DNA from: Dehalococcoidia bacterium
Lineage (GTDB): Bacteria; Chloroflexota; Dehalococcoidia; Lucifugimonadales; UBA3495
NCBI GenBank assembly: GCA_963668585.1
Contig: OY764869.1
Span: 1,867,106-1,931,105, forward strand
DNA: 64,000 bases
Direction of reading: 5' to 3'
How positions within the stretch are numbered: position 1 is the first letter of the stretch; every line of letters begins with the position of its first letter. Positions 1 through 64,000 of the stretch are shown here, piece after piece. The position numbers were made by a program, and so were the translations under genes. The notes under the pieces were generated by a model. That model saw only the letters and a list, made by a program, of their open reading frames with translations. It made no database searches and had not been told where the DNA came from.

Positions 1-1
1 G

Positions 2-94
2 CCCCACAGCAAGGTCATGCGCTCCATTGAGTTGTTCGCCACCGAGGTCATGCCCCACTTCCAGGACGCGCCGGTGGCAACGTCAGCGGACTGA
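2..94 (+). CDS. 3' end of a gene truncated by the window edge; the tail resembles LLM/luciferase-like flavin-dependent oxidoreductases
   Basis: Frame 2 reads ...PHSKVMRSIELFATEVMPHFQDAPVATSAD, then TGA at 92-94. A SIELFA-EVMPHF-type C-terminus is typical of LLM-class enzymes. A terminator hairpin follows. Confidence 0.5.
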   Translation, partial: PHSKVMRSIELFATEVMPHFQDAPVATSAD

Positions 95-138
95 TTCCGC
101 TGCAACAACGCGTCCACGCATCCGCTTACGGTGCGCGT

Positions 139-176
139 CGCCGGGCCCGGTCAGCCGGCCCGGCGGCGCGGTTTTT
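139..176 (+). terminator. Rho-independent terminator candidate
   Basis: 9-bp GC stem CGCCGGGCC (139-147) / GGCCCGGCG (157-165), followed by a TTTTT run at 172-176. Confidence 0.6.
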
Positions 177-205
177 GTGCGGCAAGGGAAGGAGCGGACG
201 CATCG

Positions 206-335
206 GGGCCATTCGATTATCCCGGCAAAAGGCAATTGCTGATGTCGGAACGGTTCGCTGCTCACCGTCCGCTCGTCCTTCGACAGGCTCAGGATGAGCG
301 GGCTACCTAATCAATGGTCAATAGTCCAATGGCCC
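206..335 (+). repeat. Copy A of a ~130-nt TIR-bearing intergenic repeat element (MITE/REP-like)
   Basis: Ends GGCCATTCGATTAT (207-220) and ATAGTCCAATGGCC (321-334) are inverted repeats. The central hairpin is CCGCTCGTCCT / loop TCGACAGGCTC / AGGATGAGCGG (269-301). It aligns along its whole length with copies at 31837-31967 and 63111-63240. Confidence 0.8.
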
Positions 336-376
336 TGGCGGACGCAAAGCTGCCCCCGTCCTGTGCGCCGGCGCTC

Positions 377-385
377 TGATAGAAT
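377..385 (+). promoter_or_regulatory. Extended -10 promoter candidate (TGaTAGAAT)
   Basis: TGATAGAAT lies 62 nt upstream of ATG 447. No convincing -35 is present. The hexamer starts 50 nt after the AATGG anchor of repeat copy A, the same register as at copies C and D. Confidence 0.4.
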
Positions 386-446
386 GACGCTTGCCAGTCC
401 GGCGGCCGGGCGTGGCACAACAGGACGCGACAGGAGATTTTTGACT

Positions 447-1385
447 ATGGCAAAAGTGGGATTTATCGGCCTGGGGACCATGGGCGCCAGCATGGCCTAC
501 AACTGTCTCCAGGGCGGCAACGACATGGTTGTCCATGACATACGCCGGGAATCCGCCACGCAGCACCTGGAAGCGGGCGCACAGTGGGCCGACACGCCTC
601 GCGAGGTCGCGGAGGCCTCGGACGTGGTGTTCACCTCGCTGCCGGGTCCGGTGGAAGTCGAGGCGGTGTCGCTGGGTGAAGACGGGATCATGTCCGGCAT
701 GGTGGCGGGCAAGACCTATTTCGACCTCAGCACAAGCTCACCGACCCTGATCCGGCAGATCCACGACCGGGTCGCCGCCCAGGGCATCAACGTACTGGAC
801 GCGCCCGTTAGCGGCGGCCCCGCCGGCGCGGCCAGCGGTCGCCTGGCCATCTGGGTCGGCGGCGACAGGGCGGTGTTCGACCAGCACAAGGCGGTCCTGG
901 ATTCCATCGGCGACGCGGCCTACTACGTGGGACCCATCGGCAGCGGCGCCGTGGCCAAGTTGGTGCACAACTGCGCCGGCTACATCGTGCAGACCGCGCT
1001 GGCCGAGGTGTTCACCATGGGCATCAAGGCGGGCGTTGACCCGCTGGCGCTGTGGCTCGCCGTACGCAAGGGCGCGGGCGGACGCCGGGGAATGTTCGAA
1101 GGGCTGGCGCAGCACTTCCTGATCAACGACTACGACCCGCCGGACTTCGCGCTGCGCCTGGCCCGCAAGGACGTTGACCTTGCCGTGGCCGTGGGCCGCG
1201 AGTTCGACGTGCCCATGAAGTTGGCCAACACCACGCTGGCCGAGATGACCGAGGCCCTGAACCGTGGATGGGCGGGCCGCGACTCGCGCGTCGCCATGCT
1301 GCTCCAAGAGGAACGCGCGGGCGTGGAGGTAGAGGTTGACCCGGAAGACATCCGCCGCGCGCTGGAAGCAGAGCAGGGGGGCTAG
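447..1385 (+). CDS. NAD(P)-dependent oxidoreductase, 3-hydroxyisobutyrate/6-phosphogluconate dehydrogenase-like family
   Basis: N-terminal Rossmann motif MAKVGFIGLGTMG, then DAPVSGG and KLVHN motifs. AGGAG RBS at 432-436. The track ORF start at 294 runs across the repeat element and was trimmed. Confidence 0.9.
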   Translation: MAKVGFIGLGTMGASMAYNCLQGGNDMVVHDIRRESATQHLEAGAQWADTPREVAEASDVVFTSLPGPVEVEAVSLGEDGIMSGMVAGKTYFDLSTSSPTLIRQIHDRVAAQGINVLDAPVSGGPAGAASGRLAIWVGGDRAVFDQHKAVLDSIGDAAYYVGPIGSGAVAKLVHNCAGYIVQTALAEVFTMGIKAGVDPLALWLAVRKGAGGRRGMFEGLAQHFLINDYDPPDFALRLARKDVDLAVAVGREFDVPMKLANTTLAEMTEALNRGWAGRDSRVAMLLQEERAGVEVEVDPEDIRRALEAEQGG

Positions 1386-1415
1386 GCAGCCGGGGGATCC
1401 GCAGCGCTTGGAAAA

Positions 1416-1448
1416 GAGGGCGGTTCAAACGAGCCGCCCTCCGTTTTT
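1416..1448. terminator. Bidirectional rho-independent terminator between convergent genes
   Basis: Stem GAGGGCGG (1416-1423) / CCGCCCTC (1434-1441), with TTTTT at 1444-1448 on the plus strand and an A-run upstream that serves the minus strand. Confidence 0.75.
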
Positions 1449-1463
1449 GCCAATCCGCTTTTG

Positions 1464-2939
1464 CTAATCCGCGGCCTCCGCGGGTTCCCAGCGGAGGACG
1501 GGCCGTCTTGCCGCCGTGGCTTCGTCGAGGCGGGATACCGGCGTGGTGTGCGGGGCATGCTGCACCAGTTCCGGTTGGGTCGTCGCTTCGGCATCGATGG
1601 CCCTCAGCGCGTCGATGAAAGCGTCCAGCGTTTCCTTGGTCTCGGACTCGGTGGGTTCAATCATCAGCGCTTCGTGGACGATCAGCGGGAAGTACATGGT
1701 CGGCGCGTGGAACCCGTAGTCGAGCAGACGCTTGGCGACTTCCAGGCCGCTGACACCGCGTTCGCGTTGCCGGTCGGCGGAGAACACCACCTCGTGCATG
1801 CAGGTGCGGTCGTAGGGCAGAGCGTAGATGTCCTTCAGTTCGTGCATGATGTAGTTGGCGTTCAGCACGGCGTTGCCGCTGATTGACAGCAGGCCGGCCG
1901 CGCCCAACGTGCGAATGTAGGTGTAGGCACGCACCAGGACGCCGAAGTTGCCGTGGAATCCGCTGATCTTGCCGATGCTCTGGTCCGGTTCGGAGAGGAT
2001 GAACTCGCCGCTTTCGGTGCGCTCGACCACCGGAGCGGCCAGGTAGGGCGCGAGGATCTCGCCGCAGCAAACTGGGCCGGCCCCGGGGCCGCCGCCACCG
2101 TGGGGCGTGCTGAAGGTCTTGTGCAGGTTGAGGTGGCACACGTCGAATCCCAACTCGCCCAGCTTGGCGCGACCCAGGAGGGCGTTCATGTTGGCGCCGT
2201 CGCCGTACACCAGTCCGCCGCAGTCGTGGACGATCTGGCATACCTCGATAATGTGGCTGTCGAACAGGCCCAAGGTGCTGGGGAGCGTGATCATGACGCC
2301 GGCCAGATCATCACCGGCCAGTTCGCGAAGGGCGTCCAGATCGGTGTTGCCGTCGGCGTCTGAGGGGATGGTCACCACGTCGAAACCGGCCATGGCTGCT
2401 GAGGCGGGGTTGGTGCCGTGCGCGCTGTCGGGAATCCCCATCTTGGTGCGTCCCGAGTCGCCGCGAGCCAGGTGGTACGCGCGCATCATCAGGACGCCGG
2501 CCAGTTCGCCGTGAGCGCCGGCCAGGGTGGCCAGGCTGGTGGCGTCCATGCCAGTAACTTCCGTGAGGAAGTCCTGCAATCGGTACAGCAGATCCAGCGC
2601 GCCCTGCGACTGCTCGGCCGGCTGCTGCGGGTGAATGCCCGCGAACCCAGGGAGGAACGCCACCTCGTCGTTGATTTTGGGGTTGTACTTCATGGTGCAG
2701 GAACCCAGGGGATAGAAGTGGGTGTCGATGCTGAAGTTCAACTGGCTCAGCGAGGTGAAGTACTGCACTACCTCAGGCTCCGAAACCTCGGGCAGGGGCA
2801 GGGATTCGCGCACGTAGGCAGCGTCGGGCAACGGGGCGGCAGGCACGTCCAGCGACGGGGTGATTACGCCCAGGCGTCCGGTCACGCTGCGGTCCATTAG
2901 CATCCTGGTGGTGTCGCGGTTTCCGCCTTTGTTCAGCAT
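1464..2939 (-). CDS. gcvPB: Glycine dehydrogenase (aminomethyl-transferring) subunit 2, P-protein C-terminal half
   Basis: 491 aa with hallmark GcvPB blocks (FYPLGSCTMKYNP, NLHKTFSTPHGGGGPG). Confidence 0.95.
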   Translation of the reverse strand: MLNKGGNRDTTRMLMDRSVTGRLGVITPSLDVPAAPLPDAAYVRESLPLPEVSEPEVVQYFTSLSQLNFSIDTHFYPLGSCTMKYNPKINDEVAFLPGFAGIHPQQPAEQSQGALDLLYRLQDFLTEVTGMDATSLATLAGAHGELAGVLMMRAYHLARGDSGRTKMGIPDSAHGTNPASAAMAGFDVVTIPSDADGNTDLDALRELAGDDLAGVMITLPSTLGLFDSHIIEVCQIVHDCGGLVYGDGANMNALLGRAKLGELGFDVCHLNLHKTFSTPHGGGGPGAGPVCCGEILAPYLAAPVVERTESGEFILSEPDQSIGKISGFHGNFGVLVRAYTYIRTLGAAGLLSISGNAVLNANYIMHELKDIYALPYDRTCMHEVVFSADRQRERGVSGLEVAKRLLDYGFHAPTMYFPLIVHEALMIEPTESETKETLDAFIDALRAIDAEATTQPELVQHAPHTTPVSRLDEATAARRPVLRWEPAEAAD

Positions 2940-3090
2940 TTCGTGTTTTGTCTCCGGGGGAGTATGTTCAAATGATGGAAGGGGTGGTCGATCAAATCAG
3001 TTTGGTGTCCGGCGAAACGGACGGGGCAGTTGGTTCGCGGGTCCGTCCGAGTTCGGATTTGTGTGAGGTGATCATCATGATGCCATTCGT

Positions 3091-3657
3091 TCACCTGCCG
3101 TTGGTTCGGCATAGCATTCCCCAGATGCGGCCGGCCTGTCCGGACGTGTAGAGGATGAATACCGCCACCATGACGGCGATGCCGCACAAGTAGGGCACGG
3201 GTCCGCCCCAGTCAAATATCAGCGGACTGCCCAGGACCACCCATAGCGCCAGCGACACGGCCGCGTACACGGCAAGGCGCAAATACACCTTGCGTCGGAT
3301 GAAGCGTTCACTCTCCTGGCGGGCCTCCTCATCGGTGGCTCCGTCGAGTTTCGCCAGGTGGATCCTCGAATAGCGGATGACCTTCGCCATCGCCCAGACG
3401 CTCATCACGGATACGGCGCAGACGGCCAGCAGGATTGCGACGGAGGCGGCGGTTATCGACCAACGGGCGGTTTCGGACTTTGGAAACCAGTCGGCCCTGC
3501 TCAGGAACAGCAACGCCATCAGCACTATCACGACGCCCATCATTGCGGCGAGAGCCGCGATGGGATGCACGGACACGCCCAAGATGCGGACACGGGGGTT
3601 ATCCGTGGCCTCCATGTCCTCCCAGTCGTCGAGGTAGCTGGTGCGCAGGCGACGCAT
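3091..3657 (-). CDS. Hypothetical integral membrane protein (about 4 TM helices) between gcvPA and gcvPB
   Basis: 188-aa ORF with four long hydrophobic segments (e.g. IAALAAMMGVVIVLMALLFL, LRLAVYAAVSLALWVVLGSPLIF). It lies on the same strand 16 nt downstream of the gcvPA stop. I recognise no family. Confidence 0.55.
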   Translation of the reverse strand: MRRLRTSYLDDWEDMEATDNPRVRILGVSVHPIAALAAMMGVVIVLMALLFLSRADWFPKSETARWSITAASVAILLAVCAVSVMSVWAMAKVIRYSRIHLAKLDGATDEEARQESERFIRRKVYLRLAVYAAVSLALWVVLGSPLIFDWGGPVPYLCGIAVMVAVFILYTSGQAGRIWGMLCRTNGR

Positions 3658-3672
3658 GGGGGAACCGTCCCG

Positions 3673-4998
3673 TTACCCGATTTCCGCCAGGGCGGCGACC
3701 AGAGCATCGATTTCGGCGCGAGTATTCATCTCGGTGACGCAGAGCAGCATACCGTTGTCGTAACGGTCGCTCACGTCCAGGCCGCCCAGGATGTTGCGTT
3801 CCATCAGTTGGCGGTTGACCTTGGCTGGGGCCGTGGGACAGGTGACCACGAATTCCTGGAAGAACTCTCCGGACTGTGGCCTCGAATAGCCGTCCAGGTT
3901 GGCGATGGCGTTGGCGGCGTAGTGGGCTTTGTGGTAGCAAAGCTCCGCGACCTCGCGCAAACCATGCCGTCCCATGGCTGCCAGGTATATCGACGATGCC
4001 AGGGCGTAGAGGGCTTCGTTGGTGCAGATGTTGGACGTGGCGCGCTCGCGGCGAATGTGCTGTTCGCGAGTCTGCAGAGTGAGGACGTAACCGGTACGGC
4101 CCTCGGTATCAGTGGTGCGCCCCACCAGTCGGCTGGGCATCTGGCGGATGTACTGCTGCTTGCAGCTGAAGAGTCCCAGGTACGGCCCTCCGAAGGACGG
4201 CGGTATGCCCAGCGGCTGGCCTTCGCCCGTCACGATGTCGGCGCCGAAATCGCCGGGCGGGGTGAGCATACCCATGGCCAGCGGGTCGGCGGACACCACC
4301 AGCAGGGCGCCGTCGGCGTGCGCGGCTTGGCCCAGTCCCCTGAGGTCGTCCAGTTCACCGTAGAAATTCGGATACTGGGCGACGATGCCGGCGGTGGCTT
4401 CGGTGACGGCGGCGCCGGCATGCTCGGCGGGCACGATGTCAAGGGTGATGCCCTGCGCCTGGCAGTAAGTGGCAATGACCTGGCGATAAGCGGGCGCCAC
4501 GGTGTCGGCGACGATGACCTGTTGGCGTCGCGTGACGCGGCAGGCCATCAGGACGGCCTCGGCGACGCTGGTTGCGCCGTCATACATACCGGCATTGGCG
4601 ACCTCCATTCCATAGAGGGCGCTGATCATGGTCTGGAACTCGAAGATCACCTGCAGCGTGCCCTGGGAAACCTCGGGCTGGTAGGGCGTGTAGGCGGTGA
4701 GGAACTCGCCACGGGTCATGATGGCCTTGACGATTGACGGGATGAAGTGATGGTAGGAGCCGGCGCCAAGGAACGACGGCCCGCTGGCGAGGGAGCGGTT
4801 GCGGCCGGCCAGTTCGCCCAGTTCCCGCTGGATTTCAAGCTCCGACATGGGCGGCGGAAGCTCCAGCGTGGGATTGCGGAAACTGTCCGGAATGTCCACA
4901 AACAGGTCGTCGATGTTCTGGAGACCGATGGCGGCCAACAGATCGTCCTGCTCAGCGGAGGTGTTGGGGATGTAGTGAGACTGGAAGTTAGTGACCAT
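3673..4998 (-). CDS. gcvPA: Glycine dehydrogenase (aminomethyl-transferring) subunit 1, P-protein N-terminal half
   Basis: 441 aa with typical GcvPA sequence (FLGAGSYHHFIPS, TAYTPYQPEVSQGTLQ). Confidence 0.95.
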   Translation of the reverse strand: MVTNFQSHYIPNTSAEQDDLLAAIGLQNIDDLFVDIPDSFRNPTLELPPPMSELEIQRELGELAGRNRSLASGPSFLGAGSYHHFIPSIVKAIMTRGEFLTAYTPYQPEVSQGTLQVIFEFQTMISALYGMEVANAGMYDGATSVAEAVLMACRVTRRQQVIVADTVAPAYRQVIATYCQAQGITLDIVPAEHAGAAVTEATAGIVAQYPNFYGELDDLRGLGQAAHADGALLVVSADPLAMGMLTPPGDFGADIVTGEGQPLGIPPSFGGPYLGLFSCKQQYIRQMPSRLVGRTTDTEGRTGYVLTLQTREQHIRRERATSNICTNEALYALASSIYLAAMGRHGLREVAELCYHKAHYAANAIANLDGYSRPQSGEFFQEFVVTCPTAPAKVNRQLMERNILGGLDVSDRYDNGMLLCVTEMNTRAEIDALVAALAEIG

Positions 4999-5221
4999 TG
5001 GGAGTGTCGCTCCGTGGGGAGAAAGTCAGTGGGAGTCCAATATATGCTGCATTTTATCGGCAAACAGGGGAAAATGCCGCGCGACGTTTCGAATTGTCGT
5101 TGTCGGCCATTATGCCATCATAAAGTTGGCATGGAGTTTTTCCATATCACCGGACCGGTGCGGTTGATCAGGGTCGTCGGGGCGGCGGACGGGCGCCGGC
5201 GCCGCGTTGACCATACCACGT

Positions 5222-6418
5222 TCAGGCCAGGACGCGGTAACGGTAGCTGGATTCCAGCAGGTCGCCTTCGGCGAATCGGGTGAAGCGCAGAGGGGAGAGG
5301 TCTACGTCGCGGGCGCGACCCTCCACCACCAGTTCGGCGACAGACTTGCCGATGGCCGGGGAAAGCTTGAACCCGTGCCCACTGAAACCGATGGCACAAT
5401 ATAGTCCGGGTATGCTTGGAACCGCGTCCAGTATGGGGTGCCAGTCGGGCGTGGTGGTGAACAGGCCGGACCAACCGCCGCGGTAGTATGCGTCAGCCAT
5501 GCCGGGGACTCGGCGGGCCAGTTTGGCCCGAGCCGATGCCGCCTCCGCAATGTCCACACCCTGAGGATACGCTTCCGGGTCGGACTGCTCGTCGTCGTCG
5601 CCGAAGCCCATGGTGGTGAAATTGGAGCCGTCGGGCCGGAATGAGAAGGACTGGCTGATGTCGCCAACCGTTGGATGGTGCGGCACCACCTCCACGGGAC
5701 GGGCCACGGTGGCAACCTGGTGGCGCACCGGAACGAGGGGAGCATCGACGCCCACGCCGGCAAGCACCTGCCTGGACCACGGACCGGCCGCGACTATGAC
5801 GGTATCGGTGGCTATGCGGTCGCCGTTTGCCAGGACAACGGCCTGCGCGCGCCCGCTGCTGGTATCAATCCCCGAGGCAGGGCTGCGGGTTACGATCCGG
5901 GCACCAGCCTCCTGGGCTCGGGCGGCGTAGGAAACGGTGACCTGGTAGGGATCGGCGTAGCCGGATTCCGGTTCCCAGGCGGCCCGCTCGTCATCGTAAA
6001 GAGTCACCATGGGGGCCAGGCGGGCCAGGTCGTCCCCGGACACCAAAGAGGACGGCACCCCCAACTCCTGCTGCATGGCGACGTTGCGCTCCAGCCCTCC
6101 CTGGTCTGCTTCGTTGACCACCACGAGATAGCCGGTATTCACGAAGCCTGAAGTGCCGCCGACTCTGGCATCAAAATCCGCAAAGACCTGCAGGCTCTGC
6201 CACGCCAGTTCGGTGGTTATGGGGTTTGAGTAGTGCATCCGGCAGATGGCCTGGGAGCGGCCGGTGCTGCCGGAACCGAGCACGTCGCGTTCCAAGAGGA
6301 CGGTGTTGGATACGCCAAGCTGGGCCAGATGGTACTGGATCGCACAGCCGATAACGCCGCCGCCGATAATGACGGCGTCGGCGGTTTGAGCGGCGGATCG
6401 GGCGGGGTTACTCGCCAT
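5222..6418 (-). CDS. FAD-dependent oxidoreductase, DAO family (sarcosine oxidase beta / glycine oxidase-like)
   Basis: N-terminal dinucleotide fold DAVIIGGGVIGCAIQYHL. The 398-aa length and C-terminal GFSGHGFKLSPAIG block are typical of DAO-family enzymes. Confidence 0.88.
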   Translation of the reverse strand: MASNPARSAAQTADAVIIGGGVIGCAIQYHLAQLGVSNTVLLERDVLGSGSTGRSQAICRMHYSNPITTELAWQSLQVFADFDARVGGTSGFVNTGYLVVVNEADQGGLERNVAMQQELGVPSSLVSGDDLARLAPMVTLYDDERAAWEPESGYADPYQVTVSYAARAQEAGARIVTRSPASGIDTSSGRAQAVVLANGDRIATDTVIVAAGPWSRQVLAGVGVDAPLVPVRHQVATVARPVEVVPHHPTVGDISQSFSFRPDGSNFTTMGFGDDDEQSDPEAYPQGVDIAEAASARAKLARRVPGMADAYYRGGWSGLFTTTPDWHPILDAVPSIPGLYCAIGFSGHGFKLSPAIGKSVAELVVEGRARDVDLSPLRFTRFAEGDLLESSYRYRVLA

Positions 6419-6848
6419 CTCCTTTCCAGGAGAGAACGCGTTTGACGCTGATCACAATGGAGACCAGTCGCTGATCGCCTTCGGTAAGTTCGGTGGCGTC
6501 TTCTTCGCCCCGTTCCGCGCCTTCGTAGCGGGAGAAGATGCTGCGCACCGTGTCCTTGATGTTTTCTTCGGTGACGGTGGCGTCGCCCTCAAGGATCACA
6601 TACTGGTAGGGCCACTCGTCGGTGGCAACGGATAATGACACCTTAGAGTTGCGGCGGACGTTCCGGGTTTTTACGGCCGATTCACCGGATACAACGGTTG
6701 CGATGCCGGTGTACGGCTGGCTGCCTGCTTCCCAACGATACCAGACCGGTGATATATGTGGCGCACCGCTCCGCCGAATCGAGGCGAAGTGGGCCACATG
6801 AGGGCCGGCAAGGTAATCGTCAACTTCCTGTGGAGTGAGCCGGGGCAT
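6408..6848 (-). CDS. PPOX-class (pyridoxamine 5'-phosphate oxidase-like) probable F420/FMN-binding protein
   Basis: 146 aa with the split-barrel family pattern (HVAHFASIRRSGAPHISPVWY...NVRRNSKVSLSV). It overlaps the downstream DAO gene start by 11 nt. Confidence 0.8.
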   Translation of the reverse strand: MPRLTPQEVDDYLAGPHVAHFASIRRSGAPHISPVWYRWEAGSQPYTGIATVVSGESAVKTRNVRRNSKVSLSVATDEWPYQYVILEGDATVTEENIKDTVRSIFSRYEGAERGEEDATELTEGDQRLVSIVISVKRVLSWKGDGE

Positions 6849-7023
6849 CAGAACCTCTAGCCATCGGGCCGCGGTGAAGTGGTTGGCCCGTGAGGCGGTG
6901 AATTGTCGCGAATATCATAACATATCGCCCCCCGCCGATTTGATGCGGCGAGTGTTCCCGAGGTGGGTCCGTGTCCATCGGATGGCCTATGCCCGGCGTC
7001 CGGGGTCATGATTGGCGAGCATG

Positions 7024-7140
7024 GTATTCGATTACCCGCGTAACCGGCCACCTGTGGGCAGAAGGATTCTTCGCGCGCTGTCCGCTCGTCCTTCGGCTGG
7101 CTCAACGGGGCTGATGGATGGAAATATCCGAAAGCTCCGG
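7024..7140 (+). repeat. Degenerate copy B of the intergenic repeat element
   Basis: GTATTCGATTACCCG left end, and GATTCTTCGCGCGCTGTCCGCTCGTCCTTCG aligning with the consensus GATTCCCTGCTCACCGTCCGCTCGTCCTTCG. The right arm of the hairpin and the right end are eroded. Confidence 0.45.
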
Positions 7141-7162
7141 TTGCCCTGAAAACTGGATGCGA

Positions 7163-7220
7163 GCGTGGCGGTAAGTTATTCTGACCGCCACGCCATCCGG
7201 TCTGGTTTCGGACCGGATGG
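7163..7220 (+). promoter_or_regulatory. Two abutting 10-bp hairpins in the 5' region of the Gfo/Idh/MocA gene
   Basis: GCGTGGCGGT (7163-7172) / ACCGCCACGC (7184-7193), immediately followed by CCATCCGGTC (7193-7202) / GACCGGATGG (7211-7220). They end 25 nt before the TTG start at 7245. Confidence 0.4.
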
Positions 7221-7244
7221 GATCCATTCGACGGCGGTGGCGCA

Positions 7245-8231
7245 TTGAGTCTCGGTCTTTGCATACTGGGTTGCGGTTCTTTTGCCAGGACGTTTGCCGA
7301 GTCAATCGGGCATCTGGACGGGGAAATTGACCTGTATTTCGCCAGTCGGGATTTGGTGAGGGCCAGGGAATACGCGGCAAGCCTGGGCGGGCTGGACGCA
7401 TTCGGGAGTTACGACGACGGAGCAGCCGACCCCAGGGTGGACGCCGTGTACATCTGCACGCCGCATCACCTGCACCGGGAGCACGTCGAACTGGCGGCCC
7501 GGCGGGGCAAGCATGTCCTGGTCGAAAAACCGATCGCGGGAACGCTGACCGACGCCGAGGACATCGTGCGAACCGCTCAATCAGCGGGCGTCAACCTGAT
7601 GGTGGCGGAAAACTACCGGTTTCTGCCGGCGGTGCGGGAGGCCAGGAACCTGGTGGATCAGGGTCGCCTGGGTCAACTGCGGCTCGTGCAGTTGCAGGAG
7701 CAGTATCCGTTCCGGCCGTCGGGTTGGCGCAATCAGGCGCACCTCAATGGGGGCGGCGTGTTGATTGACGGCGGGATACACAAGGTCAGCGCGCTGGCGT
7801 ACCTGTCGGGTCGGCCGAACCAGGTTTACGCCCGTAGGATTCTGCCGGGTCAGCCGGGCCTGGATGCAGAGGACGGAGTGGTGGTGGTGACCGGGTCCGA
7901 CCACGGTGTGGTGGGAGTGATCAATCATTCCTGGAGCGTCTCGCCGTCAGCGCCACACTCCTGGGTGTCCATTTCAGGGACCACCGGCAGCCTTTATTTC
8001 GAGGTTGGCCGGCCCCGGTTGCGATTCGACGACGGCGTCTCGCAAACCATTATTGAGGTGGAAGACCATGCCAACGGACTGGCGCCCATGGCGCGGGAGT
8101 TCCACCGCAGCATCGCAGAGGGACGTGAGCCGGCAATGACCGGACAGGAGGGCATCGCAGACCTTGCGCTGGTTCTTCAAGCGTATGAGTCGATAGAAAC
8201 AGGCCGGCCTGCCACCGTTCAAACGTTGTGA
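7245..8231 (+). CDS. Gfo/Idh/MocA family oxidoreductase
   Basis: N-terminal ILGCGSFAR Rossmann motif and an EKP motif (VLVEKPIA). 328 aa, TTG start. Confidence 0.88.
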   Translation: MSLGLCILGCGSFARTFAESIGHLDGEIDLYFASRDLVRAREYAASLGGLDAFGSYDDGAADPRVDAVYICTPHHLHREHVELAARRGKHVLVEKPIAGTLTDAEDIVRTAQSAGVNLMVAENYRFLPAVREARNLVDQGRLGQLRLVQLQEQYPFRPSGWRNQAHLNGGGVLIDGGIHKVSALAYLSGRPNQVYARRILPGQPGLDAEDGVVVVTGSDHGVVGVINHSWSVSPSAPHSWVSISGTTGSLYFEVGRPRLRFDDGVSQTIIEVEDHANGLAPMAREFHRSIAEGREPAMTGQEGIADLALVLQAYESIETGRPATVQTL

Positions 8232-9330
8232 ATGTCATCGCTCGAAACACGTCATGGGAGAATCCCGCCATGTGGTGTAAAGCGCATGGGATGGCAAGAA
8301 GATAGCCACCGCGTCATGTCTATCGCGGTGAACGTGCTTGATCCCGGGAGGGTTGACACAAGGATTAACCGGTGCGGGGACTGGCCGGTAACCTCCCAAA
8401 TACCAATCGTGCAACTCCGGGCGCTGGCGCTTCCAAGACTTTGACTGGCGGGCCAGACCGCCGAGACAATGACGGGCGCTTTGGTGTCGAGGGCTGAATT
8501 CTGGGTGTCCCGGGGTCCAACGCTGGACCGGAACGCATAGGCAGGCCATCCCGCGCTACACATGAACACCGCGCCGGAGGCGCTGTAGGCCACCGTCTGC
8601 AATCGCAAACGGTGGCCCACGATTTTGACTGCGCAACCCGGCCGCGAATAGCAGCAGCCGAAGGCTCGACGGGGCTCGTTGGTCCCATGCGCTGCCGGAC
8701 ACCATTGACCGCAGCGGCGGGCGGGCCGTTGATTGGTTGCCGCTGCGCTGTCCTCTGGACCTGACTGGATGTGGATTGCTGGCGCATTGGGATGTGTCCG
8801 ATTTTTGTCCAATAACGCCCGTCGCTCCCGGACTGCGGACGTGAATCGTGCAGGCACCGTGCGCGCGCACATCACCCGTTACAAAATCCCCACCGGACTG
8901 GACGCCATGACACCACGATGTGCCACCAGGTTGTTGAATCCGAGTCAAAATCAAAAAACTGTACTGGAAATGTGCGTTATGTGGGTTGTCACAGACTCAG
9001 GACTTTGCAGGCGTTAAGTTGATGATGGGCCGAGTTGCGGTTGGGGAGCAGCGACCGACGCCTCAAGGAGCGTTGTCCGGCAACGCCATCGTTTTACCGG
9101 TGGGTCGCGATCCTCACAGTCGCGGTCGGTCAACCGTGCGATGCGACGCAAAGCGAGCGGAATGGAGGTTCCTGCCGATCCGATAATCGATTCTCAATAG
9201 GTGTGGACTTGCCGCCATCAACGCGGCGGACCTCATGCCTCAGGCGGCGCGCTCCATCCATCGCTGCTAATCCGGGAGCCATCGCTCCGGCACGACAACG
9301 TACCGAAGTATCAGAAAACGGAGCATTTCC

Positions 9331-12300
9331 ATGTGGCACATAGCTTCACATAGACGAAATCGCCGCCCAATCGCGATTGCGCTTGCGTCCATCGCCGCGG
9401 CTGGAATAGCGCTGGCAGCGACTCTGGCGGTCGGTTCCCTGCAACCCGGAGCGCGGGCATCCGGTGATCTTCCCGACTCGACAATACTGGTCGGCACCGG
9501 ACAAGGGGAAGGACAATCCGTATCCAAGATAACCCTGGTCAGCAACCTCGGCCGGATCTCGCATCCTGAGCATTGGGAACGGGTTGGGCCCGGAGAGGGC
9601 GTGGTGTACGCCCAGGCCCAGGGGTTCACGACCGGCAACAACGATGATGGTTACACCATTTCAAAGATCGTTGCTTACGTGAAAGGCGTCGGTTCGGGCG
9701 ACACGCCCCAGGTCAGCATCTATGCATCTGATTCGGACGGCAACCCCGATAACATCCTGTACACCCTGACCAATCCGGCATCGTTTTCGAACGACGCGCA
9801 AAACACGTTCTCGGCTCCGCCCAATGCCCGGTTGGCTTCTGAAACGGACTATTTCGTGGTATTCGAGAACGACGTTGTCGTAACGAGTACGGAGCATTAC
9901 CGGGTGGGGTTTGTCGAAGGTAGCGGACACGATGCCAACGCGGCGGCAGGCTGGACTCTCGACACCGAACAGGAATACCCCATCCTGGTTTCGATACGCG
10001 GTTCCATAGACACGGGATACGAACTCACCAGGAGTCCCAATTCGACGAATTCCAACAGCGCCAGGAATGAGCAGGCCACAAACTACATCGAGAACAATGT
10101 GGTCGACAAGTATGGGGATGACCATGCCTGGGTCCGCACTGCGTGGAGCGATCATCCTCTTCCAGTGAGAGTGGGCAATTACAACAACCCAGGGTTCTAC
10201 GTGTATTCCATCGGCGGGGCGCAGGGTTTCAGTGGCGTGGCTCGCGGCTTGCGTTGGGGATTCACTACGTCGGGGTACAAGTCGAAGGTGGTCGTTTTGC
10301 ATGAACTGGCCCACCATTTCGTGCTGGACCATCGCGTGCCGGACGTGCCGGGAGCAGTTGGTGTCGGTTGGCTCTATTTCAACCACCGAGTCAAAGGGGA
10401 TTGCCCAGTCGGAGAAATCTATGCCGACTTATTGGGCTACCAAACGCACCGCGTGGCAACTGATCGGGTCGGGTACCTTTGGAACTGCCGCGAGATAGCT
10501 AACAGCAATGGCAAGCCCGACTCAGAGAGCATCAGAGTGGCCCGCAGTGTCGCGAAAGGCGAGATTGCAGACTGGTTTTACGAACACTACGACGGTGGCG
10601 ACGGAACGGTGGATATGGACGCGGTCTGGGCTGACCTGAAGGTGGCGAACAACAAACGCATCGCCACCTACGCGATGCGCGACATGTTCGGAGGATTCTG
10701 TTCACCGCGAGAAGCGAACTGGGCGCTGGGGTCCGCCGGGCCGTCCCATGGGAACCCGTGGCGGGATGGCGGATGCCACTGGCGAAAACCTCAAGACATG
10801 GCGATCGTCACCCATAACGGGTCGCTGGCGGTCACGTGGGACCCTCATCTGTATGAGACAGGGCCGAATGTCAGCCACTATGCCGTACAGTGGCGCACAG
10901 CCGATCAAGACTTTGACGCGACGCGGCGGGCGCTGGTGTCGGAAACTGCCGACCTGTCACACACCATTGATGGCCTCACCGACGGGGTGGAACACTTCGT
11001 GCGCGTAGCCGCTGTCCACAGCAATTCGCCAACGGTTATCCAGGACAATGACGGGCACAACCGATGGGTCGCGTTCTCCGCGGTTCCGGGGAAGCCGGCC
11101 GCTCCGGTTTCCCTGAGCGTAACGCCTGGAGATCACGAGATCCGTTTGACGTGGGACGAACCGGTGCATAGCGAAATCGAGCTAAGCGGTTATCAAGTTG
11201 ACTGGAAGACAGGGAGCCAGGATTTTGACGAATCACGGCGCCTTGACCTGGCTCCGGCTGCGACTGAGTCAGCAGTAATCCCGGGATTGCAAAACGGTGT
11301 CTTCTACACTGTCCGCGTCTCGGCCGTGTCACATGATGGGACGATAGGCAAACCGTCCTGGAAGACGGTTGCGCCCGCCGGCCCGCCGGAATCGCCCACC
11401 GACATATCGGCGGTGGGCGGCAAGAACTCGCTGCTGGTGTACTGGCAGCGCCCTGCCTCGGGCACAATACATGACGGTTACGTAGTGCAATGGCGCACCC
11501 GAGGCACCTATGAACCCGGCAACGAGGTCAACGTCTGGAGACCGTGGGACACGCAGGAACTGGTCAGGAACATGGCTGGACACGGACGGTATTACGTTCG
11601 GGTGTTGGCACGCAACTTCCTGGGCCGCAGCGAGCCGTCGGGGGAAGTCTTCGTGATGTCCGGCGCGCCCGGGGGTCTTACAGACGTTTCCGCCGAGGTA
11701 CGTCCGGGCGGAGGGTTCAACATAACCTGGGGCCGACCAGACCCTTACTATCCCAACAATCCCGATTTTCGTCCGGTGCGCAACTTCGGCAACAAGCGGC
11801 CCATCCGTGACGCTGACGGCAACACGGTCCCGCAGTACCGATACGACATTGAGTACAAACTCGCCGACGGTGAGCCAGGTGGTTGGTGCCCGCAGAGCAG
11901 TTACCGCGACGTGGGCGTGGGCAATGACACCCTCAACAGCGACGCGTTGACTTTGAACCTGACCAGCTTCTGCGACGACGCGGAGCCGGTCATCGGCGAA
12001 CGTTACAACACCCGCATACGGGCGGCGTACGTGTGGCACCAATCCGGCGACACCAACCCGCGCAATGGGCCGTGGGTGTACAGCGGGCCGGTGGTGTATG
12101 ACCTGGCCGGCGGGCCACCGGGTACGCCGGCGGGCATCGAGGCTGTGGGAGGGAAGGCGTCCCTGCTGGTCTCCTGGGACCCGCCGTCGAGCGGCGGCAC
12201 CGTGGGCGGCTACATCATCCAATGGCGTACCCGAGGCACGTACGAGGACGATGACCAAGTCATCGTTGATGACCCGTCGGCGCGTTCGCATCTGCTGACC

Positions 12301-12858
12301 GGCATGGCGGGCCATGGGCGATACTACGTGCGGATTAAAGCTTTCAACCTGCTGGGCGAGAGCACAACCACAGGAGACTATTTCGTGATGTCCGGCGCGC
12401 CCAGGGCTCCGGCCACGGTTTCCGCAGAGGTTCGGGCGGCCGGCGGGTTCACCGTCGCGTGGGACAGGCCGGATCCGTATTATCCCAACAATCCCGATTT
12501 CCGCCCGGTGCGAAACTTCGGCAACAAGCGGCCCATCCGGGACGCTGACGGCAACACGGTCCCGCAGTATCGATATGACATTGAGTACAAACTCGCCGAC
12601 GGTGAGTCCGATGGTTGGTGCTCTCAGAGCAGGTACCGCGACGTCGGCTTGGGCAACAACACCCTGAGCAGCGATGTGCTGACAGTGAACCTCACCAGGT
12701 ACTGCAACGGCGCGGCGCCGGTTGAGGGTGAGCGGTACAACTTCAGGGTCAGGGCGGCGTACGTGTGGCACCAATCCGGCGACACCAACCCGCGCAATGG
12801 GCCGTGGGCTTACAGCGGGCCGGTGGTGTACGACCCCACTGTGTACAACCAGAACTGA
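9331..12858 (+). CDS. Large secreted/surface protein: Arg-rich signal, HExxH metalloprotease-like region, two FN3 domains, then two copies of an FN3 + Cys-containing module
   Basis: N-terminus HRRNRRPIAIALASIAAAGIALAA. HELAH at 10300-10314. FN3-like W..P......Y.V.W segments. A 244-aa tandem duplication at the C-terminus. GGAG RBS before ATG 9331. Confidence 0.85.
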   Translation: MWHIASHRRNRRPIAIALASIAAAGIALAATLAVGSLQPGARASGDLPDSTILVGTGQGEGQSVSKITLVSNLGRISHPEHWERVGPGEGVVYAQAQGFTTGNNDDGYTISKIVAYVKGVGSGDTPQVSIYASDSDGNPDNILYTLTNPASFSNDAQNTFSAPPNARLASETDYFVVFENDVVVTSTEHYRVGFVEGSGHDANAAAGWTLDTEQEYPILVSIRGSIDTGYELTRSPNSTNSNSARNEQATNYIENNVVDKYGDDHAWVRTAWSDHPLPVRVGNYNNPGFYVYSIGGAQGFSGVARGLRWGFTTSGYKSKVVVLHELAHHFVLDHRVPDVPGAVGVGWLYFNHRVKGDCPVGEIYADLLGYQTHRVATDRVGYLWNCREIANSNGKPDSESIRVARSVAKGEIADWFYEHYDGGDGTVDMDAVWADLKVANNKRIATYAMRDMFGGFCSPREANWALGSAGPSHGNPWRDGGCHWRKPQDMAIVTHNGSLAVTWDPHLYETGPNVSHYAVQWRTADQDFDATRRALVSETADLSHTIDGLTDGVEHFVRVAAVHSNSPTVIQDNDGHNRWVAFSAVPGKPAAPVSLSVTPGDHEIRLTWDEPVHSEIELSGYQVDWKTGSQDFDESRRLDLAPAATESAVIPGLQNGVFYTVRVSAVSHDGTIGKPSWKTVAPAGPPESPTDISAVGGKNSLLVYWQRPASGTIHDGYVVQWRTRGTYEPGNEVNVWRPWDTQELVRNMAGHGRYYVRVLARNFLGRSEPSGEVFVMSGAPGGLTDVSAEVRPGGGFNITWGRPDPYYPNNPDFRPVRNFGNKRPIRDADGNTVPQYRYDIEYKLADGEPGGWCPQSSYRDVGVGNDTLNSDALTLNLTSFCDDAEPVIGERYNTRIRAAYVWHQSGDTNPRNGPWVYSGPVVYDLAGGPPGTPAGIEAVGGKASLLVSWDPPSSGGTVGGYIIQWRTRGTYEDDDQVIVDDPSARSHLLTGMAGHGRYYVRIKAFNLLGESTTTGDYFVMSGAPRAPATVSAEVRAAGGFTVAWDRPDPYYPNNPDFRPVRNFGNKRPIRDADGNTVPQYRYDIEYKLADGESDGWCSQSRYRDVGLGNNTLSSDVLTVNLTRYCNGAAPVEGERYNFRVRAAYVWHQSGDTNPRNGPWAYSGPVVYDPTVYNQN
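11380..12833 (+). repeat. Tandem in-gene duplication, 2 x 732 nt (units 11380-12102 and 12112-12833)
   Basis: The units align residue for residue. Near-identical nucleotide blocks occur at 11743-11875 vs 12475-12607 and at the unit ends (RAAYVWHQSGDTNPRNGPW). Confidence 0.9.
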
Positions 12859-12867
12859 CACTGATCC

Positions 12868-12900
12868 GGGCCCCGCCGCGTTTCCGCGCCGGCGGGGCCC
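12868..12900. terminator. GC-rich hairpin between convergent genes (terminator-like, no U-tract)
   Basis: Perfect 11-bp stem GGGCCCCGCCG (12868-12878) / CGGCGGGGCCC (12890-12900), starting 10 nt after the TGA stop at 12856-12858. Confidence 0.5.
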
Positions 12901-13105
12901 GAGGTTAAGAGGTTAATGGGACGCCGGCGTCCACTGAACCAGGAGTCTGCGCGACAACGTTGGGCTTTGGGTTGCTCTGCAAGCTTCAAGGCACACGTGG
13001 GGCGACGTTGGCACCTCCAATGGGCGGCGGGCGGTTTTTGGTCGCCGCCGTGGACTTTCTCTACGACCACATCATCGAATCTGTGGAATGCGCGGCCGCT
13101 TTGGG

Positions 13106-14965
13106 TCAGTTCAAGCGGGTGATACGGTTCTGGGGGCCGGGGGCGACCGCTTCGGCATTGGCGAAGTAGGCGGTCAGAGCATCCAGGTCAAGCGCGCCGC
13201 CGAGCCTGTCCGTACCATCGGCCAGTACGCTGTAGCGATCGCCGCCATCGGCCATGAAACTGTTGACGGTCACGCGGTAGCCGGCGTCAGGATCCACGAC
13301 CTGGCCTTCGATGGTGATACTCACCGGATCCACCTTTGAGCCGGTTGGTTGGGCGGCGTCCCAGGTGTAGCTGAACCCCGTGGAAACCTGGACGATCCTG
13401 CTGTAGCCCGGTTCCGGATTGTCGAACTGGCTCTCGAGCAGGATGTGGATCTGGGCGCCGGTCAGCGACATGGTGACCAGACTGTTGCCGAAGGGATGGA
13501 CGGCGAAGCCTTCGCCGAAGGTGAATTCACCATCAGTCTCGCTGCCGGTAGCGGCGAATACTATGTCATCGCGGATGCCGCCGGAATTCATGAACGCGAC
13601 CACGGCGTTGCCCGTATCGGCGTCCCGGGTCGCCGCAAGCTGAGCGTCCGCAATGACGTCGCCCAGCGCCGACTCGCCGGCCGCGTTCGTGTCCCTGCTG
13701 ATGTCTGCGGTGGTCACGCCGATGACTGCGTTTGCCAACGGCCCCGACAGCACGGCGTACCTGTCGATGAGCGCGGTCAGCGCGGGATCGGGGGTGACGC
13801 CAGCCTGGGAGTTTGGGACGTTGTTGATCGCTGTGACCGTCAGGTCTTTGGTGGTCTGGTCCAGCGCCACGTCAATGACGGTGAACAGGCGGCCGCCGTT
13901 GTCGGCCATGGTCACCCACTTGCCGTCGATCTCGCAGGTGAACTGATCGTTGGTATGACCAGCAATCACCAGGTCCACCGCGTCGTCGAGTTGGGCGGTG
14001 ATGTCCGCAATCGGGCCGGTGAGTCCCGATCCACAATCGTTTTGCCCGCCGTCGGAGAACCCGCCTTCGTGAAGCAGGACGGCGATGGCTTCGATACCCT
14101 CTTCACGCAGGCGTAGCGCCAGGGAGTTGACTGTTTCGGCCTCGTCCTGAAACGTCAGGCCCTCCACCCCGCTGCGGGCGACAATGCTGGGCGTCCCTTC
14201 CAGGGTCAATCCGATGAACGCCACCTTCACGCCCTGGTAATCCTGGATGGCATAGGGCGGGAAGATCGTTTTCCCGGTCGCGTCATCGATGACGTTGGCG
14301 GCGAGGAACTGGAAGTCGGCGCCCGCAAAGGGATCACCGTCGAGGTCGCCGTCGACCGGGTGCGGCCCGCCGTTCTGCATTCGCAGCAGTTCTGCCATTC
14401 CCTCATCGAACTCATGGTTGCCCACGCCGTTGAAGTCCAGGCCCATCAGGTTCATGGCTTCAATGGTGGGTTCGTCGTGGAAAAGCGCCGAGATCAGTGG
14501 TGACGCCCTGATGAGGTCCCCGGCCGACACGAACACGGAGTTCTTCGCTCCATCAGCGGCGGCGGCGAGATTGGCTGCCAGGTAGTCCGCGCGGCCAACC
14601 CCGCCAAAAGAGCCGGACGAAGTCGCTATGTTGCCGTGGAAATCATTGATCGCCAGGATCCGGAGCCGCACCTCCTGGGCCTCGCCCACAGGCTGGTCGC
14701 TGGATTGAGGAAGCGAGGGGACGATTCGGGTCACCGGTAATTCCCTGGTTATTTCAACCTGGCGTGTGACCTCAATCTCGACCATTCCCTCCCTGCTTCT
14801 CTCGACCAACCGCGTCACCGGCACTTCTCGGGTCACTTCAACCTCTGTGGGCGATGGTGGACTGGTGCAACCGATGATGGACAGCGCTGCCAGGGCACAG
14901 ATCATTGCGATCAAAGGTCTCAACTTCCCGTCCTCCCACGTCCGGCGAGACAGATAACTTCGCAA
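13106..14965 (-). CDS. Bifunctional metallophosphatase/5'-nucleotidase (UshA-like) lipoprotein
   Basis: Lipobox LSIIGC, and metallophosphoesterase motifs INDFHGN and GNHEFD. 619 aa. Confidence 0.9.
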   Translation of the reverse strand: MRSYLSRRTWEDGKLRPLIAMICALAALSIIGCTSPPSPTEVEVTREVPVTRLVERSREGMVEIEVTRQVEITRELPVTRIVPSLPQSSDQPVGEAQEVRLRILAINDFHGNIATSSGSFGGVGRADYLAANLAAAADGAKNSVFVSAGDLIRASPLISALFHDEPTIEAMNLMGLDFNGVGNHEFDEGMAELLRMQNGGPHPVDGDLDGDPFAGADFQFLAANVIDDATGKTIFPPYAIQDYQGVKVAFIGLTLEGTPSIVARSGVEGLTFQDEAETVNSLALRLREEGIEAIAVLLHEGGFSDGGQNDCGSGLTGPIADITAQLDDAVDLVIAGHTNDQFTCEIDGKWVTMADNGGRLFTVIDVALDQTTKDLTVTAINNVPNSQAGVTPDPALTALIDRYAVLSGPLANAVIGVTTADISRDTNAAGESALGDVIADAQLAATRDADTGNAVVAFMNSGGIRDDIVFAATGSETDGEFTFGEGFAVHPFGNSLVTMSLTGAQIHILLESQFDNPEPGYSRIVQVSTGFSYTWDAAQPTGSKVDPVSITIEGQVVDPDAGYRVTVNSFMADGGDRYSVLADGTDRLGGALDLDALTAYFANAEAVAPGPQNRITRLN

Positions 14966-15390
14966 TCAACGATACAATGAAACATACTGGGGCGCCACGG
15001 CGCGCGATTGACAGACCGTGGTGGGAGCGGGGATGTTCCCGCGGGTACTGCTGCGCCCACCCTGCCGTCTCGCCGCAGGTGTAGCGGCCGACCGGCCGTG
15101 CTGCCGCCGTGCTTCCAGCGATTTGGGCGCTCGTGGGTGGGAGAGCCGTGCTGCACACTGCGGGGCAAGACGGACGAGCAGGCTGCGCCCTTCCGGCGTA
15201 TCACGGGCCTGACCCGGGAAAACGGCAACGTTATGGCAGTTCCAGCATCCGCGGGAACCATAGAAACCCAGTTGGTCTGGCAACCTGGGACTTGCCCATG
15301 CACTGGGATCCGTTTTTGGGAGGGCCAGCGCCGTCAGAGCGAACCTTGATCATGGCGCTGGACAGCGCCACCGCTCAGAGTCAGTAATCG

Positions 15391-15420
15391 CCATGCGGAG
15401 ATGTCATCATCTCCGCATGG
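15391..15420. terminator. Perfect 13-bp hairpin downstream of the NMT1-like gene
   Basis: CCATGCGGAGATG / loop TCAT / CATCTCCGCATGG, 17 nt beyond the stop at 15437. No U-tract. Confidence 0.5.
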
Positions 15421-15436
15421 GTAGTGTGAACAGGCG

Positions 15437-16357
15437 CTAATCGTCTGCTGCCGCCGGTTCCGCGAGGCGGTTGTCGATCAGGTCCACGCTGCACGCCGCG
15501 CCGTCGAGCAACCCCCAGCGTACCATCCAGTGGTAGGTGTCCTCAACGATCTCGTCGGTGTAAGGCGTGTTGTACGAGTATCGGATACGGGACAGGTGAA
15601 AGTCCTCGGGGGTGATCCCGCCGTATTGGGCAGCCACCGCCGCGAATCGTGGCTCGTCGATGAGGTAGTGGAGATACTTCCGTTTGTCGGCGTTGATCCG
15701 GTTCACGGCGCTGACGATCGCCCGGTTGATGGCGGCGAACGTTTCCTCATCCATGTTGTCGCTGGCGTTCTCGGCGCCCAGGTAATGGCCCTCGCACACC
15801 GGGCGGCAGCCCAGCTTTTCGGCCAGGGTAATCCAGGGTTCCATGAGGGCGGCGGCTTCCACATCGCCTTTCATCATGGCCTCAAAACGGAACTGGGGAG
15901 AGCCGTGATGAACCAACTTGATCTTTTCCTCGGGCAGATAGCCCGACAAAAGCCGCAGCGCGACGTAGTGAGAACCGGCATGGAACTGGACGGCCACGGG
16001 TTTGTTCCCCAGCGTGCCGGGGTAGTAATGCGGAGAGTCTGGGCGAACCAGGATGGCCTGGCTGGCTACGGCGGATCGGAGGGCGATGATGCGGGCGCCC
16101 TGTTTGCTTTCATAGGCCCGACGGACCTGCCCTTCTTCTCAAGCCCGGTAGATTGCTACCTGGGCCTCCTCAAAAGCCACGTGGCCCAGGATGGGGTTCA
16201 CGTCGTCGGGGTTTTCGGTTGGGTTGACCCTGCCGCTGTTGAGCGCAGTGACGAATTCCATGTCAATGCCTTCGGCTTCAAACAATCCCTCGTCCTTGGC
16301 CACCAGCCACGGCAGGCTAAAAACCACGCCGCTGATCTCGCTGACTACTTTCTTCAT
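15437..16357 (-). CDS. NMT1/THI5-like (NitT/TauT-type) binding-fold protein interrupted by one in-frame TGA (16141-16139): candidate selenoprotein or recent pseudogene
   Basis: Track ORFs 16139..16459 and 15437..15997 share a frame, and the 141 nt between them have no stop. GAGGAG RBS before ATG 16357. The read-through length of 306 aa is normal for this fold. There is no signal peptide. Confidence 0.6.
16114..16128 (-). promoter_or_regulatory. SECIS-like hairpin candidate downstream of UGA 16141-16139
   Basis: mRNA AGGUCC-GUC-GGGCCU (6 bp including one G.U, apical GUC), starting 10 nt after the UGA. Confidence 0.3.
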
Positions 16358-16711
16358 CTCAGCTGTCTCCTCAAGTTTTGGCATCTGTGCCGCGCAGTTT
16401 AGCAAAGCCCCCGTGTGCCGTCCATGCCGGCATTTCGGTGGGTCGGCCGCAGGGCGCACGGTATTGCCGTGAGACAGTCGCTCAACTCCGAACAGTCGCC
16501 ATCGCTGGGGGAATTAGCACCCATCTGCAAGGTTGTAGTAAAGTACGCACGGGTTGGTCGTTCTTCGCATCTTCAGATTGGCCGCGATACGCGGGCCGGT
16601 ACCCCAGCGCACCGATGCCGGGAAACGATTCCCCGAATGCACATACTTCGCCAGCAGGGCGTTGATGGTTCATCGATGTCAGACAATCTGAACCTGGACA
16701 AGGAATCCGAC

Positions 16712-17554
16712 ATGAACACAAACAACAAACCGGTCGCCGTGGTAATCGGGGCGACATCCAAATGGCAGTCCGATGGTCGCAACACGCACCTTGTCCACGG
16801 CGGGGAGATCGATGACAGCGACCTTCCCGTGGGCGTGCGTTGGGGCGTCGGCGGAGCGATCGCCCAAAAATTCGCGCAGGAAGGCTTCTACACGGTGTTG
16901 ACCACCCGGAGTGCAGCCAACGCGACTCCGCTGGACGCCGCCATCAAAGAGCAGGGCGGGGACAGCATGATCGTGGAGTTGGACCTCTCCATCGCTGAGT
17001 CCATAGCGGCCGCGTTCGCCCAGATCCGGGAAGAAGCCGGAGACCCGGACGTGCTGGTTTATAACGCGGGCTACCTGGAGGGACGCGACCTTCCTCCGGA
17101 GATGGAGTTGCTCGAGCACATGCCGTTCGAGATGTTTGAAACCGCGCAGCACATATCCAGCAGCGGCCCCTTCCTGGTCGCCAAGGAAGTCCTGCCGGCC
17201 ATGCGGGAGCGGGGCGAGGGTTCGATCCTGTTCTCCAACAACGCGGCGGGTCTGCGTGGCCGAAAGCGATACACCGGTCAGTCTCTGTATTACCCCAGGG
17301 TCATGATGCGGACGCTGGCGCAAGCGTTGACGGAGGAGTATTCCGAGCACGGTGTCCATGTGGCCAATGTGGTGATCGACGGCACCATCGACTCTCCCGG
17401 CACCCGAGCGATGCCGCGCGCCCAGCAAAATCCGGAGTTGTTGATCAATCCCGTCAAGATCGCAGAGGCGTTTTATTACCTGCACACGCAGGACAAGTCC
17501 TGCTGGACGCATGAACTCCAGTTGACCCCGTATCCCGTCAGGCCCAGCTTCTGA
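16712..17554 (+). CDS. SDR family oxidoreductase
   Basis: VAVVIGATSKWQ glycine-rich N-terminus and a short-chain dehydrogenase layout. AAGGAA RBS before ATG 16712. An alternative in-frame ATG lies at 16676; the track start at 16415 is unlikely. Confidence 0.8.
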   Translation: MNTNNKPVAVVIGATSKWQSDGRNTHLVHGGEIDDSDLPVGVRWGVGGAIAQKFAQEGFYTVLTTRSAANATPLDAAIKEQGGDSMIVELDLSIAESIAAAFAQIREEAGDPDVLVYNAGYLEGRDLPPEMELLEHMPFEMFETAQHISSSGPFLVAKEVLPAMRERGEGSILFSNNAAGLRGRKRYTGQSLYYPRVMMRTLAQALTEEYSEHGVHVANVVIDGTIDSPGTRAMPRAQQNPELLINPVKIAEAFYYLHTQDKSCWTHELQLTPYPVRPSF

Positions 17555-17607
17555 GTGGGCAGCCATTGGTTGGCAGGAAACCGCAAACGATTTGAAGGAG
17601 TGACCGG

Positions 17608-18672
17608 ATGGATGTTGGAATGATGATGATCTTCTCCAGTTACGGCTGGGAAGAGGGCTCCGACGGCCAGATGTGGCAGGAGGAGTTGCGACTCGCGGAA
17701 ATCGCTGCCGATTCGGGATTTGATTGCCTCTGGTCGGCTGAGCACCATTTCAACGATTATTCCTTCGTGCCCGACAATCTCCAGTTGATGACGCACGTTG
17801 CGGCGAAGCATCCCGACATCGACGTGGGCACCGCTGCGGTCATCCTGCCCTGGCATAACCCGTTGCGGGTTGCCGAGAACGCCGCCGTGCTCGATTTGTT
17901 GAGCAACGGCCGGCTCCGCTTGGGGTTCGGGCGAGGCCTGGCGCGGCGGGAATTTGCAACCTTCGGGATCAGCATGGATGAGTCCCGGGAACGGTTCGAT
18001 GAGGCGGCGCCCATGATAGTCAACGCCCTGAATACCGGTTTCATCGAGGGCGACGGCACGCATTACAAGCAGGCCCGCACCGAGATACGGCCCCGGCCGC
18101 AGCATTCATTCGACGGGAGAATCTACGCGGTGGCTGCCAGCGATGATTCCGTTCTGTCTGCCGCGAAGCTTGGCGCGCACATCATCATGTTCGCCGACCG
18201 GCCGTGGGAGATGCGTATGCCGGGTATCGAACGCGGCAGGGCCCTGCACCGGGAGTTTCATGGCACCGAACCCCCGAACCTGATGTTGACCGAGTTCGTG
18301 ATTTGCGGCACCGACCTCGCGCAGTGCGAAGAGGAAGCCCGGCAGTACCAGGGGAAGTTTGTCGAGAGCAATTTTTATCACTATGAATTCCTGGGCGACC
18401 ACTTCGGGACGGTGAAGGGTTACGACGCCTATCAGCAGAAGGCCGAAATCGCCCGATCCACCGGCCTCGAAGGGGCGGTTGAAGGGTTCATGAAGGCGGC
18501 CAGTTGGGGCACGCCCGACAAGATCCTCAGGGGGTTGGAGGACCGGCGGGCGTTGCTCGGAGATTTTGAGTTGAACGTCGCCTTCCGTTTCGGAGGCACG
18601 CCGCCCGAGGTGGCCGAACGGGGCATCAAGCTCTTCGCCGAAGAGGTGTTGCCGGTACTGAAATCCTGGTAG
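17608..18672 (+). CDS. LLM class (luciferase-like) flavin-dependent oxidoreductase
   Basis: FDCLWSAEHHF and SNGRLRLGFGRG blocks. 354 aa. Confidence 0.9.
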   Translation: MDVGMMMIFSSYGWEEGSDGQMWQEELRLAEIAADSGFDCLWSAEHHFNDYSFVPDNLQLMTHVAAKHPDIDVGTAAVILPWHNPLRVAENAAVLDLLSNGRLRLGFGRGLARREFATFGISMDESRERFDEAAPMIVNALNTGFIEGDGTHYKQARTEIRPRPQHSFDGRIYAVAASDDSVLSAAKLGAHIIMFADRPWEMRMPGIERGRALHREFHGTEPPNLMLTEFVICGTDLAQCEEEARQYQGKFVESNFYHYEFLGDHFGTVKGYDAYQQKAEIARSTGLEGAVEGFMKAASWGTPDKILRGLEDRRALLGDFELNVAFRFGGTPPEVAERGIKLFAEEVLPVLKSW

Positions 18673-18749
18673 CGTCCACCGGCGGGAGGGATGGCAACGG
18701 CAGCGCAGTCTCCGACCGCGGTTTTGCCACAGCGGAGCCAGTCAACGAA

Positions 18750-18781
18750 CCGGGCCGCCGATGGGTGGCCCGGCGTTTTTT
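18750..18781 (+). terminator. Rho-independent terminator
   Basis: Stem CCGGGCCGC (18750-18758) / GTGGCCCGG (18765-18773) with one G.U pair, then TTTTTT at 18776-18781. Confidence 0.8.
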
Positions 18782-20561
18782 ACGCATTCGCCCAGGGGTT
18801 GCTACGGGCCATCTCCCTCACGCCCCTGGACGACGTGATGGGGGCCAGGCACCGGTCTCCCAAGCACGCGTAGAGGGCAGCCTCATGGCGCAGCGGGAAC
18901 CCCAACTCCTGGATCCGGCCGGCGTCGCGCTCCACATCCAACGGCTGGACGACGCGGTGAGGGGCATGGACTCCCAGGGCCGCGCGGTGCAGGCGACGAT
19001 AGTCAGCCCTGTTAGAATCGCCGACCAGCGTGAGACTCACCAGCCCGTTGGTCAGCGCGTCGCTGGCGCGACCCCACGCAGCGCCCGCCGGCAAGAACAG
19101 CGCTTCCTCGTCCTCTTCCATCGTTCTGGAGGCGTGAGCGCCCAGGTAGCTTTTCCCGGGAACCGCCGCCTCGAAGACTCGCAACGTGGCGGCGGCCCAT
19201 GCCGAGTATGTTTCGTCGCCGGTCAAATCGGCCAGAGCCAGGAGCGCTTCCGCCCAGCAACTGTTGTCCAAGACCGCAAGTTCACGGGTCAGGAACGCCG
19301 CCTCGAATGATCTGGGCGCGGTGGTGTCGTAGCAACCACCGTCGGGCGCGCCGAACGATTGCTGGACGGCTTGGGCCAACGCGACGGCGCGTTGCAGGAA
19401 GACGGGCTGACCGGTTGATTGATAGAGCGCCAGCCATGCCCGCAGGAAGTTCACCTGGTCAGCGAGCGTGAGCGTGGCGTCGCCGGACCCATCGGCGCGG
19501 TGACGCAATTCCCCGGCAGGGGTGGAACAATCCTGCCACAATCGAGACAGGATGCCGTTGGCCTTCCGCAGCAAATCCGGTCGGTTCAGCGAGTTGGACG
19601 CCTGGATCAACGCGTGGGCAGCCAGGGCATTCCACCCGGCATAGAAGGTGTGATCAACGGGCGGCGGCGAGGCAGCGTCCCGATCTTTCCACGGCATCTG
19701 ATAGTACGGTTCATCGGCGTCCTGACTGGCGAAAAACATCCCGGCGTCGGCACTGAACAGCGTTGACATAAGGTATTGCAAGGTGCCGTCAGCGGCCGAT
19801 TTGTAGGGTGTCTTGCGGGTGATCCGGAACGCTTCCAGGTAGGCCATGGCCAGGTTGGCGTTGCTGACCAGCATCTTTTCGTAGTGTGGCACCTTCCAGT
19901 CGCGGCTGACCGAATATCGGAAGAAACCGTGGTCCTTGCGGTCGTAGATCCCATGCCACATTCCCTGCAGGGTGGTCTCGACCATTTGCAGGATCGCGCG
20001 GTCTCCGGTGAAAGCGTAGCGGGAGCAGAGGAATTGCAGCGCCTCCCACGGGGGTTGCTTGGGTTCGAGTCCAAAACCGCCGAATTCCTCGTCGTAGAGA
20101 CCCGCCAGGCTATGGAACACCGCATCGACGGTCGCGCCGTCCTCCGGTTGGGTTTTCGGTGCGGTGGTGTCCGAACGTGCGGGGCGGGCCGGCGGGACGA
20201 ATTCCCCGCTGGACACCTGCGCCAGCAACGTCGCCATCTCGTCCGGGGGTGTGTAGGGCCGTCCGGCGAGAAATTCACCGTCGGCGGTCAGGAATGCGAC
20301 CGAAGGGAAACCACCCTGGTTGTATCGCAGCGATATGTCCGGCCGTTGGTCAACGTCCACGCGCACCGGGATGAATCGCGAGTTGACCAGTTCAATTACG
20401 CGTTCGTCCGAGTAGGACGTTTCGTCCATGACGTGGCACCAATGGCACCAGGTAGCGCCGAGGGTGAGCAACACCGGCTTGTCCTGAGACCGGGCGGCTT
20501 CGAAACTCTCCTCGCTCCATTCTCGCCAGGCAATGGGGCCGGCATTATTGGGTAGGGTCAT
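18780..20561 (-). CDS. Thioredoxin-domain protein of the DUF255/YyaL type (thioredoxin fold + six-hairpin glycosidase-like domain)
   Basis: N-terminal KPVLLTLGATWCHWCHVMD motif. The 593-aa length and alpha-rich C-terminal domain are typical of this family. Confidence 0.85.
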   Translation of the reverse strand: MTLPNNAGPIAWREWSEESFEAARSQDKPVLLTLGATWCHWCHVMDETSYSDERVIELVNSRFIPVRVDVDQRPDISLRYNQGGFPSVAFLTADGEFLAGRPYTPPDEMATLLAQVSSGEFVPPARPARSDTTAPKTQPEDGATVDAVFHSLAGLYDEEFGGFGLEPKQPPWEALQFLCSRYAFTGDRAILQMVETTLQGMWHGIYDRKDHGFFRYSVSRDWKVPHYEKMLVSNANLAMAYLEAFRITRKTPYKSAADGTLQYLMSTLFSADAGMFFASQDADEPYYQMPWKDRDAASPPPVDHTFYAGWNALAAHALIQASNSLNRPDLLRKANGILSRLWQDCSTPAGELRHRADGSGDATLTLADQVNFLRAWLALYQSTGQPVFLQRAVALAQAVQQSFGAPDGGCYDTTAPRSFEAAFLTRELAVLDNSCWAEALLALADLTGDETYSAWAAATLRVFEAAVPGKSYLGAHASRTMEEDEEALFLPAGAAWGRASDALTNGLVSLTLVGDSNRADYRRLHRAALGVHAPHRVVQPLDVERDAGRIQELGFPLRHEAALYACLGDRCLAPITSSRGVREMARSNPWANA

Positions 20562-20662
20562 TCAGAACCCCCTCGGGTTTCGTACGTGGTCGCTCACCGG
20601 CGGTTCACACGACCGGGCGGGTGGTTTGGGATATTTCAGAGGTGGAAGTGTCGGGGCTACGC

Positions 20663-21664
20663 TCAGATTCCCAGCAGCGCCTCGAGGTTTTTCCAGGAGA
20701 TTTTCTCCTTTTCCTCCTGAGACAGGCTCTGGAGCCCTTCCAGCCATCCTCCGGGGGATGGGTCCCAGCCTACAAAGGGCCAGTCGCTGCCGATGACAAC
20801 CCGGTCCGCACCCACGGCGTCGATCAGGAAACGCAAACCGGCTTCGCTGCTAGTGAGAAAATCGTAGTAAATCTGCTGTTGGTACGCGCTGGGCGGTTTG
20901 AGGATGTTCACGCGGGCTTCCGAGCGCACGTCCCATCCGTGGTCCATGCGTCCCATGGCGAAGCACGCGCCGCCGCCGCCGTGGGCGATGCACACCTTGA
21001 GATTGGGGCAATGGTCCAGGATGCCGCCGAATATCAGCGTGGCGACCACCAGCGCATCTTCTAGAACCACACCGACGCTGTTGGGGAGGCCGTACCGCAA
21101 AGTTCGTTCCACCGCCACGATGTTGTCCTGTGGCTGAGGATGGAAGAAAAGCATGGCCACCAGCGATTCGGCGGCCTTGAACAGCGGCAGAAAATGGGCT
21201 TCGTCCCAATTGTGTCCATTGGCTACGGTGTCCAACTCCGCGCCCCTGAGTCCGAGGACGTTGACCGCCCTTTCCAGTTCGGCGATGGAGGCGTCAACGT
21301 CCTGCACCGGCAGGGTGGCGAGCCCGGCGAACCGGTCCGGCCACTTCTGTGTCATGCCGGCTATTTCGTCGTTGACCTCTTGCGATGCTCGTATCGCCTC
21401 GCCCGGTTCCCAGTGGTAGGGGAACAGCGGGGTATGGATGGAAACCACCTGGACATCCGTGCCTTCGGCGTCCATATCGGCCAGGCGCTGTTCCGGCGTG
21501 TAGCGAATCTTTGGCGAATTGATCAGGATACGCTTTCCGTTGCCCACGATGAATTCGTGGTCGCCGTGGACCTCGTGCCGCATGCCGTGCCAGGATTCGC
21601 CGTTCTCGAAGGCGTTCCAGAGTATCTGGGGAGCGAGGTGGGCATGAACGTCGATGTGTCTCAC
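20663..21664 (-). CDS. Amidohydrolase family protein (amidohydrolase-2/ACMSD-like)
   Basis: MRHIDVHAHL metal-binding start, and internal CIAHGGG and GSDWPF motifs. GTG start with a GGAAGG RBS. Confidence 0.9.
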   Translation of the reverse strand: MRHIDVHAHLAPQILWNAFENGESWHGMRHEVHGDHEFIVGNGKRILINSPKIRYTPEQRLADMDAEGTDVQVVSIHTPLFPYHWEPGEAIRASQEVNDEIAGMTQKWPDRFAGLATLPVQDVDASIAELERAVNVLGLRGAELDTVANGHNWDEAHFLPLFKAAESLVAMLFFHPQPQDNIVAVERTLRYGLPNSVGVVLEDALVVATLIFGGILDHCPNLKVCIAHGGGGACFAMGRMDHGWDVRSEARVNILKPPSAYQQQIYYDFLTSSEAGLRFLIDAVGADRVVIGSDWPFVGWDPSPGGWLEGLQSLSQEEKEKISWKNLEALLGI

Positions 21665-21704
21665 GAATCACCTTCCGTAGTGTGGGGGTTGAACCGGGTG
21701 TGGG

Positions 21705-22700
21705 TCAGATCCCCAGCAGGTTCTCCAGGTTCTTCCACAGGATTGCGTCCTTCTCGTCTTGAGTGAGGCTGTCCATTCTCAGGATCCAGGAGACGGGCCA
21801 GTCCTGGGCCATATCGTAGGGCCAGTCGGTGCCGAACACCACCCGGTCGATTCCCACTGAGTCGATCAGGAAACGCAATGACTGTTCGGTGTACACGATG
21901 CAGTCGTAATAGAACCGGTTCAGGTACGCGCTGGGCGGCAGCGCTGACAGGCGATCCGCAGGGGGAGTCCTGTCCCAGCCGCGATCCATGCGTCCCGCTC
22001 CGTAACAGGCGAAACCGCCGCCGTGAGACAGGCAGATGCGCAGGTCAGGGCAGGCGTCCATCACTCCACCCATCGCCAGCGCAGCGAAGGTCAACGTCCG
22101 GTCGGCCAGGTTCCCAACGGAATTGGGCAGGTGGTAACGCTTGATCCTCTGGTCCACGATGGTGTCGCCGGACTGATGAAACAGGATGACCGCGCCCAAC
22201 TGCTCCGCCGCTTTCCAGAAGGGCATGAATTCCGGCTCGTCAAGAAGCTTGCCGTTGATCTTGTCATCGATCATCGCGCCCTTGAAACCCAGTTGAACCA
22301 TCACCCGTTCCAACTCTGAGATGGCGGCGGGCACGTCCTGCATCGGCAGCGTGGCGAGTCCGGCGAAGCGGTCAGGCCAAGATTGCATCATCTGGGAGAT
22401 TTCGTCGTTGCATTCGCGCGACGTCGCCATGGTCACGGCGGGGTCCATGTCGTAGTTGTAGAATCCCCCGAAAGGCGAAACGACATGAACGTCCACGCCG
22501 AGGGAGTCCATGTCAGCAAGCCGCTGCTCTGGAGTCCAACTGGATTTGGGAGGCAGTTGGCCGCGTCCGCCGCCGGACACCAGGATGGGGCGACCCATGG
22601 CGTCCTGCTCTCGCCGCAGCGTGTGCCAGTCGCCGCCCGATTCGGTTGCGCGCCAGAAACATTGGGGGGTCAGGTGTGCGTGAATGTCGATGCTGCGCAT
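21705..22700 (-). CDS. Amidohydrolase family protein (paralog of the gene at 20663-21664)
   Basis: MRSIDIHAHL, CLSHGGG and GTDWPY motifs. It is collinear with its neighbour. AGGAG RBS before ATG 22700. Confidence 0.9.
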   Translation of the reverse strand: MRSIDIHAHLTPQCFWRATESGGDWHTLRREQDAMGRPILVSGGGRGQLPPKSSWTPEQRLADMDSLGVDVHVVSPFGGFYNYDMDPAVTMATSRECNDEISQMMQSWPDRFAGLATLPMQDVPAAISELERVMVQLGFKGAMIDDKINGKLLDEPEFMPFWKAAEQLGAVILFHQSGDTIVDQRIKRYHLPNSVGNLADRTLTFAALAMGGVMDACPDLRICLSHGGGFACYGAGRMDRGWDRTPPADRLSALPPSAYLNRFYYDCIVYTEQSLRFLIDSVGIDRVVFGTDWPYDMAQDWPVSWILRMDSLTQDEKDAILWKNLENLLGI

Positions 22701-23008
22701 TTTAGTCTCCTGCCGGCCGGACATCACAGATCGGCCGGTCGAAAGAGTACCAGAACCTGAGCTTCAAGTCTTCGGCAATCGGCTACCCGTCCCCTGCAAC
22801 CGTGTGATGTTGCCTGCTCCGGGATTCCTTGATGGATCCGCGTTGCCAGAGGTCAACGATGTGGGCGGCCGGCGGCAAAGGAAAAGCGCCCGGCGTTCAC
22901 CGGGCGCAGATTCCGTTACTCGCCGCAAGGCGCATCGCCCCGGGCGGTTCGGCCCGGGAGCGCCAACGGCTGCGCTCGCAGGATCGACGAGCGCGGGTAA
23001 AGCGACGG

Positions 23009-23242
23009 TCAGTCTTCCTTGATGTCTTCTCCGGAATCCACACGGAAGCCCACGCCCACTTTGACCTGATACCAATTGGCGTGGTCTCCATCGATGGTTC
23101 CGCGGATTTCCCGCACTTCGAACCAGTCCAGGTTGCGGATGGACTGTGCCGCCCGGGAAATGGCGCCGTCAATTGCCTGCTGTACGCTTTCGCTGGAGGA
23201 TCCCACCAGCTCGACTACCTTGTAAGTGCTTCCAGTTGCCAT
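23009..23242 (-). CDS. Dodecin family flavin-binding protein
   Basis: 77 aa: MATGSTYKVVELVGSSSESVQQAIDGAISRAAQSIRNLDWFEVREIRG...YQVKVGVGF matches the dodecin pattern. Trimmed from the track start at 23329. Confidence 0.8.
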   Translation of the reverse strand: MATGSTYKVVELVGSSSESVQQAIDGAISRAAQSIRNLDWFEVREIRGTIDGDHANWYQVKVGVGFRVDSGEDIKED

Positions 23243-23676
23243 GTTCGCTCCAATGTTGTTATTTTCCTGGACCGCGCATCGTAAATGCAGTCCACCTTCT
23301 ATGATATGGCCCGCAACCGATTGGGGCAACAGGGAAAAGTTGCCGCGCGCGCCGAGTTTTGAACACTCACCACGATCAGGATGCGAGGTTTGCCAGGATT
23401 AAAAACCATCTGCGGTGGAGCGTCTTCAATTGTGCCAACCCGCAAATCCCTCAAGCCTTGACGCCGATGATTCATCGGTGCGAACCGGGTACGCGTGAAG
23501 GAAAGGGTTCGGGCAGGGAGGGCACGCCAATCGCCTCACTCCGGCGCCCCGATTGGCGGCGGGTGCAGCGGAGGTTGGTCCGTTTCCGTTACGGTTAGAT
23601 GTGGAGTCTGCTTGATAAACAGCCAGCCGGTGTTGATAATTTCCCGCACCCGGCGCAGTTGCCTGTGGAGAAAGTC

Positions 23677-24822
23677 ATGAACAAGAGTGAGTCGAGAATC
23701 CTGACCACCCACACCGGTAGCCTGCCCCGCCCTGCGGGGTTGGTTGAGATGCTCGCCGCGCTGGTTCGGGGCGATGCGGTTGATGAGACGGAGTTGGAAT
23801 CCGCCGGCCATGAGGCCACCGACGAGGTGGTGAAGGCGCAGTTGGCGGCTGGCGTTGATGTCATCAACAACGGCGAGCAGTCGCGCGTCAGCTTTTCCAC
23901 GTACGTCACCCAACGAGTGTCCGGGTTCGGGGGAGCATGGACCCGGCGGGGGCATCGGGACCAGAACGAATTCCCCCTCGTGGCCCGGCCTCGAGTGGTG
24001 CAGTTGATGAGGGACGTGCCCACCTGCGTCGGGCCGCTGGCATACGAACGGCTGGACCTCGTCGAGCAGGAATGCCGGCAACTTCGCGACGCGGTGGACT
24101 CCGCCGGAGGAGCGCCAGAAGAATTGTTCATGACGGCGGCGTCTCCGGGCATAGTCGCGCTGACCATGGCCAACCGGTTTTATCCCAGCCACGAAGACTA
24201 CGTGTACGCCCTGGCGGAAGAACTGCGCAAAGAATACGAGACCATCATAGGCAATGGCCTCATACTCCAACTGGACTGCCCTGACCTGGCGATGGAACGC
24301 CATGTGTCCTACCAGGACGAGTCGCTGGAGTCTTTTCGGGAACTGGTGGCCCTGCACATCCGGGCGATCAACCACGCCCTGTCCAATATCCCCCGCGCCA
24401 ACGTGAGGCTGCACGTCTGCTGGGGCAACAGCGAAGGCCCGCATCATTACGACGTGCCATTGGAGGATATTCTGGACCTGCTCTATGAGGCGAATGTCGG
24501 CGCCCTGGTGATGGAGATGGCGAACCCACGCCATGCTCACGAGCATCGCGTGTACCACCAACGGCCTTTGCCTGACGGGATGCTGCTTGTGGCCGGTGTG
24601 ATCGACACCAAAACGAACTACGTTGAGCACCCCCGTCTGGTGGCCGACCGACTGCATCAGGCAGTGGCCGCCGCAGGAGGGGACCCGACGCGAGTGTTGG
24701 CCGGGACCGACTGCGGATTCGATACCTCCGCAGGATCAAATCGGGTGGACGCCGGGATCGTGTGGTTGAAACTGCGATCCATGCGTGAGGGGGCGGAAAT
24801 CGCCAGCCGGGAGTTGTTCTAG
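23677..24822 (+). CDS. Cobalamin-independent methionine synthase II (MetE C-terminal-like) family protein
   Basis: N-terminal LTTHTGSLPRP motif and about 380-aa length. GGAG RBS before ATG 23677. Confidence 0.8.
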   Translation: MNKSESRILTTHTGSLPRPAGLVEMLAALVRGDAVDETELESAGHEATDEVVKAQLAAGVDVINNGEQSRVSFSTYVTQRVSGFGGAWTRRGHRDQNEFPLVARPRVVQLMRDVPTCVGPLAYERLDLVEQECRQLRDAVDSAGGAPEELFMTAASPGIVALTMANRFYPSHEDYVYALAEELRKEYETIIGNGLILQLDCPDLAMERHVSYQDESLESFRELVALHIRAINHALSNIPRANVRLHVCWGNSEGPHHYDVPLEDILDLLYEANVGALVMEMANPRHAHEHRVYHQRPLPDGMLLVAGVIDTKTNYVEHPRLVADRLHQAVAAAGGDPTRVLAGTDCGFDTSAGSNRVDAGIVWLKLRSMREGAEIASRELF

Positions 24823-25061
24823 CCGGGCACGCGAACGGTCCGTGTGGCGGCAGACTGGCTCGGCAACGAAAAAACGGTCGCCTTGCCGACGCCAACTCGT
24901 CATGCCGCATTGGTCGGATGCCGGGAATACCCGGGCGATGCGCGATTGTGCGGCGCCGGGATGTGCGATTTGCGCAACAGGCCAGCCCCTTTGGCGCACC
25001 GGGTCGGCCCGAAGTCGCCCGTGTTAGTATCGGGGCACTGCAATCCACCCGGGAGGAAGCA

Positions 25062-26078
25062 ATGGACATCAAAGGCGAAGACTGGCTGGCGCAGACCACC
25101 GAAGATACCCTGGAGCCTGAAATACCGATCTGTGATCCCCACCACCATTTCTGGGTTTCCCGCCCGGAACCGGCCGCCTACCAGCGATATCTGCTTCCTG
25201 AACTCACTTCGGACGTGAACAGTGGCCACAACGTGCGCTCAACGGTGTTCATAGAGGTGCGTTGCGAATACCGCCAGACCGGGCCCGAAGAGATGCGCCC
25301 GGTGGGCGAGGTGGAATACATCGAGACCATCGCGTCCGCCAGCGCCACCGGCGACCATGGCCCCACCAGGGCTGCCGCCGCCATCATCGGGCACGCCGAC
25401 CTGAAACTCGGCGCCGCCGCGCGCCCGGTCCTGGAAGCCATGCAGTCTGCCAGTCCCAACCGGTTCCGGGGCGTACGACACTCCACCGGATGGGATGAGA
25501 GCCCGGAACTGGCCAACCGTGATGTTCGCGGGGCTTTGTCCACATCCGGCTACCGGGACGGGGCCAAGGCGCTGTCCGACCTGGGGCTGATTCTGGAAAA
25601 TTCGTTATATTTCCCGCAGTTGTCCGAACTGGCTGATTTCGCCCGGGCCCTACCGGATTTGACCATCGTTCTGAATCATATCGGGGGACTGGTGCGCGTC
25701 GGTTCCTACGCCAATCGGGACGACGAGGTGTTGTCCGCGTGGAGAAGCGGCGTTGAAATGGTGGCCCAGTGTCCCAACATTGTCATGAAGTTGGGCGGTG
25801 TCGGACAACTGCGGTACGGGTACCACTGGGACGACCGGGACGTACCCATCGGGTCGGAGGAGTTGGCGGAAACCCTCGGGCCGCTGATGAATTTCTGCAT
25901 CGAGCAGTTTGGCCCGGAACGGTGCATGTTTGAAAGCAACTTCCCTGTGGACAAGCCGTCCTATTCGTACAACGTCCTGTACAACGCCTTCAAACGGTTG
26001 TCCTCGGGTTACTCGGCCAGCGAGCGGGCCGCGCTGTTCCACGATACCGCAGCCCGCGTATACCGGATAGACGCTTGA
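25062..26078 (+). CDS. Amidohydrolase family protein
   Basis: ICDPHHHFW metal-binding motif, with LNHIGG and FESNFPVDK blocks. GGGAGGA RBS before ATG 25062. Confidence 0.85.
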   Translation: MDIKGEDWLAQTTEDTLEPEIPICDPHHHFWVSRPEPAAYQRYLLPELTSDVNSGHNVRSTVFIEVRCEYRQTGPEEMRPVGEVEYIETIASASATGDHGPTRAAAAIIGHADLKLGAAARPVLEAMQSASPNRFRGVRHSTGWDESPELANRDVRGALSTSGYRDGAKALSDLGLILENSLYFPQLSELADFARALPDLTIVLNHIGGLVRVGSYANRDDEVLSAWRSGVEMVAQCPNIVMKLGGVGQLRYGYHWDDRDVPIGSEELAETLGPLMNFCIEQFGPERCMFESNFPVDKPSYSYNVLYNAFKRLSSGYSASERAALFHDTAARVYRIDA

Positions 26079-26281
26079 TTCCGGGATTCTCCCCCATCGG
26101 GCGTGGCTCCGTGCATCTGTGGCCAGGCATGATGATGTCGCGAAGTCGCCCACCATCCGACGGCTGATGTTCGCAACGACCACCCGAAATTGCGATTGAC
26201 ACGGGGCAATATGCGATCGAATCAAACTGCGGGGTTCAACAGCATAAACGTATAAACCGCTCCTGCGAGGAGGCGAGTGAA

Positions 26282-27166
26282 ATGAGCAATAAACAAATCT
26301 TGTGCGCGTTCGGCGTGGATCTGGATGCTGTGGGCGGCTGGCTGGGGTCATATGGGGGTGAGGACTCTCCCGACGACATATCCCGGGGCCTTTTTTCGGG
26401 AGAGGTGGGGACGCCCAGGCTTCTGAAGCTGTTCGAACGGTTGGACATCAAAACCAGTTGGTTCATTCCCGGGCATTCCATCGAAACTTTCCCGGACGAG
26501 TGCGCGATGATTGTGGAGCAGGGGCATGAAATCGGGCTGCACGGCTACTCTCATGAGAACCCCATCTCGATGACGCCCGAACAGGAAGAGGCGGTGCTGG
26601 TGCGCTGCATCGATTTGATCACCCAACTCTCCGGCAAGCGTCCCCGGGGTTATGTGGCACCGTGGTGGGAGTTCAGCCACGTGACCAACGAGTTGCTGCT
26701 GAAGCACGGCATCAAATACGACCACAGCCTGATGCACCGCGACTTCGAGTGTTACTACGTCCGGGTGGGCGACCGCTGGACCAAGATTGATTACGGGATG
26801 CCGGCGGATCACTGGATGCACGCGCTGCAGCGGGGCGAGGAAACCGACCTGGTGGAGATTCCGGCCAACTGGTACCTGGACGACCTGCCGCCCATGATGT
26901 TCATCAAGAAGTCGCCCAACAGCCACGGTTTCGTCAATCCCAGGGAAATCGAGTCGATGTGGCGCGACCAGTTCGATTGGGTGTATCGGGAATACGATGA
27001 GGCGATTTTCCCCATCACCATTCATCCGGACGTGAGCGGGAGACCGCAGGTGTTGCTCATGCTGGAACGTCTCACCGAATACATCCGCTCCCACGATGGC
27101 GTCCGGTTCGTTACCTTTGAGGAAATAGCGGACGATTTCCTGGCCAGGCATCCCAGGCAGAAATAA
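26282..27166 (+). CDS. Polysaccharide deacetylase family protein (PuuE/allantoinase-like subgroup possible)
   Basis: 294 aa with [11 protein letters not shown] and [10 protein letters not shown] motifs of the NodB-type fold. GAGGAGG RBS upstream. Confidence 0.8.
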
Positions 27167-27391
27167 GCGCCAACGCGGCCCAGGCCGCGCGCCGGGCGGA
27201 ACGAAATACGACAGGGGCCCAGTGGCGGTGGGCAATCATGGTATGCTATTTCGCGCTCGGTACGACGCGTTTCCGCCGTGCCCGGCACAAACCGGAAAGC
27301 GTCCGGTTTCGCGGTAGCCTGCTAAACGGCTGAAATGCCTGAAGGGCCTGGCACAAATATCCATTCGAGCGTAAAACTTGGAGCGTCAACA

Positions 27392-28417
27392 ATGAAATTC
27401 GGCATCATGGCAATGCCCCAGCATCCCTCTACAGATTCCGCCACCCAGCGATTCCACGAAACGGTCGAGTTGACCAAGCTGGCGCGAGACGCCGGATTCG
27501 GCTCCATTGCCTGCGGACAGCATTTCCTGTCGCCGCCGTACCAAAACCTGCAGAGCATCCCGTTGCTGGCGCGCCTGGCCGCCGACTCCGGCGACATGCA
27601 ACTCATCCTGTCCATTCTGCTGCTTCCCTTGTACTCTCCCGCCGACGTCGCCGAAACGGTGGCGACCCTGGACGTGATCAGCGGCGGCCGCGTGGTGCTT
27701 GGCGTGGGACTCGGTTATCGCGACATTGAGTACCAGGCGTTCAACGTCGAACGGCGCCACCGGGTGGGCCGCTTCATGGAGTCTCTGGAACTGGTGCAGC
27801 GGTTGTGGACTGAGGACGAGGTGACTTTCCACGGCAAGCATTTCAACCTGGACAACGCCACCTGCGCCATCCGGCCGGTCCAGGAACCCCATCCGCCCAT
27901 TTGGGTGGCCGCGAATTTCGATACGGTGGTGCGCCGGGCCGGAGAACTGGGCCTGCCGTGGTTCGTCAACCCCCACGCCACCCTGGAAACCCTGGAACGC
28001 CAGACCGCCATTTACCAGGCGGGTCTGGATGCCGGCGGCAAGGAGATGCCCCCGGAAATGCCCATCATCAAGGAGATGCACATCGCGCCCACCCACGAGG
28101 AAGCGATCCGAAACGCACAGCCGTACATGGAAGCCAAGTATCAGGCTTACGCCGATTGGGGACAGGACAAAGCGCTGCCCGGCGATGAGGACTTCCGCAT
28201 ACCCTTTGAGGAACTGGCGCGGGATCGTTTCATCCTCGGCAGCAGCGAAGAAGTGATACAGCAGATTGAAGACCACCACCAGCGCGTGGGAGCGAACCAC
28301 TTCATGTTCCGGATCTGGTACCCAGGGATGGATGTGCGCACGGCCATGCGCGTGGTGGAGCAGATGGGCGACACCGTCATCCCCTACTTTGAACAGCGGT
28401 ACGGGGACGATGCCTGA
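27392..28417 (+). CDS. LLM class flavin-dependent oxidoreductase
   Basis: MKFGIMAMPQ start and SGGRVVLGVGLGYR block. GGAG RBS. Trimmed from the track start at 27335. Confidence 0.9.
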   Translation: MKFGIMAMPQHPSTDSATQRFHETVELTKLARDAGFGSIACGQHFLSPPYQNLQSIPLLARLAADSGDMQLILSILLLPLYSPADVAETVATLDVISGGRVVLGVGLGYRDIEYQAFNVERRHRVGRFMESLELVQRLWTEDEVTFHGKHFNLDNATCAIRPVQEPHPPIWVAANFDTVVRRAGELGLPWFVNPHATLETLERQTAIYQAGLDAGGKEMPPEMPIIKEMHIAPTHEEAIRNAQPYMEAKYQAYADWGQDKALPGDEDFRIPFEELARDRFILGSSEEVIQQIEDHHQRVGANHFMFRIWYPGMDVRTAMRVVEQMGDTVIPYFEQRYGDDA

Positions 28418-28464
28418 TACGTGCCCCGGGCCCACTTCGATCACCGACCGCCGACCCCATCCAC

Positions 28465-28503
28465 CCGCTCAGGACGATCCTGCGATGGGCTCAAGATGAG
28501 CGG
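28465..28503 (+). repeat. Solo, variant copy (E) of the repeat-element hairpin core
   Basis: CCGCTCA...GGGCTCAAGATGAGCGG shares the GGCTCA-GATGAGCGG right half and the CCGCTC left end with the cores at 269-301 and 31901-31931. It lacks the flanking TIR arms. Confidence 0.4.
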
Positions 28504-28544
28504 TAAGAGGATGCGTCGGCGCGTGCCGAGTGACATAATGGCGT

Positions 28545-28574
28545 TTGACACCCTGCTCCGGTAGTAAATATACT
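28545..28574 (+). promoter_or_regulatory. Sigma-70-type promoter candidate for yvcK-glmS
   Basis: TTGACA (28545-28550), an 18-nt spacer, then TATACT (28569-28574), 82 nt upstream of ATG 28656. Confidence 0.45.
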
Positions 28575-28655
28575 GCTCGGGGCGTTCCGGGGCGATAGCC
28601 GGTTCAAGTAGGAATCAGGACCGGGCCGTAGTTCACCAGCCTCTGCCCTTGACCC

Positions 28656-29798
28656 ATGCCCAGAAAGAACATTGTTGTCGTCGGCGGCGGCACTGGCAAT
28701 CACACCACGCTCAGCGGCCTGAAGTCACTGGACTGCAATATCACGGCTGTGGTCGCGATGACCGACAGCGGAGGCAGCAGCGGCCGGTTGCGCGATGAAC
28801 TCGGACACCTGCCGCCGGGCGACCTGCGGCGCTGCCTGATGGCGCTGGCCGGCGATGCCGAAACCTCCAACTTGATGCGCCGGCTGTTTGACTACCGGTT
28901 CTCCACCGGAGACGGCCTGAACGGACACAACTTCGGAAACCTGATCCTCTCCGCGCTGACGGAGGTGACCGGGGATACCATCACCGCGATTCAGCAGGCT
29001 GGACGAATCCTCGGGATCACGGGCGCCGTGCTTCCGGTAACCCTGGGCAAGGCGACCCTGTGCGCCCGGCTGACGGATGGGTCGGAGTTGGTCGGAGAAT
29101 CCACCATCGACTCGCGACGCGACAATCTGGACGTGCCCATCGATTACATTTACCTGGACCCCAAAGCCTACGCCTATCCGCCGGCGCTGGAGGCGATCGC
29201 CAATGCCGACGTGGTTGTCCTGGGGCCCGGAGACATCTACACCAGCGTGCTGCCGAATCTGCTGGTGGAGGACGTGGCGCAAGCAGTCAACGACTCCAGG
29301 GCTGTCAAGGTCCATGTCTGCAACCTTATGACCAAGCCCAATGAGAGCGCCGGATTCCGCACCTCCGATTTCCTGTCGCTGCTGATGGAATACCTGGGCA
29401 CGTGCCAACCGCTGGACTTTTTGCTGGTCAACAACACCCCGATACCTCCACGCGTGCGGTCTCGGTACTCGGCGGAGGGACAACATCCGGTGCTGCTGGA
29501 TGAGGCGGAATCCCTGACGATGGCGGGCAGAATAGTGGAGCGTCCCCTGTTGGCGCCCGGGGTTTTCGTGCGACACAACCCACACGCATTGGCCGCCGCC
29601 ATCATGGAAATCGCGATGGCCATCCCTGACACCTCACCGGATGCGGTGATCCCGCCGCTGGTCCTGGACTGCGACGATTTCGTTCCGCACCTCCTGCCGG
29701 CATCGCCATTCAGGGTTCAATCGCCCTCCCCAGATGGCCGCCCAGGCGACGTGGACGCCACCCTCACGGTGCGCAGCTCCGACCCGGATGGCGGCTGA
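28656..29798 (+). CDS. YvcK/GlmR family protein (UPF0052, CofD-like fold) with a Pro-rich C-terminal extension
   Basis: IVVVGGGTGNHTTLSGLK and VVAMTDSGGSSGRLR motifs. 380 aa. The stop lies 6 nt before the glmS ATG. Confidence 0.9.
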   Translation: MPRKNIVVVGGGTGNHTTLSGLKSLDCNITAVVAMTDSGGSSGRLRDELGHLPPGDLRRCLMALAGDAETSNLMRRLFDYRFSTGDGLNGHNFGNLILSALTEVTGDTITAIQQAGRILGITGAVLPVTLGKATLCARLTDGSELVGESTIDSRRDNLDVPIDYIYLDPKAYAYPPALEAIANADVVVLGPGDIYTSVLPNLLVEDVAQAVNDSRAVKVHVCNLMTKPNESAGFRTSDFLSLLMEYLGTCQPLDFLLVNNTPIPPRVRSRYSAEGQHPVLLDEAESLTMAGRIVERPLLAPGVFVRHNPHALAAAIMEIAMAIPDTSPDAVIPPLVLDCDDFVPHLLPASPFRVQSPSPDGRPGDVDATLTVRSSDPDGG

Positions 29799-29804
29799 AC
29801 GCGT

Positions 29805-31664
29805 ATGTGCGGCATAGTTGGTTACGTCGGAGACCGACAGGCTTGGCCCATAGTGGTTGAAGGACTCAGGCGGCTGGAATATCGGGGATACGACAGCGCC
29901 GGGGTCGCGGTGGTTGAACCGGAAGGCGGACTGCAGGTTCGCAAGACGGTTGGGAAAGTTCTCGGATTGCTGCACGATGCGTCGTGTCCGGCTCCGGCCG
30001 GCTCGGCCGGGTTGGGTCACACTCGATGGGCGACCCACGGAAGTCCGACGGAAGCCAATTCTCACCCCCACACCGATTGCACCGGGCGTATCGCCGTGGC
30101 GCACAATGGGATCGTGGAGAATTACCTCGCTCTGAAAACTGAGCTTCAAATGCGGGGGCACCGGTTCAAGTCGGAAACGGACACCGAGGTAATACCCCAC
30201 CTCGTTGAAGAGGGGATGAACGAAGGCCTGAGTTTGCCGGATGCGGTGTTGCGCATGGGAAGGCTGGTGCAGGGCCCCCAGGCGATAGTGGCGGTGCGGG
30301 AAGGCGACGACGACAGCATTTGCGCCCTGCGGCTTGGACACGCCGGTGGTGTCGCTGTGGCCCACCACGCGGGCCAGGGCGTGGTATCCAGCGATTTGCC
30401 GGCCCTGTTGCCGATAATCGGCGAGAGAGGGCACCTGCCGGTGGGGTTTTTGGAGGACGGCGAAGCGGCGGTGGTCACACGTACCGGCATCACCTTCCTG
30501 GACCGGTCTGGTCAGCGGCTGGAGAAAACGCTGCGCACGGTTTCTCTTAACGACGTCCTCGTTGACCGCGCGGGATACCGGCACTTCATGCTGAAAGAGA
30601 TCATGGAACAGCCGCAGGCCGTGGTGGCAGCCATGAGGGATCGGGTCGATTTTGCGTCGGGACGTGTCTCGCTGCCGGAATTGGCGATGTCTGACGCTGA
30701 AATCGCGAATCTTCGGCGGGTCGTGCTGATCGGCTGCGGAACCAGTCTGAACGCGGCGCAAGTGGGCAGAAGCCTGATAGAGCGCATGGCGGGCATCTAC
30801 ACGGACGCCGAGTCAGCATCCGAGTTTCGCTACCGGGAACCGATTCTGGACGACAAAACCCTGGTGGTGGCCATCGGTCAGTCGGGCGAAACCGCGGATA
30901 CCGTCGCGGCGATGGAGGAGGTACGGCGCAGCGATGCCGGGCTGATAACCATCTGCAACGCTCCGGACAGCCAGGCCGCGCGCGTGGCCGACGCAACGCT
31001 GCTGATGCGTTCAGGAATAGAAATCGGCGTCGCCAGCAGCAAAACCTTCGTAGCATCCCTGACCATCCTGAATCTGCTGGCGATGCGCCTTGCCATGGCC
31101 AGGGGACACGCTGATGCCTCCACCGCAGCCCGGTGGATCGATCAGTTGGCGCGCATCCCGGGGCAATTGGGAACCATCGTCAGCGATTCCTCCGCCGCGG
31201 AGGATTTGGCAGAGTCGTACTACGACCGCCGGAATTTCATTTACCTCGGCCGCGGGATCAACTCTCCCATTGCGACCGAGGGGGCCCTGAAATTGAAGGA
31301 GATCAGCTATATCCATGCTGAGGCATACCCTGCTGGCGAGATGAAGCACGGCCCTATCGCCCTTATCGACCACCGGATGCCCACCATGGCCATCGCGCCA
31401 CAAGATGCGCTTTACGACAAGATGACCAGCAACATCCAGGAAGTCAAAGCACGCGGCGGGGCGGTTCTGTCCGTCCTCACCCAGAATGACCGCCGCCTTT
31501 CCGGCATCGTGGATGGCGCCATGTACATCCCCGAAGCGCCCTACCATTTGACCCCAATTCTGGCCACGGTGCCGCTGCAACTCTTCGCGTATCACGTGGC
31601 TGTCCGACGGGGCTGCGACGTGGACCAACCGCGCAATCTGGCGAAATCCGTAACGGTGGAGTGA
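29805..31664 (+). CDS. glmS: Glutamine--fructose-6-phosphate aminotransferase (isomerizing)
   Basis: MCGIVGYVG N-terminal nucleophile, two SIS domains and the C-terminal DQPRNLAKSVTVE. 619 aa. Confidence 0.97.
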   Translation: MCGIVGYVGDRQAWPIVVEGLRRLEYRGYDSAGVAVVEPEGGLQVRKTVGKVLGLLHDASCPAPAGSAGLGHTRWATHGSPTEANSHPHTDCTGRIAVAHNGIVENYLALKTELQMRGHRFKSETDTEVIPHLVEEGMNEGLSLPDAVLRMGRLVQGPQAIVAVREGDDDSICALRLGHAGGVAVAHHAGQGVVSSDLPALLPIIGERGHLPVGFLEDGEAAVVTRTGITFLDRSGQRLEKTLRTVSLNDVLVDRAGYRHFMLKEIMEQPQAVVAAMRDRVDFASGRVSLPELAMSDAEIANLRRVVLIGCGTSLNAAQVGRSLIERMAGIYTDAESASEFRYREPILDDKTLVVAIGQSGETADTVAAMEEVRRSDAGLITICNAPDSQAARVADATLLMRSGIEIGVASSKTFVASLTILNLLAMRLAMARGHADASTAARWIDQLARIPGQLGTIVSDSSAAEDLAESYYDRRNFIYLGRGINSPIATEGALKLKEISYIHAEAYPAGEMKHGPIALIDHRMPTMAIAPQDALYDKMTSNIQEVKARGGAVLSVLTQNDRRLSGIVDGAMYIPEAPYHLTPILATVPLQLFAYHVAVRRGCDVDQPRNLAKSVTVE

Positions 31665-31836
31665 CTGCGGCGCGAGCGCGGACGCAGTCGATTATGCCCT
31701 GACTCGGGCGGTCTGCCGGCGGTAGAGTGGCCCGACGTGTCCGTGGGGGATCCTGAGCACGCTCCAGGCAGGGGGTTGATCTTGCCAGCGTAAACCTTCC
31801 GAATCCGTGGGGAAACCTGTGGCAAAAATGTGCCCA

Positions 31837-31967
31837 GGGCCTTTCGATTATCCTGGCTATAGGCATTTGCCGTTGCCGGAACGATTCCCTGCTCACCGTG
31901 CGCTCGTCCTGCGACAGGCTCAGGATGAGCGGACCAAGCCAGCGACCGACAATAATCGAATGGCCCC
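31837..31967 (+). repeat. Copy C of the ~130-nt TIR-bearing repeat element
   Basis: GGGCCTTTCGATTATCC left end, AATAATCGAATGGCCCC right end (inverted repeats), and hairpin core 31901-31931 identical in loop and right arm to copy A. Confidence 0.8.
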
Positions 31968-32010
31968 GAAAACGTGCCGCCGTTGACGGTGTACAGGATT
32001 GACGGATGCC

Positions 32011-32016
32011 TATACT
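32011..32016 (+). promoter_or_regulatory. -10 hexamer candidate (TATACT) for the glycosyltransferase gene
   Basis: TATACT lies 50 nt after the AATGG anchor of copy C, the same register as copies A and D, and 24 nt upstream of the AGGAGG RBS at 32040-32045. Confidence 0.35.
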
Positions 32017-32055
32017 ATATCGGTTACGATATTCGACGCAGGAGGCGGAACCGGG

Positions 32056-33342
32056 TTGATAGATATCATCGAATACCCCACTACGGATGCAACTCGCTAC
32101 CTTGAACTGCTGACGCCGGATGATGCCGATGCTCTAACCCGGGTGGCCGAAAACTTCAAGAACTGCCGCGTGATCCACATCAACAGCACTGCCTACGGGG
32201 GCGGTGTCGCTGAAATCCTCCATTCGCTGGTGCCCCTCAGTAATGCGTTTGGAATCGACACTCGCCGGGCGGTTATCACCCCCAGCGACGCGCGCTTTTT
32301 CGACGTCACCAAGCGCATCCACAACATGCTGCAGGGCGCGGAAGGGGAACTGTCCGAAAGCGAATTCGCTGTTTATTTCGGATGCCTCGAAGAGATCGCC
32401 GGAGAAGTCGAAGACACCGGCCTTTCCGCCGACGTGTGGTTTCTGCACGACCCGCAATTGCTGCCCCTGGGTCGGTTGCTGAACCGGAGCAACGCGCAAA
32501 CGCGGCTTTGGGTGGTTCACATAGACCTCACCGAGCCCAATCCGTCGCTGATGGAGAGACTGCTGCCGTTCACTGATGCGTATGATTCGTTGATCTGTTC
32601 GTTGGACGACTACGCTCCGAATCCGGCGCCCAACGAAACTCGGGTGTTCGTGGCGCCGCCTGCCATCGACCCGTTCGCGCCCAAGAATTCGGAGACGTCG
32701 CCCGAACAGGCCAGCGGTATCGTGAAATCCCTGGGCATCGATCCGGAACGACCCCTGGTGACGCAGGTATCCCGTTTCGATACGTGGAAGGATCCCTGGG
32801 GCGTGATCGACGCTTACCGGATCGCGCGCGAATCGCACCCCGGGCTCCAGTTGGCATTGTTGGGGTTGAGCCAGGCCAACGACGACCCAGAAGGCGAGAA
32901 AGTATTGCAGTCAGTTCGGGCCCATGCCGGGTGTGACCCCGACATCCACCTGTTCTTCTCTCCCGACAACCTGCCGGCCACCAACGACGAAATAGTCAAC
33001 GCTCTGCAATCTCATTCGCGGGTCTTGTTGCAAAAATCCACGCGCGAGGGATTCGGGCTGACTGTTTCCGAAGGAATGTGGAAGGGGAAGCCGATGATCG
33101 GAGGCAACGTGGGCGGCATTCGGTTGCAGATTGTGGACGGCGAATCCGGCTACCTGGTGGATACCGCGGAACAGGCGGCCGGACGCATCTCCCAGTTGCT
33201 ATCGGATGCCGATTTGTGCGCTACAATTGGAAACAACGCAAGGGATCGGGTACGCCGCCGTTTCCTGATGCCGCGACTACTGAACGACTATTTGCAAGCG
33301 GCGCAGCAAGCCAGGCTTGACGCAAAGGAAATTGGGTGGTGA
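32056..33342 (+). CDS. GT4-family glycosyltransferase, TreT (trehalose glycosyltransferring synthase)-like
   Basis: INSTAYGGGVAEIL and FLHDPQ motifs plus the C-terminal GT-B block STREGFGLTVSEGMWKGKP. Start placed at in-frame TTG 32056, 10 nt after AGGAGG. The track start TTG 31999 has no RBS and lies upstream of the putative -10. Confidence 0.78.
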   Translation: MIDIIEYPTTDATRYLELLTPDDADALTRVAENFKNCRVIHINSTAYGGGVAEILHSLVPLSNAFGIDTRRAVITPSDARFFDVTKRIHNMLQGAEGELSESEFAVYFGCLEEIAGEVEDTGLSADVWFLHDPQLLPLGRLLNRSNAQTRLWVVHIDLTEPNPSLMERLLPFTDAYDSLICSLDDYAPNPAPNETRVFVAPPAIDPFAPKNSETSPEQASGIVKSLGIDPERPLVTQVSRFDTWKDPWGVIDAYRIARESHPGLQLALLGLSQANDDPEGEKVLQSVRAHAGCDPDIHLFFSPDNLPATNDEIVNALQSHSRVLLQKSTREGFGLTVSEGMWKGKPMIGGNVGGIRLQIVDGESGYLVDTAEQAAGRISQLLSDADLCATIGNNARDRVRRRFLMPRLLNDYLQAAQQARLDAKEIGW

Positions 33343-33346
33343 TGAC

Positions 33347-34450
33347 ATGCCAACCACTACCATATTGGTGATGATCGACGGGCTTGATCCGGAATACCTG
33401 GAATCATGCCCTGCGCCCAATCTGCAGCGGTTCTCCCGAGAGGGATTCCAGGTACCGGCCGGCGGGATGATGCCCAGCGTCACCAACGTGAACAATACGT
33501 CAATGGTGACGGGGCACTACCCAGCTCAGCACGGCATAGTTTCCAACTACTGGCTGGACCGCGCCGCCGGCATCGAGCAGTACGTCGAATCAGGCGAGTT
33601 CATCTGCTCGGACACAATCTTCGATCTGTGCCGTCGCCAGGGTGGTCGTTCTTTGCTGTCGGCGTCCAAAGATAAACTGCGCCGGCTTCTGGGAGGCTCG
33701 GCGAATCTGGCGTTTTCTTCAGAACAGCCTACCGAAAAAGCAGTTGCCGCACTCGGCGATGCTCCCCATGTGTACTCTCTGGAAGTGAACGGTTGGACCA
33801 TCGACGCCGCACGCCACGCGCTGGTCGAGGAACACTATGATCTGGCGTTTATCGCGACCACCGATTACGCGATGCACACCTTCGGTCCAGATCATCCCGA
33901 ATCGCGGCGCCACGTGGCAATTCTGGACGATGCCCTCGGCCGTTTGTTCAACGATGTGCCGGATGCGCAGTTGCTGATCACCGCGGACCACGGTATGTCG
34001 GACAAGCGCCGCATGCTGCACCTGCCGGCCGTGTTGGCCCGGCACAACATCGGGGCGACCGCCGTGCCCGTCATCAAGGACCAATACGTGGTGCATCATT
34101 CGAACCTGGGCGGCTGCATCTACGTTCATCTGGACGACCCGGCGTCTCTTCAGGACGCCATCGGCGCGCTCAACGAGACGGACGGCGTGGAACAGGCCTT
34201 GGACAGAGAGCAGGCGGCCGCTCAATTTTCCCTGATGGGAGAACGCCTGGGAGACATCCTGGTAACTGGCGCCGCTGACGTTGTGTTTGGCGATCCCGAG
34301 GAAATTTCGCTGCCGCCCGGTTTGCGTTCCCACGGTTCCATTCACGAAAGCAGCGTCCCGATTATCGGCGTGGGCGGGGATTTCGGTGGCTTTGAGTTCC
34401 GTGAGAACCGGGACCTGGGCCGTTACGTATCGCAACGCGTGTTGGCCTGA
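33347..34450 (+). CDS. Alkaline-phosphatase-superfamily protein (type I phosphodiesterase/nucleotide pyrophosphatase-like)
   Basis: ILVMIDGLDPEY and PSVTNVNNTSMVTGHYPAQHG (metal/nucleophile region), with TADHGM downstream. Starts 4 nt after the upstream stop. Confidence 0.82.
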   Translation: MPTTTILVMIDGLDPEYLESCPAPNLQRFSREGFQVPAGGMMPSVTNVNNTSMVTGHYPAQHGIVSNYWLDRAAGIEQYVESGEFICSDTIFDLCRRQGGRSLLSASKDKLRRLLGGSANLAFSSEQPTEKAVAALGDAPHVYSLEVNGWTIDAARHALVEEHYDLAFIATTDYAMHTFGPDHPESRRHVAILDDALGRLFNDVPDAQLLITADHGMSDKRRMLHLPAVLARHNIGATAVPVIKDQYVVHHSNLGGCIYVHLDDPASLQDAIGALNETDGVEQALDREQAAAQFSLMGERLGDILVTGAADVVFGDPEEISLPPGLRSHGSIHESSVPIIGVGGDFGGFEFRENRDLGRYVSQRVLA

Positions 34451-34477
34451 ACCCCCTGCGACACAACGGAGAACGTT

Positions 34478-35398
34478 TTGGCAACCGTTAGAGTCCGAGC
34501 CCCCGCGACCACCGCCAACCTCGGCCCCGGGTATGACTGTCTGGGCATGGCGCTCGACCTCTGGAATCACCTGACGGTTGAGACGCTGGATGCCGGCGCA
34601 GATACATCCGTTGCCGTCGCCGGGGAAGGCGAGGGCGAACTCGCCGACGACTCGGATAACCTCACCTACCGGGCCGCGAGGTTTCTGTATGGTGAAGCCG
34701 ACGTTGAAATACCGCCCCTGGCGATGCAATGCGAGAACGCCATCCCGCTGAGCCGAGGGTTAGGCAGCAGCGCCGCCGCGATTTCCGGCGGTCTGGTTGC
34801 GGCCAACGCACTGCTGGATAACCCCTTTACGCCCAATGACCTGCTCGAAATGGCGGCCACCATTGAAGGGCATCCCGATAATGTCGCCGCAGCGGTGCAT
34901 GGAGGGTTGCAGTTGGTGGTTATCGATGACGATCGGCTCTACACCGCTCCCATCGACGTGCCCGACGAATTGAATGCGGTGCTATTCATCCCGGACCGCC
35001 GGATCGCCACGGCGGACGCCCGTCGGGTGCTGCCGTCGGAGGTATCCGTCGCAGATGCGGTGTACAATATGAGCCGCGCCGCGCTGCTGGTAGCGGGGAT
35101 GCAATCGAACCACCCCGAATACTTGCGGATCGCCACCGAGGATCGTTTGCACCAGCCATACCGTCAGTCGATCTTTCCGCCCATGAAGGTGATCTTTGAG
35201 GCGGCGCGAAACGCGGGAGCGTTGGGCGTTTTCCTGTCGGGAAGCGGCAGCACCATCCTGGCGCTGACTCAGGAAAGGTCAATGACGGTTGCCTACGAAA
35301 TGTTCGACGCCGCCCGTCTGGCCGGTGTCGAAGGGCGTGTTGAGATTACTCGCCCCACCAGGCAGGGGGCACACGTACTGTCCACCGAAGAGTCGTAG
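34478..35398 (+). CDS. thrB: Homoserine kinase
   Basis: APATTANLGPGYDCLG and PLSRGLGSSAAA (GHMP kinase motif). 306 aa. Confidence 0.92.
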   Translation: MATVRVRAPATTANLGPGYDCLGMALDLWNHLTVETLDAGADTSVAVAGEGEGELADDSDNLTYRAARFLYGEADVEIPPLAMQCENAIPLSRGLGSSAAAISGGLVAANALLDNPFTPNDLLEMAATIEGHPDNVAAAVHGGLQLVVIDDDRLYTAPIDVPDELNAVLFIPDRRIATADARRVLPSEVSVADAVYNMSRAALLVAGMQSNHPEYLRIATEDRLHQPYRQSIFPPMKVIFEAARNAGALGVFLSGSGSTILALTQERSMTVAYEMFDAARLAGVEGRVEITRPTRQGAHVLSTEES

Positions 35399-35402
35399 GA
35401 TC

Positions 35403-36629
35403 GTGTCCCTTTTCGTTCACAAATACGGGGGCAGTTCTGTCGCCGACGCTGCCAAGATCGTCAACGTGGCCCGACGCATCGCCAGCGTGTCCGATGATGG
35501 GCACCAGGTGGTGACTGTGGTCTCTGCGATGGGAGATACCACTGACGAGTTGATCGACCTGGCGCGAACCGTCGCCAATGAGCCCGACCCGCGTGAGCTT
35601 GACCTGCTGCTGTCCACCGGCGAACTGGTATCAATCACGCTGCTGTCGATGGCGCTGCGCAATCTGGGGTATGACGCGATCAGCCTGAGCGGGCCACAGG
35701 CAGGGATTCGCACCGACAGCGCGTACGGGCGGGCGCGGATCAGCGAGGTGAACCCGGGGCGGTTGCGGCAAGAGTTGTCCAAGGGTCGCCTGGTGATCGT
35801 GGCTGGATTTCAGGGACTCACGCCGGAAGAGGACATAACAACCCTGGGCCGTGGTGGGTCGGACACCACCGCCGTGGCTCTGGCGGCGGCCCTGCACGCG
35901 GACCGCTGCGACATCTACACCGACGTTGAGGGCATATATACCGCCGACCCGCGGGTGGTCGCCAAAGCCGCCAAACTGGCCGAAGTGGGTTACGACGAGA
36001 TGTTGGAACTGGCTGCGGCCGGGGCTAAAATGCACCCGCGTTCAATTGAATTGGGATCGGTTTACAATGTACCGATCTACGTAGCCTCGAGTTTCACAGA
36101 CGCGCCCGGCACGCTGATCCACCAAGTTTCGGATGACGCCAACATGGAAGAACGAATCAAGGTAACGGGAATTGCTTACCAGACCAACGTCGCGAAGGTC
36201 ACGGTTTGCGGCGTTGAGGACAAGCCCGGCGTTGCCGCCGCGCTGTTTGAACCCCTGGCGTCTTCGGGGATCAGTGTGGACACAATCGTCCAGAATACCA
36301 GCGCGGACCGCACCACCACCGACATCAGCTTCACCGTGACCACAGACGACCTGCCGATGGCGTTGCGCCAGATGTCCGCCATGCAGCCCGACCTGGGCGC
36401 GGCGCAGGTTATCAGCGACACTTCCCTGGCTTCGGTGAGCGTGGTGGGTTCCGGGATGCAGAATACCCCCGGCTACGCTTCCAGGATGTTCCGCATCCTT
36501 GCCGACGGCGGCATCAACATCGACATGATCACCACCTCGGAGATCCGGATTTCGTGCATCATCCACCAGGATCAGGCGCGTGACGCGGTGCGCCTGCTGC
36601 ACCGTGGTTTCCAACTGGACGAGGGTTAA
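35403..36629 (+). CDS. lysC: Aspartate kinase
   Basis: VHKYGGSSV N-terminus, an amino-acid kinase domain and two C-terminal ACT domains. GTG start at 35403; the track start at 35289 would overlap thrB. Confidence 0.92.
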   Translation: MSLFVHKYGGSSVADAAKIVNVARRIASVSDDGHQVVTVVSAMGDTTDELIDLARTVANEPDPRELDLLLSTGELVSITLLSMALRNLGYDAISLSGPQAGIRTDSAYGRARISEVNPGRLRQELSKGRLVIVAGFQGLTPEEDITTLGRGGSDTTAVALAAALHADRCDIYTDVEGIYTADPRVVAKAAKLAEVGYDEMLELAAAGAKMHPRSIELGSVYNVPIYVASSFTDAPGTLIHQVSDDANMEERIKVTGIAYQTNVAKVTVCGVEDKPGVAAALFEPLASSGISVDTIVQNTSADRTTTDISFTVTTDDLPMALRQMSAMQPDLGAAQVISDTSLASVSVVGSGMQNTPGYASRMFRILADGGINIDMITTSEIRISCIIHQDQARDAVRLLHRGFQLDEG

Positions 36630-36649
36630 CCGCCGCAAGGTTTCAGGCG

Positions 36650-37372
36650 ATGTCAACCTGTTACCTGACCGTAGTGATTCCGGCCTACAACGAAGCAACG
36701 CGATTGCCGGAAACCCTCGCGATCGTTCACGGGTACCTGTCCGGGAGGCCGTACTCCTCGGAGATCATCGTCGCCGACGACGGCAGCGAAGATGCCACTG
36801 CGAGCCTGGTCGAGGGTCTGGTTCCGGTCTATCCTGAACTCAGACTCCTGCGTCTGCCTCACCGGGGCAAGGGCGCGGCCGTGAAGGCCGGGATGCTGGC
36901 GGCGAGAGGCGAGTACCGGTTCCTGTGCGACGCCGACCTGTCAATGCCCATTGAGTTCCTGGAGAAATTATTGCCGCCCGATGCTCCCCCGGCGGACGTG
37001 GTGGCCGGGTCCCGCGAAGCGCCCGGAGCGCAGCGGGTTGGGGAACCCCGCGGGCGGTGGTTGATGGGCCGTGTATTCAACGTGGCCACCCGGCTCCTGG
37101 CGACCCCGGGCATCTCCGACACGCAGTGCGGGTTCAAGGTGTTTGGAGCGGCTGCAGCGCAGGCTTTGTTCCCGCTGCAAATGCTCGACGGGTTCGCGTT
37201 CGACGCCGAAATACTCTTCCTGGCGCGGCGACGCGGTTTCGAGACTGTCGAAGTTGGCATTGAATGGCACTATCGGTCTGAGAGCAAGGTGCGCCCGTTC
37301 CGTGATGGCTGGCGTACCTTCAGGGACCTGGTCAGAATCCGTTGGCATTGGGCCACCGGAGGTTACGGTTAG
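36650..37372 (+). CDS. GT2-family glycosyltransferase (polyprenyl-phosphate sugar synthase-like)
   Basis: VVIPAYNEATRLPETL N-terminus, with IVADDGSED and CDADLS (DxD) motifs. 240 aa. Confidence 0.85.
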   Translation: MSTCYLTVVIPAYNEATRLPETLAIVHGYLSGRPYSSEIIVADDGSEDATASLVEGLVPVYPELRLLRLPHRGKGAAVKAGMLAARGEYRFLCDADLSMPIEFLEKLLPPDAPPADVVAGSREAPGAQRVGEPRGRWLMGRVFNVATRLLATPGISDTQCGFKVFGAAAAQALFPLQMLDGFAFDAEILFLARRRGFETVEVGIEWHYRSESKVRPFRDGWRTFRDLVRIRWHWATGGYG

Positions 37373-37536
37373 TCGGCGTTCGGTTTGCTCTCCTGCATGG
37401 CAATTTGCTGAGTTTCAAGAATCTCCCAAATCCGCTGGCTGATGTATTGAAACAGTGACTGGCGCGCGTGTAATCCTAGAAGTCCCACATAAGGGAATTT
37501 GCCGACCGTCGCCATATTCGGCCAAAAGGATACGTC

Positions 37537-38484
37537 ATGACAGTGCAGGATACGACACGCGCATGGTCTCGACCCGACCGGGGAACAATGACAGAAAATC
37601 GGATTCGAGTGAATTTGGGAAAGGATGCAGTCAAACTGGCGTTGAAAGGCGAATGGGCCAGCGCCGCTGAATTGAACCGCACGATCCTGGAAATGTGTCC
37701 CGAAGACAGCGAGGCGTCCAACCGGCTTGCCAAAGCACTCCTGGAGCTTGGGGACTCCGCCGGCGCGCGCGCTGTGCTGGACGACTTGCTGAGCCGGTAT
37801 CCCAACAACAGCATTGGCCGCAAAAATCTGTCCCGGTTGGAAAAGTTGGAATCCACGGGCCCGACGCGTCAGGCCGGCGGAGCCAACCTCAAGGGGTGGT
37901 CGCCGCTGTTCATAGAAGAAGGGGGCAAATCCTGCACCACCACGTTGCGGCGGGCGATCGGTGCATCCACGTTTTCGGGCATCGGCGCCGGCGACGTGGT
38001 CACGCTATCCGTGGACGGCGACGCGCTGGTGGTCGAATCCGTCGTTGGACAGCGTCTCGGAACCATTGAACTGCGGATATCCCGCAGGCTGCGCAAGCTG
38101 ATTGCCGGAGGCAATCGCTATTCGGCGGCCGTGGTTGGAGTCCAGGGTGAGGACGTCTCGGTAATCATTCGGGAGATTGAAAAGCACCCCTCCCAGCGTG
38201 ACATAATCTCTTTCCCACCGACCGGCCAGGCATTTGCAGCGCCCCATCCCGCCGAGTCCGATTTGCCTGACGAAGATGAACCTGAGGACATGGATGCGCC
38301 CAATGCGACCATGGACCCGGCCACCGAGTCCGACCAGGAAGAACACGCCGTGGCGCTGGTGGCCGGCGAGATTGATGACGGCGGTGAAGATGGAGACATC
38401 GGCGTGCCGGTTTTGGACACCGATGACGTTGAGGTCGATCCGCTGATGGGGTTGGTTCCCGAAGACACCGATGACTGGGAGTAG
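37537..38484 (+). CDS. TPR-containing protein with a highly acidic C-terminal tail
   Basis: N-terminal TPR-like helices (ALKGEWASAAELNRTILEMCPEDSEASNRLAKALLELGD). The last ~90 residues are rich in D/E. AAGGA RBS. Confidence 0.6.
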   Translation: MTVQDTTRAWSRPDRGTMTENRIRVNLGKDAVKLALKGEWASAAELNRTILEMCPEDSEASNRLAKALLELGDSAGARAVLDDLLSRYPNNSIGRKNLSRLEKLESTGPTRQAGGANLKGWSPLFIEEGGKSCTTTLRRAIGASTFSGIGAGDVVTLSVDGDALVVESVVGQRLGTIELRISRRLRKLIAGGNRYSAAVVGVQGEDVSVIIREIEKHPSQRDIISFPPTGQAFAAPHPAESDLPDEDEPEDMDAPNATMDPATESDQEEHAVALVAGEIDDGGEDGDIGVPVLDTDDVEVDPLMGLVPEDTDDWE

Positions 38485-38502
38485 TGGGCCAGCAGGCTGC
38501 CG

Positions 38503-40173
38503 TCAGCCCTCCTGCCCAGCGCCGCGCGCCCGCGCGTCCAGGCTCACTGCGATGCGAGAACGGAACGGCCTGACCGTGTTGGTGGCGTCCGGCACACCCA
38601 TGGGAACGACGAACACGGCTTGCTGACCGGCGGCGTGCGGCGAGAAGAACCTCGCCACGCTGTCGTCGTAGAACGTGAGTCCCGTCGCGCCCAAACCCAC
38701 TGAGTGCATACCCAGATAGAGGCGTCCACCGACGATTCCGGCGATGGTTTGTGCCATGCGGTAGCTTCTCGGCCCAAGTTGCCGTTCCATGGTGTTCAGG
38801 TCCGCCGTGATGAACGCAACCGCCGACGCATCCGCCGGCAGCGCCTGCTCAAATCCGAGGTGGCCGGCCATCTCCCGGAAATCGCCGGTTTTCAGGAGTC
38901 TGAGGCCGTTATAGTAGCGGTTGTAATAATATGCGCCGGGCTCGAGTCCTTCGACGGCGTTGACTATGAAATACAAACCGAGATGCGGACCGATCCCGTC
39001 CCCCAGGCCGGCGGCATTCATGCCACTGCCGGCAGCGTCCACCACGGCTCGGAACGCTTCCCATGGGATATATTCCCTGGCGAACCGGCGAGTGGAACCC
39101 CTGGATCGGATGCAGTCTTCCAGCGATGTTGAGGGCAATGCCTCCAGGTTCACGTCGGCGTCGAATCTGCCGTCGGATCCGGAACGCAGGGGGCGGAAAT
39201 TGTCGCCGGTGCCGTCCAATTCGTCCTTGTCAGATTGGAAGGCCCTTTGCGTGTCCGAGTTCCAGCGCGCTACTGACGCGGAGTCGAGCAGCGCGGATGC
39301 CTGGTGAACCTCGCGGCTCATCGGGTAGTCGAGGGCTCCCGCCGCAAGGTCATTGCTCTCCTGCGGGAGCATCCCGGGAACGTCGCCGGGGCCATCTGGC
39401 AGCATCCCGTCGGGCGTGCCCACGGAGGCGACCAAGGAGGGGGCTTCGGCCTGCCCGTCGATTCCAAAGTACCCCGTGAGCAGTCGGTCCACGAAACCGA
39501 AGCGGAGGCGGACTGCCACGTCCTCGGCGTTGGCGGTTGCCAGGAGGTTGGCGGTCATCGTTCCGAGATCCCAGTAGCAATAACGGTAACTGCGTTCCCG
39601 ATATTTCCACGCGCTGCGCCAGAAAACGGTGGTGAAAATCAGCGTGGCCGGGTATGCCGAATGGTCGTCGATGGCTCCGCCGACCCAACGGCGCAGGTCG
39701 CCGTTGCGCAGTCGCGCCAAGGTGCAATCACGGGGGTTGAAATGATATACCCCGGCCCTCAGCCCTTCCAGGTCGCCACACACCACGTACGTTTCGGTGG
39801 GGTACAGCGCACCGGCGGACGCGGCGGCGCGGTAATGGACTTCGCCGTCGCGGAGTTGCCTCCTCCGGATTACCGCCGCTGAGTGGTACAGCAGGCTGGT
39901 CAGATTTTCCAGCGTCAGTGGAGCGGAAGCGGCGTTGCCGCCGCGGATGGCGTCGAGAGTCGCCATGCCGGAGGTTGAATCGCCCGCAACGTCGGGCAAC
40001 CTGATAGGTCTGAGGTCGGGATATATTTTGTAAAGCGGCGGCTTGCTCTCCAGGTCAATGTACTGGAGTTTGGTGGCTTCGTTGAATCTCAAAGCGACAC
40101 CGTCGCTGATGCCTCTGTCCGCTGTTGCCATGGTGTTTCTCTCCAAGTCGCCAACCAATTGGCGCCCGCTCAC
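38503..40173 (-). CDS. Two-domain SagB/ThcOx-type (nitroreductase-superfamily) dehydrogenase
   Basis: 556 aa. The first half carries the SagB-type signature RAAASAGALYPTETYVV and the second half a nitroreductase-like domain (SRGSTRRFA...GLYFIV). The GTG start overlaps the folB stop (GTGA). Confidence 0.75.
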   Translation of the reverse strand: MSGRQLVGDLERNTMATADRGISDGVALRFNEATKLQYIDLESKPPLYKIYPDLRPIRLPDVAGDSTSGMATLDAIRGGNAASAPLTLENLTSLLYHSAAVIRRRQLRDGEVHYRAAASAGALYPTETYVVCGDLEGLRAGVYHFNPRDCTLARLRNGDLRRWVGGAIDDHSAYPATLIFTTVFWRSAWKYRERSYRYCYWDLGTMTANLLATANAEDVAVRLRFGFVDRLLTGYFGIDGQAEAPSLVASVGTPDGMLPDGPGDVPGMLPQESNDLAAGALDYPMSREVHQASALLDSASVARWNSDTQRAFQSDKDELDGTGDNFRPLRSGSDGRFDADVNLEALPSTSLEDCIRSRGSTRRFAREYIPWEAFRAVVDAAGSGMNAAGLGDGIGPHLGLYFIVNAVEGLEPGAYYYNRYYNGLRLLKTGDFREMAGHLGFEQALPADASAVAFITADLNTMERQLGPRSYRMAQTIAGIVGGRLYLGMHSVGLGATGLTFYDDSVARFFSPHAAGQQAVFVVPMGVPDATNTVRPFRSRIAVSLDARARGAGQEG

Positions 40174-40547
40174 GCTTGTTGTCGCCGTCGATAAATCTCA
40201 ACCGCTGCCGAGTCAATCACCGATCCACGAATCGGCGGGCGAGGCTTGTGAACCCGCACCCTCACCGCGTCAATGATCGGGTGTTGTTCCATGACGCTGG
40301 TGGCGATGGCACCGGCTGCTGCCTCCAGGAGGTGGAGCGGTTCGCCTTCCATCACGCTTTTGACCAGACGGTACAGGTGGGTGTAGCTGGCCGTGTCGGC
40401 AAGTTGATCGGACACGCTGGCGGAACCCAGGTCCAACTCGGCCTCCAGATCCACGAGGAAGGGTTGCCCCAACCGACGCTCCTCCGGATTCACTCCGTGG
40501 AATCCGTAAAATTGCATCCCGGTCAGGATGATCCGGTCGCCGTGCAT
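40170..40547 (-). CDS. folB: Dihydroneopterin aldolase
   Basis: 125 aa: ILTGMQFYGFHGVNPEERRLGQPFLVDLE is the canonical FolB N-terminus. Confidence 0.9.
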   Translation of the reverse strand: MHGDRIILTGMQFYGFHGVNPEERRLGQPFLVDLEAELDLGSASVSDQLADTASYTHLYRLVKSVMEGEPLHLLEAAAGAIATSVMEQHPIIDAVRVRVHKPRPPIRGSVIDSAAVEIYRRRQQA

Positions 40548-40556
40548 TCGACGGCC

Positions 40557-41441
40557 TCAGGCGCCGGCGGTTTGGCGCTGGATTTCGGCGACCAGAGCCA
40601 GGAGGTTCTGCGCCCGTTTGACCACCGGAACGTCCACCATGCGCCCGTCGATGGACAGTGAACCGCGACCCGCCGCTTCCGCTTCGTCCCAGGCGGCGAC
40701 CACGCGCTGAGCGTAGGCGACGTCCTCGGGACTCGGGGAAAACGTCTCGTTGATGATGTCGATCTGTGCGGGATGGATCGCGAACTTGCCCGTATAGCCC
40801 ATCTGTCGGCCCGCGCTGGCGTCGGTTCTCAGGCCGTCGGGATCGCGGAACCCGACGAACGGGCCGTCCAGGGCGGCGACTCCGGCCGCCTTGGCGGCGA
40901 TCGCCACTGCAGACCGGGCGTAGTAGGACTCCTCTCCAAAATCATTGCGGATTATGCCCATGTCGTTGGTGTAGTCTTCTCCACCGAACGCGATTCCCGC
41001 GATGCGCTGGGATGCGCGCGCCATCTCATACACATGGACGATGGCCATGGCGGTTTCAATCCACGGAATCACACGTATGCTGCCGGCGGGGATACCCCTG
41101 CTGTTTTCCAGCGGCGCCAGCAGTCGGTCAACTTGTTGCAGGTCCCACGCTGTGTCCCCCTTGCCAATGCTGATGCCGGCCAGATCGGGAGATACCACCG
41201 CCGCCAGTTCGTCAGCGGTGAGTCCGGTGTCCAGGGAGTTGACGCGCACCATGACGCGTCGGCCGGCGGCGCGCAATTTGGGGACCCACTCAACGGCCAG
41301 TTCGCAAGCGGCCGCTTTTCCTCCGGGGTGAACCGAGTCCTCCAGATCAACCATTACCACATCGGCGCCGAACCCCAGGGCCCGTTCCAGCATATTGGCC
41401 CGGTTCCCGGGAACGAACACCAAGCTACGCAGCAATTCCAC
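40557..41441 (-). CDS. HpcH/HpaI aldolase / citrate lyase beta (CitE)-like CoA ester lyase
   Basis: LVFVPGNRANMLERALGFGADVVMVDLEDSV motif. 294 aa. Confidence 0.88.
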   Translation of the reverse strand: MELLRSLVFVPGNRANMLERALGFGADVVMVDLEDSVHPGGKAAACELAVEWVPKLRAAGRRVMVRVNSLDTGLTADELAAVVSPDLAGISIGKGDTAWDLQQVDRLLAPLENSRGIPAGSIRVIPWIETAMAIVHVYEMARASQRIAGIAFGGEDYTNDMGIIRNDFGEESYYARSAVAIAAKAAGVAALDGPFVGFRDPDGLRTDASAGRQMGYTGKFAIHPAQIDIINETFSPSPEDVAYAQRVVAAWDEAEAAGRGSLSIDGRMVDVPVVKRAQNLLALVAEIQRQTAGA

Positions 41442-41459
41442 GAAAATTGAACCTCCTGA

Positions 41460-44255
41460 TTAGAAATCGCCCCATGAGTAACCGGACTTGACCTCCACCT
41501 TCAGGGTCACGTCCAGGTCCAACGCTGCCGGCATTTCGTCCATCGCCAGCGCGGTCATGTCGTTCATCTCGTCGTCCGGCACTTCAAACACCAACTCGTC
41601 GTGTACCTGCAGGATCATACTGGAGCGCATTTGATCGCGCTGAATGCGTGCCTGCACGTTTATCATCGCCTTCTTCATAATATCCGCGGCGGTGCCCTGA
41701 ATCGGCATATTGATCGCCATGCGCTCGGCGGCGGCGCGGGTGTTGTGATTGGTGGACTGGATATCCGGGAAGTACCGCCGGCGGCCCAGCAGGGTCTCAG
41801 CGTACATGGTGGCCCGGGTCTGCTCTTTGACCGATTCCAGGTAGTCCTTGATGCCAGGGTAGCGGGCGAGATAGGTGTCGATGAAATTCCGGCCCTCTTC
41901 GCGGCTGAAACCAGTCTGTTGAGATATGCCGTATGGCCCCAGGCCGTAGATCACCCCGAAGTTCAACACCTTGGCGATGCGCCGCTGTTCGGAGTCCACT
42001 TCGTTGATCGGCACGTTGAACATCTGGCTGGCGGTCGCGGCATGGATGTCCTCGCCGCGTCGGAAGGCTTCCAGCAGCGAAGGGTCCTGGGACAGGTGGG
42101 CGAGAACGCGCAGTTCGATCTGGGAATAATCGGCGGAGAGCAACCGGCAGCCCGAGTCGGCAACAAAAGCGCGACGCACCTGGCGCCCCAACTCGGTGCG
42201 CACCGGGATGTTCTGGAGGTTGGGATCGCTGCTGCTGACCCGCCCGGTTGCCGAACCGGTCTGGTGGTAGGACGTGTGGATGCGCCCGGTGCGGTCATTG
42301 ATCATTTCAGGCAGCGCGTCCACGTAGGTTGACTTCAGCTTGGATACCTGACGGTAGTCCAGGATCCTGTCCACCACCGGGTGCATCCCCTTCAACGATT
42401 CCAGGGCGTTGGCGTCCGTGGAGTAGCCCGACTTGGTGCGGCGCGTTTTGGGCAGGCCCAACTCCCCAAAGAGCAGGTCGCTCAACTGCTTGGGCGAGTT
42501 GATGTTGACGGTGTGGCCGATGTCGGCGTACAGATCGGCTTCAATGTGGTCCAGTTGTTCCCTGAGATCTCGGGACATCTCGTGCAGGATGCCAGCGTCC
42601 AGTTTTACTCCCGAGCGCTGCATTTCCACCAGCACCGGGACGAGGGGCAATTCAACATCGGACATCAGGCCCGACAGACCCTGAATCTCCAGCAGCGGGT
42701 CAAACTGACGGCGCAATTGCAGCGTGCAGTCGGCGTCCGCGGCGGCGTAGGGAGCGCCGGCGACAATGTCAACCTCGTTGAAGGTGATTTGCCGAGCGCC
42801 CTTGCCGATGAGATCGGTGATTTCGGTCATTTCCCGACCCAGTATCGACAGCGCCAGAGGCTTCAGTCCAAGGCGGTTGTTGCCCAAAAGGTGGGCGGCG
42901 ATCATGGTGTCGTGGTCGATCACGTCGTTGGGGTCGATGCCGTAGTTGCTGAGCAGCGTGAGGTCGTAGTTGGCGTTGTGGGCTGAACGCCGGATTCCCG
43001 GGGTGGTAAACAGCGGACGCACGGCGGCCAGCGCTTCTTCCAGCGAAAGTTGCTCGCCGGTGGTGTGTCCCACCGGCACATACCAGGCAGTCCCTTCCGG
43101 CACCGCAAAACTCAGTCCCGCCAACTCGGCTGCCATGGGGTCCGTGCTGCTGGACTCGGTGTCGAAGGCAAAGGCCCCTGCGGCGCGGATGGTGGTTATC
43201 ATGTCCTCCAGGGCCGCGGAGGTGGAAACGATCCGATAGTCGGTTTCGGCTGGCGCATCATCGACGCGTGGGACCAGGTTCGGCGGGGCCGCCGGATCGG
43301 ATGGCAGCGAGGTCCAGGGAGCATCGGGAGACGGCACTCGCCCGACGATGCTGTGGAATTCCAGCGCCGTCATCAGGGCCACCACGTCGCCGCGCTCGTA
43401 ATCGCCAAATCGGCTGGCGTCGAGGTCCAGCGTGGTGGGCACGTTACGGTCGATGGTGGTGAGTACGCGGTACTCGAAAGCGGCGTCCTGGTTCGCCTCC
43501 AGGCTGTTCTTGACGCGCTTCTGAGTGATTTCGTCCAGATGCTCGTAGATGCCTTCCAGGGTGCCGTAATTGGAAAGCAGGGTGGTGGCGGTTTTGTCTC
43601 CCACGCCCGGGACGCCTGGTATGTTGTCCGACTTGTCCCCAACCAGCGCCTTATAGTCCGGTTGCTGAGCGGCAGTCAGACCGCCGTATCGCTCGGCCAG
43701 TTCTTCCTCGCCCACGATCCGGCGGTCGCGTTCGCTGCTGGCAAGGTCAACGCGGACCGATGGCGAGATCAACTGGAAGGTATCCCGGTCGCCGGTAAGT
43801 ATCACCGTCTCGACGTCGGCGGCTTCGGCCTGCCGGCTGAGGGTTCCGATGATGTCGTCCGCTTCGAATCCCGGCAGTTCATACACCGGAACTGAGAAGG
43901 TTGACATCATTTCCTTCACCCGGTCGAATTGACCGCGCAGTTCGGGCGGCGTCGGTGGACGCTGCGCCTTGTATTCAGGGAACCGTTCGTGGCGGAAGGT
44001 GGGCGCCGGGTTGTCGAAGGTGACGACAACGTGAGTTGGCTGCCATTCGTTGAGGGCACGAAGGAATACGCTGGCGAAACCGTAAACGCCGGTGACGTCT
44101 TCGCCCGTGGTGGACACGGTGAGGTTGCGGCTGACGCTGATGGCTCGGAAAGACCGGTGAATCATGGCGTGACCGTCAATCAGCAGCAGCAACGGCGACT
44201 TGCGGCCGGATGCGCCAAAAGACATCTGCATTGACATTTGGCCGCTGCTCGCCAT
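41460..44255 (-). CDS. polA: DNA polymerase I
   Basis: 931 aa with a 5'-3' exonuclease N-terminus (LLLIDGHAMIHRSF), a 3'-5' exonuclease domain and family-A polymerase motifs (DYSQIELRVLAH, QVHDELVFE). Confidence 0.97.
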   Translation of the reverse strand: MASSGQMSMQMSFGASGRKSPLLLLIDGHAMIHRSFRAISVSRNLTVSTTGEDVTGVYGFASVFLRALNEWQPTHVVVTFDNPAPTFRHERFPEYKAQRPPTPPELRGQFDRVKEMMSTFSVPVYELPGFEADDIIGTLSRQAEAADVETVILTGDRDTFQLISPSVRVDLASSERDRRIVGEEELAERYGGLTAAQQPDYKALVGDKSDNIPGVPGVGDKTATTLLSNYGTLEGIYEHLDEITQKRVKNSLEANQDAAFEYRVLTTIDRNVPTTLDLDASRFGDYERGDVVALMTALEFHSIVGRVPSPDAPWTSLPSDPAAPPNLVPRVDDAPAETDYRIVSTSAALEDMITTIRAAGAFAFDTESSSTDPMAAELAGLSFAVPEGTAWYVPVGHTTGEQLSLEEALAAVRPLFTTPGIRRSAHNANYDLTLLSNYGIDPNDVIDHDTMIAAHLLGNNRLGLKPLALSILGREMTEITDLIGKGARQITFNEVDIVAGAPYAAADADCTLQLRRQFDPLLEIQGLSGLMSDVELPLVPVLVEMQRSGVKLDAGILHEMSRDLREQLDHIEADLYADIGHTVNINSPKQLSDLLFGELGLPKTRRTKSGYSTDANALESLKGMHPVVDRILDYRQVSKLKSTYVDALPEMINDRTGRIHTSYHQTGSATGRVSSSDPNLQNIPVRTELGRQVRRAFVADSGCRLLSADYSQIELRVLAHLSQDPSLLEAFRRGEDIHAATASQMFNVPINEVDSEQRRIAKVLNFGVIYGLGPYGISQQTGFSREEGRNFIDTYLARYPGIKDYLESVKEQTRATMYAETLLGRRRYFPDIQSTNHNTRAAAERMAINMPIQGTAADIMKKAMINVQARIQRDQMRSSMILQVHDELVFEVPDDEMNDMTALAMDEMPAALDLDVTLKVEVKSGYSWGDF

Positions 44256-44474
44256 GGGTTCCCTCCAACTTCGCGCTGGACACGTGCGGGCCAGCGGCGC
44301 GTTTGGGCGGCATTATACATTAGGCGCATCCGAAACCGCCGCACACCTCGCGTCACTCCATGTGGCATATTTATCAACGGGCGGGTGTTTGCCAGAGCGC
44401 GAAATGGGGACGCCAAGCCGCAAGGCGCCACGGCAGCGATTTGCGCCATGGGCTGTGCTAAAATGCGTCTCACC

Positions 44475-44792
44475 ATGCCGATGTACGAATACCGATGCAA
44501 CCAATGCGCCCAGCGCCAGTCCCGCCTGGTGTACAGTTGGTCGCCCGCCGATGGATTGGCGTGCAACAACTGCGCGAGCAATGACCTGGACCGGTTGGTC
44601 TCAGGGTTTTCATTCCACCGTTCCTGGGGGGACAGCCTGAACTGGATGCCGGATAACGCCGCCGCCGACCTGGACAACAGCCATGTGGGCAGCATAGATT
44701 CGCACATGGGGCGCATGGGCGACGCCATGGGCGGCCTGGTAACGCCGGACTTCCACGAGCATCGGCACGAGATCAATCACCCCGACAACTGA
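44475..44792 (+). CDS. FmdB-family zinc-ribbon protein
   Basis: MPMYEYRCNQC...CNNC (CxxC...CxxC ribbon). 105 aa. Trimmed from the track start at 44238. Confidence 0.8.
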   Translation: MPMYEYRCNQCAQRQSRLVYSWSPADGLACNNCASNDLDRLVSGFSFHRSWGDSLNWMPDNAAADLDNSHVGSIDSHMGRMGDAMGGLVTPDFHEHRHEINHPDN

Positions 44793-44797
44793 AACTC

Positions 44798-45133
44798 ATG
44801 CCAATCTACGAATATCGTTGCCAGGAATGCCGGGCCGTGGTGTCTGTCTTCGTCCGCTCCATAAGCAGCCACGTCAAACCCGGGTGCGAATCCTGCGGCG
44901 GAAGCCAGATGGAACGCCGGATGTCAACATTCGCCATGGGCAAGACCGTGGCGGGCGTTCATGAAGCCAACCCCATGGGAGCCAGCAGCCGCGACTACTA
45001 CAGCGACCCGCGCAACATTGGTCGCAACGTCGAGGAATCCTTCTCGCGGCATGGGGTGGACATGCCGGATTCGGTGCGGCAGTCGATCGATTCCGCCAGG
45101 AGCGGCGAGACTCCCAAAGGACTTGACCTGTGA
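44798..45133 (+). CDS. FmdB-family zinc-ribbon protein (tandem paralog)
   Basis: MPIYEYRCQEC...CESC. 111 aa. Starts 5 nt after the preceding stop. Confidence 0.8.
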   Translation: MPIYEYRCQECRAVVSVFVRSISSHVKPGCESCGGSQMERRMSTFAMGKTVAGVHEANPMGASSRDYYSDPRNIGRNVEESFSRHGVDMPDSVRQSIDSARSGETPKGLDL

Positions 45134-46107
45134 CCACTCAACATGACAACGCTCCAACGGACCTGTTGCCGGCGCTGATTGCGTGTCTCGACGGCATGCT
45201 GGCCTCCGACGCAGCGCCGGAAGGGTTAATGCGCGGGGAAATTGGCTGGTTGGGGGACGGCCTGAGCGACCCTCAACGCGCATCCGCGGTATCCGGCGAA
45301 CCGCGCGGCCGCACCGAAATGCTCAGCCTGGCGACGACTGCCCGCGGATTATTGGCGCTGCTGGAAACCGACGGCGTAATTCCCGCGGATTCCGGACTGC
45401 AGGTGCGCAGGGCCTTGGATGACGCTGAGGTCCGTATTGGTCAGGCGCTGCGACGTGGGCGGGCTGACCGCATCCACGGGCTGTACGTAATCATTGACCC
45501 GGAGGTGACCGGTGGTCGAGATCCGTTGGACATAGCGCGCGCGGCCATCAACGGCGGAGCGCGTATCCTGCAACTTCGGGACAAGTTGCGAGACAAAGGC
45601 GAGCAAATGCCGTTGGGCATTGCCCTGCGCGACCTTTGCGCAGCCAACGATGCGCTGCTGATCATCAATGACCATGCCGACCTGGCGGCGGCGCTGGGCC
45701 CTGACCACGTGGGTCTGCACGTTGGACAGACCGACCTGCCGGTGGCGGAAGCGCGCAAAGTCCTGGCTCCGGGTCAGGTGCTCGGGCGGTCCAATCGCGA
45801 GATCGACCTGATCATCGAGTCCCAGCAGATGGGCGCGGACCACGTCGCCTTTGGCGCGATGTACACGACCACGACGAAGCAGGTGACGCGGGCTCCGCAA
45901 GGGCCGGAGCGACTGAAGCAGGCCCGCGCTGCTGCCCAGGTTCCCCTGGTGGCGATCGGCGGGATCACGGCGGAGAACGTGGCGCCGGTGGTGGAGGCCG
46001 GAGCCGATGCGATCTGCGTGACTGCGGCTGTGGGGAGCGCCCCGGACCCGGAGGCCGCAGCAGCAGCACTGACCGAGGCCATCCGCGTCGCCGGCGGTCG
46101 CGTGTAG
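45130..46107 (+). CDS. thiE: Thiamine-phosphate synthase with an N-terminal extension of about 115 aa
   Basis: The ThiE core begins at GLYVIIDP (residue ~117) and includes ILQLRDK and GADHVAFG motifs. The GTG start overlaps the upstream TGA (GTGA). Confidence 0.85.
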   Translation: MTTQHDNAPTDLLPALIACLDGMLASDAAPEGLMRGEIGWLGDGLSDPQRASAVSGEPRGRTEMLSLATTARGLLALLETDGVIPADSGLQVRRALDDAEVRIGQALRRGRADRIHGLYVIIDPEVTGGRDPLDIARAAINGGARILQLRDKLRDKGEQMPLGIALRDLCAANDALLIINDHADLAAALGPDHVGLHVGQTDLPVAEARKVLAPGQVLGRSNREIDLIIESQQMGADHVAFGAMYTTTTKQVTRAPQGPERLKQARAAAQVPLVAIGGITAENVAPVVEAGADAICVTAAVGSAPDPEAAAAALTEAIRVAGGRV

Positions 46108-46118
46108 GCGGCGCAGCG

Positions 46119-46754
46119 ATGCCAACGCGATACGGGCCGCAACTTGCGGCGATGTCAGCCCATGCCGTCGGCGAACTCACGGCGCGGCATCAGGCGCGGG
46201 AACATGCGCTTTCAGTCTCACGCCAGGTGATACGCAACTCCGCCAACGCGATACGGGCAGTCCACCGGAACGATTTTGACGAAGCCAGCCGACTGATTGG
46301 CGAGGCGTCGAGCCGTTTGAACGATACCCTGAGCATCAGGACGGACAACCCCGAGATTTACTACGCGGGTTTCCTGTCGGATGCGCGCAAAGAGTTCACT
46401 GAAGCCAATATCACGCTGGCGGTCATCTCCGGCGGCGAAATCCCCGACGCTGCAACGCTGGGCATCGATCCGCCCGCCTACCTGAATGGCATGGCCGAAG
46501 TGATCGGCGAATTGCGGCGCTATATCCTCGACGCGCTGCGTCGCGACGACACTGACCGATGCGAAGAACTGATGGAGTTGATGGACGAAATCTACGGCAT
46601 CCTGGTCACGGTAGATTTTCCAGAAGCCGTTACCGGCGGATTACGCCACAGCACGGACGCCATGCGGGGCGTTCTGGAGCGGACCCGGGGAGACCTGACC
46701 GTCTCATTGCAACAGCGTCGTTTGGAACAGAGGCTGGCCGATCTGGAAAGGTAG
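46119..46754 (+). CDS. Translin-family protein
   Basis: 211-aa all-helical protein. The pattern ...AIRAVHRNDFDEA...EIYYAGFLSDARKEFTEA...YLNGMAEVIGELRRY matches what I recall of archaeal/bacterial translin-like proteins. Confidence 0.65.
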   Translation: MPTRYGPQLAAMSAHAVGELTARHQAREHALSVSRQVIRNSANAIRAVHRNDFDEASRLIGEASSRLNDTLSIRTDNPEIYYAGFLSDARKEFTEANITLAVISGGEIPDAATLGIDPPAYLNGMAEVIGELRRYILDALRRDDTDRCEELMELMDEIYGILVTVDFPEAVTGGLRHSTDAMRGVLERTRGDLTVSLQQRRLEQRLADLER

Positions 46755-46758
46755 CGGG

Positions 46759-47547
46759 ATGCTGAAACTCCCCACTTCCCGCCGGCGCCCGGCGATCCTC
46801 TCGGCGACGTGGCGGAATATCCTGCTGTTTTCCTGGCCGGTGCCAGATGAAACAGTTCAGAACTTGACGCCCGACGGCCTGGAGATAGACCGTTGGAACG
46901 GCGATGCGTATGTCAGCTTGGTCGGTCTCAGGTTCGAGAAGGTGAACCTGTTCGGGATTCCCGCGCCGGCCCGCAGTTACGACGAAATCAACCTGCGGTT
47001 TTACGTACGCCGAAAATTCCACGATGTTGACAGGCAACCGGGCGTAGTGTTCGTGCGGCAACTGGTGCCCCACCGGGTTACGGCGAGAGTGGCCCGTATG
47101 CTCTATGGAGAACCTTTTGAAGTAGCGACGGTGGGTCACGCGTACAACGCCGGCTTGAGCGGTAACGAGTCTCCGGCGCGCAGGGTCGAGTATTGGTGGG
47201 AAAACCGTGAAGGCTCGCACCGGATGTGGGCGGAAACGAACCTGACGCCCCAGCAGGCCCCACCCGGCTCGCTGGACGAATTTCTCACCGAACGATATTG
47301 GGGCTATAACGGCAAACCGGGATTGGGCACGCGAGCGTATCGGTTGGTGAGACCGGTGTGGGATGTCGCCAGGGCCACCACGGCGCGGGTGGAATGCGCG
47401 CCCGATGGCGTCGATGACACCGGGCTCGGCGGAATCATGCGGAGCGAGCCCGCCTCGGTACTGTTGGCCTGCGGATCGTGGGCTCAAATTGGCCTGCCGA
47501 GCGCATTGAATTCCAGGAGCGAAGGTTCCGAAAGCAAATCATGTTGA
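46759..47547 (+). CDS. DUF2071 (YqjF-like) domain protein
   Basis: The N-terminal WRNILLFSWPVPDETVQNLTPDGLEIDRWNGDAYVSLVGLRF pattern is characteristic of DUF2071. 262 aa. Confidence 0.72.
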   Translation: MLKLPTSRRRPAILSATWRNILLFSWPVPDETVQNLTPDGLEIDRWNGDAYVSLVGLRFEKVNLFGIPAPARSYDEINLRFYVRRKFHDVDRQPGVVFVRQLVPHRVTARVARMLYGEPFEVATVGHAYNAGLSGNESPARRVEYWWENREGSHRMWAETNLTPQQAPPGSLDEFLTERYWGYNGKPGLGTRAYRLVRPVWDVARATTARVECAPDGVDDTGLGGIMRSEPASVLLACGSWAQIGLPSALNSRSEGSESKSC

Positions 47548-47607
47548 GATTGCCCCATGGTGATTGGTAGAATGAGCCAGCCTAATCGTGTCCACAGGAG
47601 TTGAAAC

Positions 47608-48657
47608 GTGGTTGAACCAACCCGGCGCGCAGAAGTGTATCAATACCCCGATACGTTGGACGCGATTGAGGAGTGCTATCGCCGGGGCTGGACTGACGGC
47701 CTTCCTGTGATCCCGCCCACCGCCGAGCGAGTGGATGCCATGCTGGAAGCGGTTGGCTTGTCGCCGGACACAGTGTTGGGTGAGGTGCCGGTGCGGCGAC
47801 GGACTCTGACCGCCGAGCAGGCCGCCGCCAACGCGGTGATGGCGGGTTGCCTTCCGGCATATTTTCCCATCGTTTTGGCCACGCTGAGGGTGCTGTTCGA
47901 GCACGACCCCAACTGCATTCACGAGGTGTCGGCGGTGACCAACTCCACCGGATTGCTCACCATCGTCAATGGCCCGATACGGCGTGAGATTGAGTTGAAC
48001 TGCACCGACAATCTGTTCAGTCCGGGATACCGCGCCAACTCAACCATCGGACGCGCCCTGCGGCTCATATTAATCAACGTGTTTGAGCAACGCCCCGGCG
48101 TGCTGGACCGCGGGTGCATGGGCAGCCTGACCAAGTTCGGCGTGGTCTTTGGGGAAGACGAAGAAAATAGCCCCTGGGAACCGTTCCACGCCAGCATGGG
48201 CTTTTCACCGGAACAGTCAACGGTGACGGTGGCGACAATCCAGGACCCGTCCATGCACGGCAATCGATATGGTACGACGGGAGAGAGTCTGCTGGATTCG
48301 ATTGCCGATGGCATGGCGTCTCACGGTTTGGGGATCTATTTCGGCCGCGGAATCAAGTGGGTTTGGGTCGTCGGCCACTGGCATTCCGAACTCCTGGGGC
48401 GCCAGGGCTGGAGCCGCCGGGATATGCAGGAATACCTGTACGAGCGTGCTTGGCGATCAACGGGGCAATTGAAACGACTGGGGATGGCCAACGGAGCGGT
48501 GGTTGAGGGGGACGATGAGAAACAACAGATGACGGTGGACAGCCCTGACGATATCCTGATTGTTAAGGCGGGAGGCGACAGCGGCATCTACAGCGAGTTG
48601 ATCATGAACTATTTCGGCGTGCCGGCGGTTATCACCGAGATTACTGAAGGTGCGTGA
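47608..48657 (+). CDS. Conserved-looking protein of unknown function (GWTDGLPVIPPT motif)
   Basis: 349-aa ORF with normal composition. AGGAG RBS before GTG 47608. Lies 24 nt upstream of the UGSC-type gene. I cannot name a family. Confidence 0.7.
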   Translation: MVEPTRRAEVYQYPDTLDAIEECYRRGWTDGLPVIPPTAERVDAMLEAVGLSPDTVLGEVPVRRRTLTAEQAAANAVMAGCLPAYFPIVLATLRVLFEHDPNCIHEVSAVTNSTGLLTIVNGPIRREIELNCTDNLFSPGYRANSTIGRALRLILINVFEQRPGVLDRGCMGSLTKFGVVFGEDEENSPWEPFHASMGFSPEQSTVTVATIQDPSMHGNRYGTTGESLLDSIADGMASHGLGIYFGRGIKWVWVVGHWHSELLGRQGWSRRDMQEYLYERAWRSTGQLKRLGMANGAVVEGDDEKQQMTVDSPDDILIVKAGGDSGIYSELIMNYFGVPAVITEITEGA

Positions 48658-48681
48658 ACCCGGAGAAAAGAGGAGAATGAA

Positions 48682-49245
48682 ATGACTATTGGCAATGCCG
48701 CAACCGTTCAATTGATTGATCCGACCGGGTTTGATCCGGGAGAATCCCCGCTGGTCATGGCGGCGCGCCCGGTTGACCTTCGGGGCGGCCGACTGGGGCT
48801 GCTGGACAATTCCAAGGCCAACTCGGATGCCATTCTGTGGGCCATTGCGCGCGCGCTGGACGAGGAGTTCGAGTTTTCGAATATCCATTACGTCCAGAAA
48901 CACAGCGCTTCGTTGCCGCCGCACCCGGAAGTCATGGCTGACCTGCATCGGAACTCGGACTTTGTGATCGCCGGCGTGGGTGATTGAGGGGGCTGCTCGT
49001 CGGGCAGTTTGCACGACGGAATAACCCTGGAGCGGCAGGGCATCCCCGCAGCCACGATTATCACGACGGTGTTCGCGAACACCGCCCGGGCGTACACGCG
49101 CCTCATGGGTGTTCCCAACTTCCCGTATCTGATGTGCCCACACCCCATCACCAACGTGGATGGTGCAGCGCTACAGGCGCGCGCGCAGGAACTGATTCCG
49201 GGCGTGCGCAGTTTGCTCATCAACGGCGCCCTGACCTCCAATTAG
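48682..49245 (+). CDS. UGSC-family (seleno)protein candidate with in-frame TGA (Sec) at 48985-48987
   Basis: Track ORFs 48682..48987 and 49009..49245 share a frame with no further stop between them. Read through, the sequence is ...VIAGVGD-U-GGCSSGSLHDGITLERQGIP... (UxxC). GAGGAG RBS before ATG 48682. 187 aa. Confidence 0.72.
48998..49018 (+). promoter_or_regulatory. SECIS-like hairpin candidate downstream of UGA 48985-48987
   Basis: CGUCG-G-GCA / GUU / UGC-A-CGACG (5 bp, 1x1 mismatch, 3 bp), starting 10 nt after the UGA. An alternative fold is CUGC (48993-48996) / GCAG (49004-49007). Confidence 0.4.
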
Positions 49246-49272
49246 GCGCGTCCCGGATCGGATACCGTTGCC

Positions 49273-51057
49273 ATGGCAGGTTTTTCAAATTTCATTCGCC
49301 GCTTCGTCGGCAGGTTGCGCGACCAGGAAAGCGACGCACCGGAATCCCGGTTACCCGAAGCGATTCCGGGGTTGGATCGCGACCCCGTCCCGGAGCCACT
49401 GGACGTCTCGGACGGGGTGGTGGGCCGCGACCCGCCGGCCCTTTCCGTGGACGCGCCCCTGGCGACTCCGGACGTCGGCGGAATACCGGCACGGCCGGCG
49501 CAGAACCCGGAATTCGCCTTCACTTCCGAAAGGATGGCGACGCCGACGGCAGAATTTGCGGGCGCGGCAGTCGCGGAACCCGCCACGACCCCGATGGACG
49601 ATGGCGGGCTGCTTGACGATGATGTGCTGCGCGAAGACCCGCTGTCCACTGCCTGCCCGTATTGCGGGTTGGTTGACCAGAGAGTCGGGGCGCGTTGCCA
49701 GCGATGCTCCCAGGTTGTGGTGCGCCTGCCCGCGTGGGCTCAACACCGGCGGCACAACTGGCTGTTTGCCCGTCTTTCATGGAAAAGGCTAATATTCGCT
49801 TCCATAGTCGCCCTGCTGATCGTGTTCGTGGTTTGGGTGAACTACCCGTTCGCTCCGAATCCGTTGATCCTGCTGAAAAAGATCCAGTCCCAGATGACTG
49901 CCGACGTGAGTCCCGGTGTTTGGACCATCTCGGGCCGGGACTTACGCAACAGCCGCAGCATTGACGTCGGTTTTCCGCCTCCGGAGGGAACGGTGGTCTG
50001 GAATAGTTTCATTGCCGAACCGTTGAACTCTGAACCGGTGGCGCAGCATTCCAACATATACGTCGGGTCTGCGGACGGGATCTACTCGGTTGCGGAACAC
50101 GACGGCAAGATCAGAGAAGGTTGGGATGGCAACACGCCGGGACGCATCACCGGGGCCGCCGCGGTTGTGGAGTCGTATCTGTTCTTTGGCAGCACCGACC
50201 ATACCGTGAATGCCTGGAACGCGTTGACGGGCGATGCCTGGTGGAGTTTTCCTGCGGAAGATACAGTGGAAGTTTCCCCTGTTATCTCCGATGGGCTAGT
50301 GTACATAAGTTCAGGAAAGGGCTGGTTGTATGCGCTTGACGCCAACAATGGGTCTGTGATCTGGCAAACTCAATTGGACAGCGACGCCAGCGACGCCGTG
50401 GCCATCCATGATGGCAAGTTGTTTGTCGGGGACGACAAGGGGATATTCTACGTACTCTCAGCCCGCACTGGGCAGGAGTGGTTCCGGTACCGGACGCTGA
50501 AAACGATCTGGGGTTCTCCGGTTATTTCGGAAGACGGGACGCGGGCGTATTTTTCCTCCAGCGGCCAACTGTATGCGGTCAGCGCCGAGGAGCGAGAAGT
50601 GCCCGGCCTGTATCAATTCAAGAAGGTATGGGCCCAGTTGTGGTTGTGGCAAGTTCCCGGCATACCACGGCCACCCGGACAGCAGGGAGGCCTATGGCGG
50701 TTCGCGCCGGAGAATCCACTTCAGGGTATCTACAGCGCGCCAGCGTTGGCTGAAGACGAGCACGGACAAATTCTGTACGTTGGCGGTCTTGACCACACGA
50801 TGTACGCCCTGAACGCCCTGGATGGGTCTCAACTCTGGACGTTCGACGCCGAGGAGTCCGTTCTGGCGTCACCTGTGGTTATCAAGGATCGGCTCGTCTT
50901 TGGCGACGGAGCAGGCAACCTGTATTCGTTGGACCGCTTCAACGGGTCGCTCGACTGGAAGATATTTGTCGGTGGGCCAATCAAGATTCCGCCCACTATC
51001 AGCAACGAATTGCTGATTGTCCGTACCGATGACGGGCATGTTTACGGCATAAAGTGA
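49273..51057 (+). CDS. Membrane-anchored PQQ-like (BamB-type) beta-propeller protein with an N-terminal zinc ribbon
   Basis: CPYCG...CQRC ribbon, a TM segment LIFASIVALLIVFVVWV, then repeated propeller blades (YVGSADGIYSV, GWLYALDANNGSVIW, LYSLDRFNGSLDW). Confidence 0.85.
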   Translation: MAGFSNFIRRFVGRLRDQESDAPESRLPEAIPGLDRDPVPEPLDVSDGVVGRDPPALSVDAPLATPDVGGIPARPAQNPEFAFTSERMATPTAEFAGAAVAEPATTPMDDGGLLDDDVLREDPLSTACPYCGLVDQRVGARCQRCSQVVVRLPAWAQHRRHNWLFARLSWKRLIFASIVALLIVFVVWVNYPFAPNPLILLKKIQSQMTADVSPGVWTISGRDLRNSRSIDVGFPPPEGTVVWNSFIAEPLNSEPVAQHSNIYVGSADGIYSVAEHDGKIREGWDGNTPGRITGAAAVVESYLFFGSTDHTVNAWNALTGDAWWSFPAEDTVEVSPVISDGLVYISSGKGWLYALDANNGSVIWQTQLDSDASDAVAIHDGKLFVGDDKGIFYVLSARTGQEWFRYRTLKTIWGSPVISEDGTRAYFSSSGQLYAVSAEEREVPGLYQFKKVWAQLWLWQVPGIPRPPGQQGGLWRFAPENPLQGIYSAPALAEDEHGQILYVGGLDHTMYALNALDGSQLWTFDAEESVLASPVVIKDRLVFGDGAGNLYSLDRFNGSLDWKIFVGGPIKIPPTISNELLIVRTDDGHVYGIK

Positions 51058-51121
51058 GCGCTGCGATCGCCCTTCCGATGTCGTAACCCTGCCGGAGTTG
51101 CCGACCCTGGCGCCAAATAGC

Positions 51122-51156
51122 AAACCGGCCCCGTCCGCTGGACGAGGCCGGTTTTT
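51122..51156. terminator. Bidirectional rho-independent terminator between convergent genes
   Basis: AAACCGGCC (51122-51130) / GGCCGGTTT (51146-51154) with an inner CGTC/GACG helix. T-run on the plus strand and TTTGCTATTT on the minus strand. Confidence 0.85.
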
Positions 51157-51173
51157 CGGTGATGCGGGTGATC

Positions 51174-52154
51174 TCAGTACAGGTGGCAGGAGACGCGGTG
51201 GCCAGGCGATACCTCTTTTTCCACCGGCGCTTCCTCCGAACATTGCGGCATGGCAAACGGACAGCGTGGATGGAACCGGCATCCGGTGGGCGGATTGATG
51301 GGGGATGGCACCTCGCCCTGCAGCACGATGTCTTCGCGAATCAAGTCCGGGTGCGACGGCAGCGCGGCGGAGAACAACGCTCGGGTATAGGGATGCAGGG
51401 CGTTGCTGTAGAGTTCCTCGGTCTCGGCGTACTCGACGATTTGGCCAAGGTACATTACCGCAGTCTCGTGGGCCATGTAGCGGACGGTGGCCAAGTTGTG
51501 CGCGATCAGCAGGTAACTGACGTTGTACTGCTCCTGCAGGTCTTTCAGAAGGTTCATGACCTGGGCGCGGATGGACACGTCCAGCGCCGACACCGGCTCG
51601 TCCAGGACAATCAGCTTGGGGTAAGAAACCAGCGCGGACGCCACCGCGATGCGCTGTCGTTGCCCTCCGCTGAACTCATGCGGGTAGTTGGTCGCCTGCT
51701 GGGAGTGCAATCCGACCTGTGCCAGAACTTCGGAGACACGCTCATTCTTTTCCTGTGTGGTCACGTTTCGGTTGACCACCAAGGGCTCTGAAACTATGTC
51801 CCGAACCCTCATGCGGGGACTCAACGACGACCACGGATCCTGGAAGACTGCCTGCACCGTCGTCCGGTATTCCTGCAACTGGGTTCCGCGGAACGAGTTG
51901 ATGTCTTCGCCTTCGAGGAGGATTTCACCCTCGGTGGGGCGTTCGAGCCGCAACAAAAGTTTGCTGGTGGTGGTTTTTCCGCAACCCGATTCGCCCACCA
52001 GGCCAACGGTCTCGCCCTGTTTGATGGAGAACGAAATGCCGTCCACCGCCTGCACGTAACCGATGGTCTTCATCATTATGAGACCCTTGGTTACGGGGAA
52101 ATATTTCTTCAGGTTGCGAACTTCCAGAAGATTGTCGTTAGTTGCCACTGCCAT
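51174..52154 (-). CDS. ABC transporter ATP-binding protein, oligopeptide/dipeptide type (OppF/DppF-like)
   Basis: Walker [10 protein letters not shown], signature FSGGQRQR, Walker B LIVLDEP and a C-terminal oligopeptide-type domain (CRFHPRCP). Confidence 0.93.
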   Translation of the reverse strand: MAVATNDNLLEVRNLKKYFPVTKGLIMMKTIGYVQAVDGISFSIKQGETVGLVGESGCGKTTTSKLLLRLERPTEGEILLEGEDINSFRGTQLQEYRTTVQAVFQDPWSSLSPRMRVRDIVSEPLVVNRNVTTQEKNERVSEVLAQVGLHSQQATNYPHEFSGGQRQRIAVASALVSYPKLIVLDEPVSALDVSIRAQVMNLLKDLQEQYNVSYLLIAHNLATVRYMAHETAVMYLGQIVEYAETEELYSNALHPYTRALFSAALPSHPDLIREDIVLQGEVPSPINPPTGCRFHPRCPFAMPQCSEEAPVEKEVSPGHRVSCHLY

Positions 52155-52205
52155 GGGGAGCGGTCCTCCTCAATTTGAAATGGGGGAGTGCGATGATGTA
52201 CGGAG

Positions 52206-53249
52206 TTAGCCGGCAGACCCGGTGGGAGGGATGAATTCCTCTATCTGGGTACCCTGCCAATCGGGGTCCAGGGCCCAGCAATCGGCATGATGAGCTTCCG
52301 CCAACTGGTACGACGGCGGGTAGCCTTCATAGCACTGGTCGGCCGCGTAGGGACACCGGGGCGCGAAGCGACAACCCTCGGGGAGGTTGGAAAGGAGCGG
52401 CGGTTGTCCGTCAATGGAGTATAGGCGGTCCACCCGCTCTTCCAACTTGGGAACTGAATTGATCAGGGCTTGTGTGTAGGGATGCGCCGGACGGCTGAAT
52501 ATGTCGCGAACGTCTCCCTGTTCAATGATTCGCCCCGCATACATCACCGCCACCCGGTCGCACATCCTCGCCACCACGCCGAAGTCGTGAGTGATGAAGA
52601 TGATCGCCAGACCGGTTTCCGCCTGAATTTCCTTGAGGAGGCGGAGATACTGCAACTGGATGGTGACGTCAAGGGCGGTTGTGGGCTCGTCAGCAATGAT
52701 GATGCCGGGCTCGCAGGACATTGCGATGGCGCCGACCACGCGTTGTTTCATGCCGCCGGACATCTGGTGCGGATAGTCGTCGAGCCGTCGTTCCGGGGCC
52801 GCGACGTTCACCTTGCGCAAGGCGTCAACTGCCCTGGAGATCATCGAGCTTTTGTTTTCTCTGTGCGCGATCCCCAGGGCTTCCCGAAGCTGGTTGCCTA
52901 TGGTGAAGACCGGGTTCAGCGATGTCTGCGGGTCCTGCAGGATCATTGAGATCTGGCGGCCACGAACGTCTCGCATCTCATCCTCGCTTTTTTGGAGGAT
53001 GTCTTCGCCGTTCAACACGATCTGGCCTTCAACGATACGCCCCGCGGGCTTGGGGACCAACCTCAGAAGAGACAGGGCCGTCATGGTCTTTCCGCAGCCG
53101 GACTCTCCAACGATGCCCAGAGTCTCGCCTTTGCGCAGGTTGAACGAGATGCCGTCCACCGCTTTGACGATGGCAGCGCGAGTGAAAATATAGGTTTTGA
53201 GGTCGCTGACTTCCAGAATGGTGTCAGTGGCAGTTTGTACAGCTGTCAT
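52206..53249 (-). CDS. ABC transporter ATP-binding protein, oligopeptide/dipeptide type (OppD/DppD-like)
   Basis: [29 protein letters not shown] and CRFAPRCP. Confidence 0.93.
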
Positions 53250-53252
53250 GAG

Positions 53253-54338
53253 TTAAACGTTCCTCAATTTGGGGTCCAGTTTGTCCCTTAGCCAGTCTCC
53301 CAGGAGGTTCATAGAGAGTACCGTAAGGACGATTGCCAGGCAAGGGAAAAGGAAAATCCACCAAGCGGTCGTGATCAGGTCTCTCCCATCAGCAACCATA
53401 ACCCCCCAAGCCGGCGTGGGCGCCGGGATACCTGCGCCCAGGAAGCTCAGGGTGGACTCCAGGATTATGACGTGGCCCACCTCCAAAGTGGCTAATACTA
53501 CCACTGTATTGACCAGATTGGGGAAAATGTGCCTCATCATTATGCGGGCGTTGGAAGCGCCGGAAACTCGCGCTCTGTCGATGAAGTCCTGCTGCTTGAT
53601 GGCGAGCGCTTCTCCTCTCACGACACGCGCGTAGCGCGCCCACAACAGCACCGCGATCACCACGATCACCGTGGTGAAACCGGCTCCGATGGCGGCTACC
53701 AGCACCAATGCCAGGAGTATGGAAGGGAAGGCCAGTTTGATATCGACAACGCGCATGATTACGGCGTCGGTTTTGCCGCCACGGTAGGCCGCGAGCATCC
53801 CCAGCACGGTGCCCAATCCGCCACCCAGAAGGATAGCGAGCGAGGATACAAGCAGTGAAATCCGGGCGCCGTGCATGATGCGGCTCAGGATGTCCCTACC
53901 CTGTTTGTCGGTGCCCAGTGGGTACTCCATGGAGCCGCCCTTTTGGGACAGGAACCGGAGGGTATCGCCCGGATTGACCTCGCCATCTTCGCCACCGGTA
54001 ATGATGGTCGCCTCGCCGCGTTCAACTTTGCGCTGGGCGTTGGACAGGCCAATTTCGACGTCGAGACGATTGCGATCGGCCCGTTGCACCACCATCCGTT
54101 GTTCGAAACTTTCCGATATCCAGAAAGGTGGAAGTTTGGCGTCGTCAAGCACTCCAATCCGTTGGCTGTGGGGCGCGAGCTGGTTTGCGAAAATCGCCGG
54201 AACCGCCAGGAGCGCAATGAGGACCAACAGCGGTATCACCGGCAGGCTGCGGGCTACCCGCAGGCCCGCGATCACCCGATTCTCGGGCTGAGGAGTTGCG
54301 GGAGCCGATGCCTCCGGAGTTGTAGTGACTGCTGCCAT
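53253..54338 (-). CDS. ABC transporter permease (OppC/DppC-like), module 1
   Basis: YPLGTDKQGRDILSR motif and BPD-transport domain, with an extended N-terminal extracytoplasmic segment. Confidence 0.92.
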   Translation of the reverse strand: MAAVTTTPEASAPATPQPENRVIAGLRVARSLPVIPLLVLIALLAVPAIFANQLAPHSQRIGVLDDAKLPPFWISESFEQRMVVQRADRNRLDVEIGLSNAQRKVERGEATIITGGEDGEVNPGDTLRFLSQKGGSMEYPLGTDKQGRDILSRIMHGARISLLVSSLAILLGGGLGTVLGMLAAYRGGKTDAVIMRVVDIKLAFPSILLALVLVAAIGAGFTTVIVVIAVLLWARYARVVRGEALAIKQQDFIDRARVSGASNARIMMRHIFPNLVNTVVVLATLEVGHVIILESTLSFLGAGIPAPTPAWGVMVADGRDLITTAWWIFLFPCLAIVLTVLSMNLLGDWLRDKLDPKLRNV

Positions 54339-54392
54339 AATGCACCTCGTTCTTTCAATCGTATCCGGATACGATTAGCGTCCCAACCCTGA

Positions 54393-55313
54393 CTATGAGT
54401 ATCTGATCCGCGGATCAATGTAGGCGTACAGCACATCCACCATGATGTTGATCAGTACAAACGCGGTGGCGAACAGCAACACCACGGCCTGCACCACCAC
54501 GTAGTCTCGGAACAGGATGGCATCAATCACCAGCGCTCCCAGGCCAGGCCAGGCAAACACTGTTTCGATGACCACCGAACCGGTGATCAGGACTGCGCCG
54601 ATCAGGCCGAAATAAGTCAGTGGCACGATCAACGCATTCCGGAAGCAGTGCTTCCAGATGACCTTCCATTCAGCGACGCCCTTGATCCGGGCCAGCTTGA
54701 CATACTCGGTGTCCAAAACTTCCAGCATGGAAGATCTGGTCAGGCGCATCAGAGCGGCCACATTGTAGTAACCCAATGCCACCGCCGGCAGGATCATGTA
54801 TTCAAACCCGCCGCTGCCCGACGTTGGGAAAAGGTCAAGTTGGACTGCAAAAATCCACATCAGGATCAGCCCCACCGCAAACGTGGGGGCCGACTGGCCA
54901 AGGATGGCGAACAGCTTCCCTCCGTAGTCGAAGGGTGTGTCTTTCTTTATCGCGACGAGCACGCCGATGGGAAAAGCGATCACTCCGCTGACGATAAGGG
55001 CTAGGGCTGACAGTTTGACGGTGTTGGGCAATCGTTCGACGATCAACTCGCCGGCGGAGGCGTTTGGCCACGCCAACGCTTCACCGAGATCGCCACGGAA
55101 CAACTTCCCCAAGTATAGGATGTATTGCATGTGCAGGGGCTTGTCCAGCCCCCACTCTTTCTTGGTCAACTCTATCTGTTCTTCCGACGCTTCCTCCGGC
55201 AGCAACACGTTGAGGGGATCCCCAGAAACGCGAGCCAACGCGAAGGTCACCGTGCTGATTATGAAAATTGCCAGGATGCCCTGGGCAACTCTTCGCAAAA
55301 TGTAGCGTTGCAT
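54393..55313 (-). CDS. ABC transporter permease (OppB/DppB-like), module 1
   Basis: MQRYILRRVAQGILAIF start, the EYVKLARIKG (EAA-loop) motif and C-terminal DPRIRY. Confidence 0.92.
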   Translation of the reverse strand: MQRYILRRVAQGILAIFIISTVTFALARVSGDPLNVLLPEEASEEQIELTKKEWGLDKPLHMQYILYLGKLFRGDLGEALAWPNASAGELIVERLPNTVKLSALALIVSGVIAFPIGVLVAIKKDTPFDYGGKLFAILGQSAPTFAVGLILMWIFAVQLDLFPTSGSGGFEYMILPAVALGYYNVAALMRLTRSSMLEVLDTEYVKLARIKGVAEWKVIWKHCFRNALIVPLTYFGLIGAVLITGSVVIETVFAWPGLGALVIDAILFRDYVVVQAVVLLFATAFVLINIMVDVLYAYIDPRIRYS

Positions 55314-55348
55314 GGCTGCTGTTCCCCCCGTCCAGTTGAAGTCCGGCG

Positions 55349-55385
55349 CCTCCGGCGTCACACCATTTCAGAGCGACGCCGGAGG
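55349..55385 (-). promoter_or_regulatory. Intra-operon hairpin between the binding-protein and permease genes (module 1)
   Basis: 11-bp stem CCTCCGGCGTC (55349-55359) / GACGCCGGAGG (55375-55385), located between the SBP stop (55428) and the permease start (55313). Confidence 0.55.
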
Positions 55386-55427
55386 AAAGGTTGCTGCTGA
55401 CCGTTGTGATTGGGTATCCCGTCAGAG

Positions 55428-57407
55428 TCAGTAACGGACGCCCGTGATGTGTTCCAGGTCGGTGAATTGCCCACCGTATGGTCCGAGATAGATGTACTCC
55501 GCGACCACCTCGGGATCTATCACTACCTGAACCGACAGCGTATGCAGCGGAATGGTCGCAACTTCATAGAACAACTCGTCAGACACGGCGTGCCAGTGAC
55601 CGAGTTGCTCATCGAAATCGAGTGAGTTGAGAGCGTTGAAGGTGTTCTGCCACACCGTGTCGCTCACATAGAAGCGCATGAAGCGTTCCGGGCTATAGGC
55701 GAAGTGAACCGTCGGGTGCGGCGGTTCCGCGTAGCCGCGGAAGGGATAGACGCAACAGTTTGTAGTGGCGCCGCGGTATTCCGCCCGCCACGCGGAGAAT
55801 TCCATCTCGCGGATCTCGGTGGTCAGACCGATTTTCTCCCACATTCCGGCGATGGCGACGACGTAGTCCTTCATCTCCGGCAGTCCGCTCATCGTGTAGC
55901 TGATCATCGGGACGTTGAATCCGTTGGGATAGCCGGCCTCGGCCAGCAGTTCCCTAGCCCTCGCCGGGTCGTGTCCGTAGAGTTCTTCCCAGGAACCTTC
56001 CCAATCGGGATTGTAACCGGCATATTCGCCGCCGAACGCCTCGGCGCTGGGGATCAGCCCGGCCACGCGGGCTTCTGAGCCCTGGCCGTCGAACAGGATG
56101 TCGCGGATGGCGTCGCGGTCAATGGCCTTGTTCATCGCCATGCGCACCAATTTGCCCGTTTCGCCCGGGGCCGCCCACGGCACGGTCGAGTCGTAAGAAG
56201 CGGCGGTGTAGGGATCAAATTCGGGCCCTTCCTTGGTGGCGAAGTACATTCCTCCGAATACCATCATGCTGTTGACGGCGACCACCTGGCTGGGAGACAG
56301 TTCCAGACCATCATCCAGTGCCTGTCCCACCAAAGCGCGGTCGATGGTGGCCAGTTGAGCTTCCCGCGCCAGCATAGCGGCCAGGCGGGTGGACGCTTCT
56401 TCAATTATCTTGATTTCGATGCTGTCCCAGTCCGGGTCAACGCGGTAGTGGTCGCCTGGCGCGCGTTCCCATAGCCAGCCAATGCCTTTTTCGAAGTTGG
56501 CGAACTGGTAGGGTCCGAGCCTTGCCGGGCCCTGCTCCAGGAGCGTGTCTTCCCCGGCGGTGCAATAGCCATCAAGGTGTGCGCTGGTGTCGAAGGATTC
56601 GTAGTCGGTCTCTCCGTTGGGGCACCCTGTGTCCCATTGGGCCTTGCTCGAAATGGGAAGGCCGCGATAGCCGGAGATCCAGTAATCGAAAATCAACTCG
56701 GGCCGGGCGCCCATGGAAATGTTGATTTCATAGTCGCTCAGCACTTCCGGAACTGCTTGTGGGTTGGTTCGGAAATAGTCCGAGTATGACGCCGCGCATA
56801 CGGGGTTGGTGTAGTAGTTGAGGGAATTCACGATGTCATGCGCGGTGAATTCGCCGTATCCGAAATGGAACTCAACCCCTTCACGCAGCTTGAAGTTCCA
56901 CGTCCTGCCATCGGCGCTGACGCTCCAGTCGGTTGCCAGTTGCGGCTCGATGGCTCCGGTGTACCGGTTGGGGTCCAACAGGAATTCGTGAGAAGGTCGG
57001 TGTTGGCTGGTCGCGCTGCCGGTTACGTCGCAGTCCATGATGCCCTGGCGCGTCTGCTGCGAGAAGAGGAATATCAGGTCTCTAGTCTTCAACTCGCCAT
57101 CAGTTGCCGCCGATGCTTCCGTCGGTTGGGGTTGCGCCACCGGTGTGGTCCCGACGAACGACGGGCGAGTGGGGGCGGACGTAGCCGCCGGCTGGGCGGA
57201 TGTAGCAGTCGGAGACGCCTCTTGCTGTCCGGATGAACCTGTGGCGGGCGCCTGAGTGGCCTCAGGGGCCGCAGCTGCCGGCGCAGTGGTCGATTCCGCT
57301 GCTGGCGCAGACTCTTGGGCCCCGCCGCACGCGACAAGGGAGAGCATAGCCACCAAAGCCGCGGCGGTGATCATGATTGGCCAACGAAACGGGCTTATCC
57401 TTCTCAT
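55428..57407 (-). CDS. ABC transporter substrate-binding lipoprotein, family 5 (peptide/nickel/opine type), module 1
   Basis: Lipobox LSLVAC, an Ala/Pro/Thr/Gln-rich linker, then a family-5 SBP body. 659 aa. GGAGGG RBS. Confidence 0.9.
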   Translation of the reverse strand: MRRISPFRWPIMITAAALVAMLSLVACGGAQESAPAAESTTAPAAAAPEATQAPATGSSGQQEASPTATSAQPAATSAPTRPSFVGTTPVAQPQPTEASAATDGELKTRDLIFLFSQQTRQGIMDCDVTGSATSQHRPSHEFLLDPNRYTGAIEPQLATDWSVSADGRTWNFKLREGVEFHFGYGEFTAHDIVNSLNYYTNPVCAASYSDYFRTNPQAVPEVLSDYEINISMGARPELIFDYWISGYRGLPISSKAQWDTGCPNGETDYESFDTSAHLDGYCTAGEDTLLEQGPARLGPYQFANFEKGIGWLWERAPGDHYRVDPDWDSIEIKIIEEASTRLAAMLAREAQLATIDRALVGQALDDGLELSPSQVVAVNSMMVFGGMYFATKEGPEFDPYTAASYDSTVPWAAPGETGKLVRMAMNKAIDRDAIRDILFDGQGSEARVAGLIPSAEAFGGEYAGYNPDWEGSWEELYGHDPARARELLAEAGYPNGFNVPMISYTMSGLPEMKDYVVAIAGMWEKIGLTTEIREMEFSAWRAEYRGATTNCCVYPFRGYAEPPHPTVHFAYSPERFMRFYVSDTVWQNTFNALNSLDFDEQLGHWHAVSDELFYEVATIPLHTLSVQVVIDPEVVAEYIYLGPYGGQFTDLEHITGVRY

Positions 57408-57496
57408 GGAACCCTCCTTTTGGTTCTATATGGGTTGGCTCGAAGCTGTTTGCGTGGGTTGCCCTCCGGTTTGACGATGTGAATTGCTGCTTCCCG

Positions 57497-58585
57497 TTAG
57501 ACGTTGCGCAGCCTGGGGTCGAGGCGGTCGCGCAGCCAGTCGCCCAGCAGGTTCATGGACAGAACGGTCAAAACGATGGCCAAGCACGGGAACAGGAAAA
57601 TCCACCATGAACTGGTGATGACCTCCCGTCCGTCGGCGGCCATCAGTCCCCAGGCGGGTTGCGGCCGCGGAATACCGGCGCCCAGGAAACTCAACGTCGC
57701 CTCAAGGATGATGACGTGTCCTACTTCCAGGGTCGCCAGGACGATGACTGTATTGAACACGTTGGGGAATATGTGCCGGGCCATGATCCTGGTGTTGGAC
57801 GCCCCGGCCACCCTGGCGCGATCGATGAAGTCGCGTTCCTTGATCGACAGGGCTTCGCCGCGGACCACGCGAGCGTAGCGCGCCCACAGCAGCAGAGCGA
57901 TCACGATGACGACAGTGCTGAATCCCGACCCGATGGCCACGACCAGCGTCAGGGCCAAAAGGATCGAGGGGAAAGCCAGTTTGATGTCCACGATGCGCAT
58001 GAGCACCGCGTCAACCAGACCTCCTCTGAATGCCGCCAGCATCCCCAGCGCTGTTCCAAGGAAGCCGCCGAGCAGGATGGCAAGACACGAAACAGCCAGG
58101 GATATCCGCGCTCCGTGCATCAGTCGGCTGAGAACGTCGCGGCCCTGCTTGTCGGTGCCGAGGGGGTATTCCCAGTTGCCACCGGGCTCGACGCGCACCA
58201 TAGTTTCGCCGATGTCGGGCTGGCCGTTGCCGTTTGCGTCTATCAAGTTACCAGCGCCGCTGTCGAAGTTCCGGCGGGCATTGTTGATGCTTACTTCGGC
58301 GTTTTGGTCCCGGGCGCGTTGGACGATTTGTCGTTCCGTTGCGCGGTCAGGAACCCATCCGGGCGGTTCGAGGACCCGTTGGAGATCTCCGATGGTGTGG
58401 TCGTGCTGAGCCAACACGTCGGCAAAAGCGGCCGGCACGATCAGGAATATTATCAGCACCAGCAGGGGTATGACCGGGAACCGTCGGATTTCACGCCAGA
58501 CGTTGGAGGTTGTAAACCCTCCTTGTGCCGCCGTCGGGGCGGATTGATCTGCCTGTCCGCCAGGAGCGGTGGTTTGCACAGCCAT
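57497..58585 (-). CDS. ABC transporter permease (OppC/DppC-like), module 2
   Basis: Paralog of 53253-54338 (YPLGTDKQGRDVLSRLMHGARISL). Confidence 0.92.
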   Translation of the reverse strand: MAVQTTAPGGQADQSAPTAAQGGFTTSNVWREIRRFPVIPLLVLIIFLIVPAAFADVLAQHDHTIGDLQRVLEPPGWVPDRATERQIVQRARDQNAEVSINNARRNFDSGAGNLIDANGNGQPDIGETMVRVEPGGNWEYPLGTDKQGRDVLSRLMHGARISLAVSCLAILLGGFLGTALGMLAAFRGGLVDAVLMRIVDIKLAFPSILLALTLVVAIGSGFSTVVIVIALLLWARYARVVRGEALSIKERDFIDRARVAGASNTRIMARHIFPNVFNTVIVLATLEVGHVIILEATLSFLGAGIPRPQPAWGLMAADGREVITSSWWIFLFPCLAIVLTVLSMNLLGDWLRDRLDPRLRNV

Positions 58586-58608
58586 GAATCATTTCCCTCC
58601 GGCAATTC

Positions 58609-59526
58609 CTATCCGTAGCGGATGCGCGGGTCAACGTACGCGTAGGTTACGTCCGTGACGATGTTTATCGCCACGTACAACAACGCGAAGAGCATCACCA
58701 CGGCTTGTACGGTTATGTGGTCCTTGGAGTTGATGGCTTCGATCACCATCAGTCCGATTCCGGGCCACGCGAAGACCGTTTCAATCACCACTGAACCGGT
58801 GATCACCACGGCGAATATGAGGCTAAAGTAGGTCAGCGGTCCAATCAGGGCGTTGCGGAAACAGTGTTTCCACACGATTTTCCACTCTGGGATTCCCTTG
58901 ATTCGGGCCAGTTTGACGTACTCGGTATCCAGCACTTCAAGCATTGAGGAGCGCGTGAGGCGCATGATCGCCGCCACGTTGTAATACCCCAGCGCGAAGC
59001 CGGGCATCAGCATGTGCTTCAACCCGCCTTTTCCTGAGGTGGGCAGCCATCCCAGTTGCACGGCCAGGATCCACATCAGGATGAGGCCGACGGCGAAGGT
59101 CGGCGCAGATTGGCCAAGGATGGCGAACATCTTGCCCCCGGCATCGAACCAGGAGTCCTTTTTGACGGCTGAGAGCACCCCGATGGGGAAGGCAATCAAG
59201 CCGGTGATGATCAGCGCGAACGATGATAACTGAAGGGTTGCTGGGAGCCGTTCGGCGATGAGTTCGGCGACCGGGCGGTCCCACTTGAATGACGTTCCCA
59301 GGTCTCCGGTGAGGAGACGCTTCATGTAGGTGAAATATTGGACGTGGAGCGGTTTGTCCAGTCCCCACTGGGCCCGTATTCGCTCGATCTGCTCTTTGCC
59401 TGATTCCTCGTCCAGGATTGCCGCCAATGGATCGCCGGCAACCCGGGACAGGGAGAAAACGATCAGGCTGATCACGAAAACGGCCAGGAGTCCCTGTAAC
59501 AGCCGCAAGACAATGAAACGCTGCAT
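58609..59526 (-). CDS. ABC transporter permease (OppB/DppB-like), module 2
   Basis: Paralog of 54393-55313, sharing the blocks FAILGQSAPTFAVGLILMWI and MRLTRSSMLEVLDTEYVKLARIKG. Confidence 0.92.
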   Translation of the reverse strand: MQRFIVLRLLQGLLAVFVISLIVFSLSRVAGDPLAAILDEESGKEQIERIRAQWGLDKPLHVQYFTYMKRLLTGDLGTSFKWDRPVAELIAERLPATLQLSSFALIITGLIAFPIGVLSAVKKDSWFDAGGKMFAILGQSAPTFAVGLILMWILAVQLGWLPTSGKGGLKHMLMPGFALGYYNVAAIMRLTRSSMLEVLDTEYVKLARIKGIPEWKIVWKHCFRNALIGPLTYFSLIFAVVITGSVVIETVFAWPGIGLMVIEAINSKDHITVQAVVMLFALLYVAINIVTDVTYAYVDPRIRYG

Positions 59527-59571
59527 GATACCCGTTCCTAAAAAGCGTGCGTTCCCTCAGGTTGTCAGCAT

Positions 59572-59608
59572 CCCCGGCGTCCTGAAAACTTGGAGCAGGA
59601 CGCCGGGG
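59572..59608 (-). promoter_or_regulatory. Intra-operon hairpin between the binding-protein and permease genes (module 2)
   Basis: Perfect 13-bp stem CCCCGGCGTCCTG (59572-59584) / CAGGACGCCGGGG (59596-59608), located between the SBP stop (59636) and the permease start (59526). Confidence 0.6.
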
Positions 59609-59635
59609 TGGAATGTGCTAGGTATGAACCGTCTG

Positions 59636-61609
59636 CTATTCGCGCACGCCTTTCACGTGTTCGAGGTAGACGTAGTTTCCGTTGTTGGGGCCGAGGAAGA
59701 TGTACTCCGCGACCACTTCGGGGTCAACCACGGCGCTCACCGGCAGAGTCCAACCGGGGATGGTCCCCACTTCATAGAAGATTTCATCGGACACTTTCTG
59801 CCAGTCTGCGGTGGCGTCAGCTTCGTTGAGCGCCCGCAGCGCCTTGTTCTTGTTTTCCTGGATATCGTCGCTGGTGTAGGCCCGGAAGAACCGTTCCGCG
59901 CTGAAGTAGAAGTGCACGCGCGTGTCGATGGGGGCGGCCGGACCTCGGAACGGATAGATGCAGCAGTCGGTGTTCAGACCGCGGTATTCGTTCCGCCAGT
60001 TGGAGAATTCGACCGGATCAAGCGAGGGGTCCAGGCCGATCTTGGTCCACATTCCTGCCATGGCTTCCATCAGGTCGGGCTGTTCCGGGACACCGCTCAA
60101 TGGGAAGACCGGAATCCGGAAGGAGAAACCATTGGGGTAGCCCGCTTCGATCAGCAGATCCCTGGCTGCGGCTTCGTCGAATCCGTACAGTTCATCCCAA
60201 CTTGCCTCCCACTCAGGGTTGAAACCGGCGGGGAAGTCCGGCACCAGCGTGGCGACCCATTGGCGACCACCCGCGCCCTTGAAGATGGCCCTGTTTAGTT
60301 CGTCGCGGTCAAGGGCCTTGTTCATGGCCATGCGGACCAGTTTTCCAGTTTCGCCTGGTTCGTTCCACGGCATCATCTCGTCGCGGGATCCGACGATGTC
60401 GTAAGATTCGCGGTCTGCGGCCTGTTGCTCGGCAGACGCGGTTACGTCAACGCCCTTGGAGCCGGTGGCGAAATACATACCACCGAATATGGCAAAGGCG
60501 GTTTGCGCAGTTACTGAACTGTCAAACACCTCCAAGCCGTCGTCGATGGCATCCTGCAACAGTGCCCGGTTGATGGCGGCAATGTGGCCTTCACGGGCCT
60601 GCATGATGGCCAACCGGGTCGCCGGTTCGCGAACGTCCTTGATTTCGATTTCCGCGAATTCAGGGTTCACGCGCCAGTGATCATAGTCAATGCGCGACCA
60701 CTCCCATCCCACGCCTTCCTCAAAGCTGACGTACTCGTAAGGGCCAGTGCGGGAGGACTTTTCATAAACGAGGTCCCGGCTGGCTTTGCAGTAGTGCAAT
60801 GCTTCGCCTCCGTCGGCGGCGCCGAAATCGGCATCGCCGCCGGGGCAAGCCTGATTCCACTGGGCGGCGCTGCTGATGGGAACCCCACGGTAGCCGGAGA
60901 ACCAGTAGAGGAAGTCCACAGCGGGGCGCTTCTTCATATGTATGTTGACTTCGTAATCGTTTACGATTTCAACGTCACCGCCCGGGTCGGAACGGAAATA
61001 GTCTGAGTAGGACGCCCGGCATTCAGGGTTGGTGTAGTAAGCCAGCGAGTGTTTGACGTCCCTGGCCGTAAATTCACCCCAATCGTCATGCCACCGCACA
61101 CCCTGTCGGAGCTTGAAGTTCCAGGTCTTGCCGTCCGGCGTGATGCCCCATTCAGTGGCGAGCATCGGCTCATAGGAACCGTCGAACCGACCGGCGTCCA
61201 CCATAAACTCGGCAGACATGCGGTAGTTGACCACACCGGAGCCGGTGACTTCGCAGTCAAGCATGGACTCAAATGACGGTGGGTCCAGGACGGCGATCAA
61301 CCGATCGGTAACCAACTCGCCCTCTGTTTGCGGGGCAAGCGTTGGCCGCGGAGTGGCCTGGAGCACCGACGCTCGTTGCGTCGGCGTCGGAGCCAAGGTT
61401 GCGCCGGCCGGAATCGGCGTGTTGGTCGCGGCCGGAGCGGGAGTATTGACGGTTTCTGCCTGTTGTTGCTGCTGGGCAGGCTCCGCGGTCGCGACCGCCG
61501 AGTCGCCGCTTTCTTCAGCAGCGCCCCCGCACGCAATGATGACGGCGGAACCGGCCAACATTACGGCGAACGCTACTATGGGGAATCGGAATAATCGTCT
61601 ATACGCCAT
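59636..61609 (-). CDS. ABC transporter substrate-binding lipoprotein, family 5, module 2
   Basis: MAYRRLFRFPIVAFAVMLAGSAVIIACGG signal/lipobox after a GGAGGG RBS, a low-complexity linker, and a body collinear with 55428-57407. The track start at 61705 was trimmed. Confidence 0.9.
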   Translation of the reverse strand: MAYRRLFRFPIVAFAVMLAGSAVIIACGGAAEESGDSAVATAEPAQQQQQAETVNTPAPAATNTPIPAGATLAPTPTQRASVLQATPRPTLAPQTEGELVTDRLIAVLDPPSFESMLDCEVTGSGVVNYRMSAEFMVDAGRFDGSYEPMLATEWGITPDGKTWNFKLRQGVRWHDDWGEFTARDVKHSLAYYTNPECRASYSDYFRSDPGGDVEIVNDYEVNIHMKKRPAVDFLYWFSGYRGVPISSAAQWNQACPGGDADFGAADGGEALHYCKASRDLVYEKSSRTGPYEYVSFEEGVGWEWSRIDYDHWRVNPEFAEIEIKDVREPATRLAIMQAREGHIAAINRALLQDAIDDGLEVFDSSVTAQTAFAIFGGMYFATGSKGVDVTASAEQQAADRESYDIVGSRDEMMPWNEPGETGKLVRMAMNKALDRDELNRAIFKGAGGRQWVATLVPDFPAGFNPEWEASWDELYGFDEAAARDLLIEAGYPNGFSFRIPVFPLSGVPEQPDLMEAMAGMWTKIGLDPSLDPVEFSNWRNEYRGLNTDCCIYPFRGPAAPIDTRVHFYFSAERFFRAYTSDDIQENKNKALRALNEADATADWQKVSDEIFYEVGTIPGWTLPVSAVVDPEVVAEYIFLGPNNGNYVYLEHVKGVRE

Positions 61610-61932
61610 GGGCCCTCCGAAATGGTTATGTTGTGGTTGTTCCACCCGCGCAGTCTGGCGAATGTTGCGGCCGCCTAACTCCGCAGGTTTGCGCAATATA
61701 GGCAATTCGGGACAGCAGAGTCAATCGAAAATCATCTTTGTATCGTGCGCTGATTTCGTATTTCTTGACCCTGTTGATAACGATTTATTGATGTATCACA
61801 ACGAATATGGCGTATAACGCCGTGCCATGATGGCGGAACGACAATAACATTAAATCATGCCACCGAATGTATGATATGCACTGCGATGATATATCGTGAA
61901 TCGTGATAAACAACCTTCTCCAGGTTGGCAGG

Positions 61933-61966
61933 ATAAAGAAAACGGTGACGATATCCGCCACCGTTT
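61933..61966 (-). terminator. Rho-independent terminator of the LLM gene
   Basis: On the minus strand: AAACGGTG / loop / CACCGTTTT followed by CTTTAT. Plus-strand stem arms are at 61939-61947 and 61959-61966. Confidence 0.7.
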
Positions 61967-62079
61967 ACTATAAAATGCGCAAAATACGCAATGTTGCAAG
62001 CTATTTAAGCTGATTTGGTATCATGTTTCATGATGTGGCGGACGGCTCCGGTCGCGGCATTCAAAAACGCGTTGGCGGA

Positions 62080-62922
62080 TTACAGAACAGCTTCAGCGAT
62101 CCGGTCAAGTTCGTCCAGAGCGGCTGCAGTGGTGGTGTCTCCCAATCTGACGATCACCCGGTTTGCGCCGGCCGCTTCAAAACCGGCGATCAGGTCCCGG
62201 TCCGGTGGTTGGCCAAACACCGATATTGAGATGTCGGACGGGTCCCTGCCCGAGGCTTCGGCAAGTTCGTCGATTGCTGCGCGCCCCGCGGCGATCTGGT
62301 CAGGGCTGGCCGCAGTCGGCATCCATCCATCCCCCCACCTGGCCACCCGACGGAACACGTTTCGTGCGTTGCCGCCCAGAATCACCGGCGGGCCGCCTTT
62401 GCGAGCGGGTTTGGGATTGCATTGCACCAGGGGGAAATCATAATAGCGTCCGTGGTACTCGGCGGCGTCCTGAGTCCACAGGGCGCGCATGGCTTCAATG
62501 CTCTCCCTGGCCTGCGTCCACCGGTGGTCGAAATTGCCGCCCATGATCTCGGTTTCTTCACGAAGCCAACCGGTGCCTATCCCCAGCAGGAAACGTCCCT
62601 CACTGAAACGGTCCAGCGTGGCGATGGCTCCGGCGAGGATGAGCGGGTTCCTTTCCGGTATCAGTGTTATGCCGGTGCCCAGTTTTATTCTGTTGGTGAC
62701 TGCGGACGCGCGGGCCAGTCCGATGTACGGGTCCGCCATATCGCTCATGTAATCGGGTATGGAACCGTCGGGAGAACCGGGATACCTGGAAACTGGGTTG
62801 ACCGGCATCACCGGATGCTCCGGCAACCAGATCGACTCGAACCCCAGGGCTTCCGCCTTGGCTGCTATGTCCGCGACGTCAATAGAATTCGTAGAAATCG
62901 ACATATTGAGGCCGATGTCCAT
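62080..62922 (-). CDS. LLM class F420-dependent (or flavin-dependent) oxidoreductase
   Basis: MDIGLNM...AEALGFESIWLPEHP and GRFLLGIGTGW blocks. About 280 aa. Confidence 0.88.
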   Translation of the reverse strand: MDIGLNMSISTNSIDVADIAAKAEALGFESIWLPEHPVMPVNPVSRYPGSPDGSIPDYMSDMADPYIGLARASAVTNRIKLGTGITLIPERNPLILAGAIATLDRFSEGRFLLGIGTGWLREETEIMGGNFDHRWTQARESIEAMRALWTQDAAEYHGRYYDFPLVQCNPKPARKGGPPVILGGNARNVFRRVARWGDGWMPTAASPDQIAAGRAAIDELAEASGRDPSDISISVFGQPPDRDLIAGFEAAGANRVIVRLGDTTTAAALDELDRIAEAVL

Positions 62923-63110
62923 CGATAACCTCCCTTCGGGCATCCCGTGCCGGTGGTGTCCAATAATCTGCGGGATGATAGCACGGTGGGTTCCGCACTG
63001 TCATTGGCCGCGCTTCACGCCTCATGTCCCTGGCGAACCGACCTTTTGTCCCGACTCCGGGGCGCGGATGCTGCCGCGATGTTGTCCGTTCTACGGCGGC
63101 GTGGTGATGC

Positions 63111-63240
63111 AGGGTTTATCGATTGGCCTGGCGGCAGGCAATTGCTGTTGCCGGAACGATTCCCTGCTTACCGTCCGCTGATCCTGAGTCTGTCGAAGGA
63201 TGAGCGGACTACCTCGTTTATCGTCAACAATCGAATGACG
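63111..63240 (+). repeat. Copy D of the ~130-nt TIR-bearing repeat element, with an inverted hairpin core
   Basis: The flanks align with copies A and C in direct orientation. The core at 63175-63207 (CCGCTGATCCT / GAGTCTGTCGA / AGGATGAGCGG) matches the reverse complement of the copy A core at 30 of 33 positions. Confidence 0.75.
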
Positions 63241-63281
63241 CTGCGGTCAATGTGGGCCGCGAATCAGGCGCGCGCTCACGA

Positions 63282-63290
63282 TGCTATACT
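63282..63290 (+). promoter_or_regulatory. Extended -10 promoter candidate (TGcTATACT)
   Basis: TGCTATACT lies 41 nt upstream of ATG 63331. The hexamer starts 49 nt after the AATG anchor of copy D. Confidence 0.4.
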
Positions 63291-63330
63291 GAATCGGGTT
63301 CTTCCCATATCTTTTGTTCAGGTGCCCTCA

Positions 63331-63714
63331 ATGCCACTCTATGTAATGCTCGCAAATTACTCTGGACGGGGACGGCGCATGGGCCATGACAACCCCAATC
63401 TCCTCAGTGAGTCCGCCGCCGCCGTCGAAACCACCACCAGCAAGGTTCTAACCCAGTATGCCGTGTTGGGTCGCTACGACTTTGTGATTATCACCGAAGC
63501 GGTGGACAATCAATCCGCGGTCCGCCTTTCGCTTGAATTGGGTGTCCGCGCCGGGCTGAATATCGAGACGCTGCCGGCGCTGCCGATTGGTGTCCTCACC
63601 GACGAGGAGCACATCAGCCTGCTGAGAGATGCCGCCGTTGCGATGAATCTTCCGGCCAGTCCGGACGAAATCGCAGATAACGAGGATTGGCGGCTGCCCG
63701 ACGAACCCGATTAG
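63331..63714 (+). CDS. GYD domain-containing protein
   Basis: [12 protein letters not shown]...[27 protein letters not shown] matches the GYD-family pattern. The track ORF start at 62947 runs over the repeat element and was trimmed. Confidence 0.78.
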
Positions 63715-63741
63715 CGTCCACCCTGGCGACCGACGAACAAC

Positions 63742-64000
63742 ATGACAACCACTCGACCCCCAACTGTGATGACCGTTGCCGGCTCTGATTCCGGCGGAGG
63801 CGCCGGGATACAGGCGGATTTGAAAACCCTCTCGGCGCTGGGCGTATTCGGCACTTCAACCCTGACGGCCATAACCGCCCAGAACACGGTGGGCGTCACC
63901 GCAGTGCATGAGATACCCACCGACGTGATAGCAGCCCAGTTTGATGCGGTGGTGTCGGACATCGGCGCCGACGCGGTGAAGACCGGGATGCTGTCTTCGT
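63742..64000 (+). CDS. thiD: Hydroxymethylpyrimidine/phosphomethylpyrimidine kinase (5' part, truncated by the window end)
   Basis: My own translation from ATG 63742: [52 protein letters not shown]...AVKTGML, the canonical ThiD N-terminus. It is absent from the ORF track because no stop falls inside the window. Confidence 0.9.

What the first reader, a model, noticed from the sequence alone, without database searches (positions are those of the whole stretch)
328..385. All repeat copies are co-oriented with the downstream gene, and the three full copies sit in a fixed ~50-nt register upstream of -10-like hexamers
I used the T of the right-end AATG as an anchor and measured to the next good -10-like hexamer:
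- Copy A: anchor 330, TGaTAGAAT hexamer at 380, distance 50 nt.
- Copy C: anchor 31961, TATACT at 32011, distance 50 nt.
- Copy D: anchor 63236, TGcTATACT hexamer at 63285, distance 49 nt.

The intervening 44-45 nt are not conserved between copies, and none has a recognisable -35. The solo core E is followed by a full TTGACA-18-TATACT promoter at 28545-28574.

Every copy, including the degenerate one at 7024-7140, has the same orientation as the next gene and ends about 90-110 nt before its start (447, 7245, 32056, 63331).

A-T-rich hexamers are scarce in this GC-rich DNA, so a 1-nt-precise register in 3 of 3 copies suggests one of three things. The element may supply an upstream activator or UP-like site for -35-less promoters, the true element may extend to the promoter, or insertion may be targeted to promoter-proximal DNA.
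Basis: seen in the sequence. Interest (0 to 1): 0.6.

Follow-up and report, generated by a model that had tools for sequence, protein, structure and literature searches.

The report
Miniature transposon that lands beside promoters
The repeat is a 134-bp non-coding "jumping" DNA element (a MITE with insertion-sequence ISAs1-type ends) whose copies, here and in related sponge-associated bacteria, mostly sit with one end about 41 bp upstream of a gene's -10 promoter box, which suggests a bacterial transposon that aims at the upstream edge of promoters.

Summary

**What the repeat is.** It is a 134-bp MITE with 17-19-bp terminal inverted repeats (CAGGGCC...GGCCCTG). It is flanked by 9-10-bp target-site duplications, the hallmark of ISAs1-family transposition.

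**Does the register generalise?** Yes. Across 18 independent insertions in six Dehalococcoidia/SAR202 genomes and four inverted-repeat subfamilies:
- 10 have a strong outward-facing -10 hexamer 40-42 bp beyond an element end. The same flanks predict 0.39 (P about 2e-11). For ends not used to form the idea, the count is 7 against 0.32 expected.
- 4 more are weak or 1-2 bp off.
- 4 have none.

**Orientation.** Either end can face the promoter (mutL locus L198/L204), so co-orientation is not a rule.

**Promoter age.** The promoters pre-date the element. Element-free orthologues keep the same -10 blocks at three loci: TreT, the 3-hydroxyisobutyrate-dehydrogenase-like gene, and a 69-aa gene.

**Interpretations.**
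- "The element extends to the promoter" is refuted.
- "Insertion is targeted to promoter-proximal DNA" is the best reading. The target decamer lies at about -53 to -44.
- An activator role for the end repeat is not excluded.

The parts
204..337 (+). MITE copy A, 134 bp. Left end CGGGGCCATTCGATTATCC, right end CAATAGTCCAATGGCCCTG. Internal hairpin core at 269-301.
   Evidence: Alignment of copies; inverted-repeat pair scan gives exactly 134 bp; fold z-score -5.1.
194..203 (.). Left target-site duplication of copy A, GCGGACGCAT. Its partner is 338-347, GCGGACGCAA (9 of 10 identical).
338..347 (.). Right (promoter-proximal) target-site duplication of copy A.
377..385 (+). Extended -10, TGaTAGAAT, 42 bp beyond the end of copy A. 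This is the promoter of the NAD-binding 3-hydroxyisobutyrate-dehydrogenase-like gene (start 447).
   Evidence: Weight-matrix score 8.4 bits. Conserved as GCTCTGtTAGAATtACGC in the element-free orthologous locus L207, 94% aa identity. RNA contigs of the gene begin at 433/440 and none covers 162-259 or 309-432.
139..175 (+). Hairpin CGCCGGGCCCGG-tcag-CCGGCCCGGCG followed by a T-run. Likely terminator of the upstream gene, about 25 nt before copy A.
   Evidence: Sequence; inverted repeat I24 arm; the upstream RNA contig ends at 161. Not called by the strict scan.
7020..7140 (+). Degenerate MITE copy B, about 121 bp, with eroded ends. Not in register: nearest -10-like hexamer TAAGTT at 7172, gap about 31.
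28466..28503 (+). Solo hairpin core ('E'). It has no terminal repeats and is not a copy of the transposon.
   Evidence: The core alone occurs in more than 118 loci of many phyla.
31835..31968 (+). MITE copy C, 134 bp. Ends CAGGGCCTTTCGATTATCC and CAATAATCGAATGGCCCCG.
31825..31834 (.). Left target-site duplication of copy C, AAAATGTGCC. Its partner is 31969-31978, AAAACGTGCC (9 of 10 identical).
   Evidence: Removing the element and one duplicate restores colinearity with the element-free TreT orthologues (reasoning from the sequences).
31969..31978 (.). Right (promoter-proximal) target-site duplication of copy C.
31990..32018 (+). Pre-existing TreT promoter block: TGTACA (31990-31995), 17 nt, TACTAT (32013-32018).
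   Evidence: The same block, GTGTACA-N15-T(A/T)TACTATAT, lies about 45 nt before the start codon in more than 10 species without the element.
63110..63243 (+). MITE copy D, 134 bp, with more diverged ends (CAGGGTTTATCGATTGG and CAACAATCGAATGACGCTG). Its hairpin core (63175-63207) is inverted relative to A and C.
   Evidence: (I1).
63282..63290 (+). Extended -10, TGcTATACT, 41 bp beyond the end of copy D. This is the promoter of the GYD-domain gene (start 63331).
   Evidence: Score 8.7 bits. RNA contigs of the gene start at 63320-63375 and none covers 62961-63319.
62975..63004 (-). Separate promoter, ATGACA-18-TATCAT (with TG), of the divergent luciferase-like monooxygenase gene. It lies about 130 nt from the left end of copy D, so it is not in register.
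   Evidence: RNA contigs of that gene end at 62957-62960 in four runs.

Best explanation
**What it is.**
- The repeat is a non-autonomous DNA transposon (MITE) of 134 bp.
- It has ISAs1-type ends: inverted repeats beginning CAGGG, and 9-10-bp target-site duplications.
- It carries a GC-rich hairpin module that also occurs on its own in many bacteria.

**What it does not do.**
- It does not bring a promoter with it. It has been inserted next to promoters that already existed.

**How it most likely works.**
- The transposase that moves it, and its sister MITE families in these Dehalococcoidia, prefers one place: the upstream edge of a promoter.
- After insertion, the element end lies 40-42 bp before the first base of the -10 hexamer.
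- The duplicated target decamer was therefore at about -53 to -44 relative to the transcription start, roughly one helical turn upstream of the -35 position.
- The element's ends are alike, so it can land in either orientation.

**Shown versus inferred.**
- Shown: the anatomy (terminal repeats, duplications), the fixed gap, and the prior existence of the promoters.
- Inferred: the ruler. No sequence motif is shared by the target decamers or the 30-nt spacers. The most likely ruler is therefore promoter-bound RNA polymerase, or the DNA distortion it or the easily melted -10 creates, read by the transposition complex.
- Inferred: the site works as a safe harbour that damages neither a gene nor its core promoter.
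For: **Anatomy.**
- Eight full copies are exactly 134 bp with 15-17 of 19-20 matching end-repeat bases.
- Duplications include GCGGACGCA(T/A), AAAA(T/C)GTGCC and CGCTGATT(T/C), and are perfect (GCCGGACGG, CCGGTTTGC) in the sister families.
- The literature gives ISAs1 inverted repeats as 14-22 bp starting CAGGG with a 10-bp direct repeat (PMC11946415).
- ISArsp11 has IRL CAGGGCTGATGCAAAGTCG (PMC6305408). This matches the L006 MITE end CAGGGCCTGTGCAAAGTC at 15 of 18 positions.

**Register.**
- 10 strong -10 hexamers fall at gaps 40-42 among 31 element ends. Expected from other offsets in the same flanks: 0.39 (P about 2e-11).
- Ends not used to form the hypothesis give 7 against 0.32 expected (P about 5e-8).
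- Six of twelve in-register or weak hexamers carry the TGn extension. L006 copy 2 has a perfect TTGACA-17-TATGAT.
- The control of 124 solo cores is flat.
- The AT-rich peak lies on one side of the target only.

**Either end can face the promoter.**
- L198/L204 left end faces mutL. L006 copy 1 uses its left end.

**The promoters are older than the insertions.**
- TreT.
- The 3-hydroxyisobutyrate-dehydrogenase-like gene.
- A 69-aa gene with TTGACA-17-TA(G/C)G(C/A)T in L220 with the MITE and L221 without it.

**Other.**
- Downstream genes are functionally unrelated.
- In contiguous, unselected sequence, 5 of 6 insertions are in register: window A, C and D but not B, plus both MITEs in about 31 kb of OZ241987.
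Against: - No transcription start was mapped. RNA data are low-depth assembled contigs. They fit at A and D, but at C they show RNA or contaminating DNA upstream of the predicted start. One contig start (31970) is an assembly break also seen in a DNA run.
- Four of 18 insertions are not in register (B, L199, L202, L016) and four are weak or 1-2 bp off.
- The cognate transposase was not found in any locus read. Its ISAs1 assignment rests on ends and duplication length only.
- No empty-site allele was seen in the source metagenome runs, so mobility is inferred, not observed.
- At mutL the element-free relative has TAGACA where the element-bearing genome has TAACAT. One promoter may therefore have changed after insertion.
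- Selection after random insertion could contribute to the pattern.
Confidence: 0.55

Rival explanations
1. Retention by positive selection. Insertion is essentially random, but a copy whose terminal repeat ends up centred near -62 acts as an upstream activating module (a bound protein, bent DNA or an UP-like effect) for weak promoters that lack a -35. Such copies are preferentially fixed.
For: - Most in-register promoters lack a -35 and rely on TGn-extended -10 boxes.
- The AT-rich part of the end repeat (ATAATCGAA) would be centred at about -62, the classic class I activator position (established knowledge of CRP at lac; a lead only).
- At mutL the -10 is better in the element-bearing genome than in the element-free relative.
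Against: - Downstream genes are unrelated in function, so a common benefit is not obvious.
- Copies with perfect duplications, hence young, are already in register next to complete promoters.
- Three promoters are unchanged between genomes with and without the element.
- Under random insertion, neutral copies elsewhere in intergenic DNA should outnumber in-register ones. They do not: 4 of 18 are out of register.
Confidence: 0.2
2. Purifying selection in a compact genome. Insertions survive only in the narrow gap between the upstream gene or terminator and the upstream limit of the next promoter. Surviving copies therefore pile up at the closest tolerated distance, without any targeting.
For: - At A, L018 and L203 the free space upstream of the element is only 0-25 nt. 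In L203 the duplication contains the stop codon of the upstream gene.
- The TreT orthologues show a conserved block reaching about 45 nt upstream of the -10.
Against: - At C and D about 170 nt of non-coding DNA was available upstream, yet the elements sit at the same 41-42 bp.
- Selection sets a minimum distance, not a 3-bp-wide peak.
- Solo hairpin repeats in the same kind of intergenic DNA show no peak.
Confidence: 0.12
3. The conserved unit is a cis-acting structured RNA (leader or small RNA) or a longer element that includes the promoter.
For: - Strong predicted fold (z about -5 on the + strand).
- A G-U pair in the core stem that would be a mismatch on the other strand (sequence).
- Other copies of the family appear inside RNA contigs.
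Against: - Duplications bound the 134-bp unit.
- The copy before mutL lies antisense to transcription.
- There is no Rfam family match.
- Copies A and D are not covered by RNA contigs.
- The fold is explained by the terminal inverted repeats plus the hairpin.
- The spacer is orthologous to element-free promoters.
Confidence: 0.03

Closest known systems
ISAs1-family insertion sequences and MITEs derived from them (e.g. ISArsp11 of Arthrobacter; ISAs1 of Aeromonas salmonicida)
   Same: - Terminal inverted repeats of 14-22 bp beginning CAGGG, and direct repeats of about 10 bp (PMC11946415, PMC6305408).
- The sister MITE in L006 matches the ISArsp11 end at 15 of 18 bases.
   Different: - No transposase gene: 134 bp, non-coding.
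- The window family shares only CAGGGCC with curated ends.
- In the papers found, no ISAs1 member is described as inserting at a fixed distance from promoters (limited search).
Correia repeat-enclosed elements (Neisseria MITEs) and other promoter-associated bacterial MITEs
   Same: Small elements with terminal inverted repeats that lie close to gene starts and can influence transcription.
   Different: - From general knowledge: Correia elements duplicate TA and carry promoter hexamers within their own ends.
- Here the promoter lies 41 bp outside the element and pre-dates it.
REP / BIME / REPIN elements moved by RAYT transposases
   Same: The internal 33-nt GC-rich hairpin core resembles a REP. 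It occurs alone hundreds of times and in either orientation.
   Different: The 134-bp unit has terminal inverted repeats and target-site duplications, which REPINs lack. No RAYT was examined.
Position-specific integration next to bound transcription machinery: yeast Ty3 (TFIIIB, Pol III start sites), Ty1, S. pombe Tf1 (Sap1), Dictyostelium TRE elements. In bacteria, Tn7 at attTn7 and CRISPR-associated transposons (about 50 bp from the target).
   Same: - It works like them: insertion at a fixed distance from a protein-marked site.
- In compact genomes this gives a harmless landing place upstream of genes.
   Different: - Different enzymes: a DDE IS-type element, not a retrotransposon or Tn7-like system.
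- No targeting protein or guide is known.
- The marker would be an ordinary sigma-70-type promoter.
- Membership is not claimed.
IS elements that activate genes by outward promoters or hybrid -35 boxes (IS1, IS2, IS5, IS10 and others)
   Same: A mobile element sits immediately upstream of a gene's promoter region.
   Different: The element end is 41 bp from the -10, too far to supply a -35. Promoters are intact in element-free relatives.

Membership tests
MITE (non-autonomous bacterial DNA transposon) | Short, non-coding unit | tested here: met
   All full copies are 134 bp. There is no ORF of its own, and all copies are intergenic.
MITE (non-autonomous bacterial DNA transposon) | Terminal inverted repeats | tested here: met
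   CAGGGCCWTTCGATTAT / ATAATCGAAWGGCCCTG, 15-17 of 19-20 positions matching.
MITE (non-autonomous bacterial DNA transposon) | Target-site duplication directly flanking the ends | tested here: met
   9-10 bp, 9 of 10 identical at A and C, degraded at older copies. Perfect 9-bp duplications in sister families.
MITE (non-autonomous bacterial DNA transposon) | Presence/absence polymorphism at orthologous sites | tested here: met
   Element-free orthologous sites for C, A, and both L220 copies in L221. No empty allele within the source metagenome.
MITE (non-autonomous bacterial DNA transposon) | A full-length IS with the same ends that supplies the transposase | tested here: inconclusive
   None found in about 1.6 Mb of fetched loci.
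ISAs1 family (derived element) | Inverted repeats of 14-22 bp beginning CAGGG | tested here: met
   Ends begin CAGGG (CGGGG or CAAGG in some worn ends). Definition from PMC11946415.
ISAs1 family (derived element) | Direct repeats of 8-10 bp | tested here: met
   9-10 bp. 10-bp direct repeat reported for ISAs1 members.
ISAs1 family (derived element) | End sequence similar to a curated member | tested here: inconclusive
   The L006 sister MITE matches ISArsp11 IRL at 15 of 18. The window family shares only the first 7 bases.
ISAs1 family (derived element) | ISAs1-type DDE transposase in the same genome | not tested
REP/REPIN (RAYT-mobilised) | Hairpin unit(s) without terminal inverted repeats or target duplications | tested here: not met
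   The 134-bp unit has both. The inner hairpin core alone may be REP-like, but this was not tested.
Correia-type MITE | TA duplication and promoter hexamers inside the terminal repeats | tested here: not met
   The duplication is 9-10 bp of varied sequence. The -10 lies 41 bp outside the element.
Structured regulatory RNA | Match to a known RNA family, and constant orientation with respect to transcription | tested here: not met
   No Rfam hit at gathering score. The copy before mutL is antisense.
UP element / class I activator site | A/T-rich DNA at -40 to -60, or a defined activator site in helical phase with the promoter | not testable with these tools
   DNA from -54 to the -35 position is ordinary flank, not conserved. 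The AT-rich part of the end repeat would lie at about -62 to -72. No binding protein is known.

The most novel reading that the evidence does not exclude
Promoter-bound RNA polymerase holoenzyme, or the promoter complex geometry set by the -10, is the molecular ruler for an ISAs1-type DDE transposase.
- This would be the first bacterial counterpart of Ty3/Ty1-style integration next to the transcription machinery.
- It would give the transposon a genome-wide set of safe landing sites.
- It would make its copies natural markers of active promoters in uncultured bacteria.
Probability: 0.35. Interest if true: 0.85.

Novelty: new variant of a known kind. Interest (0 to 1): 0.72.

Why it matters
- **A rare kind of site choice.** Bacterial transposons that choose their site by position relative to a generic promoter, rather than by a DNA sequence, a guide RNA or a dedicated attachment site, are not part of the described repertoire as far as my knowledge and a limited literature search go. 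A 3-bp-wide insertion window about 54-45 bp upstream of transcription starts would imply direct read-out of the promoter complex.
- **Safe spread in dense genomes.** It would explain how a MITE can spread in a gene-dense 3.7-Mb symbiont genome without damage.
- **A testable system.** It would be a simple experimental system for studying transposase-polymerase interplay.
- **Practical use.** Copies of such elements would flag promoters (here mostly -35-less, TGn-extended -10 promoters) in uncultured Chloroflexota, for which no promoter maps exist.
- **Annotation.** It corrects the tempting idea that the repeat is a regulatory module of a regulon.

Tried and rejected

**Pattern scans.**
- The central-arm pattern found nothing in genome contigs. 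The window's species is not in that collection; the best TreT identity is 78%.
- The left-arm pattern found only L018.

**Look-ups of the window's own proteins.**
- Exact-protein look-ups of window proteins were not on record.

**Family and literature searches.**
- Rfam gave no family.
- A literature search for the hairpin sequence found nothing.

**RNA and DNA reads.**
- RNA contigs were used as a proxy for 5' ends but are too sparse.
- One apparent 5' end (31970) is an assembly break also present in a DNA run.
- A search for empty-site alleles in the source DNA runs found none.

**Search for the parent IS.**
- No full-length parent IS was found in fetched loci. The best candidate pair of ends, in L071, encloses an oxidoreductase gene, not a transposase.

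**Ideas rejected.**
- The element carries the promoter.
- The downstream genes form a regulon.
- The hairpin core sets the register.
- A shared motif exists in the target decamers or spacers.
- AT-rich DNA lies symmetrically on both sides of the target.

Full report
**1. The observation**

The three full copies align end to end.

| Copy | Hexamer | Position | TG before it | Anchor T | Offset |
|---|---|---|---|---|---|
| A | TAGAAT | 380-385 | 377-378 | 330 | 50 |
| C | TATACT | 32011-32016 | none | 31961 | 50 |
| D | TATACT | 63285-63290 | 63282-63283 | 63236 | 49 |

- A -10 weight-matrix scan of 130 nt on either side of the anchors shows that offset 49-50 is the only place where every copy has a strong hexamer.
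- Hexamers of that quality occupy only about 0.1-0.2% of window positions.
- A two-hexamer consensus scan finds no -35/-10 promoter at these sites, which confirms "-35-less".

**2. What the repeat is**

- It runs from CAGGGCC to GGCCCTG and is exactly 134 bp in all eight full copies found: window 204-337 and 31835-31968, plus L018, L198, L200, L203, L204 and L205. Copy D (63110-63243) is more worn.
- The ends are 17-19-bp inverted repeats.

Directly outside the ends lie target-site duplications of 9-10 bp:
- A: GCGGACGCAT / GCGGACGCAA.
- C: AAAATGTGCC / AAAACGTGCC.
- L203: CGCTGATT(T/C).
- Older copies have more degraded duplications.

Ends beginning CAGGG with a direct repeat of about 10 bp are the published hallmark of the ISAs1 family (PMC11946415; ISArsp11 in PMC6305408).

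The element is therefore a MITE moved by a DDE transposase, probably of ISAs1 type.
- No parent IS was found in the DNA I could read.

The inner 33-nt hairpin is a separate module.
- It occurs alone in more than 118 loci from Chloroflexota, Novosphingobium, Elusimicrobia, Acidobacteriota and others.
- Summed over all organisms in the sponge metagenome, it reaches about 340 times the depth of this genome's unique sequence.
- It is inverted in copy D (I1).

**3. More copies**

The window's species is absent from the searchable collections; the best TreT identity is 78%. Pattern scans nevertheless recovered the same family in five other Dehalococcoidia MAGs:
- L018.
- L198 to L205.

A blind search for CAGGG-ended inverted repeats with flanking duplications found three sister subfamilies with different end sequences:
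- L006 892-1022 and 3940-4071. Their end CAGGGCCTGTGCAAAGTC matches ISArsp11 at 15 of 18 positions.
- L018 7798-7942.
- L206 777-938 and L220 16024-16208.

 None of these searches used flanking sequence.

**4. The register generalises, and either end can face the promoter**

The gap is the number of bases between the last base of the element and the first base of the hexamer.

| Insertion | Gap | Hexamer | Note |
|---|---|---|---|
| A | 42 | TGaTAGAAT | |
| C | 42 | TATACT | or 44 for TACTAT |
| D | 41 | TGcTATACT | |
| L018a | 41 | TGgTAAGAT | |
| L203 | 40 | TGaTATAAT | |
| L201 | 41 | TACAAT | |
| L198/L204 | 41 | TGaTAACAT | at the LEFT end, before mutL |
| L006-1 | 42 | TACACT | left end |
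| L006-2 | 42 | TTGACA-17-TATGAT | |
| L206 | 41 | TGaTATGAT | |

Weak or slightly shifted:
- L018b: TAACCT, gap 41.
- L200/L205: CATACT, gap 41.
- L051: TTGACA-17-AACAAT, gap 39.
- L220-2: TTGACA-17-TAGGCT, gap 39-40.

None in register: B, L199, L202 and L016.

Statistics and controls:
- Matched control using other offsets in the same 31 flanks: 10 hits at gaps 40-42 against 0.39 expected (P about 2e-11).
- Leaving out the three copies that suggested the idea: 7 against 0.32 expected (P about 5e-8).
- The 124 solo hairpin cores show no peak.
- The AT-rich peak is present on one side of the target only.
- In contiguous, unselected DNA, 5 of 6 insertions are in register (window; about 31 kb of OZ241987).

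**5. Orientation**

- In the window all copies point towards the next gene. B and D lie between divergent genes, where that is automatic, so only A and C are informative.
- In L198/L204 the element lies between two + strand genes (a 145-aa gene and mutL) in the opposite orientation. L200/L205 is also anti-oriented.
- For the 134-bp family, the right end faces the in-register promoter six times and the left end once or twice. This is not significantly uneven.
- Co-orientation is therefore not a property of the family.

**6. The promoters are older than the insertions**

*TreT (copy C).* More than ten species without the element keep GTGTACA-N15-T(A/T)TACTATAT at the same distance from the start codon.
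- The conserved -10 is more likely TA(C/A)TAT, at window 32013-32018.
- Deleting the element and one duplicate makes the window colinear with those orthologues.

*The 3-hydroxyisobutyrate-dehydrogenase-like gene (copy A).* The closest element-free locus, L207 (94% aa identity), keeps GCTCTGtTAGAATtACGC.

*The 69-aa gene beside L220-2.* The element-free relative L221 keeps TTGACA-17-TACGAT.

*mutL.* This comparison is ambiguous: TAGACA against TAACAT.

Together with the duplications, these comparisons refute "the element extends to the promoter". They also show that the element did not bring the -10.

**7. RNA**

Sponge metatranscriptome runs hold a 95-99% identical strain, but only as low-depth contigs.
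- At A, the upstream contig ends in the terminator hairpin (161) and gene contigs start at 433/440.
- At D, gene contigs start at 63320-63375 and nothing covers the element.
- The divergent gene's contigs end at 62957-62960, which fits the ATGACA-18-TATCAT promoter.
- At C, contigs start at 31970 and 32005, upstream of the predicted start. 31970 is also a contig start in a DNA run, so it is an assembly break.
- Other copies of the family do occur inside RNA contigs.

The RNA data are compatible with the promoters but do not prove them.

**8. Mechanism**

*Shown:*
- A DDE-type MITE.
- A gap of 40-42 bp to pre-existing -10 boxes.
- Either end can be proximal to the promoter.
- There is no shared motif in the target decamers or in the roughly 30-nt spacer.
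- The downstream genes are unrelated in function.

*Inferred:*
- With the -10 at -12 to -7, the duplicated target lay at about -53 to -44, one helical turn upstream of the -35 position.
- Nothing in the sequence between could guide the enzyme. The likeliest ruler is therefore the promoter complex itself, meaning bound RNA polymerase or the distortion associated with the -10.
- The site would serve as a safe harbour.

*Rivals:*
- Fixation of copies whose end repeat, centred near -62, stimulates weak promoters.
- Mere survival in the narrow gap tolerated by compact intergenic regions. The latter does not explain C and D, where about 170 nt were free.

**9. Comparison and novelty**

- As an object, it is a new member of a known kind: a MITE with ISAs1-type ends.
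- Its site choice at a fixed distance from an ordinary promoter is not described for ISAs1 or other bacterial elements in the papers I could find or to my knowledge.
- It works like Ty3, Ty1 or Tf1, or like Tn7/CAST distance-ruled integration, without being a member of those families.
- I rate it a new variant of a known kind.

**Limits**

- The sample is small (18 insertions).
- No transcription starts were mapped.
- No transposase was identified.
- No experiment was done.

Noticed in passing
window 269-301, 28466-28503, 31900-31932, 63175-63207; L001-L118: The 33-nt GC-rich hairpin core (CCGCTCGTCCTTCGACAGGCTCAGGATGAGCGG) is a module of its own. An exact 22-mer from it occurs in more than 118 loci of Chloroflexota, Novosphingobium, Elusimicrobia, Acidobacteriota, Myxococcales, Babeliaceae and others. 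Its summed depth in the sponge metagenome is about 340 times that of this genome's unique sequence. It sits inside MITEs with different ends and in either orientation (flipped in copy D). What spreads it across phyla is unexplained.
   Followed up: partly
window 31979-32020 and L119-L138 at about 2740-3000: The TreT (trehalose synthase) genes of many Dehalococcoidia share a conserved upstream block: CCAAATCGG, about 12 nt, GTGTACA, 15 nt, T(A/T)TACTATAT. In the window the TTGACGG motif is repeated 16 nt apart (31983 and 31999). This looks like a conserved operator or promoter of unknown regulator.
   Followed up: partly
L018 7798-7942; L006 892-1022 and 3940-4071; L206 777-938; L220 16024-16208: Sister MITE families with CAGGG ends but different inner repeats (for example GTCATTCCGGCGAAAGCCGGAATCC hairpins). 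They have perfect 9-bp duplications, so they were probably active recently in related SAR202 genomes.
   Followed up: partly
L199 (reverse strand) 5974-6130; L202 (reverse strand) 4594-4834: Composite or nested copies. In L199, a second ISAs1-like end (CAGGGCTTGTGCAAAGTCG) abuts the duplication of the first element. L202 is a 240-bp form with two hairpin cores. These are the copies that are not in register.
   Followed up: no
L207 about 1570-1790: The element-free orthologue of locus A has a direct repeat of about 30 nt (ATCC(T/G)GTAGCCGC..GGGTTTC) upstream of the conserved TGtTAGAAT promoter.
   Followed up: no
window 62957-63004 (minus strand): RNA contigs of the luciferase-like monooxygenase gene end at 62957-62960 in four runs, just downstream of an ATGACA-18-TATCAT promoter with TG. 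This is a rare case where the sparse RNA data agree on a likely 5' end.
   Followed up: partly
L203 7805-7816 and 7951-7959: The target-site duplication of this copy contains the stop codon (TGA) of the upstream 467-aa gene. The insertion therefore regenerated the stop codon and lies 3 nt after the gene.
   Followed up: no
The window's own proteins are not retrievable by exact look-up, so the 3.73-Mb genome could not be surveyed.
   Followed up: yes

Follow-up and report, generated by a model that had tools for sequence, protein, structure and literature searches.

Thiaminase I carries a single essential cysteine in its cleft, and the HMP-P synthase Thi5 is characterized by a PLP-binding Lys62, a substrate His66 and a CCCFC iron motif. 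Both belong, with DszB and MqnA, to the cytoplasmic enzymes that have the fold of periplasmic binding proteins (PMC9672406), and in the desulfinase DszB this fold houses a catalytic Cys27 together with His60 and Arg70 (PMC6100217, PMC9672406). The only catalogued ABC substrate-binding proteins containing selenocysteine (Sec) are SaoB and SaoX (NF040727 and NF040735; Haft & Gwadz), which are secreted proteins or lipoproteins with CU or UxP motifs, encoded next to a permease and an ATPase in a nine-gene organometallic system found in anaerobes only. The published consensus of the bacterial SECIS element (bSECIS) comprises a stem of 4–16 bp and a loop of 3–9 nt with a G in its first two positions, placed 16–37 nt from the UGA and with an MFE ≤ −7.5 kcal/mol (PMC13188914). 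As for the lineage studied here, marine Dehalococcoidia MAGs are reported to contain 46–49 selenoprotein genes (PMC13326102).

We analysed a gene interrupted by one in-frame TGA in a 64-kb stretch of Dehalococcoidia DNA, hereafter the window. A preliminary description of this gene, made from the sequence, hesitated between a new selenoprotein and a very fresh pseudogene. Our results favour the selenoprotein, on the basis of the TGA/Cys column, the orthologues and an adjacent hairpin, and refute the pseudogene, given a uniform pN/pS and the lack of any further stop. We consider with high confidence that this is an intact selenoprotein gene, with a conserved Sec codon, coding for a cytoplasmic protein.

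Gene structure and genomic setting

The minus-strand ORFs 16139..16459 and 15437..15997 share one frame, of which the TGA at 16141-16139 is the sole interruption. When this codon is read through, translation from the ATG at 16357-16355 yields 306 residues over 921 nt, TAG included, and the 141 nt located 3' of the UGA are free of any further stop and translate as EEGQVRRAYESKQGARIIALRSAVASQAILVRPDSPHYYPGTLGNKP. On all these points, as well as on the GAGGAG that precedes the ATG (Table 1), the preliminary description was accurate. The Met-Lys-Lys-Val start is kept across orthologues and the sequence 5' of it is not conserved. A perfect inverted repeat beyond the stop codon possibly forms a transcript-end hairpin, although it has no U tract and was not flagged by a consensus terminator scan. 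Scanning for consensus promoters and terminators around the gene returned nothing meaningful, and no Rfam family matched the window at gathering thresholds.

Table 1 Features of the locus and of a second selenoprotein gene in the window.
Feature	Position	Strand	Description and basis
Complete gene, very probably a selenoprotein gene	15437..16357	minus	306 codons and TAG stop; ORFs, homologues, pN/pS and homologue model
UGA predicted to be read as Sec73	16139..16141	minus	Context IYRA-U-EEGQVRR; TGA in orthologues, Cys in paralogues
N-terminal 72 codons	16142..16357	minus	First beta-alpha units of lobe I; a separate small ORF for gene finders
47 codons from UGA to first possible restart codon	15998..16138	minus	Translatable by read-through only
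Putative bacterial SECIS core, C-AGGUCC-GUC-GGGCCU	16114..16129	minus	Nucleotide-invariant block; 6-bp stem, GUC apical loop
Shine-Dalgarno-like GAGGAG	16367..16372	minus	9 nt 5' of ATG 16357-16355; read directly
Perfect 10-bp inverted repeat, ATGCGGAGAT-gatgac-ATCTCCGCAT	15393..15418	minus	19 nt past the stop codon
UGSC-family selenoprotein gene	48682..49245	plus	TGA 48985-48987, context GVGD-U-GGCSS; NF041046

TGA is an ordinary terminator of many genes in the window: about half of the long ORFs end with it, for instance at 8231, 12858 and 44792. A global reassignment of this codon can therefore be discarded, in agreement with the initial proposal that no alternative genetic code is involved. 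The second in-frame TGA that had been reported, at 48985 and followed by a hairpin with a GU-containing triloop, was also retrieved; it lies in a gene matching the 'UGSC family (seleno)protein' profile (131.5 bits for a curated cutoff of 125 in our profile search of the window) and having a GUU-triloop hairpin 19 nt past the UGA. The 64-kb window contains no selA, selB, selC or selD gene, nor any tRNA gene.

The neighbours of the gene encode an SDR, an LLM-class oxidoreductase, a thioredoxin-domain protein and two amidohydrolases, and the window shows no permease or ATPase gene next to it. The early portrait of a protein without signal peptide or neighbouring transporter genes, embedded in an oxidoreductase/amidohydrolase setting, thus holds. 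Our survey of orthologous loci revealed that the neighbourhood is not conserved and offers no universal partner. An LLM monooxygenase is adjacent in 37 of 89 loci, but we dropped this adjacency as strong functional evidence because SAR202 genomes can hold more than 100 LLM paralogues (up to 114). Like the LLM monooxygenase, the other recurrent neighbours are limited to subclades, namely a GMC oxidoreductase (~16 loci), a CoA-transferase (14 loci) and ThDP enzymes (13–16 loci) that include sulfopyruvate/phosphonopyruvate-decarboxylase-like subunits. A link to an arylsulfotransferase was rejected, being found at two loci (L169 and L172) and at no other.

Conservation of the TGA codon and of the adjacent hairpin

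Every one of the 88 orthologous loci that we examined has TGA at the identical codon, and their proteins span 64–95% identity. Species-representative genomes, mostly of Dehalococcoidia/SAR202, account for 80 of these loci, out of a total of 228 confirmed hits. This recurrence is more than chance. The same codon is also TGA in four divergent genes (L169, L170, L171 and L173, tallied as three to four lineages) whose products are only 36–48% identical to the window protein. In the paralogues, the TGA column corresponds to Cys in all 44 aligned full-length proteins (~50% identical), within the motif YRA-C-EWGQ. Their Cys codon is TGC in 60 and TGT in 12 of 72 loci, never TGA, and the stop found at the Cys column of the Sec-type genes is always TGA, never TAA or TAG. 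The preliminary description had reasoned that a Sec codon should align with a conserved Cys and recur in relatives; in fact, the invariant Cys of the paralogues defines a Sec/Cys pair and at least 80 species-level genomes have TGA at this codon. Two motif types, U-E-E and U-E-C, occur among the Sec-type lineages, and the family combines the invariant Cys/Sec with a conserved FHAGSHY motif.

The hairpin AGGUCC-GUC-GGGCCU, initially noticed at 16128-16114, indeed begins 10 nt 3' of the UGA, with a spacing of 16 nt between the UGA and its loop. It agrees with the bSECIS consensus on all four published criteria (GUC loop, 6 bp, 16 nt and a folding energy of −7.6 kcal/mol). Since ~11% of random in-frame positions in the window also do so for the generic criteria, we place the weight on conservation at the nucleotide level. 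Taken alone, the hairpin is thermodynamically unexceptional (z = −0.86), and single-sequence folding of longer stretches produced alternative structures no better than those of shuffles, so that the SECIS is not identifiable by thermodynamics alone.

Conservation, by contrast with folding energy, singles out this SECIS-type hairpin. Across 66 distinct sequences, columns 13–28 are invariant except for one C-to-U change, which retains a G.U pair, and a U-to-G change of the loop in three sequences. Synonymous-codon entropy is 0.50 at the hairpin versus a gene mean of 1.08, pS is 0.31 versus ~0.6, and the gene-wide peak of nucleotide-level constraint coincides exactly with the hairpin. The codons of Arg+6 and Arg+7 have entropies of 0.28 and 0.00 in the Sec clade versus 1.77 and 1.24 in the Cys-type genes, just 3 of 63 of which can form the hairpin. 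The main clade shows no compensatory covariation because the hairpin is essentially invariant in it. An identical hairpin is retained in lineages with 40–48% protein identity, and L170 and L173 possess other stems with near-identical CGUGU[U/A] loops located 24 and 18 nt past the UGA, respectively; three different hairpins are thus found across the Sec-type lineages.

Selection on the protein is similar on both sides of the stop, with pN/pS values of 0.185 upstream of the UGA, 0.167 in the stretch translatable only by read-through (codons +12 to +47) and 0.184 downstream. We detected no additional stop among 84 distinct sequences. The 47-codon stretch has no conserved start-capable codon, the best ones (+30 and +31) being present in 38% and 67% of the sequences. 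The 72-aa upstream ORF has been called in every orthologous locus, and database gene calls for the C-terminal part begin at differing, inconsistent positions. Two members of the family are disrupted in other ways: the gene of the MAG locus L057 has an apparent frameshift, and in L172 a codon unrelated to this one is TAA, indicative of decay or assembly error.

Readings of the in-frame stop and extent of the family

One alternative is that the gene is a recent pseudogene, in which a nonsense mutation hit an NMT1-like gene whose remainder has not yet decayed. One in-frame stop and no other lesion is indeed what a fresh mutation of this kind would look like, and the family includes one such case of decay or assembly error, L172. 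However, the TGA is shared by the complete set of orthologues and by lineages as distant as 36–48% identity, it is always TGA and always at the Cys column, and the uniform purifying selection across the stop (pN/pS ~0.18 on either side), together with the lack of other stops in the 84 sequences, refutes this reading, to which we concede almost no probability. Its variant in which the orthologues would be copies of one contaminating sequence conflicts with their pS of ~0.6 and their different genomic contexts. An artefact of sequencing or assembly masking a true TGC, TGT, TGG or CGA codon is just as negligible, despite the apparent frameshift of L057, since the TGA recurs at one codon in independent assemblies from many projects and sources (ENA, NCBI, JGI).

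A genuinely split gene would yield two products that assemble noncovalently, a 72-residue peptide and, by termination-reinitiation, a C-terminal protein with its own downstream start. Past the UGA there is neither a conserved restart codon nor a ribosome-binding site (start-capable codons reach 38–67% at most), and the 47 codons that precede any possible start in the window gene are as constrained as the rest. This scenario would account for the 72-aa and ~205–219-aa ORFs that gene callers annotate in every genome, but it leaves unexplained both the TGA-only stop at the Cys column and the frozen SECIS-type hairpin beside it; we regard it as very improbable, if marginally less so than a pseudogene or an error. 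Slightly more credible, and still highly unlikely, is a recoding of UGA into a residue other than Sec, either Cys through a Sec-like system or Trp/Gly through near-cognate read-through or a suppressor tRNA. Systems that recode UGA to Cys have been proposed for some bacteria, and the inserted residue is not deducible from sequence alone. Nevertheless, the geometry of the hairpin fits the SelB-dependent model, the window holds a UGSC gene whose family is catalogued as selenoprotein, the lineage is documented as selenoprotein-rich, and TGA is not globally reassigned. For Cys insertion in particular, there is no obvious reason to maintain a costly recoding signal over so many species; PMC5424206 does not address UGA-to-Cys recoding in Dehalococcoidia.

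Under the selenoprotein reading that we favour, the UGA at 16141-16139 would be decoded as selenocysteine during translation, and the hairpin at 16128-16114, judging from its anatomy, would act as the bacterial SECIS that recruits SelB carrying Sec-tRNA(Sec). The gene would then represent a widespread selenoprotein family of marine Dehalococcoidia/SAR202, the selenoprotein identity itself being very probable, that had previously escaped recognition. The family is missing from the 119 selenoprotein families listed in a 2026 review, whose table includes the Haft & Tolstoy 2025 families, and from NCBIfam, and we found no prior description of it in that table, the GOS paper, deep-Sep, BSepDB or full-text literature searches. 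The gene appears as two bogus ORFs in at least 80 species-level genomes and ~3,870 database sequences, the latter number being obtained by summing cluster sizes over the 78 top-ranked entries without P0064 and P0066. Of the 76 entries summed, three are not simple post-TGA truncations. The GenBank/IMG entries examined are labelled "hypothetical protein" or "NitT/TauT substrate-binding protein". A family model with a selenoprotein flag would correct these annotations, and the three hairpins and two motifs (U-E-E and U-E-C) may help to refine bacterial SECIS models.

Fold, putative function and relation to known systems

As fold model we used the Cys-type paralogue P0064, which is 53% identical to the window protein. 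The model (pLDDT 93.5, pTM 0.90) displays the two-lobed type II periplasmic-binding-protein, or Venus-flytrap, fold, and its top Foldseek matches in the PDB, among the best 50 considered, were SsuA, TauA, ThiY and Thi5 (E about 1e-13). The window protein scores below the cutoffs of the NMT1/THI5/SsuA-like family models (Pfam PF09084 and PF13379; TIGR01728), with 20.6 versus 24.7 bits for NMT1_2, 14.3 versus 20.5 for NMT1 and 26.2 versus 163.5 for SsuA_fam, and many Cys-type paralogues have precomputed PF13379 and PF09084 matches. In a profile search, the PDB sequences of SsuA and TauA were matched only weakly, across the lobe II region, and no better match emerged.

According to the alignments and the homologue model, the fold starts at residue 3, which leaves no room for a signal peptide. 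Genuinely secreted paralogues, encoded beside ABC genes at Cys-type loci, have signal sequences of ~28 to 40 residues, hydrophobic in L156 and of the Tat type (RRAFLAG) in L172. No Sec-type locus has a NitT/TauT-type permease, and an ABC ATPase of the same cluster occurs in only two of these loci; at 9 of ~30 Cys-type loci, permease and ATPase genes are found beside a separate secreted binding protein. Lacking both a signal peptide and adjacent permease/ATPase genes, the protein is most likely not the extracellular component of an ABC importer.

The product would be a cytoplasmic protein of 306 residues that adopts the two-lobed SsuA/TauA/ThiY/Thi5 fold, with Sec73 in place of the Cys that is invariant in the Cys-type paralogues. 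The secondary structure and topology of the homologue model suggest that Sec73 caps a helix at its N-terminal end, within the loop that follows the third strand of lobe I; in this fold, that loop normally contacts the ligand. The cleft might accommodate an organic substrate that is small and probably anionic (sulfonate-like), with the selenolate serving as nucleophile or redox centre, and a clade-specific second Cys may partner Sec as a selenenylsulfide. The second-Cys pattern reflects no more than two or three independent events, and the hinge Cys may face away from the cleft by strand alternation. We tentatively suggest, as a possibility of rather modest probability, a cytoplasmic enzyme or covalent ligand handler equipped with a cleft and a reactive selenolate, and not a component of an ABC importer. 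More speculative still is the idea of a founding member of a new selenoenzyme class, a Venus-flytrap catalyst acting on sulfonated or recalcitrant dissolved organics by means of its cleft selenolate, possibly through a selenenylsulfide cycle.

SAR202 bacteria form one of the dominant clades of the deep ocean and are considered oxidisers of refractory organic matter; a conserved selenoprotein amid their catabolic gene islands would provide a concrete, testable link between selenium and this metabolism. If a new selenoenzyme class conserved across the SAR202 radiation were confirmed, part of the carbon and sulfur turnover of the deep ocean and of sponge symbionts would have a hidden dependence on the supply of selenium. 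The family also adds to the selenoproteome a fold rare among selenoproteins, from aerobic marine heterotrophs, and it calls for caution with the label "substrate-binding protein", which does not equal transport when the protein is cytoplasmic and has a reactive Cys or Sec.

Like bacterial selenoproteins of the E. coli fdhF type (PMC13188914), the gene has an in-frame UGA followed ~10–11 nt later by a hairpin, whose small G-U-initial loop is 16 nt from the UGA, and Cys homologues aligned at the UGA. It nevertheless stands outside the 119 catalogued families/subfamilies, and its fold is not thioredoxin-like; this clade has the motif A-U-E-E and no CxxU or UxxC motif. The best structural matches, SsuA, TauA and ThiY (2x26, 3e4r, 3ksx, 6ssy, 3ix1), reach TM scores of 0.64–0.73 at ~14–16% identity. 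They are echoed by the weak SsuA_fam and NMT1_2 profile matches and by the NitT/TauT importers that adjoin some Cys-type paralogues, although those importers already own a secreted binding protein and the present protein has no signal peptide.

With Thi5, DszB, thiaminase I and MqnA, the protein shares a cytoplasmic Venus-flytrap fold, Thi5 being among its top structural matches. We rejected a Thi5-type HMP-P synthase, as the window protein lacks the CCC motif. No sequence relationship to Thi5 was detectable: an hhalign comparison of the family profile with an approximate Thi5 sequence gave a probability of 6% and left the Cys loop in a gap, with no placement of Sec relative to Lys62 of Thi5. 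The likeness to DszB, which is outside the best 50 structural matches, does not go beyond the fold class and the presence of one essential Cys, near the N-terminus in DszB and after the third strand for the Cys/Sec of this family.

The Sec-containing ABC-type binding proteins to which the preliminary description alluded correspond to SaoB and SaoX. The present family is not among them, with no match to NF040727 or NF040735, the motif A-U-E-E and an unrelated neighbourhood. It has in common with SaoB and SaoX a binding-protein-type fold, a Sec or Cys in the cleft and database calls split at the TGA; unlike them, it has neither signal peptide nor adjacent transporter, and it occurs in aerobic marine SAR202-type genomes.

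An in-frame TGA and the cysteine in its column

From the sequence alone, the preliminary description had proposed the NMT1/THI5-like target gene as a candidate new selenoprotein or a very fresh pseudogene. Re-reading of the sequence bore out its gene model: two minus-strand ORFs lie in one frame, with a TGA as their sole separator (...QVAIYRA-[TGA]-EEGQVRRAYESKQGA...), and roughly half of the window's long ORFs end in TGA, which makes the genetic code there standard. Past the stop codon of the target lies a perfect inverted repeat without a U tract, which a terminator scan did not flag.

Positions of the features discussed, counted within the window
Feature	Position	Strand	Remarks
Target gene	15437-16357	-	306 codons and TAG stop
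ORFs in one frame	16459-16139; 15997-15437	-	
Start codon ATG	16357-16355	-	GAGGAG 9 nt upstream
TGA, probable Sec73 codon	16141-16139	-	
Hairpin AGGUCC-GUC-GGGCCU	16128-16114	-	
Cys188	about 15794-15796	-	the target's clade-specific xCEGHY Cys
Inverted repeat	15393-15418	-	10 bp, 6-nt loop, 19 nt past target stop codon
Lipoprotein-like 5'-nucleotidase	13106-14965	-	no in-frame TGA
SDR	about 16676-17554		
LLM-class oxidoreductase	17608-18672		
Thioredoxin-domain protein	18780-20561	-	593 residues, CHWCH motif, two genes from target; no TGA
FmdB-like proteins	44238-44792 (C-terminal part); 44798-45133	+	
UGSC-family selenoprotein gene	48682-49245	+	context GVGD-U-GGCSS
TGA of UGSC-family gene	48985-48987	+	
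ABC importer sets	51174-61705	-	

We searched 5.8 billion proteins for homologues. Two of the 78 top-ranked entries were full-length Cys-type proteins (paralogues with Cys in the TGA column), and nearly all others had ~204-219 residues, were 64-93% identical and aligned only with the C-terminal two thirds of the target protein. The DNA of these short relatives revealed a 72-residue ORF just upstream in the same frame, with TGA at the identical codon in every case. This arrangement was found at 8 of 8 loci from contig look-ups, and TGA stood at the same codon in all 80 orthologous loci taken from species-representative genomes, which were the top-ranking 80 among 228 confirmed matches. TGA-carrying (Sec-type) loci derived mostly from Dehalococcoidia, SAR202 or Chloroflexota MAGs, some of them from sponge and deep-sea samples, and their GenBank records are shortened "hypothetical protein" entries (e.g., MCD5403076.1, MQF92546.1, MQG34689.1). 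Eighty-seven orthologous loci were intact, the exception being L057 (DAOUJY010000103.1), in which the 72-codon N-terminal segment is out of frame, probably through a local indel error, and the TGA and downstream part are intact. The full-length relatives (~300 residues, around 50% identity) carry Cys in the TGA column, within the motif YRA-C-EWGQ(V/I)RR, and across 44 of them this Cys never varies. Metagenomes supplied 72 Cys-type loci, whose codon here was TGC (60) or TGT (12) and never TGA.

Selection was compared across 84 distinct orthologous sequences. The pN/pS ratio was 0.185 in the 72 codons preceding the TGA, 0.167 at codons +12 to +47, which in the window can be translated only by TGA read-through, and 0.184 in the remainder of the gene; the 84 sequences contained no additional stop and no conserved start-capable codon downstream of the TGA. 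The pseudogene option is excluded by these even ratios across the TGA together with the absence of a second stop and of a conserved restart. The low ratio in the stretch accessible only by read-through and the lack of a conserved start codon also make it very unlikely that the gene is split, with a 72-residue peptide and a C-terminal protein produced by reinitiation. The identical codon recurs across independent assemblies, which rules out an assembly error. It is the other option of the preliminary description that holds: with TGA conserved in orthologues, Cys in its column in paralogues and a frozen hairpin, sequence comparison indicates that the target is very probably a real, conserved selenoprotein gene.

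Within the 64-kb window we detected no Sec-machinery genes, no tRNA genes and no match to Rfam. The gene containing the second in-frame TGA of the window reaches 131.5 bits with the NCBIfam model NF041046, "UGSC family (seleno)protein" (curated cutoff 125). The contig that carries the target thus also encodes a member of a catalogued selenoprotein family. Past its UGA, at a distance of 19 nt, this gene has a hairpin of its own, with a GUU triloop. The motif in this gene is UGGC, versus the UGSC that gives the family its name. Marine Dehalococcoidia MAGs are among the most selenoprotein-rich bacteria in BSepDB, with 46-49 genes (PMC13326102). The window also encodes two tandem small CxxC zinc-ribbon proteins, FmdB-like by eye (MPIYEYRCQEC... 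and MPMYEYRCNQC...), both Cys forms of a family catalogued with Sec forms (UxxU).

The hairpin and the divergent Sec-type lineages

Nowhere in the gene is synonymous-codon entropy lower than at codons +4 to +11 (0.50 versus a mean of 1.08), and pS falls there to half its value elsewhere in the gene (0.31 versus ~0.6). Across 66 distinct sequences, the 16-nt block C-AGGUCC-GUC-GGGCCU shows just two departures from invariance, a C-to-U change in the stem that retains a G.U pair and a U-to-G change in the loop of three sequences. Cys-type genes, which encode the same G-Q-(V/I)-R-R, served as control: their two Arg codons vary freely (entropies 1.77 and 1.24, against 0.28 and 0.00 in Sec-type genes), and only 3 of 63 have a hairpin at or below -5 kcal/mol in the corresponding stretch.

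The bacterial SECIS consensus comprises a loop of 3-9 nt with G in its two opening positions (usually G then G or U), a stem of 4-16 bp, a UGA-to-loop distance of 16-37 nt and an MFE <= -7.5 kcal/mol (PMC13188914). The target hairpin fits throughout (GUC loop, 6-bp stem, 16-nt spacing, -7.6 kcal/mol), as does GGC, its sole natural loop variant. Thermodynamically it is ordinary (z = -0.86), and in this GC-rich window the generic criteria are passed by ~11% of random in-frame positions, a tighter geometry (>=6 bp, G[G/U] tri- or tetraloop, 16-20-nt spacing) by 0.3%. The case for a putative SECIS element draws its main weight from the clade-specific freezing of synonymous sites, and the consensus match counts for less.

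Several of the 147 cluster representatives obtained by exhaustive profile search (E <= 1e-30) were likewise shortened, yet 33-49% identical to the window protein. We compared the DNA of five distant members. Two of them (L169 and L171; 40-48% protein identity) read FRA-TGA-EEGQVRRAF and have a hairpin identical to that of the target. Two others carry a U-E-C motif, with Cys two residues past Sec: L170, from groundwater (1337-2257; FQA-TGA-ECGQIHRA; hairpin CGGGCU-CGUGUU-AGCCCG, 24 nt from the UGA), and L173 (580-1533; FQA-TGA-ECGNNRRV; hairpin CCGC-CGUGUA-GCGG, 18 nt from the UGA). Their hairpins differ from that of the main clade in stem sequence and spacing, and from each other in the stems, with near-identical loops (CGUGU[U/A]). 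The fifth, L172 (2195-3121), belongs to the Cys type (YRACEWGQ) but has a TAA within it, at an unrelated codon, and is a negative control with the appearance of real decay or assembly error. It appears to share an operon with genes for an ATPase, a permease and an NMT1-type binding protein bearing a Tat signal, adjoined by two arylsulfotransferase genes.

Fold, cysteine partners and genomic context

The window protein scores below the curated cutoffs of the NMT1_2 (20.6 bits; cutoff 24.7) and SsuA_fam (26.2 bits) profiles. As a stand-in, the Cys-type paralogue P0064 (53% identical) was modelled (pLDDT 93.5, pTM 0.90); its best PDB matches were the enzyme Thi5 and, among binding proteins for sulfonates, taurine and pyrimidines, SsuA, TauA and ThiY (E ~1e-13, TM 0.64-0.73, identity 13-17%). 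The fold begins at residue 3 and therefore leaves no room for a signal peptide, in agreement with the earlier proposal of a protein lacking one; secreted paralogues beside ABC genes have signal sequences of ~28 to 40 residues. In the model, Cys/Sec follows strand 72-75 and precedes helix 79-86, forming an N-terminal helix cap. From the topology of this fold, its loop would line the inter-lobe cleft, and the invariant FHAGSHY, MEP(W), and Glu and Tyr of the second hinge strand would be placed at C-terminal strand ends.

In 86 of 89 typable U-E-[E/D] Sec-type sequences, drawn from the main clade (L001-L088), L169 and L171, the invariant Glu of the hinge strand is directly preceded by Cys (xCEGHY), against 0 of ~72 Cys-type sequences; the two U-E-C lineages lack this Cys but have one at +2. 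A Se-S redox pair would fit this pattern, although the independent events behind it number only two or three. Cys188 may be a selenenylsulfide partner or merely a clade-inherited trait, and the hinge Cys may face away from the cleft.

The target stands alone on its strand, divergent from the SDR and LLM-class oxidoreductase genes, beyond which are the thioredoxin-domain protein and two amidohydrolases; the 5'-nucleotidase lies downstream. The N-terminus of the thioredoxin-domain protein shows a weak similarity to the C-terminal, DsbD-like part of the selenoprotein TsoB (E = 1e-13, far below cutoff), and the nucleotidase has a sub-threshold match to NF041198 'UshA-like (seleno)protein' (E = 8e-12). 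Elsewhere in the window, two tandem paralogous oligopeptide-type ABC importer sets, recognized by eye from translations (a binding protein and two permeases each, two ATPases in one set), fit the dipeptide-transporter expansions reported for SAR202. No neighbour is universal across Sec-type loci. An LLM oxidoreductase lies <=3 kb away at 37 of them, a GMC oxidoreductase directly downstream at about 16, an acetolactate-synthase-like ThDP enzyme nearby at 16, sulfopyruvate/phosphonopyruvate-decarboxylase-like alpha and beta subunits at 13-14 and a family III CoA-transferase at 14. The LLM association is weak, since LLM paralogues can number more than 100 in a SAR202 genome and make up as much as 4% of its genes (PMC6946804).

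A NitT/TauT-type ABC importer with its own secreted SsuA-family binding protein adjoins 9 of the ~30 Cys-type loci with enough flank. Since these importers already own a secreted binding protein, gene neighbourhood suggests that the cytoplasmic paralogue may handle the imported compound inside the cell. Thiaminase I, like DszB, depends on a catalytic Cys. In DszB this is Cys27 (PMC6100217), a thiaminase I C143S mutant is cited in PMC9672406, and both are, with Thi5 and MqnA, cytoplasmic enzymes of the same fold (PMC9672406). Based on importer adjacency, these enzymes and the second-Cys pattern, we tentatively propose, with less than even confidence, that the target might be a cytoplasmic enzyme or covalent ligand handler whose cleft selenolate would act on a small anionic substrate.

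Relation to catalogued selenoproteins

The family appears to be uncatalogued. The 119 prokaryotic selenoprotein families and subfamilies inventoried in May 2026 (PMC13188914 Table 1) do not include it, such a family is unmentioned in the GOS study, deep-Sep and BSepDB, and a full-text search on SAR202 or Dehalococcoidia selenoproteins found no description within the searchable literature. Its fold is unusual among selenoproteins, and its members occur widely across a clade of ecological importance. Decoding would follow the standard bacterial UGA/SECIS mechanism. The sole binding-protein-like entries in the inventory are SaoB (CUxxT) and SaoX (UxP), whose NCBIfam models do not match the target protein and which, unlike it, are secreted and form part of an organometallic system in anaerobes.

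What the first reader, a model, noticed from the sequence alone, without database searches (positions are those of the whole stretch)
48682..49245. In-frame TGA joins two ORFs into a UGSC-type selenoprotein (G-D-U-G-G-C-S-S) with a SECIS-like hairpin
Seen in the sequence:
- ORFs 48682..48987 and 49009..49245 share a frame. They are separated only by TGA (48985-48987) plus 21 stop-free nt encoding GGCSSGS.
- The read-through product is 187 aa, with the recoded position two residues before a Cys: ...FVIAGVGD-[TGA]-GGCSSGSLHDGITLERQGIPAATIITT..., a UxxC redox-type motif.
- A hairpin (48998-49018, CGUCG-G-GCA/GUU/UGC-A-CGACG) begins 10 nt after the UGA. This is close to the ~11-nt spacing described for the minimal E. 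coli fdhF SECIS.

From memory: this matches the UGSC-containing family found in ocean-metagenome selenoproteome surveys and modelled at NCBI as 'UGSC family (seleno)protein', whose Cys forms read GDCGSCSS.

Standard gene callers would split or truncate this gene.
Basis: partly seen in the sequence, partly recalled or inferred. Interest (0 to 1): 0.7.

Follow-up and report, generated by a model that had tools for sequence, protein, structure and literature searches.

The report
UGSC selenoprotein gene with SECIS hairpin
The "stop" codon at 48985 almost certainly encodes selenocysteine in a member of the known UGSC family of predicted redox selenoproteins; the find is correct but ordinary, except that the gene is always paired, and sometimes fused, with an uncharacterised 349-residue protein that points to its unknown function.

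Summary
The observation and the interpretation both hold. ORFs 48682-48987 and 49009-49245 are one 187-codon gene interrupted by TGA (48985-48987). The read-through product passes the curated cut-offs of NCBIfam NF041046 (131.5 bits against 125) and Pfam PF24696 (172 bits), and both matches span the TGA. All 123 TGA-form sequences (122 relatives plus the window; two clades, down to about 41% protein identity) have TGA at this column. In family representatives the column is Cys in 136 of 139. It coincides with a collapse of synonymous variation (normalised entropy 0.08 against 0.72; p about 1e-5) that five Cys-form genes lack. It also shows one compensatory pair change. Its G23-U24 loop on a GCA/UGC stem mirrors the E. 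coli fdhF SECIS. No Sec machinery lies in the window, so that test stays open; selenoprotein-rich Dehalococcoidia genomes are reported. Beyond the finding: the 349-aa gene 47608-48657 (no Pfam, no solved relative) is adjacent in 118 of 119 loci with room and is fused to UGSC in 9 of 150 representatives. The UGSC model is flavodoxin-like, not thioredoxin-like. Verdict: a new member of a known kind, with function still unknown.

The parts
47544..47573 (+). Promoter-like site (TTGAGA-18-TAGAAT, TG-extended) upstream of the two-gene cassette
   Evidence: Consensus scan, 10 of 12 matches; 1 site found against 0.7 expected, so weak evidence. AGGAG lies 6 nt before the GTG at 47608.
47608..48657 (+). 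Partner gene: 349-aa uncharacterised protein, conserved neighbour and occasional fusion partner of UGSC
   Evidence: No Pfam, NCBIfam or PDB sequence match. More than 7,400 homologues, none with a functional name (every source name shown is 'hypothetical' or 'uncharacterized protein'; most have none). Immediately upstream on the same strand in 80 of 80 genome loci. Immediately downstream in 38 of 39 distant-clade loci with room. Fused to UGSC in 9 of 150 representatives. AF2 model pLDDT 83.6, pTM 0.86, best PDB TM-score only 0.29. Invariant C23, C81, H239, H259.
48670..48675 (+). Shine-Dalgarno-like GAGGAG, 6 nt before the ATG of the UGSC gene
   Evidence: Read directly from the sequence.
48682..49245 (+). 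Complete UGSC-family selenoprotein gene (187 codons plus TAG stop), read through the TGA
   Evidence: NF041046 131.5 bits (cut-off 125); PF24696 172.3 bits over profile 2-170 of 172. The frame stays open for 81-96 codons after the TGA in all 80 relatives.
48985..48987 (+). In-frame TGA = selenocysteine codon (residue 102, motif G-D-U-G-G-C)
   Evidence: TGA in all 123 TGA-form sequences (122 relatives plus the window), while the gene's true stop varies (TGA 31, TAG 28, TAA 21). Aligned to Cys in Cys forms.
48994..48996 (+). TGC codon of the second redox residue (Cys105) of the UxxC motif
   Evidence: Cys at this position in all 123 TGA-form sequences and all 5 Cys-form genes and invariant in the 36 Cys homologues of alignment A5; a minority of family representatives lack it (e.g. 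GDCGTSTS, 6 of 150).
48998..49018 (+). SECIS hairpin: 5-bp lower stem, G.A mismatch (G.U in the distant clade), 3-bp GCA/UGC upper stem, GUU loop (49007-49009)
   Evidence: -8.5 kcal/mol alone. Meets the bSECIS criteria. 93.8% of cells paired across 72 distinct sequences, a compensatory C-G to G-C change at pair 21-27, and 0 of 500 shuffles reach the covariation score. Conserved footprint 48997-49020.

Best explanation
One gene, 48682-49245, encodes a 187-residue UGSC-family selenoprotein. When the ribosome reaches UGA at 48985-48987, the hairpin 48998-49018 is expected to recruit SelB carrying Sec-tRNA(Sec), so that selenocysteine is inserted instead of termination. The hairpin presents a G-U in its apical loop 20-21 nt after the UGA (inferred from the known bacterial mechanism).

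The protein is predicted to be a small flavodoxin-like alpha/beta domain. Sec102 and Cys105 (U-G-G-C) sit at the end of strand 3 and the start of helix 3, and would cycle between a selenol/thiol and a selenenylsulfide.

It most probably works as the redox-active subunit of a two-component system with the 349-aa protein encoded 24 nt upstream (47608-48657). It would pass reducing equivalents to or from that protein's conserved cysteines or its bound substrate. Substrate and reaction are unknown.

Shown here: gene continuity, family membership, the Sec/Cys column, SECIS conservation, and partner linkage and fusion. Inferred: actual Sec insertion, redox cycling, and physical or functional coupling to the partner.
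For: Gene and family:
- The curated HMM cut-offs are passed and the matches span the TGA. The two halves match consecutive parts of the model, 2-92 and 101-170.

Recoding:
- TGA is present in all 123 TGA-form sequences, from two clades down to about 41% identity. The true stop codon drifts among all three stops.
- About half of the window's ORFs end in TGA, so TGA is a normal stop in this genome.
- Cys occupies the column in 136 of 139 representatives, and 4 more end exactly one residue before it.

SECIS:
- Normalised synonymous entropy is 0.079 at codons +4 to +10 against 0.718 elsewhere. This is the lowest window in the gene (Mann-Whitney p about 1e-5).
- Codons +5 (TCG) and +7 (AGT) are the same in 123 of 123 Sec forms. 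Five Cys forms use TCC, GGT, AGC and others, and their hairpins fold at -5.2 and -1.0 kcal/mol in the two tested.
- L109 and L111 carry two synonymous changes that turn C21-G27 into G21-C27.
- The rival MFE hairpin loses 21-33 of 72 sequences at three pairs.
- All four bSECIS criteria are met: 3-nt loop, G then U, 19-nt spacing, -8.5 kcal/mol. A loop G about 20 nt after the UGA on a 6-8-bp stem is the general rule (PMC4605307).
- The verified E. coli fdhF SECIS has the same GCA/UGC apical stem with G23-U24.

Partner and redox context:
- The partner is adjacent in 80 of 80 and 38 of 39 loci, with the gene order inverted between clades, and no third gene is conserved.
- Natural UGSC-partner fusions exist.
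- Single representatives are fused to a pyridine-nucleotide-disulphide oxidoreductase domain or to a NifU-like domain.

Lineage:
- Dehalococcoidia MAGs with 46-49 predicted selenoproteins are reported (PMC13326102).
Against: - No selA, selB, selD or tRNA-Sec lies in the 64-kb window, and the rest of the genome could not be examined.
- There is no experimental evidence of selenium incorporation for this family in the literature read here; it is described as bioinformatically predicted with unknown function.
- Structural covariation rests on one pair in two sequences, probably a single event. Otherwise the hairpin is invariant, which neither supports nor contradicts pairing.
- Thermodynamic folding of the longer stretch prefers another hairpin and is not better than shuffles.
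- Only five Cys-form genes served as the control, and they still form 6-8 of the 9 pairs.
- No Rfam family matches.
- The functional coupling to the partner rests on gene neighbourhood and fusion only. The partner's fold has no informative match (best TM 0.29).
Confidence: 0.9

Rival explanations
1. The TGA is a genuine stop: a nonsense mutation, pseudogene or sequencing error, or two separate small genes (a 101-aa product and a 78-aa product started at TTG 49009).
For: Gene callers annotate it that way in public data. TGA is the commonest stop in this window. No Sec machinery is seen in the window.
Against: TGA is kept at the same column in all 123 TGA-form sequences across two clades, and the downstream frame stays open and conserved for 81-96 codons. 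True stops in the same genes drift among TGA, TAG and TAA. The two pieces are consecutive halves of one Pfam domain. Full-length homologues have Cys at this column. A pseudogene would not keep purifying selection downstream, nor a conserved RNA hairpin.
Confidence: 0.02
2. The UGA is read through, but not as selenocysteine: a near-cognate Cys or Trp tRNA, or an alternative genetic code in which UGA is a sense codon, gives a Cys-like or Trp protein.
For: Sec machinery could not be demonstrated for this genome. Some lineages reassign UGA (general knowledge).
Against: About half of the ORFs in the window, including glmS and the partner gene itself, end in TGA, so the codon is not reassigned. The RNA hairpin immediately downstream is conserved only in TGA forms and fits the SelB-binding consensus. 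Selenoprotein-rich Dehalococcoidia are reported.
Confidence: 0.05
3. The nucleotide conservation after the TGA reflects something other than a SECIS, for example codon bias, amino-acid constraint, or the alternative hairpin at positions 4-28 acting as a ribosome pause or attenuator.
For: The MFE fold of the 42- and 61-nt stretches is the 4-28 hairpin. The peptide CSSGSL(H/L)D is itself highly conserved. Cys forms still form 6-8 of the 9 pairs.
Against: The constraint is at synonymous sites of 4- and 6-fold degenerate codons, and the 5 Cys-form genes encoding nearly the same peptide do not share it. Positions 6, 8 and 9 of the alternative hairpin vary freely and break pairs in 21-33 of 72 sequences. 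The L109/L111 double change breaks its pair 11-21 but preserves pair 21-27 of the SECIS hairpin. The conserved footprint (13-36) extends past the end of the alternative hairpin.
Confidence: 0.03

Closest known systems
UGSC-containing (seleno)protein family (NCBIfam NF041046; Pfam PF24696; Zhang & Gladyshev 2008, PMC2398784)
   Same: It passes both curated HMM cut-offs over the full model. It has a UxxC motif with Sec at the family's Sec/Cys column. Sec forms dominate in environmental data, as reported (255 Sec against 21 Cys in GOS; here 42 against 5 in the metagenome scan). Function is unknown. The fusion with an unnamed domain ('Unknown_1') reported in 2008 probably corresponds to the partner found here.
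   Different: The motif reads U-G-G-C rather than U-G-S-C. The host is a Dehalococcoidia-type (Chloroflexota) genome. The AF2 model of a close Cys homologue is flavodoxin-like, and no thioredoxin-fold protein appears among the 50 listed matches, so it does not show the 'likely Trx-like fold' suggested in 2008. The identity of 'Unknown_1' could not be checked because the figure is held only as an image.
E. coli fdhF SECIS (bacterial SelB-binding hairpin)
   Same: It lies immediately 3' of the UGA inside the coding sequence. The apical stem is GCA/UGC, with G23 and U24 (counted from the U of UGA) in the loop. There is an irregularity just below the apical stem (bulged U17 in fdhF, a G19.A29 mismatch here). 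The 3' strand reads GU[C/U]UGCAC in both. The roles of G23, U24 and U17 in SelB binding are from my own knowledge of the fdhF literature, not from a paper read here.
   Different: The loop has 3 nt (GUU) rather than 4 (GGUC). The lower stem is 5 continuous G-C-rich pairs. The hairpin starts 10 nt rather than 11 nt after the UGA. No binding data exist, and no Rfam model matches.
Selenoprotein B subunits of glycine and D-proline reductases (GrdB/PrdB, Pfam PF07355)
   Same: Working analogy only: a UxxC selenoprotein encoded next to, and acting with, a separate partner subunit. PrdB is also listed with a UxxC motif and is abundant in the same ocean surveys.
   Different: No sequence relationship: Pfam reports no GRDB hit even at E <= 10. 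The partner has no Pfam match at all, so it matches no Pfam-modelled reductase subunit family. Membership is not claimed.
Thioredoxin-fold UxxC/CxxU selenoproteins (Trx-like, Prx-like, SelW-like)
   Same: The redox motif sits at the N-terminus of a helix following a beta-strand. It is presumed to carry out thiol/selenol-disulfide exchange.
   Different: The predicted topology is five parallel beta-alpha units. The best structural matches are flavodoxins, SsuE and G-domains at TM 0.4-0.5, and no thioredoxin-fold protein appears among the 50 listed matches.

Membership tests
UGSC family (NF041046 / PF24696) | Whole-protein score at or above the curated cut-off of the family model | tested here: met
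   NF041046 131.5 bits against cut-off 125. PF24696 172.3 bits against 25. The Sec was written as Cys for scoring.
UGSC family (NF041046 / PF24696) | One continuous domain that spans the TGA | tested here: met
   Profile 2-146 of 147 and 2-170 of 172 are covered in one stretch. The halves alone cover 2-92 and 101-170.
UGSC family (NF041046 / PF24696) | Sec/Cys column coincides with the TGA, with a second Cys three residues on (UxxC) | tested here: met
   Cys in 36 of 36 intact close homologues and in 136 of 139 representatives. The commonest motif is GDCGSCS[AS]. The window reads GD-U-GGC-SS.
Bacterial selenoprotein gene (SelB/SECIS-dependent UGA recoding) | In-frame UGA conserved among orthologues, with conserved coding sequence downstream | tested here: met
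   All 123 TGA-form sequences have TGA, the frame stays open downstream, and the true stop is variable.
Bacterial selenoprotein gene (SelB/SECIS-dependent UGA recoding) | bSECIS consensus: 3-9-nt loop on a 4-16-bp stem; G in the first two loop positions (then G or U); 16-37 nt from UGA to loop; MFE <= -7.5 kcal/mol (PMC13188914) | tested here: met
   Loop GUU; 8 bp (9 in the distant clade) with one internal mismatch; 19 nt of spacing; -8.5 kcal/mol (-12.6 in the distant clade). bSECISearch itself was not available.
Bacterial selenoprotein gene (SelB/SECIS-dependent UGA recoding) | Evolutionary constraint on the RNA element beyond the protein code | tested here: met
   Synonymous entropy 0.079 against 0.718, p about 1e-5. 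The constraint is absent in 5 Cys-form genes. One compensatory pair change; 0 of 500 shuffles reach the covariation score.
Bacterial selenoprotein gene (SelB/SECIS-dependent UGA recoding) | selA, selB, selC (tRNA-Sec) and selD present in the same genome | not testable with these tools
   None in the 64-kb window. Lineage-level support only (PMC13326102).
Bacterial selenoprotein gene (SelB/SECIS-dependent UGA recoding) | Selenium actually incorporated at the UGA position | not testable with these tools
   This needs 75Se labelling or mass spectrometry. The family is described as predicted only.
Thioredoxin-fold oxidoreductases (the fold suggested for UGSC in 2008) | Trx fold (mixed sheet, beta-alpha-beta-alpha-beta-beta-alpha) with the redox motif at the helix-1 N-terminus | tested here: not met
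   The AF2 model of Cys homologue P0008 (pLDDT 88.6) has five beta-alpha units. Foldseek's best matches are flavodoxins, SsuE and G-domains, and no Trx-fold protein is among the 50 listed matches.
GrdB/PrdB selenoprotein B family (PF07355) | Match to the GRDB family model | tested here: not met
   No Pfam hit other than UGSC, even at E <= 10.

The most novel reading that the evidence does not exclude
UGSC and the 349-aa Pfam-less protein together form a widespread, uncharacterised two-component selenoenzyme. It occurs as separate genes in either order, or as a single fused polypeptide, in Chloroflexota, Entotheonella, Binatia, Rokubacteria and others. UGSC would be the Sec/Cys redox module, possibly recharged by a thioredoxin-reductase-like flavoprotein. 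The partner, whose confident model has no close structural relative, would be a new catalytic domain. That would give one of the most abundant 'orphan' environmental selenoprotein families a defined partner and a route to its function.
Probability: 0.55. Interest if true: 0.55.

Novelty: new member of a known kind. Interest (0 to 1): 0.33.

Why it matters
For annotation: the gene should be called as one 187-codon selenoprotein gene. Public gene calls for nearly all Sec-form relatives are truncated or split, so proteomes of these Dehalococcoidia-type genomes under-report it.

For biology: UGSC is one of the most abundant predicted selenoprotein families in aquatic metagenomes, yet it has no known function. 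The near-obligate pairing and occasional fusion with a large, unnamed protein family (more than 7,400 homologues, no Pfam model) gives a concrete, testable hypothesis: co-expression, complex formation and redox coupling. The very uniform SECIS of this family (CGUCGGGCAGUNUGCNCGACG), so like that of E. coli fdhF, could also allow heterologous Sec-form expression in E. coli with little engineering.

Tried and rejected
- **Rfam** at gathering threshold on the whole window, and at E <= 10 on 48600-49300: nothing relevant; only three chance-level hits.
- **Single-sequence folding** of 42- and 61-nt stretches: it returns a different hairpin with a non-significant z-score, which the comparative data reject.
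- **Search for Sec machinery:** no tRNA in the window. NCBIfam scans of 45 of the window's ORFs (40, plus the five around the finding) found no SelA, SelB or SelD.
- **Scan for other TGA-joined ORF pairs:** 120 candidates, all compatible with the spurious long ORFs of a 61% G+C genome. Only 48985 has a redox-motif context.
- **PDB sequence searches** for both proteins: nothing.
- **Fold search for the partner:** only weak matches, to class I fumarate hydratase and to Toblerone-fold cyclic amide hydrolases (TM 0.25-0.29). I do not rely on them.
- **Identity of the 2008 'Unknown_1' fusion domain:** the supplement holds it as an image only.
- **Exact-sequence look-up of the window's partner protein** to find the source record: not on record.
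- **Papers read for the G23/U24/U17 and 11-nt statements on fdhF:** not found in the three papers opened. Those details rest on my own knowledge, but the fdhF sequence itself was verified.
- **Relation to GrdB/PrdB** was considered and rejected: no Pfam hit.

Full report
**1. The observation.**
The sequence is as described. An ATG ORF (48682-48987, 101 codons) ends in TGA. Twenty-one stop-free nucleotides later, a TTG ORF (49009-49245) continues in the same frame. Read through, the product is 187 residues, with ...FVIAGVGD-U-GGC-SSGSLHDGITLE.... A GAGGAG motif lies 6 nt before the ATG. The hairpin CGUCG-G-GCA/GUU/UGC-A-CGACG occupies 48998-49018, leaving 10 nt between the UGA and its first base.

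**2. Family membership.**
With the Sec written as Cys, the protein scores 131.5 bits on NCBIfam NF041046 'UGSC family (seleno)protein' (curated cut-off 125; profile 2-146 of 147). It scores 172.3 bits on Pfam PF24696 'UGSC' (profile 2-170 of 172). As a control, the two ORFs scored separately match consecutive parts of the Pfam model: 2-92 at 69.6 bits and 101-170 at 68.8 bits. They are therefore two halves of one domain.

**3. The TGA is conserved as TGA and aligns with Cys.**
- A scan of species-representative genomes returned 80 loci, mostly Dehalococcoidia/Chloroflexota MAGs and three Entotheonella, at 63-87% protein identity. All 80 have TGA at this column, and the frame stays open for 81-96 further codons.
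- The real stop of the same genes drifts (TGA 31, TAG 28, TAA 21).
- A metagenome scan seeded with Cys-form homologues found a more distant clade (about 41% identity to the window protein) with 42 TGA forms and 5 Cys forms.
- In total, 123 of 123 TGA-form sequences (the window included) keep TGA.
- In the protein database, 11 of 14 close homologues are gene calls that end exactly at ...G[VI]GD. The two intact full-length ones read GVGD-C-GACSSGSL.
- Thirty-six further full-length homologues all have Cys there.
- In an exhaustive HMM search the family has 1,847 cluster representatives at E <= 0.001. Among the best 150, Cys holds the column in 136 of the 139 that have a residue there, and four more end one residue before it.
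- TGA is otherwise a normal stop in this genome: about half of the window's ORFs end in it, including glmS and the partner gene.

**4. The SECIS.**
*Single-sequence folding is ambiguous.* Alone, the 21-nt hairpin folds at -8.5 kcal/mol (z -3.3). In a 42- or 61-nt context, however, the MFE structure is another hairpin (positions 4-28, counting the U of UGA as 1), with an unremarkable energy.

*The comparative data decide.*
- Across 80 distinct gene sequences of the window clade, codons for conserved degenerate amino acids carry a mean normalised synonymous entropy of 0.718. At codons +4 to +10 it is 0.079. This is the lowest 7-codon window in the gene (Mann-Whitney p about 1e-5).
It does not match the MFE hairpin, whose positions 6, 8 and 9 vary freely.
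The G19.A29 mismatch of the window clade becomes G.U in the distant clade.
- Two sequences (L109, L111) carry two synonymous changes, GGC to GGG and CTG to CTC. These convert C21-G27 into G21-C27. None of 500 shuffles reaches the observed covariation score.
- The MFE hairpin loses pairs in 21-33 sequences at three positions, and the same double change breaks it.
- The five Cys-form genes encode nearly the same peptide with other codons (TCC, GGT, AGC...). Codon +7 is AGT in 123 of 123 Sec forms and in 0 of 5 Cys forms. The two Cys-form equivalents that were folded gave -5.2 and -1.0 kcal/mol.

*Fit to the published consensus.* The hairpin satisfies the four published bSECIS constraints: loop of 3-9 nt on a stem of 4-16 bp; G, then G or U, at the start of the loop; 16-37 nt from the UGA; MFE <= -7.5 kcal/mol (PMC13188914). 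It also fits the general description of a 6-8-bp stem with a loop G about 20 nt after the UGA (PMC4605307).

*Resemblance to fdhF.* The E. coli fdhF element was confirmed at 100% identity inside annotated fdhF in 5,419 of 5,426 genomes. It has the same GCA/UGC apical stem, with G23-U24 at the same distance from the UGA.

*Limits.* Covariation is a single event, the Cys control is small, and no Rfam model matches.

**5. Sec machinery.**
The window holds no tRNA and no Rfam family. None of the 45 ORFs scanned with NCBIfam is SelA, SelB or SelD. The window is ordinary chromosome (polA, glmS, aspartate kinase, thrB, gcvPB, many F420/LLM oxidoreductases, peptide ABC transporters). The source record could not be identified, so this test remains open. 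At lineage level, a 2026 database paper lists Dehalococcoidia MAGs with 46-49 predicted selenoproteins (PMC13326102). No second selenoprotein candidate was evident in the window.

**6. Context: a conserved two-gene cassette.**
- The gene 24 nt upstream (47608-48657, 349 aa) has no Pfam, NCBIfam or PDB sequence match. It has more than 7,400 homologues, none carrying a functional name (every source name shown is 'hypothetical' or 'uncharacterized protein'; most have none).
- It lies immediately upstream on the same strand in 80 of 80 genome loci, whereas the other neighbours are shared by only 24-30 close relatives.
- In the distant clade it lies immediately downstream (gaps mostly 7-136 nt) in 38 of the 39 loci with room, including four of the five Cys forms.
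- No third gene family recurs.
- Nine of the 150 best UGSC representatives are single polypeptides carrying UGSC followed by this domain, for example P0255 (E = 6e-60 to the window's partner). This is probably the 'UGSC/Unknown_1 fusion' noted in 2008 (PMC2398784), but that figure is not readable here.
- One representative is fused to a pyridine-nucleotide-disulphide oxidoreductase domain and one to a NifU-like domain. These are single cases that could be gene-calling artefacts.
- A promoter-like site (47544-47573) and Shine-Dalgarno motifs before both genes are compatible with one operon, though this is weak evidence.

**7. Structures.**
- The AF2 model of Cys homologue P0008 (pLDDT 88.6) has five beta-alpha units. 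The Sec-equivalent Cys98 lies between strand 90-96 and helix 99-114.
- Foldseek finds only generic flavodoxin-like and G-domain matches (TM 0.4-0.5), and no thioredoxin-fold protein appears among the 50 listed matches. The 'likely Trx-like fold' of the 2008 paper is therefore not supported.
- The partner's model is confident (pLDDT 83.6, pTM 0.86), but its best PDB matches have TM <= 0.29.
- The partner has invariant Cys23, Cys81, His239 and His259.

**8. Interpretation.**
The gene is a genuine Sec-encoding member of the UGSC family with a canonical, fdhF-like bacterial SECIS (confidence about 0.9). By inference, the U-x-x-C pair forms a reversible selenenylsulfide. Adjacency in both gene orders, together with the fusions, argues that UGSC serves the 349-aa protein as a dedicated redox module. 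This is comparable in logic, but not in sequence, to selenoprotein B subunits of the glycine and proline reductases (about 0.55).

**9. Novelty.**
The family, its UxxC motif and its abundance have been in the literature since 2007-2008, and it has curated HMMs. Selenoprotein-rich Dehalococcoidia are catalogued. The added value here is threefold: the quantitative SECIS evidence, the near-universal partner linkage, and the fold assignment.

Noticed in passing
window 47608-48657 (+); loci L001-L126: A 349-aa protein family with no Pfam model, no solved relative and more than 7,400 homologues is the near-obligate neighbour of UGSC. It lies upstream in the window clade and downstream in a distant clade, and it is fused to UGSC in 9 of 150 family representatives. 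Its confident AF2 model has no close structural match.
   Followed up: yes
P0262, P0293 (family representatives): Single UGSC representatives are fused to a pyridine-nucleotide-disulphide oxidoreductase (TrxR-like, with CGTC) domain and to a NifU-like domain. These hint at the electron source or at an Fe-S context, but they could be gene-calling artefacts.
   Followed up: partly
window 18783-20561 (-): The N-terminal residues 10-109 of this 593-aa ORF weakly match the C-terminal part of the TsoB rhodanese/DsbD-like selenoprotein model (50 bits against a cut-off of 805). The upstream ORF is in a different frame, so no read-through candidate was seen.
   Followed up: partly
window 13109-14965 (-): A 5'-nucleotidase/UshA-like protein with a weak secondary hit to the 'UshA-like (seleno)protein' model (44 bits against 275). 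No in-frame TGA with a redox context was found there.
   Followed up: partly
window 17608-18669, 27335-28414 (+), 62083-62943 (-): Several luciferase-like/F420-dependent (LLM) oxidoreductase genes. A SagB-type dehydrogenase (38506-40173, -) and two tandem sets of Opp/Nik-type ABC permeases (53256-59526, -) are also present.
   Followed up: no
window 9331-12855 (+): A 1,175-aa ORF whose only family match is a 'choice-of-anchor R' domain near the N-terminus; otherwise uncharacterised.
   Followed up: no
P0007, P0198, P0199: Some database 'full-length' UGSC proteins are gene calls whose central region, around the Sec/Cys motif, does not align with the family and reads as unrelated sequence. They probably come from frameshifts or wrong-frame gene calls and could contaminate family alignments.
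   Followed up: partly
L056, L070, L071 (Entotheonella); P0071, P0112, P0116 (Binatia, Methylomirabilota/Rokubacteria): The cassette is shared at about 62-70% protein identity between Dehalococcoidia and unrelated phyla, some of them sponge symbionts. This suggests horizontal transfer of the two genes as a unit.
   Followed up: no
window 48982-48984 and relatives: The Asp codon just before the UGA is GAT in 80 of 80 distinct window-clade gene sequences (window included), but mostly GAC in the distant clade. This may be a clade-specific context effect on recoding, or simply shared ancestry.
   Followed up: partly
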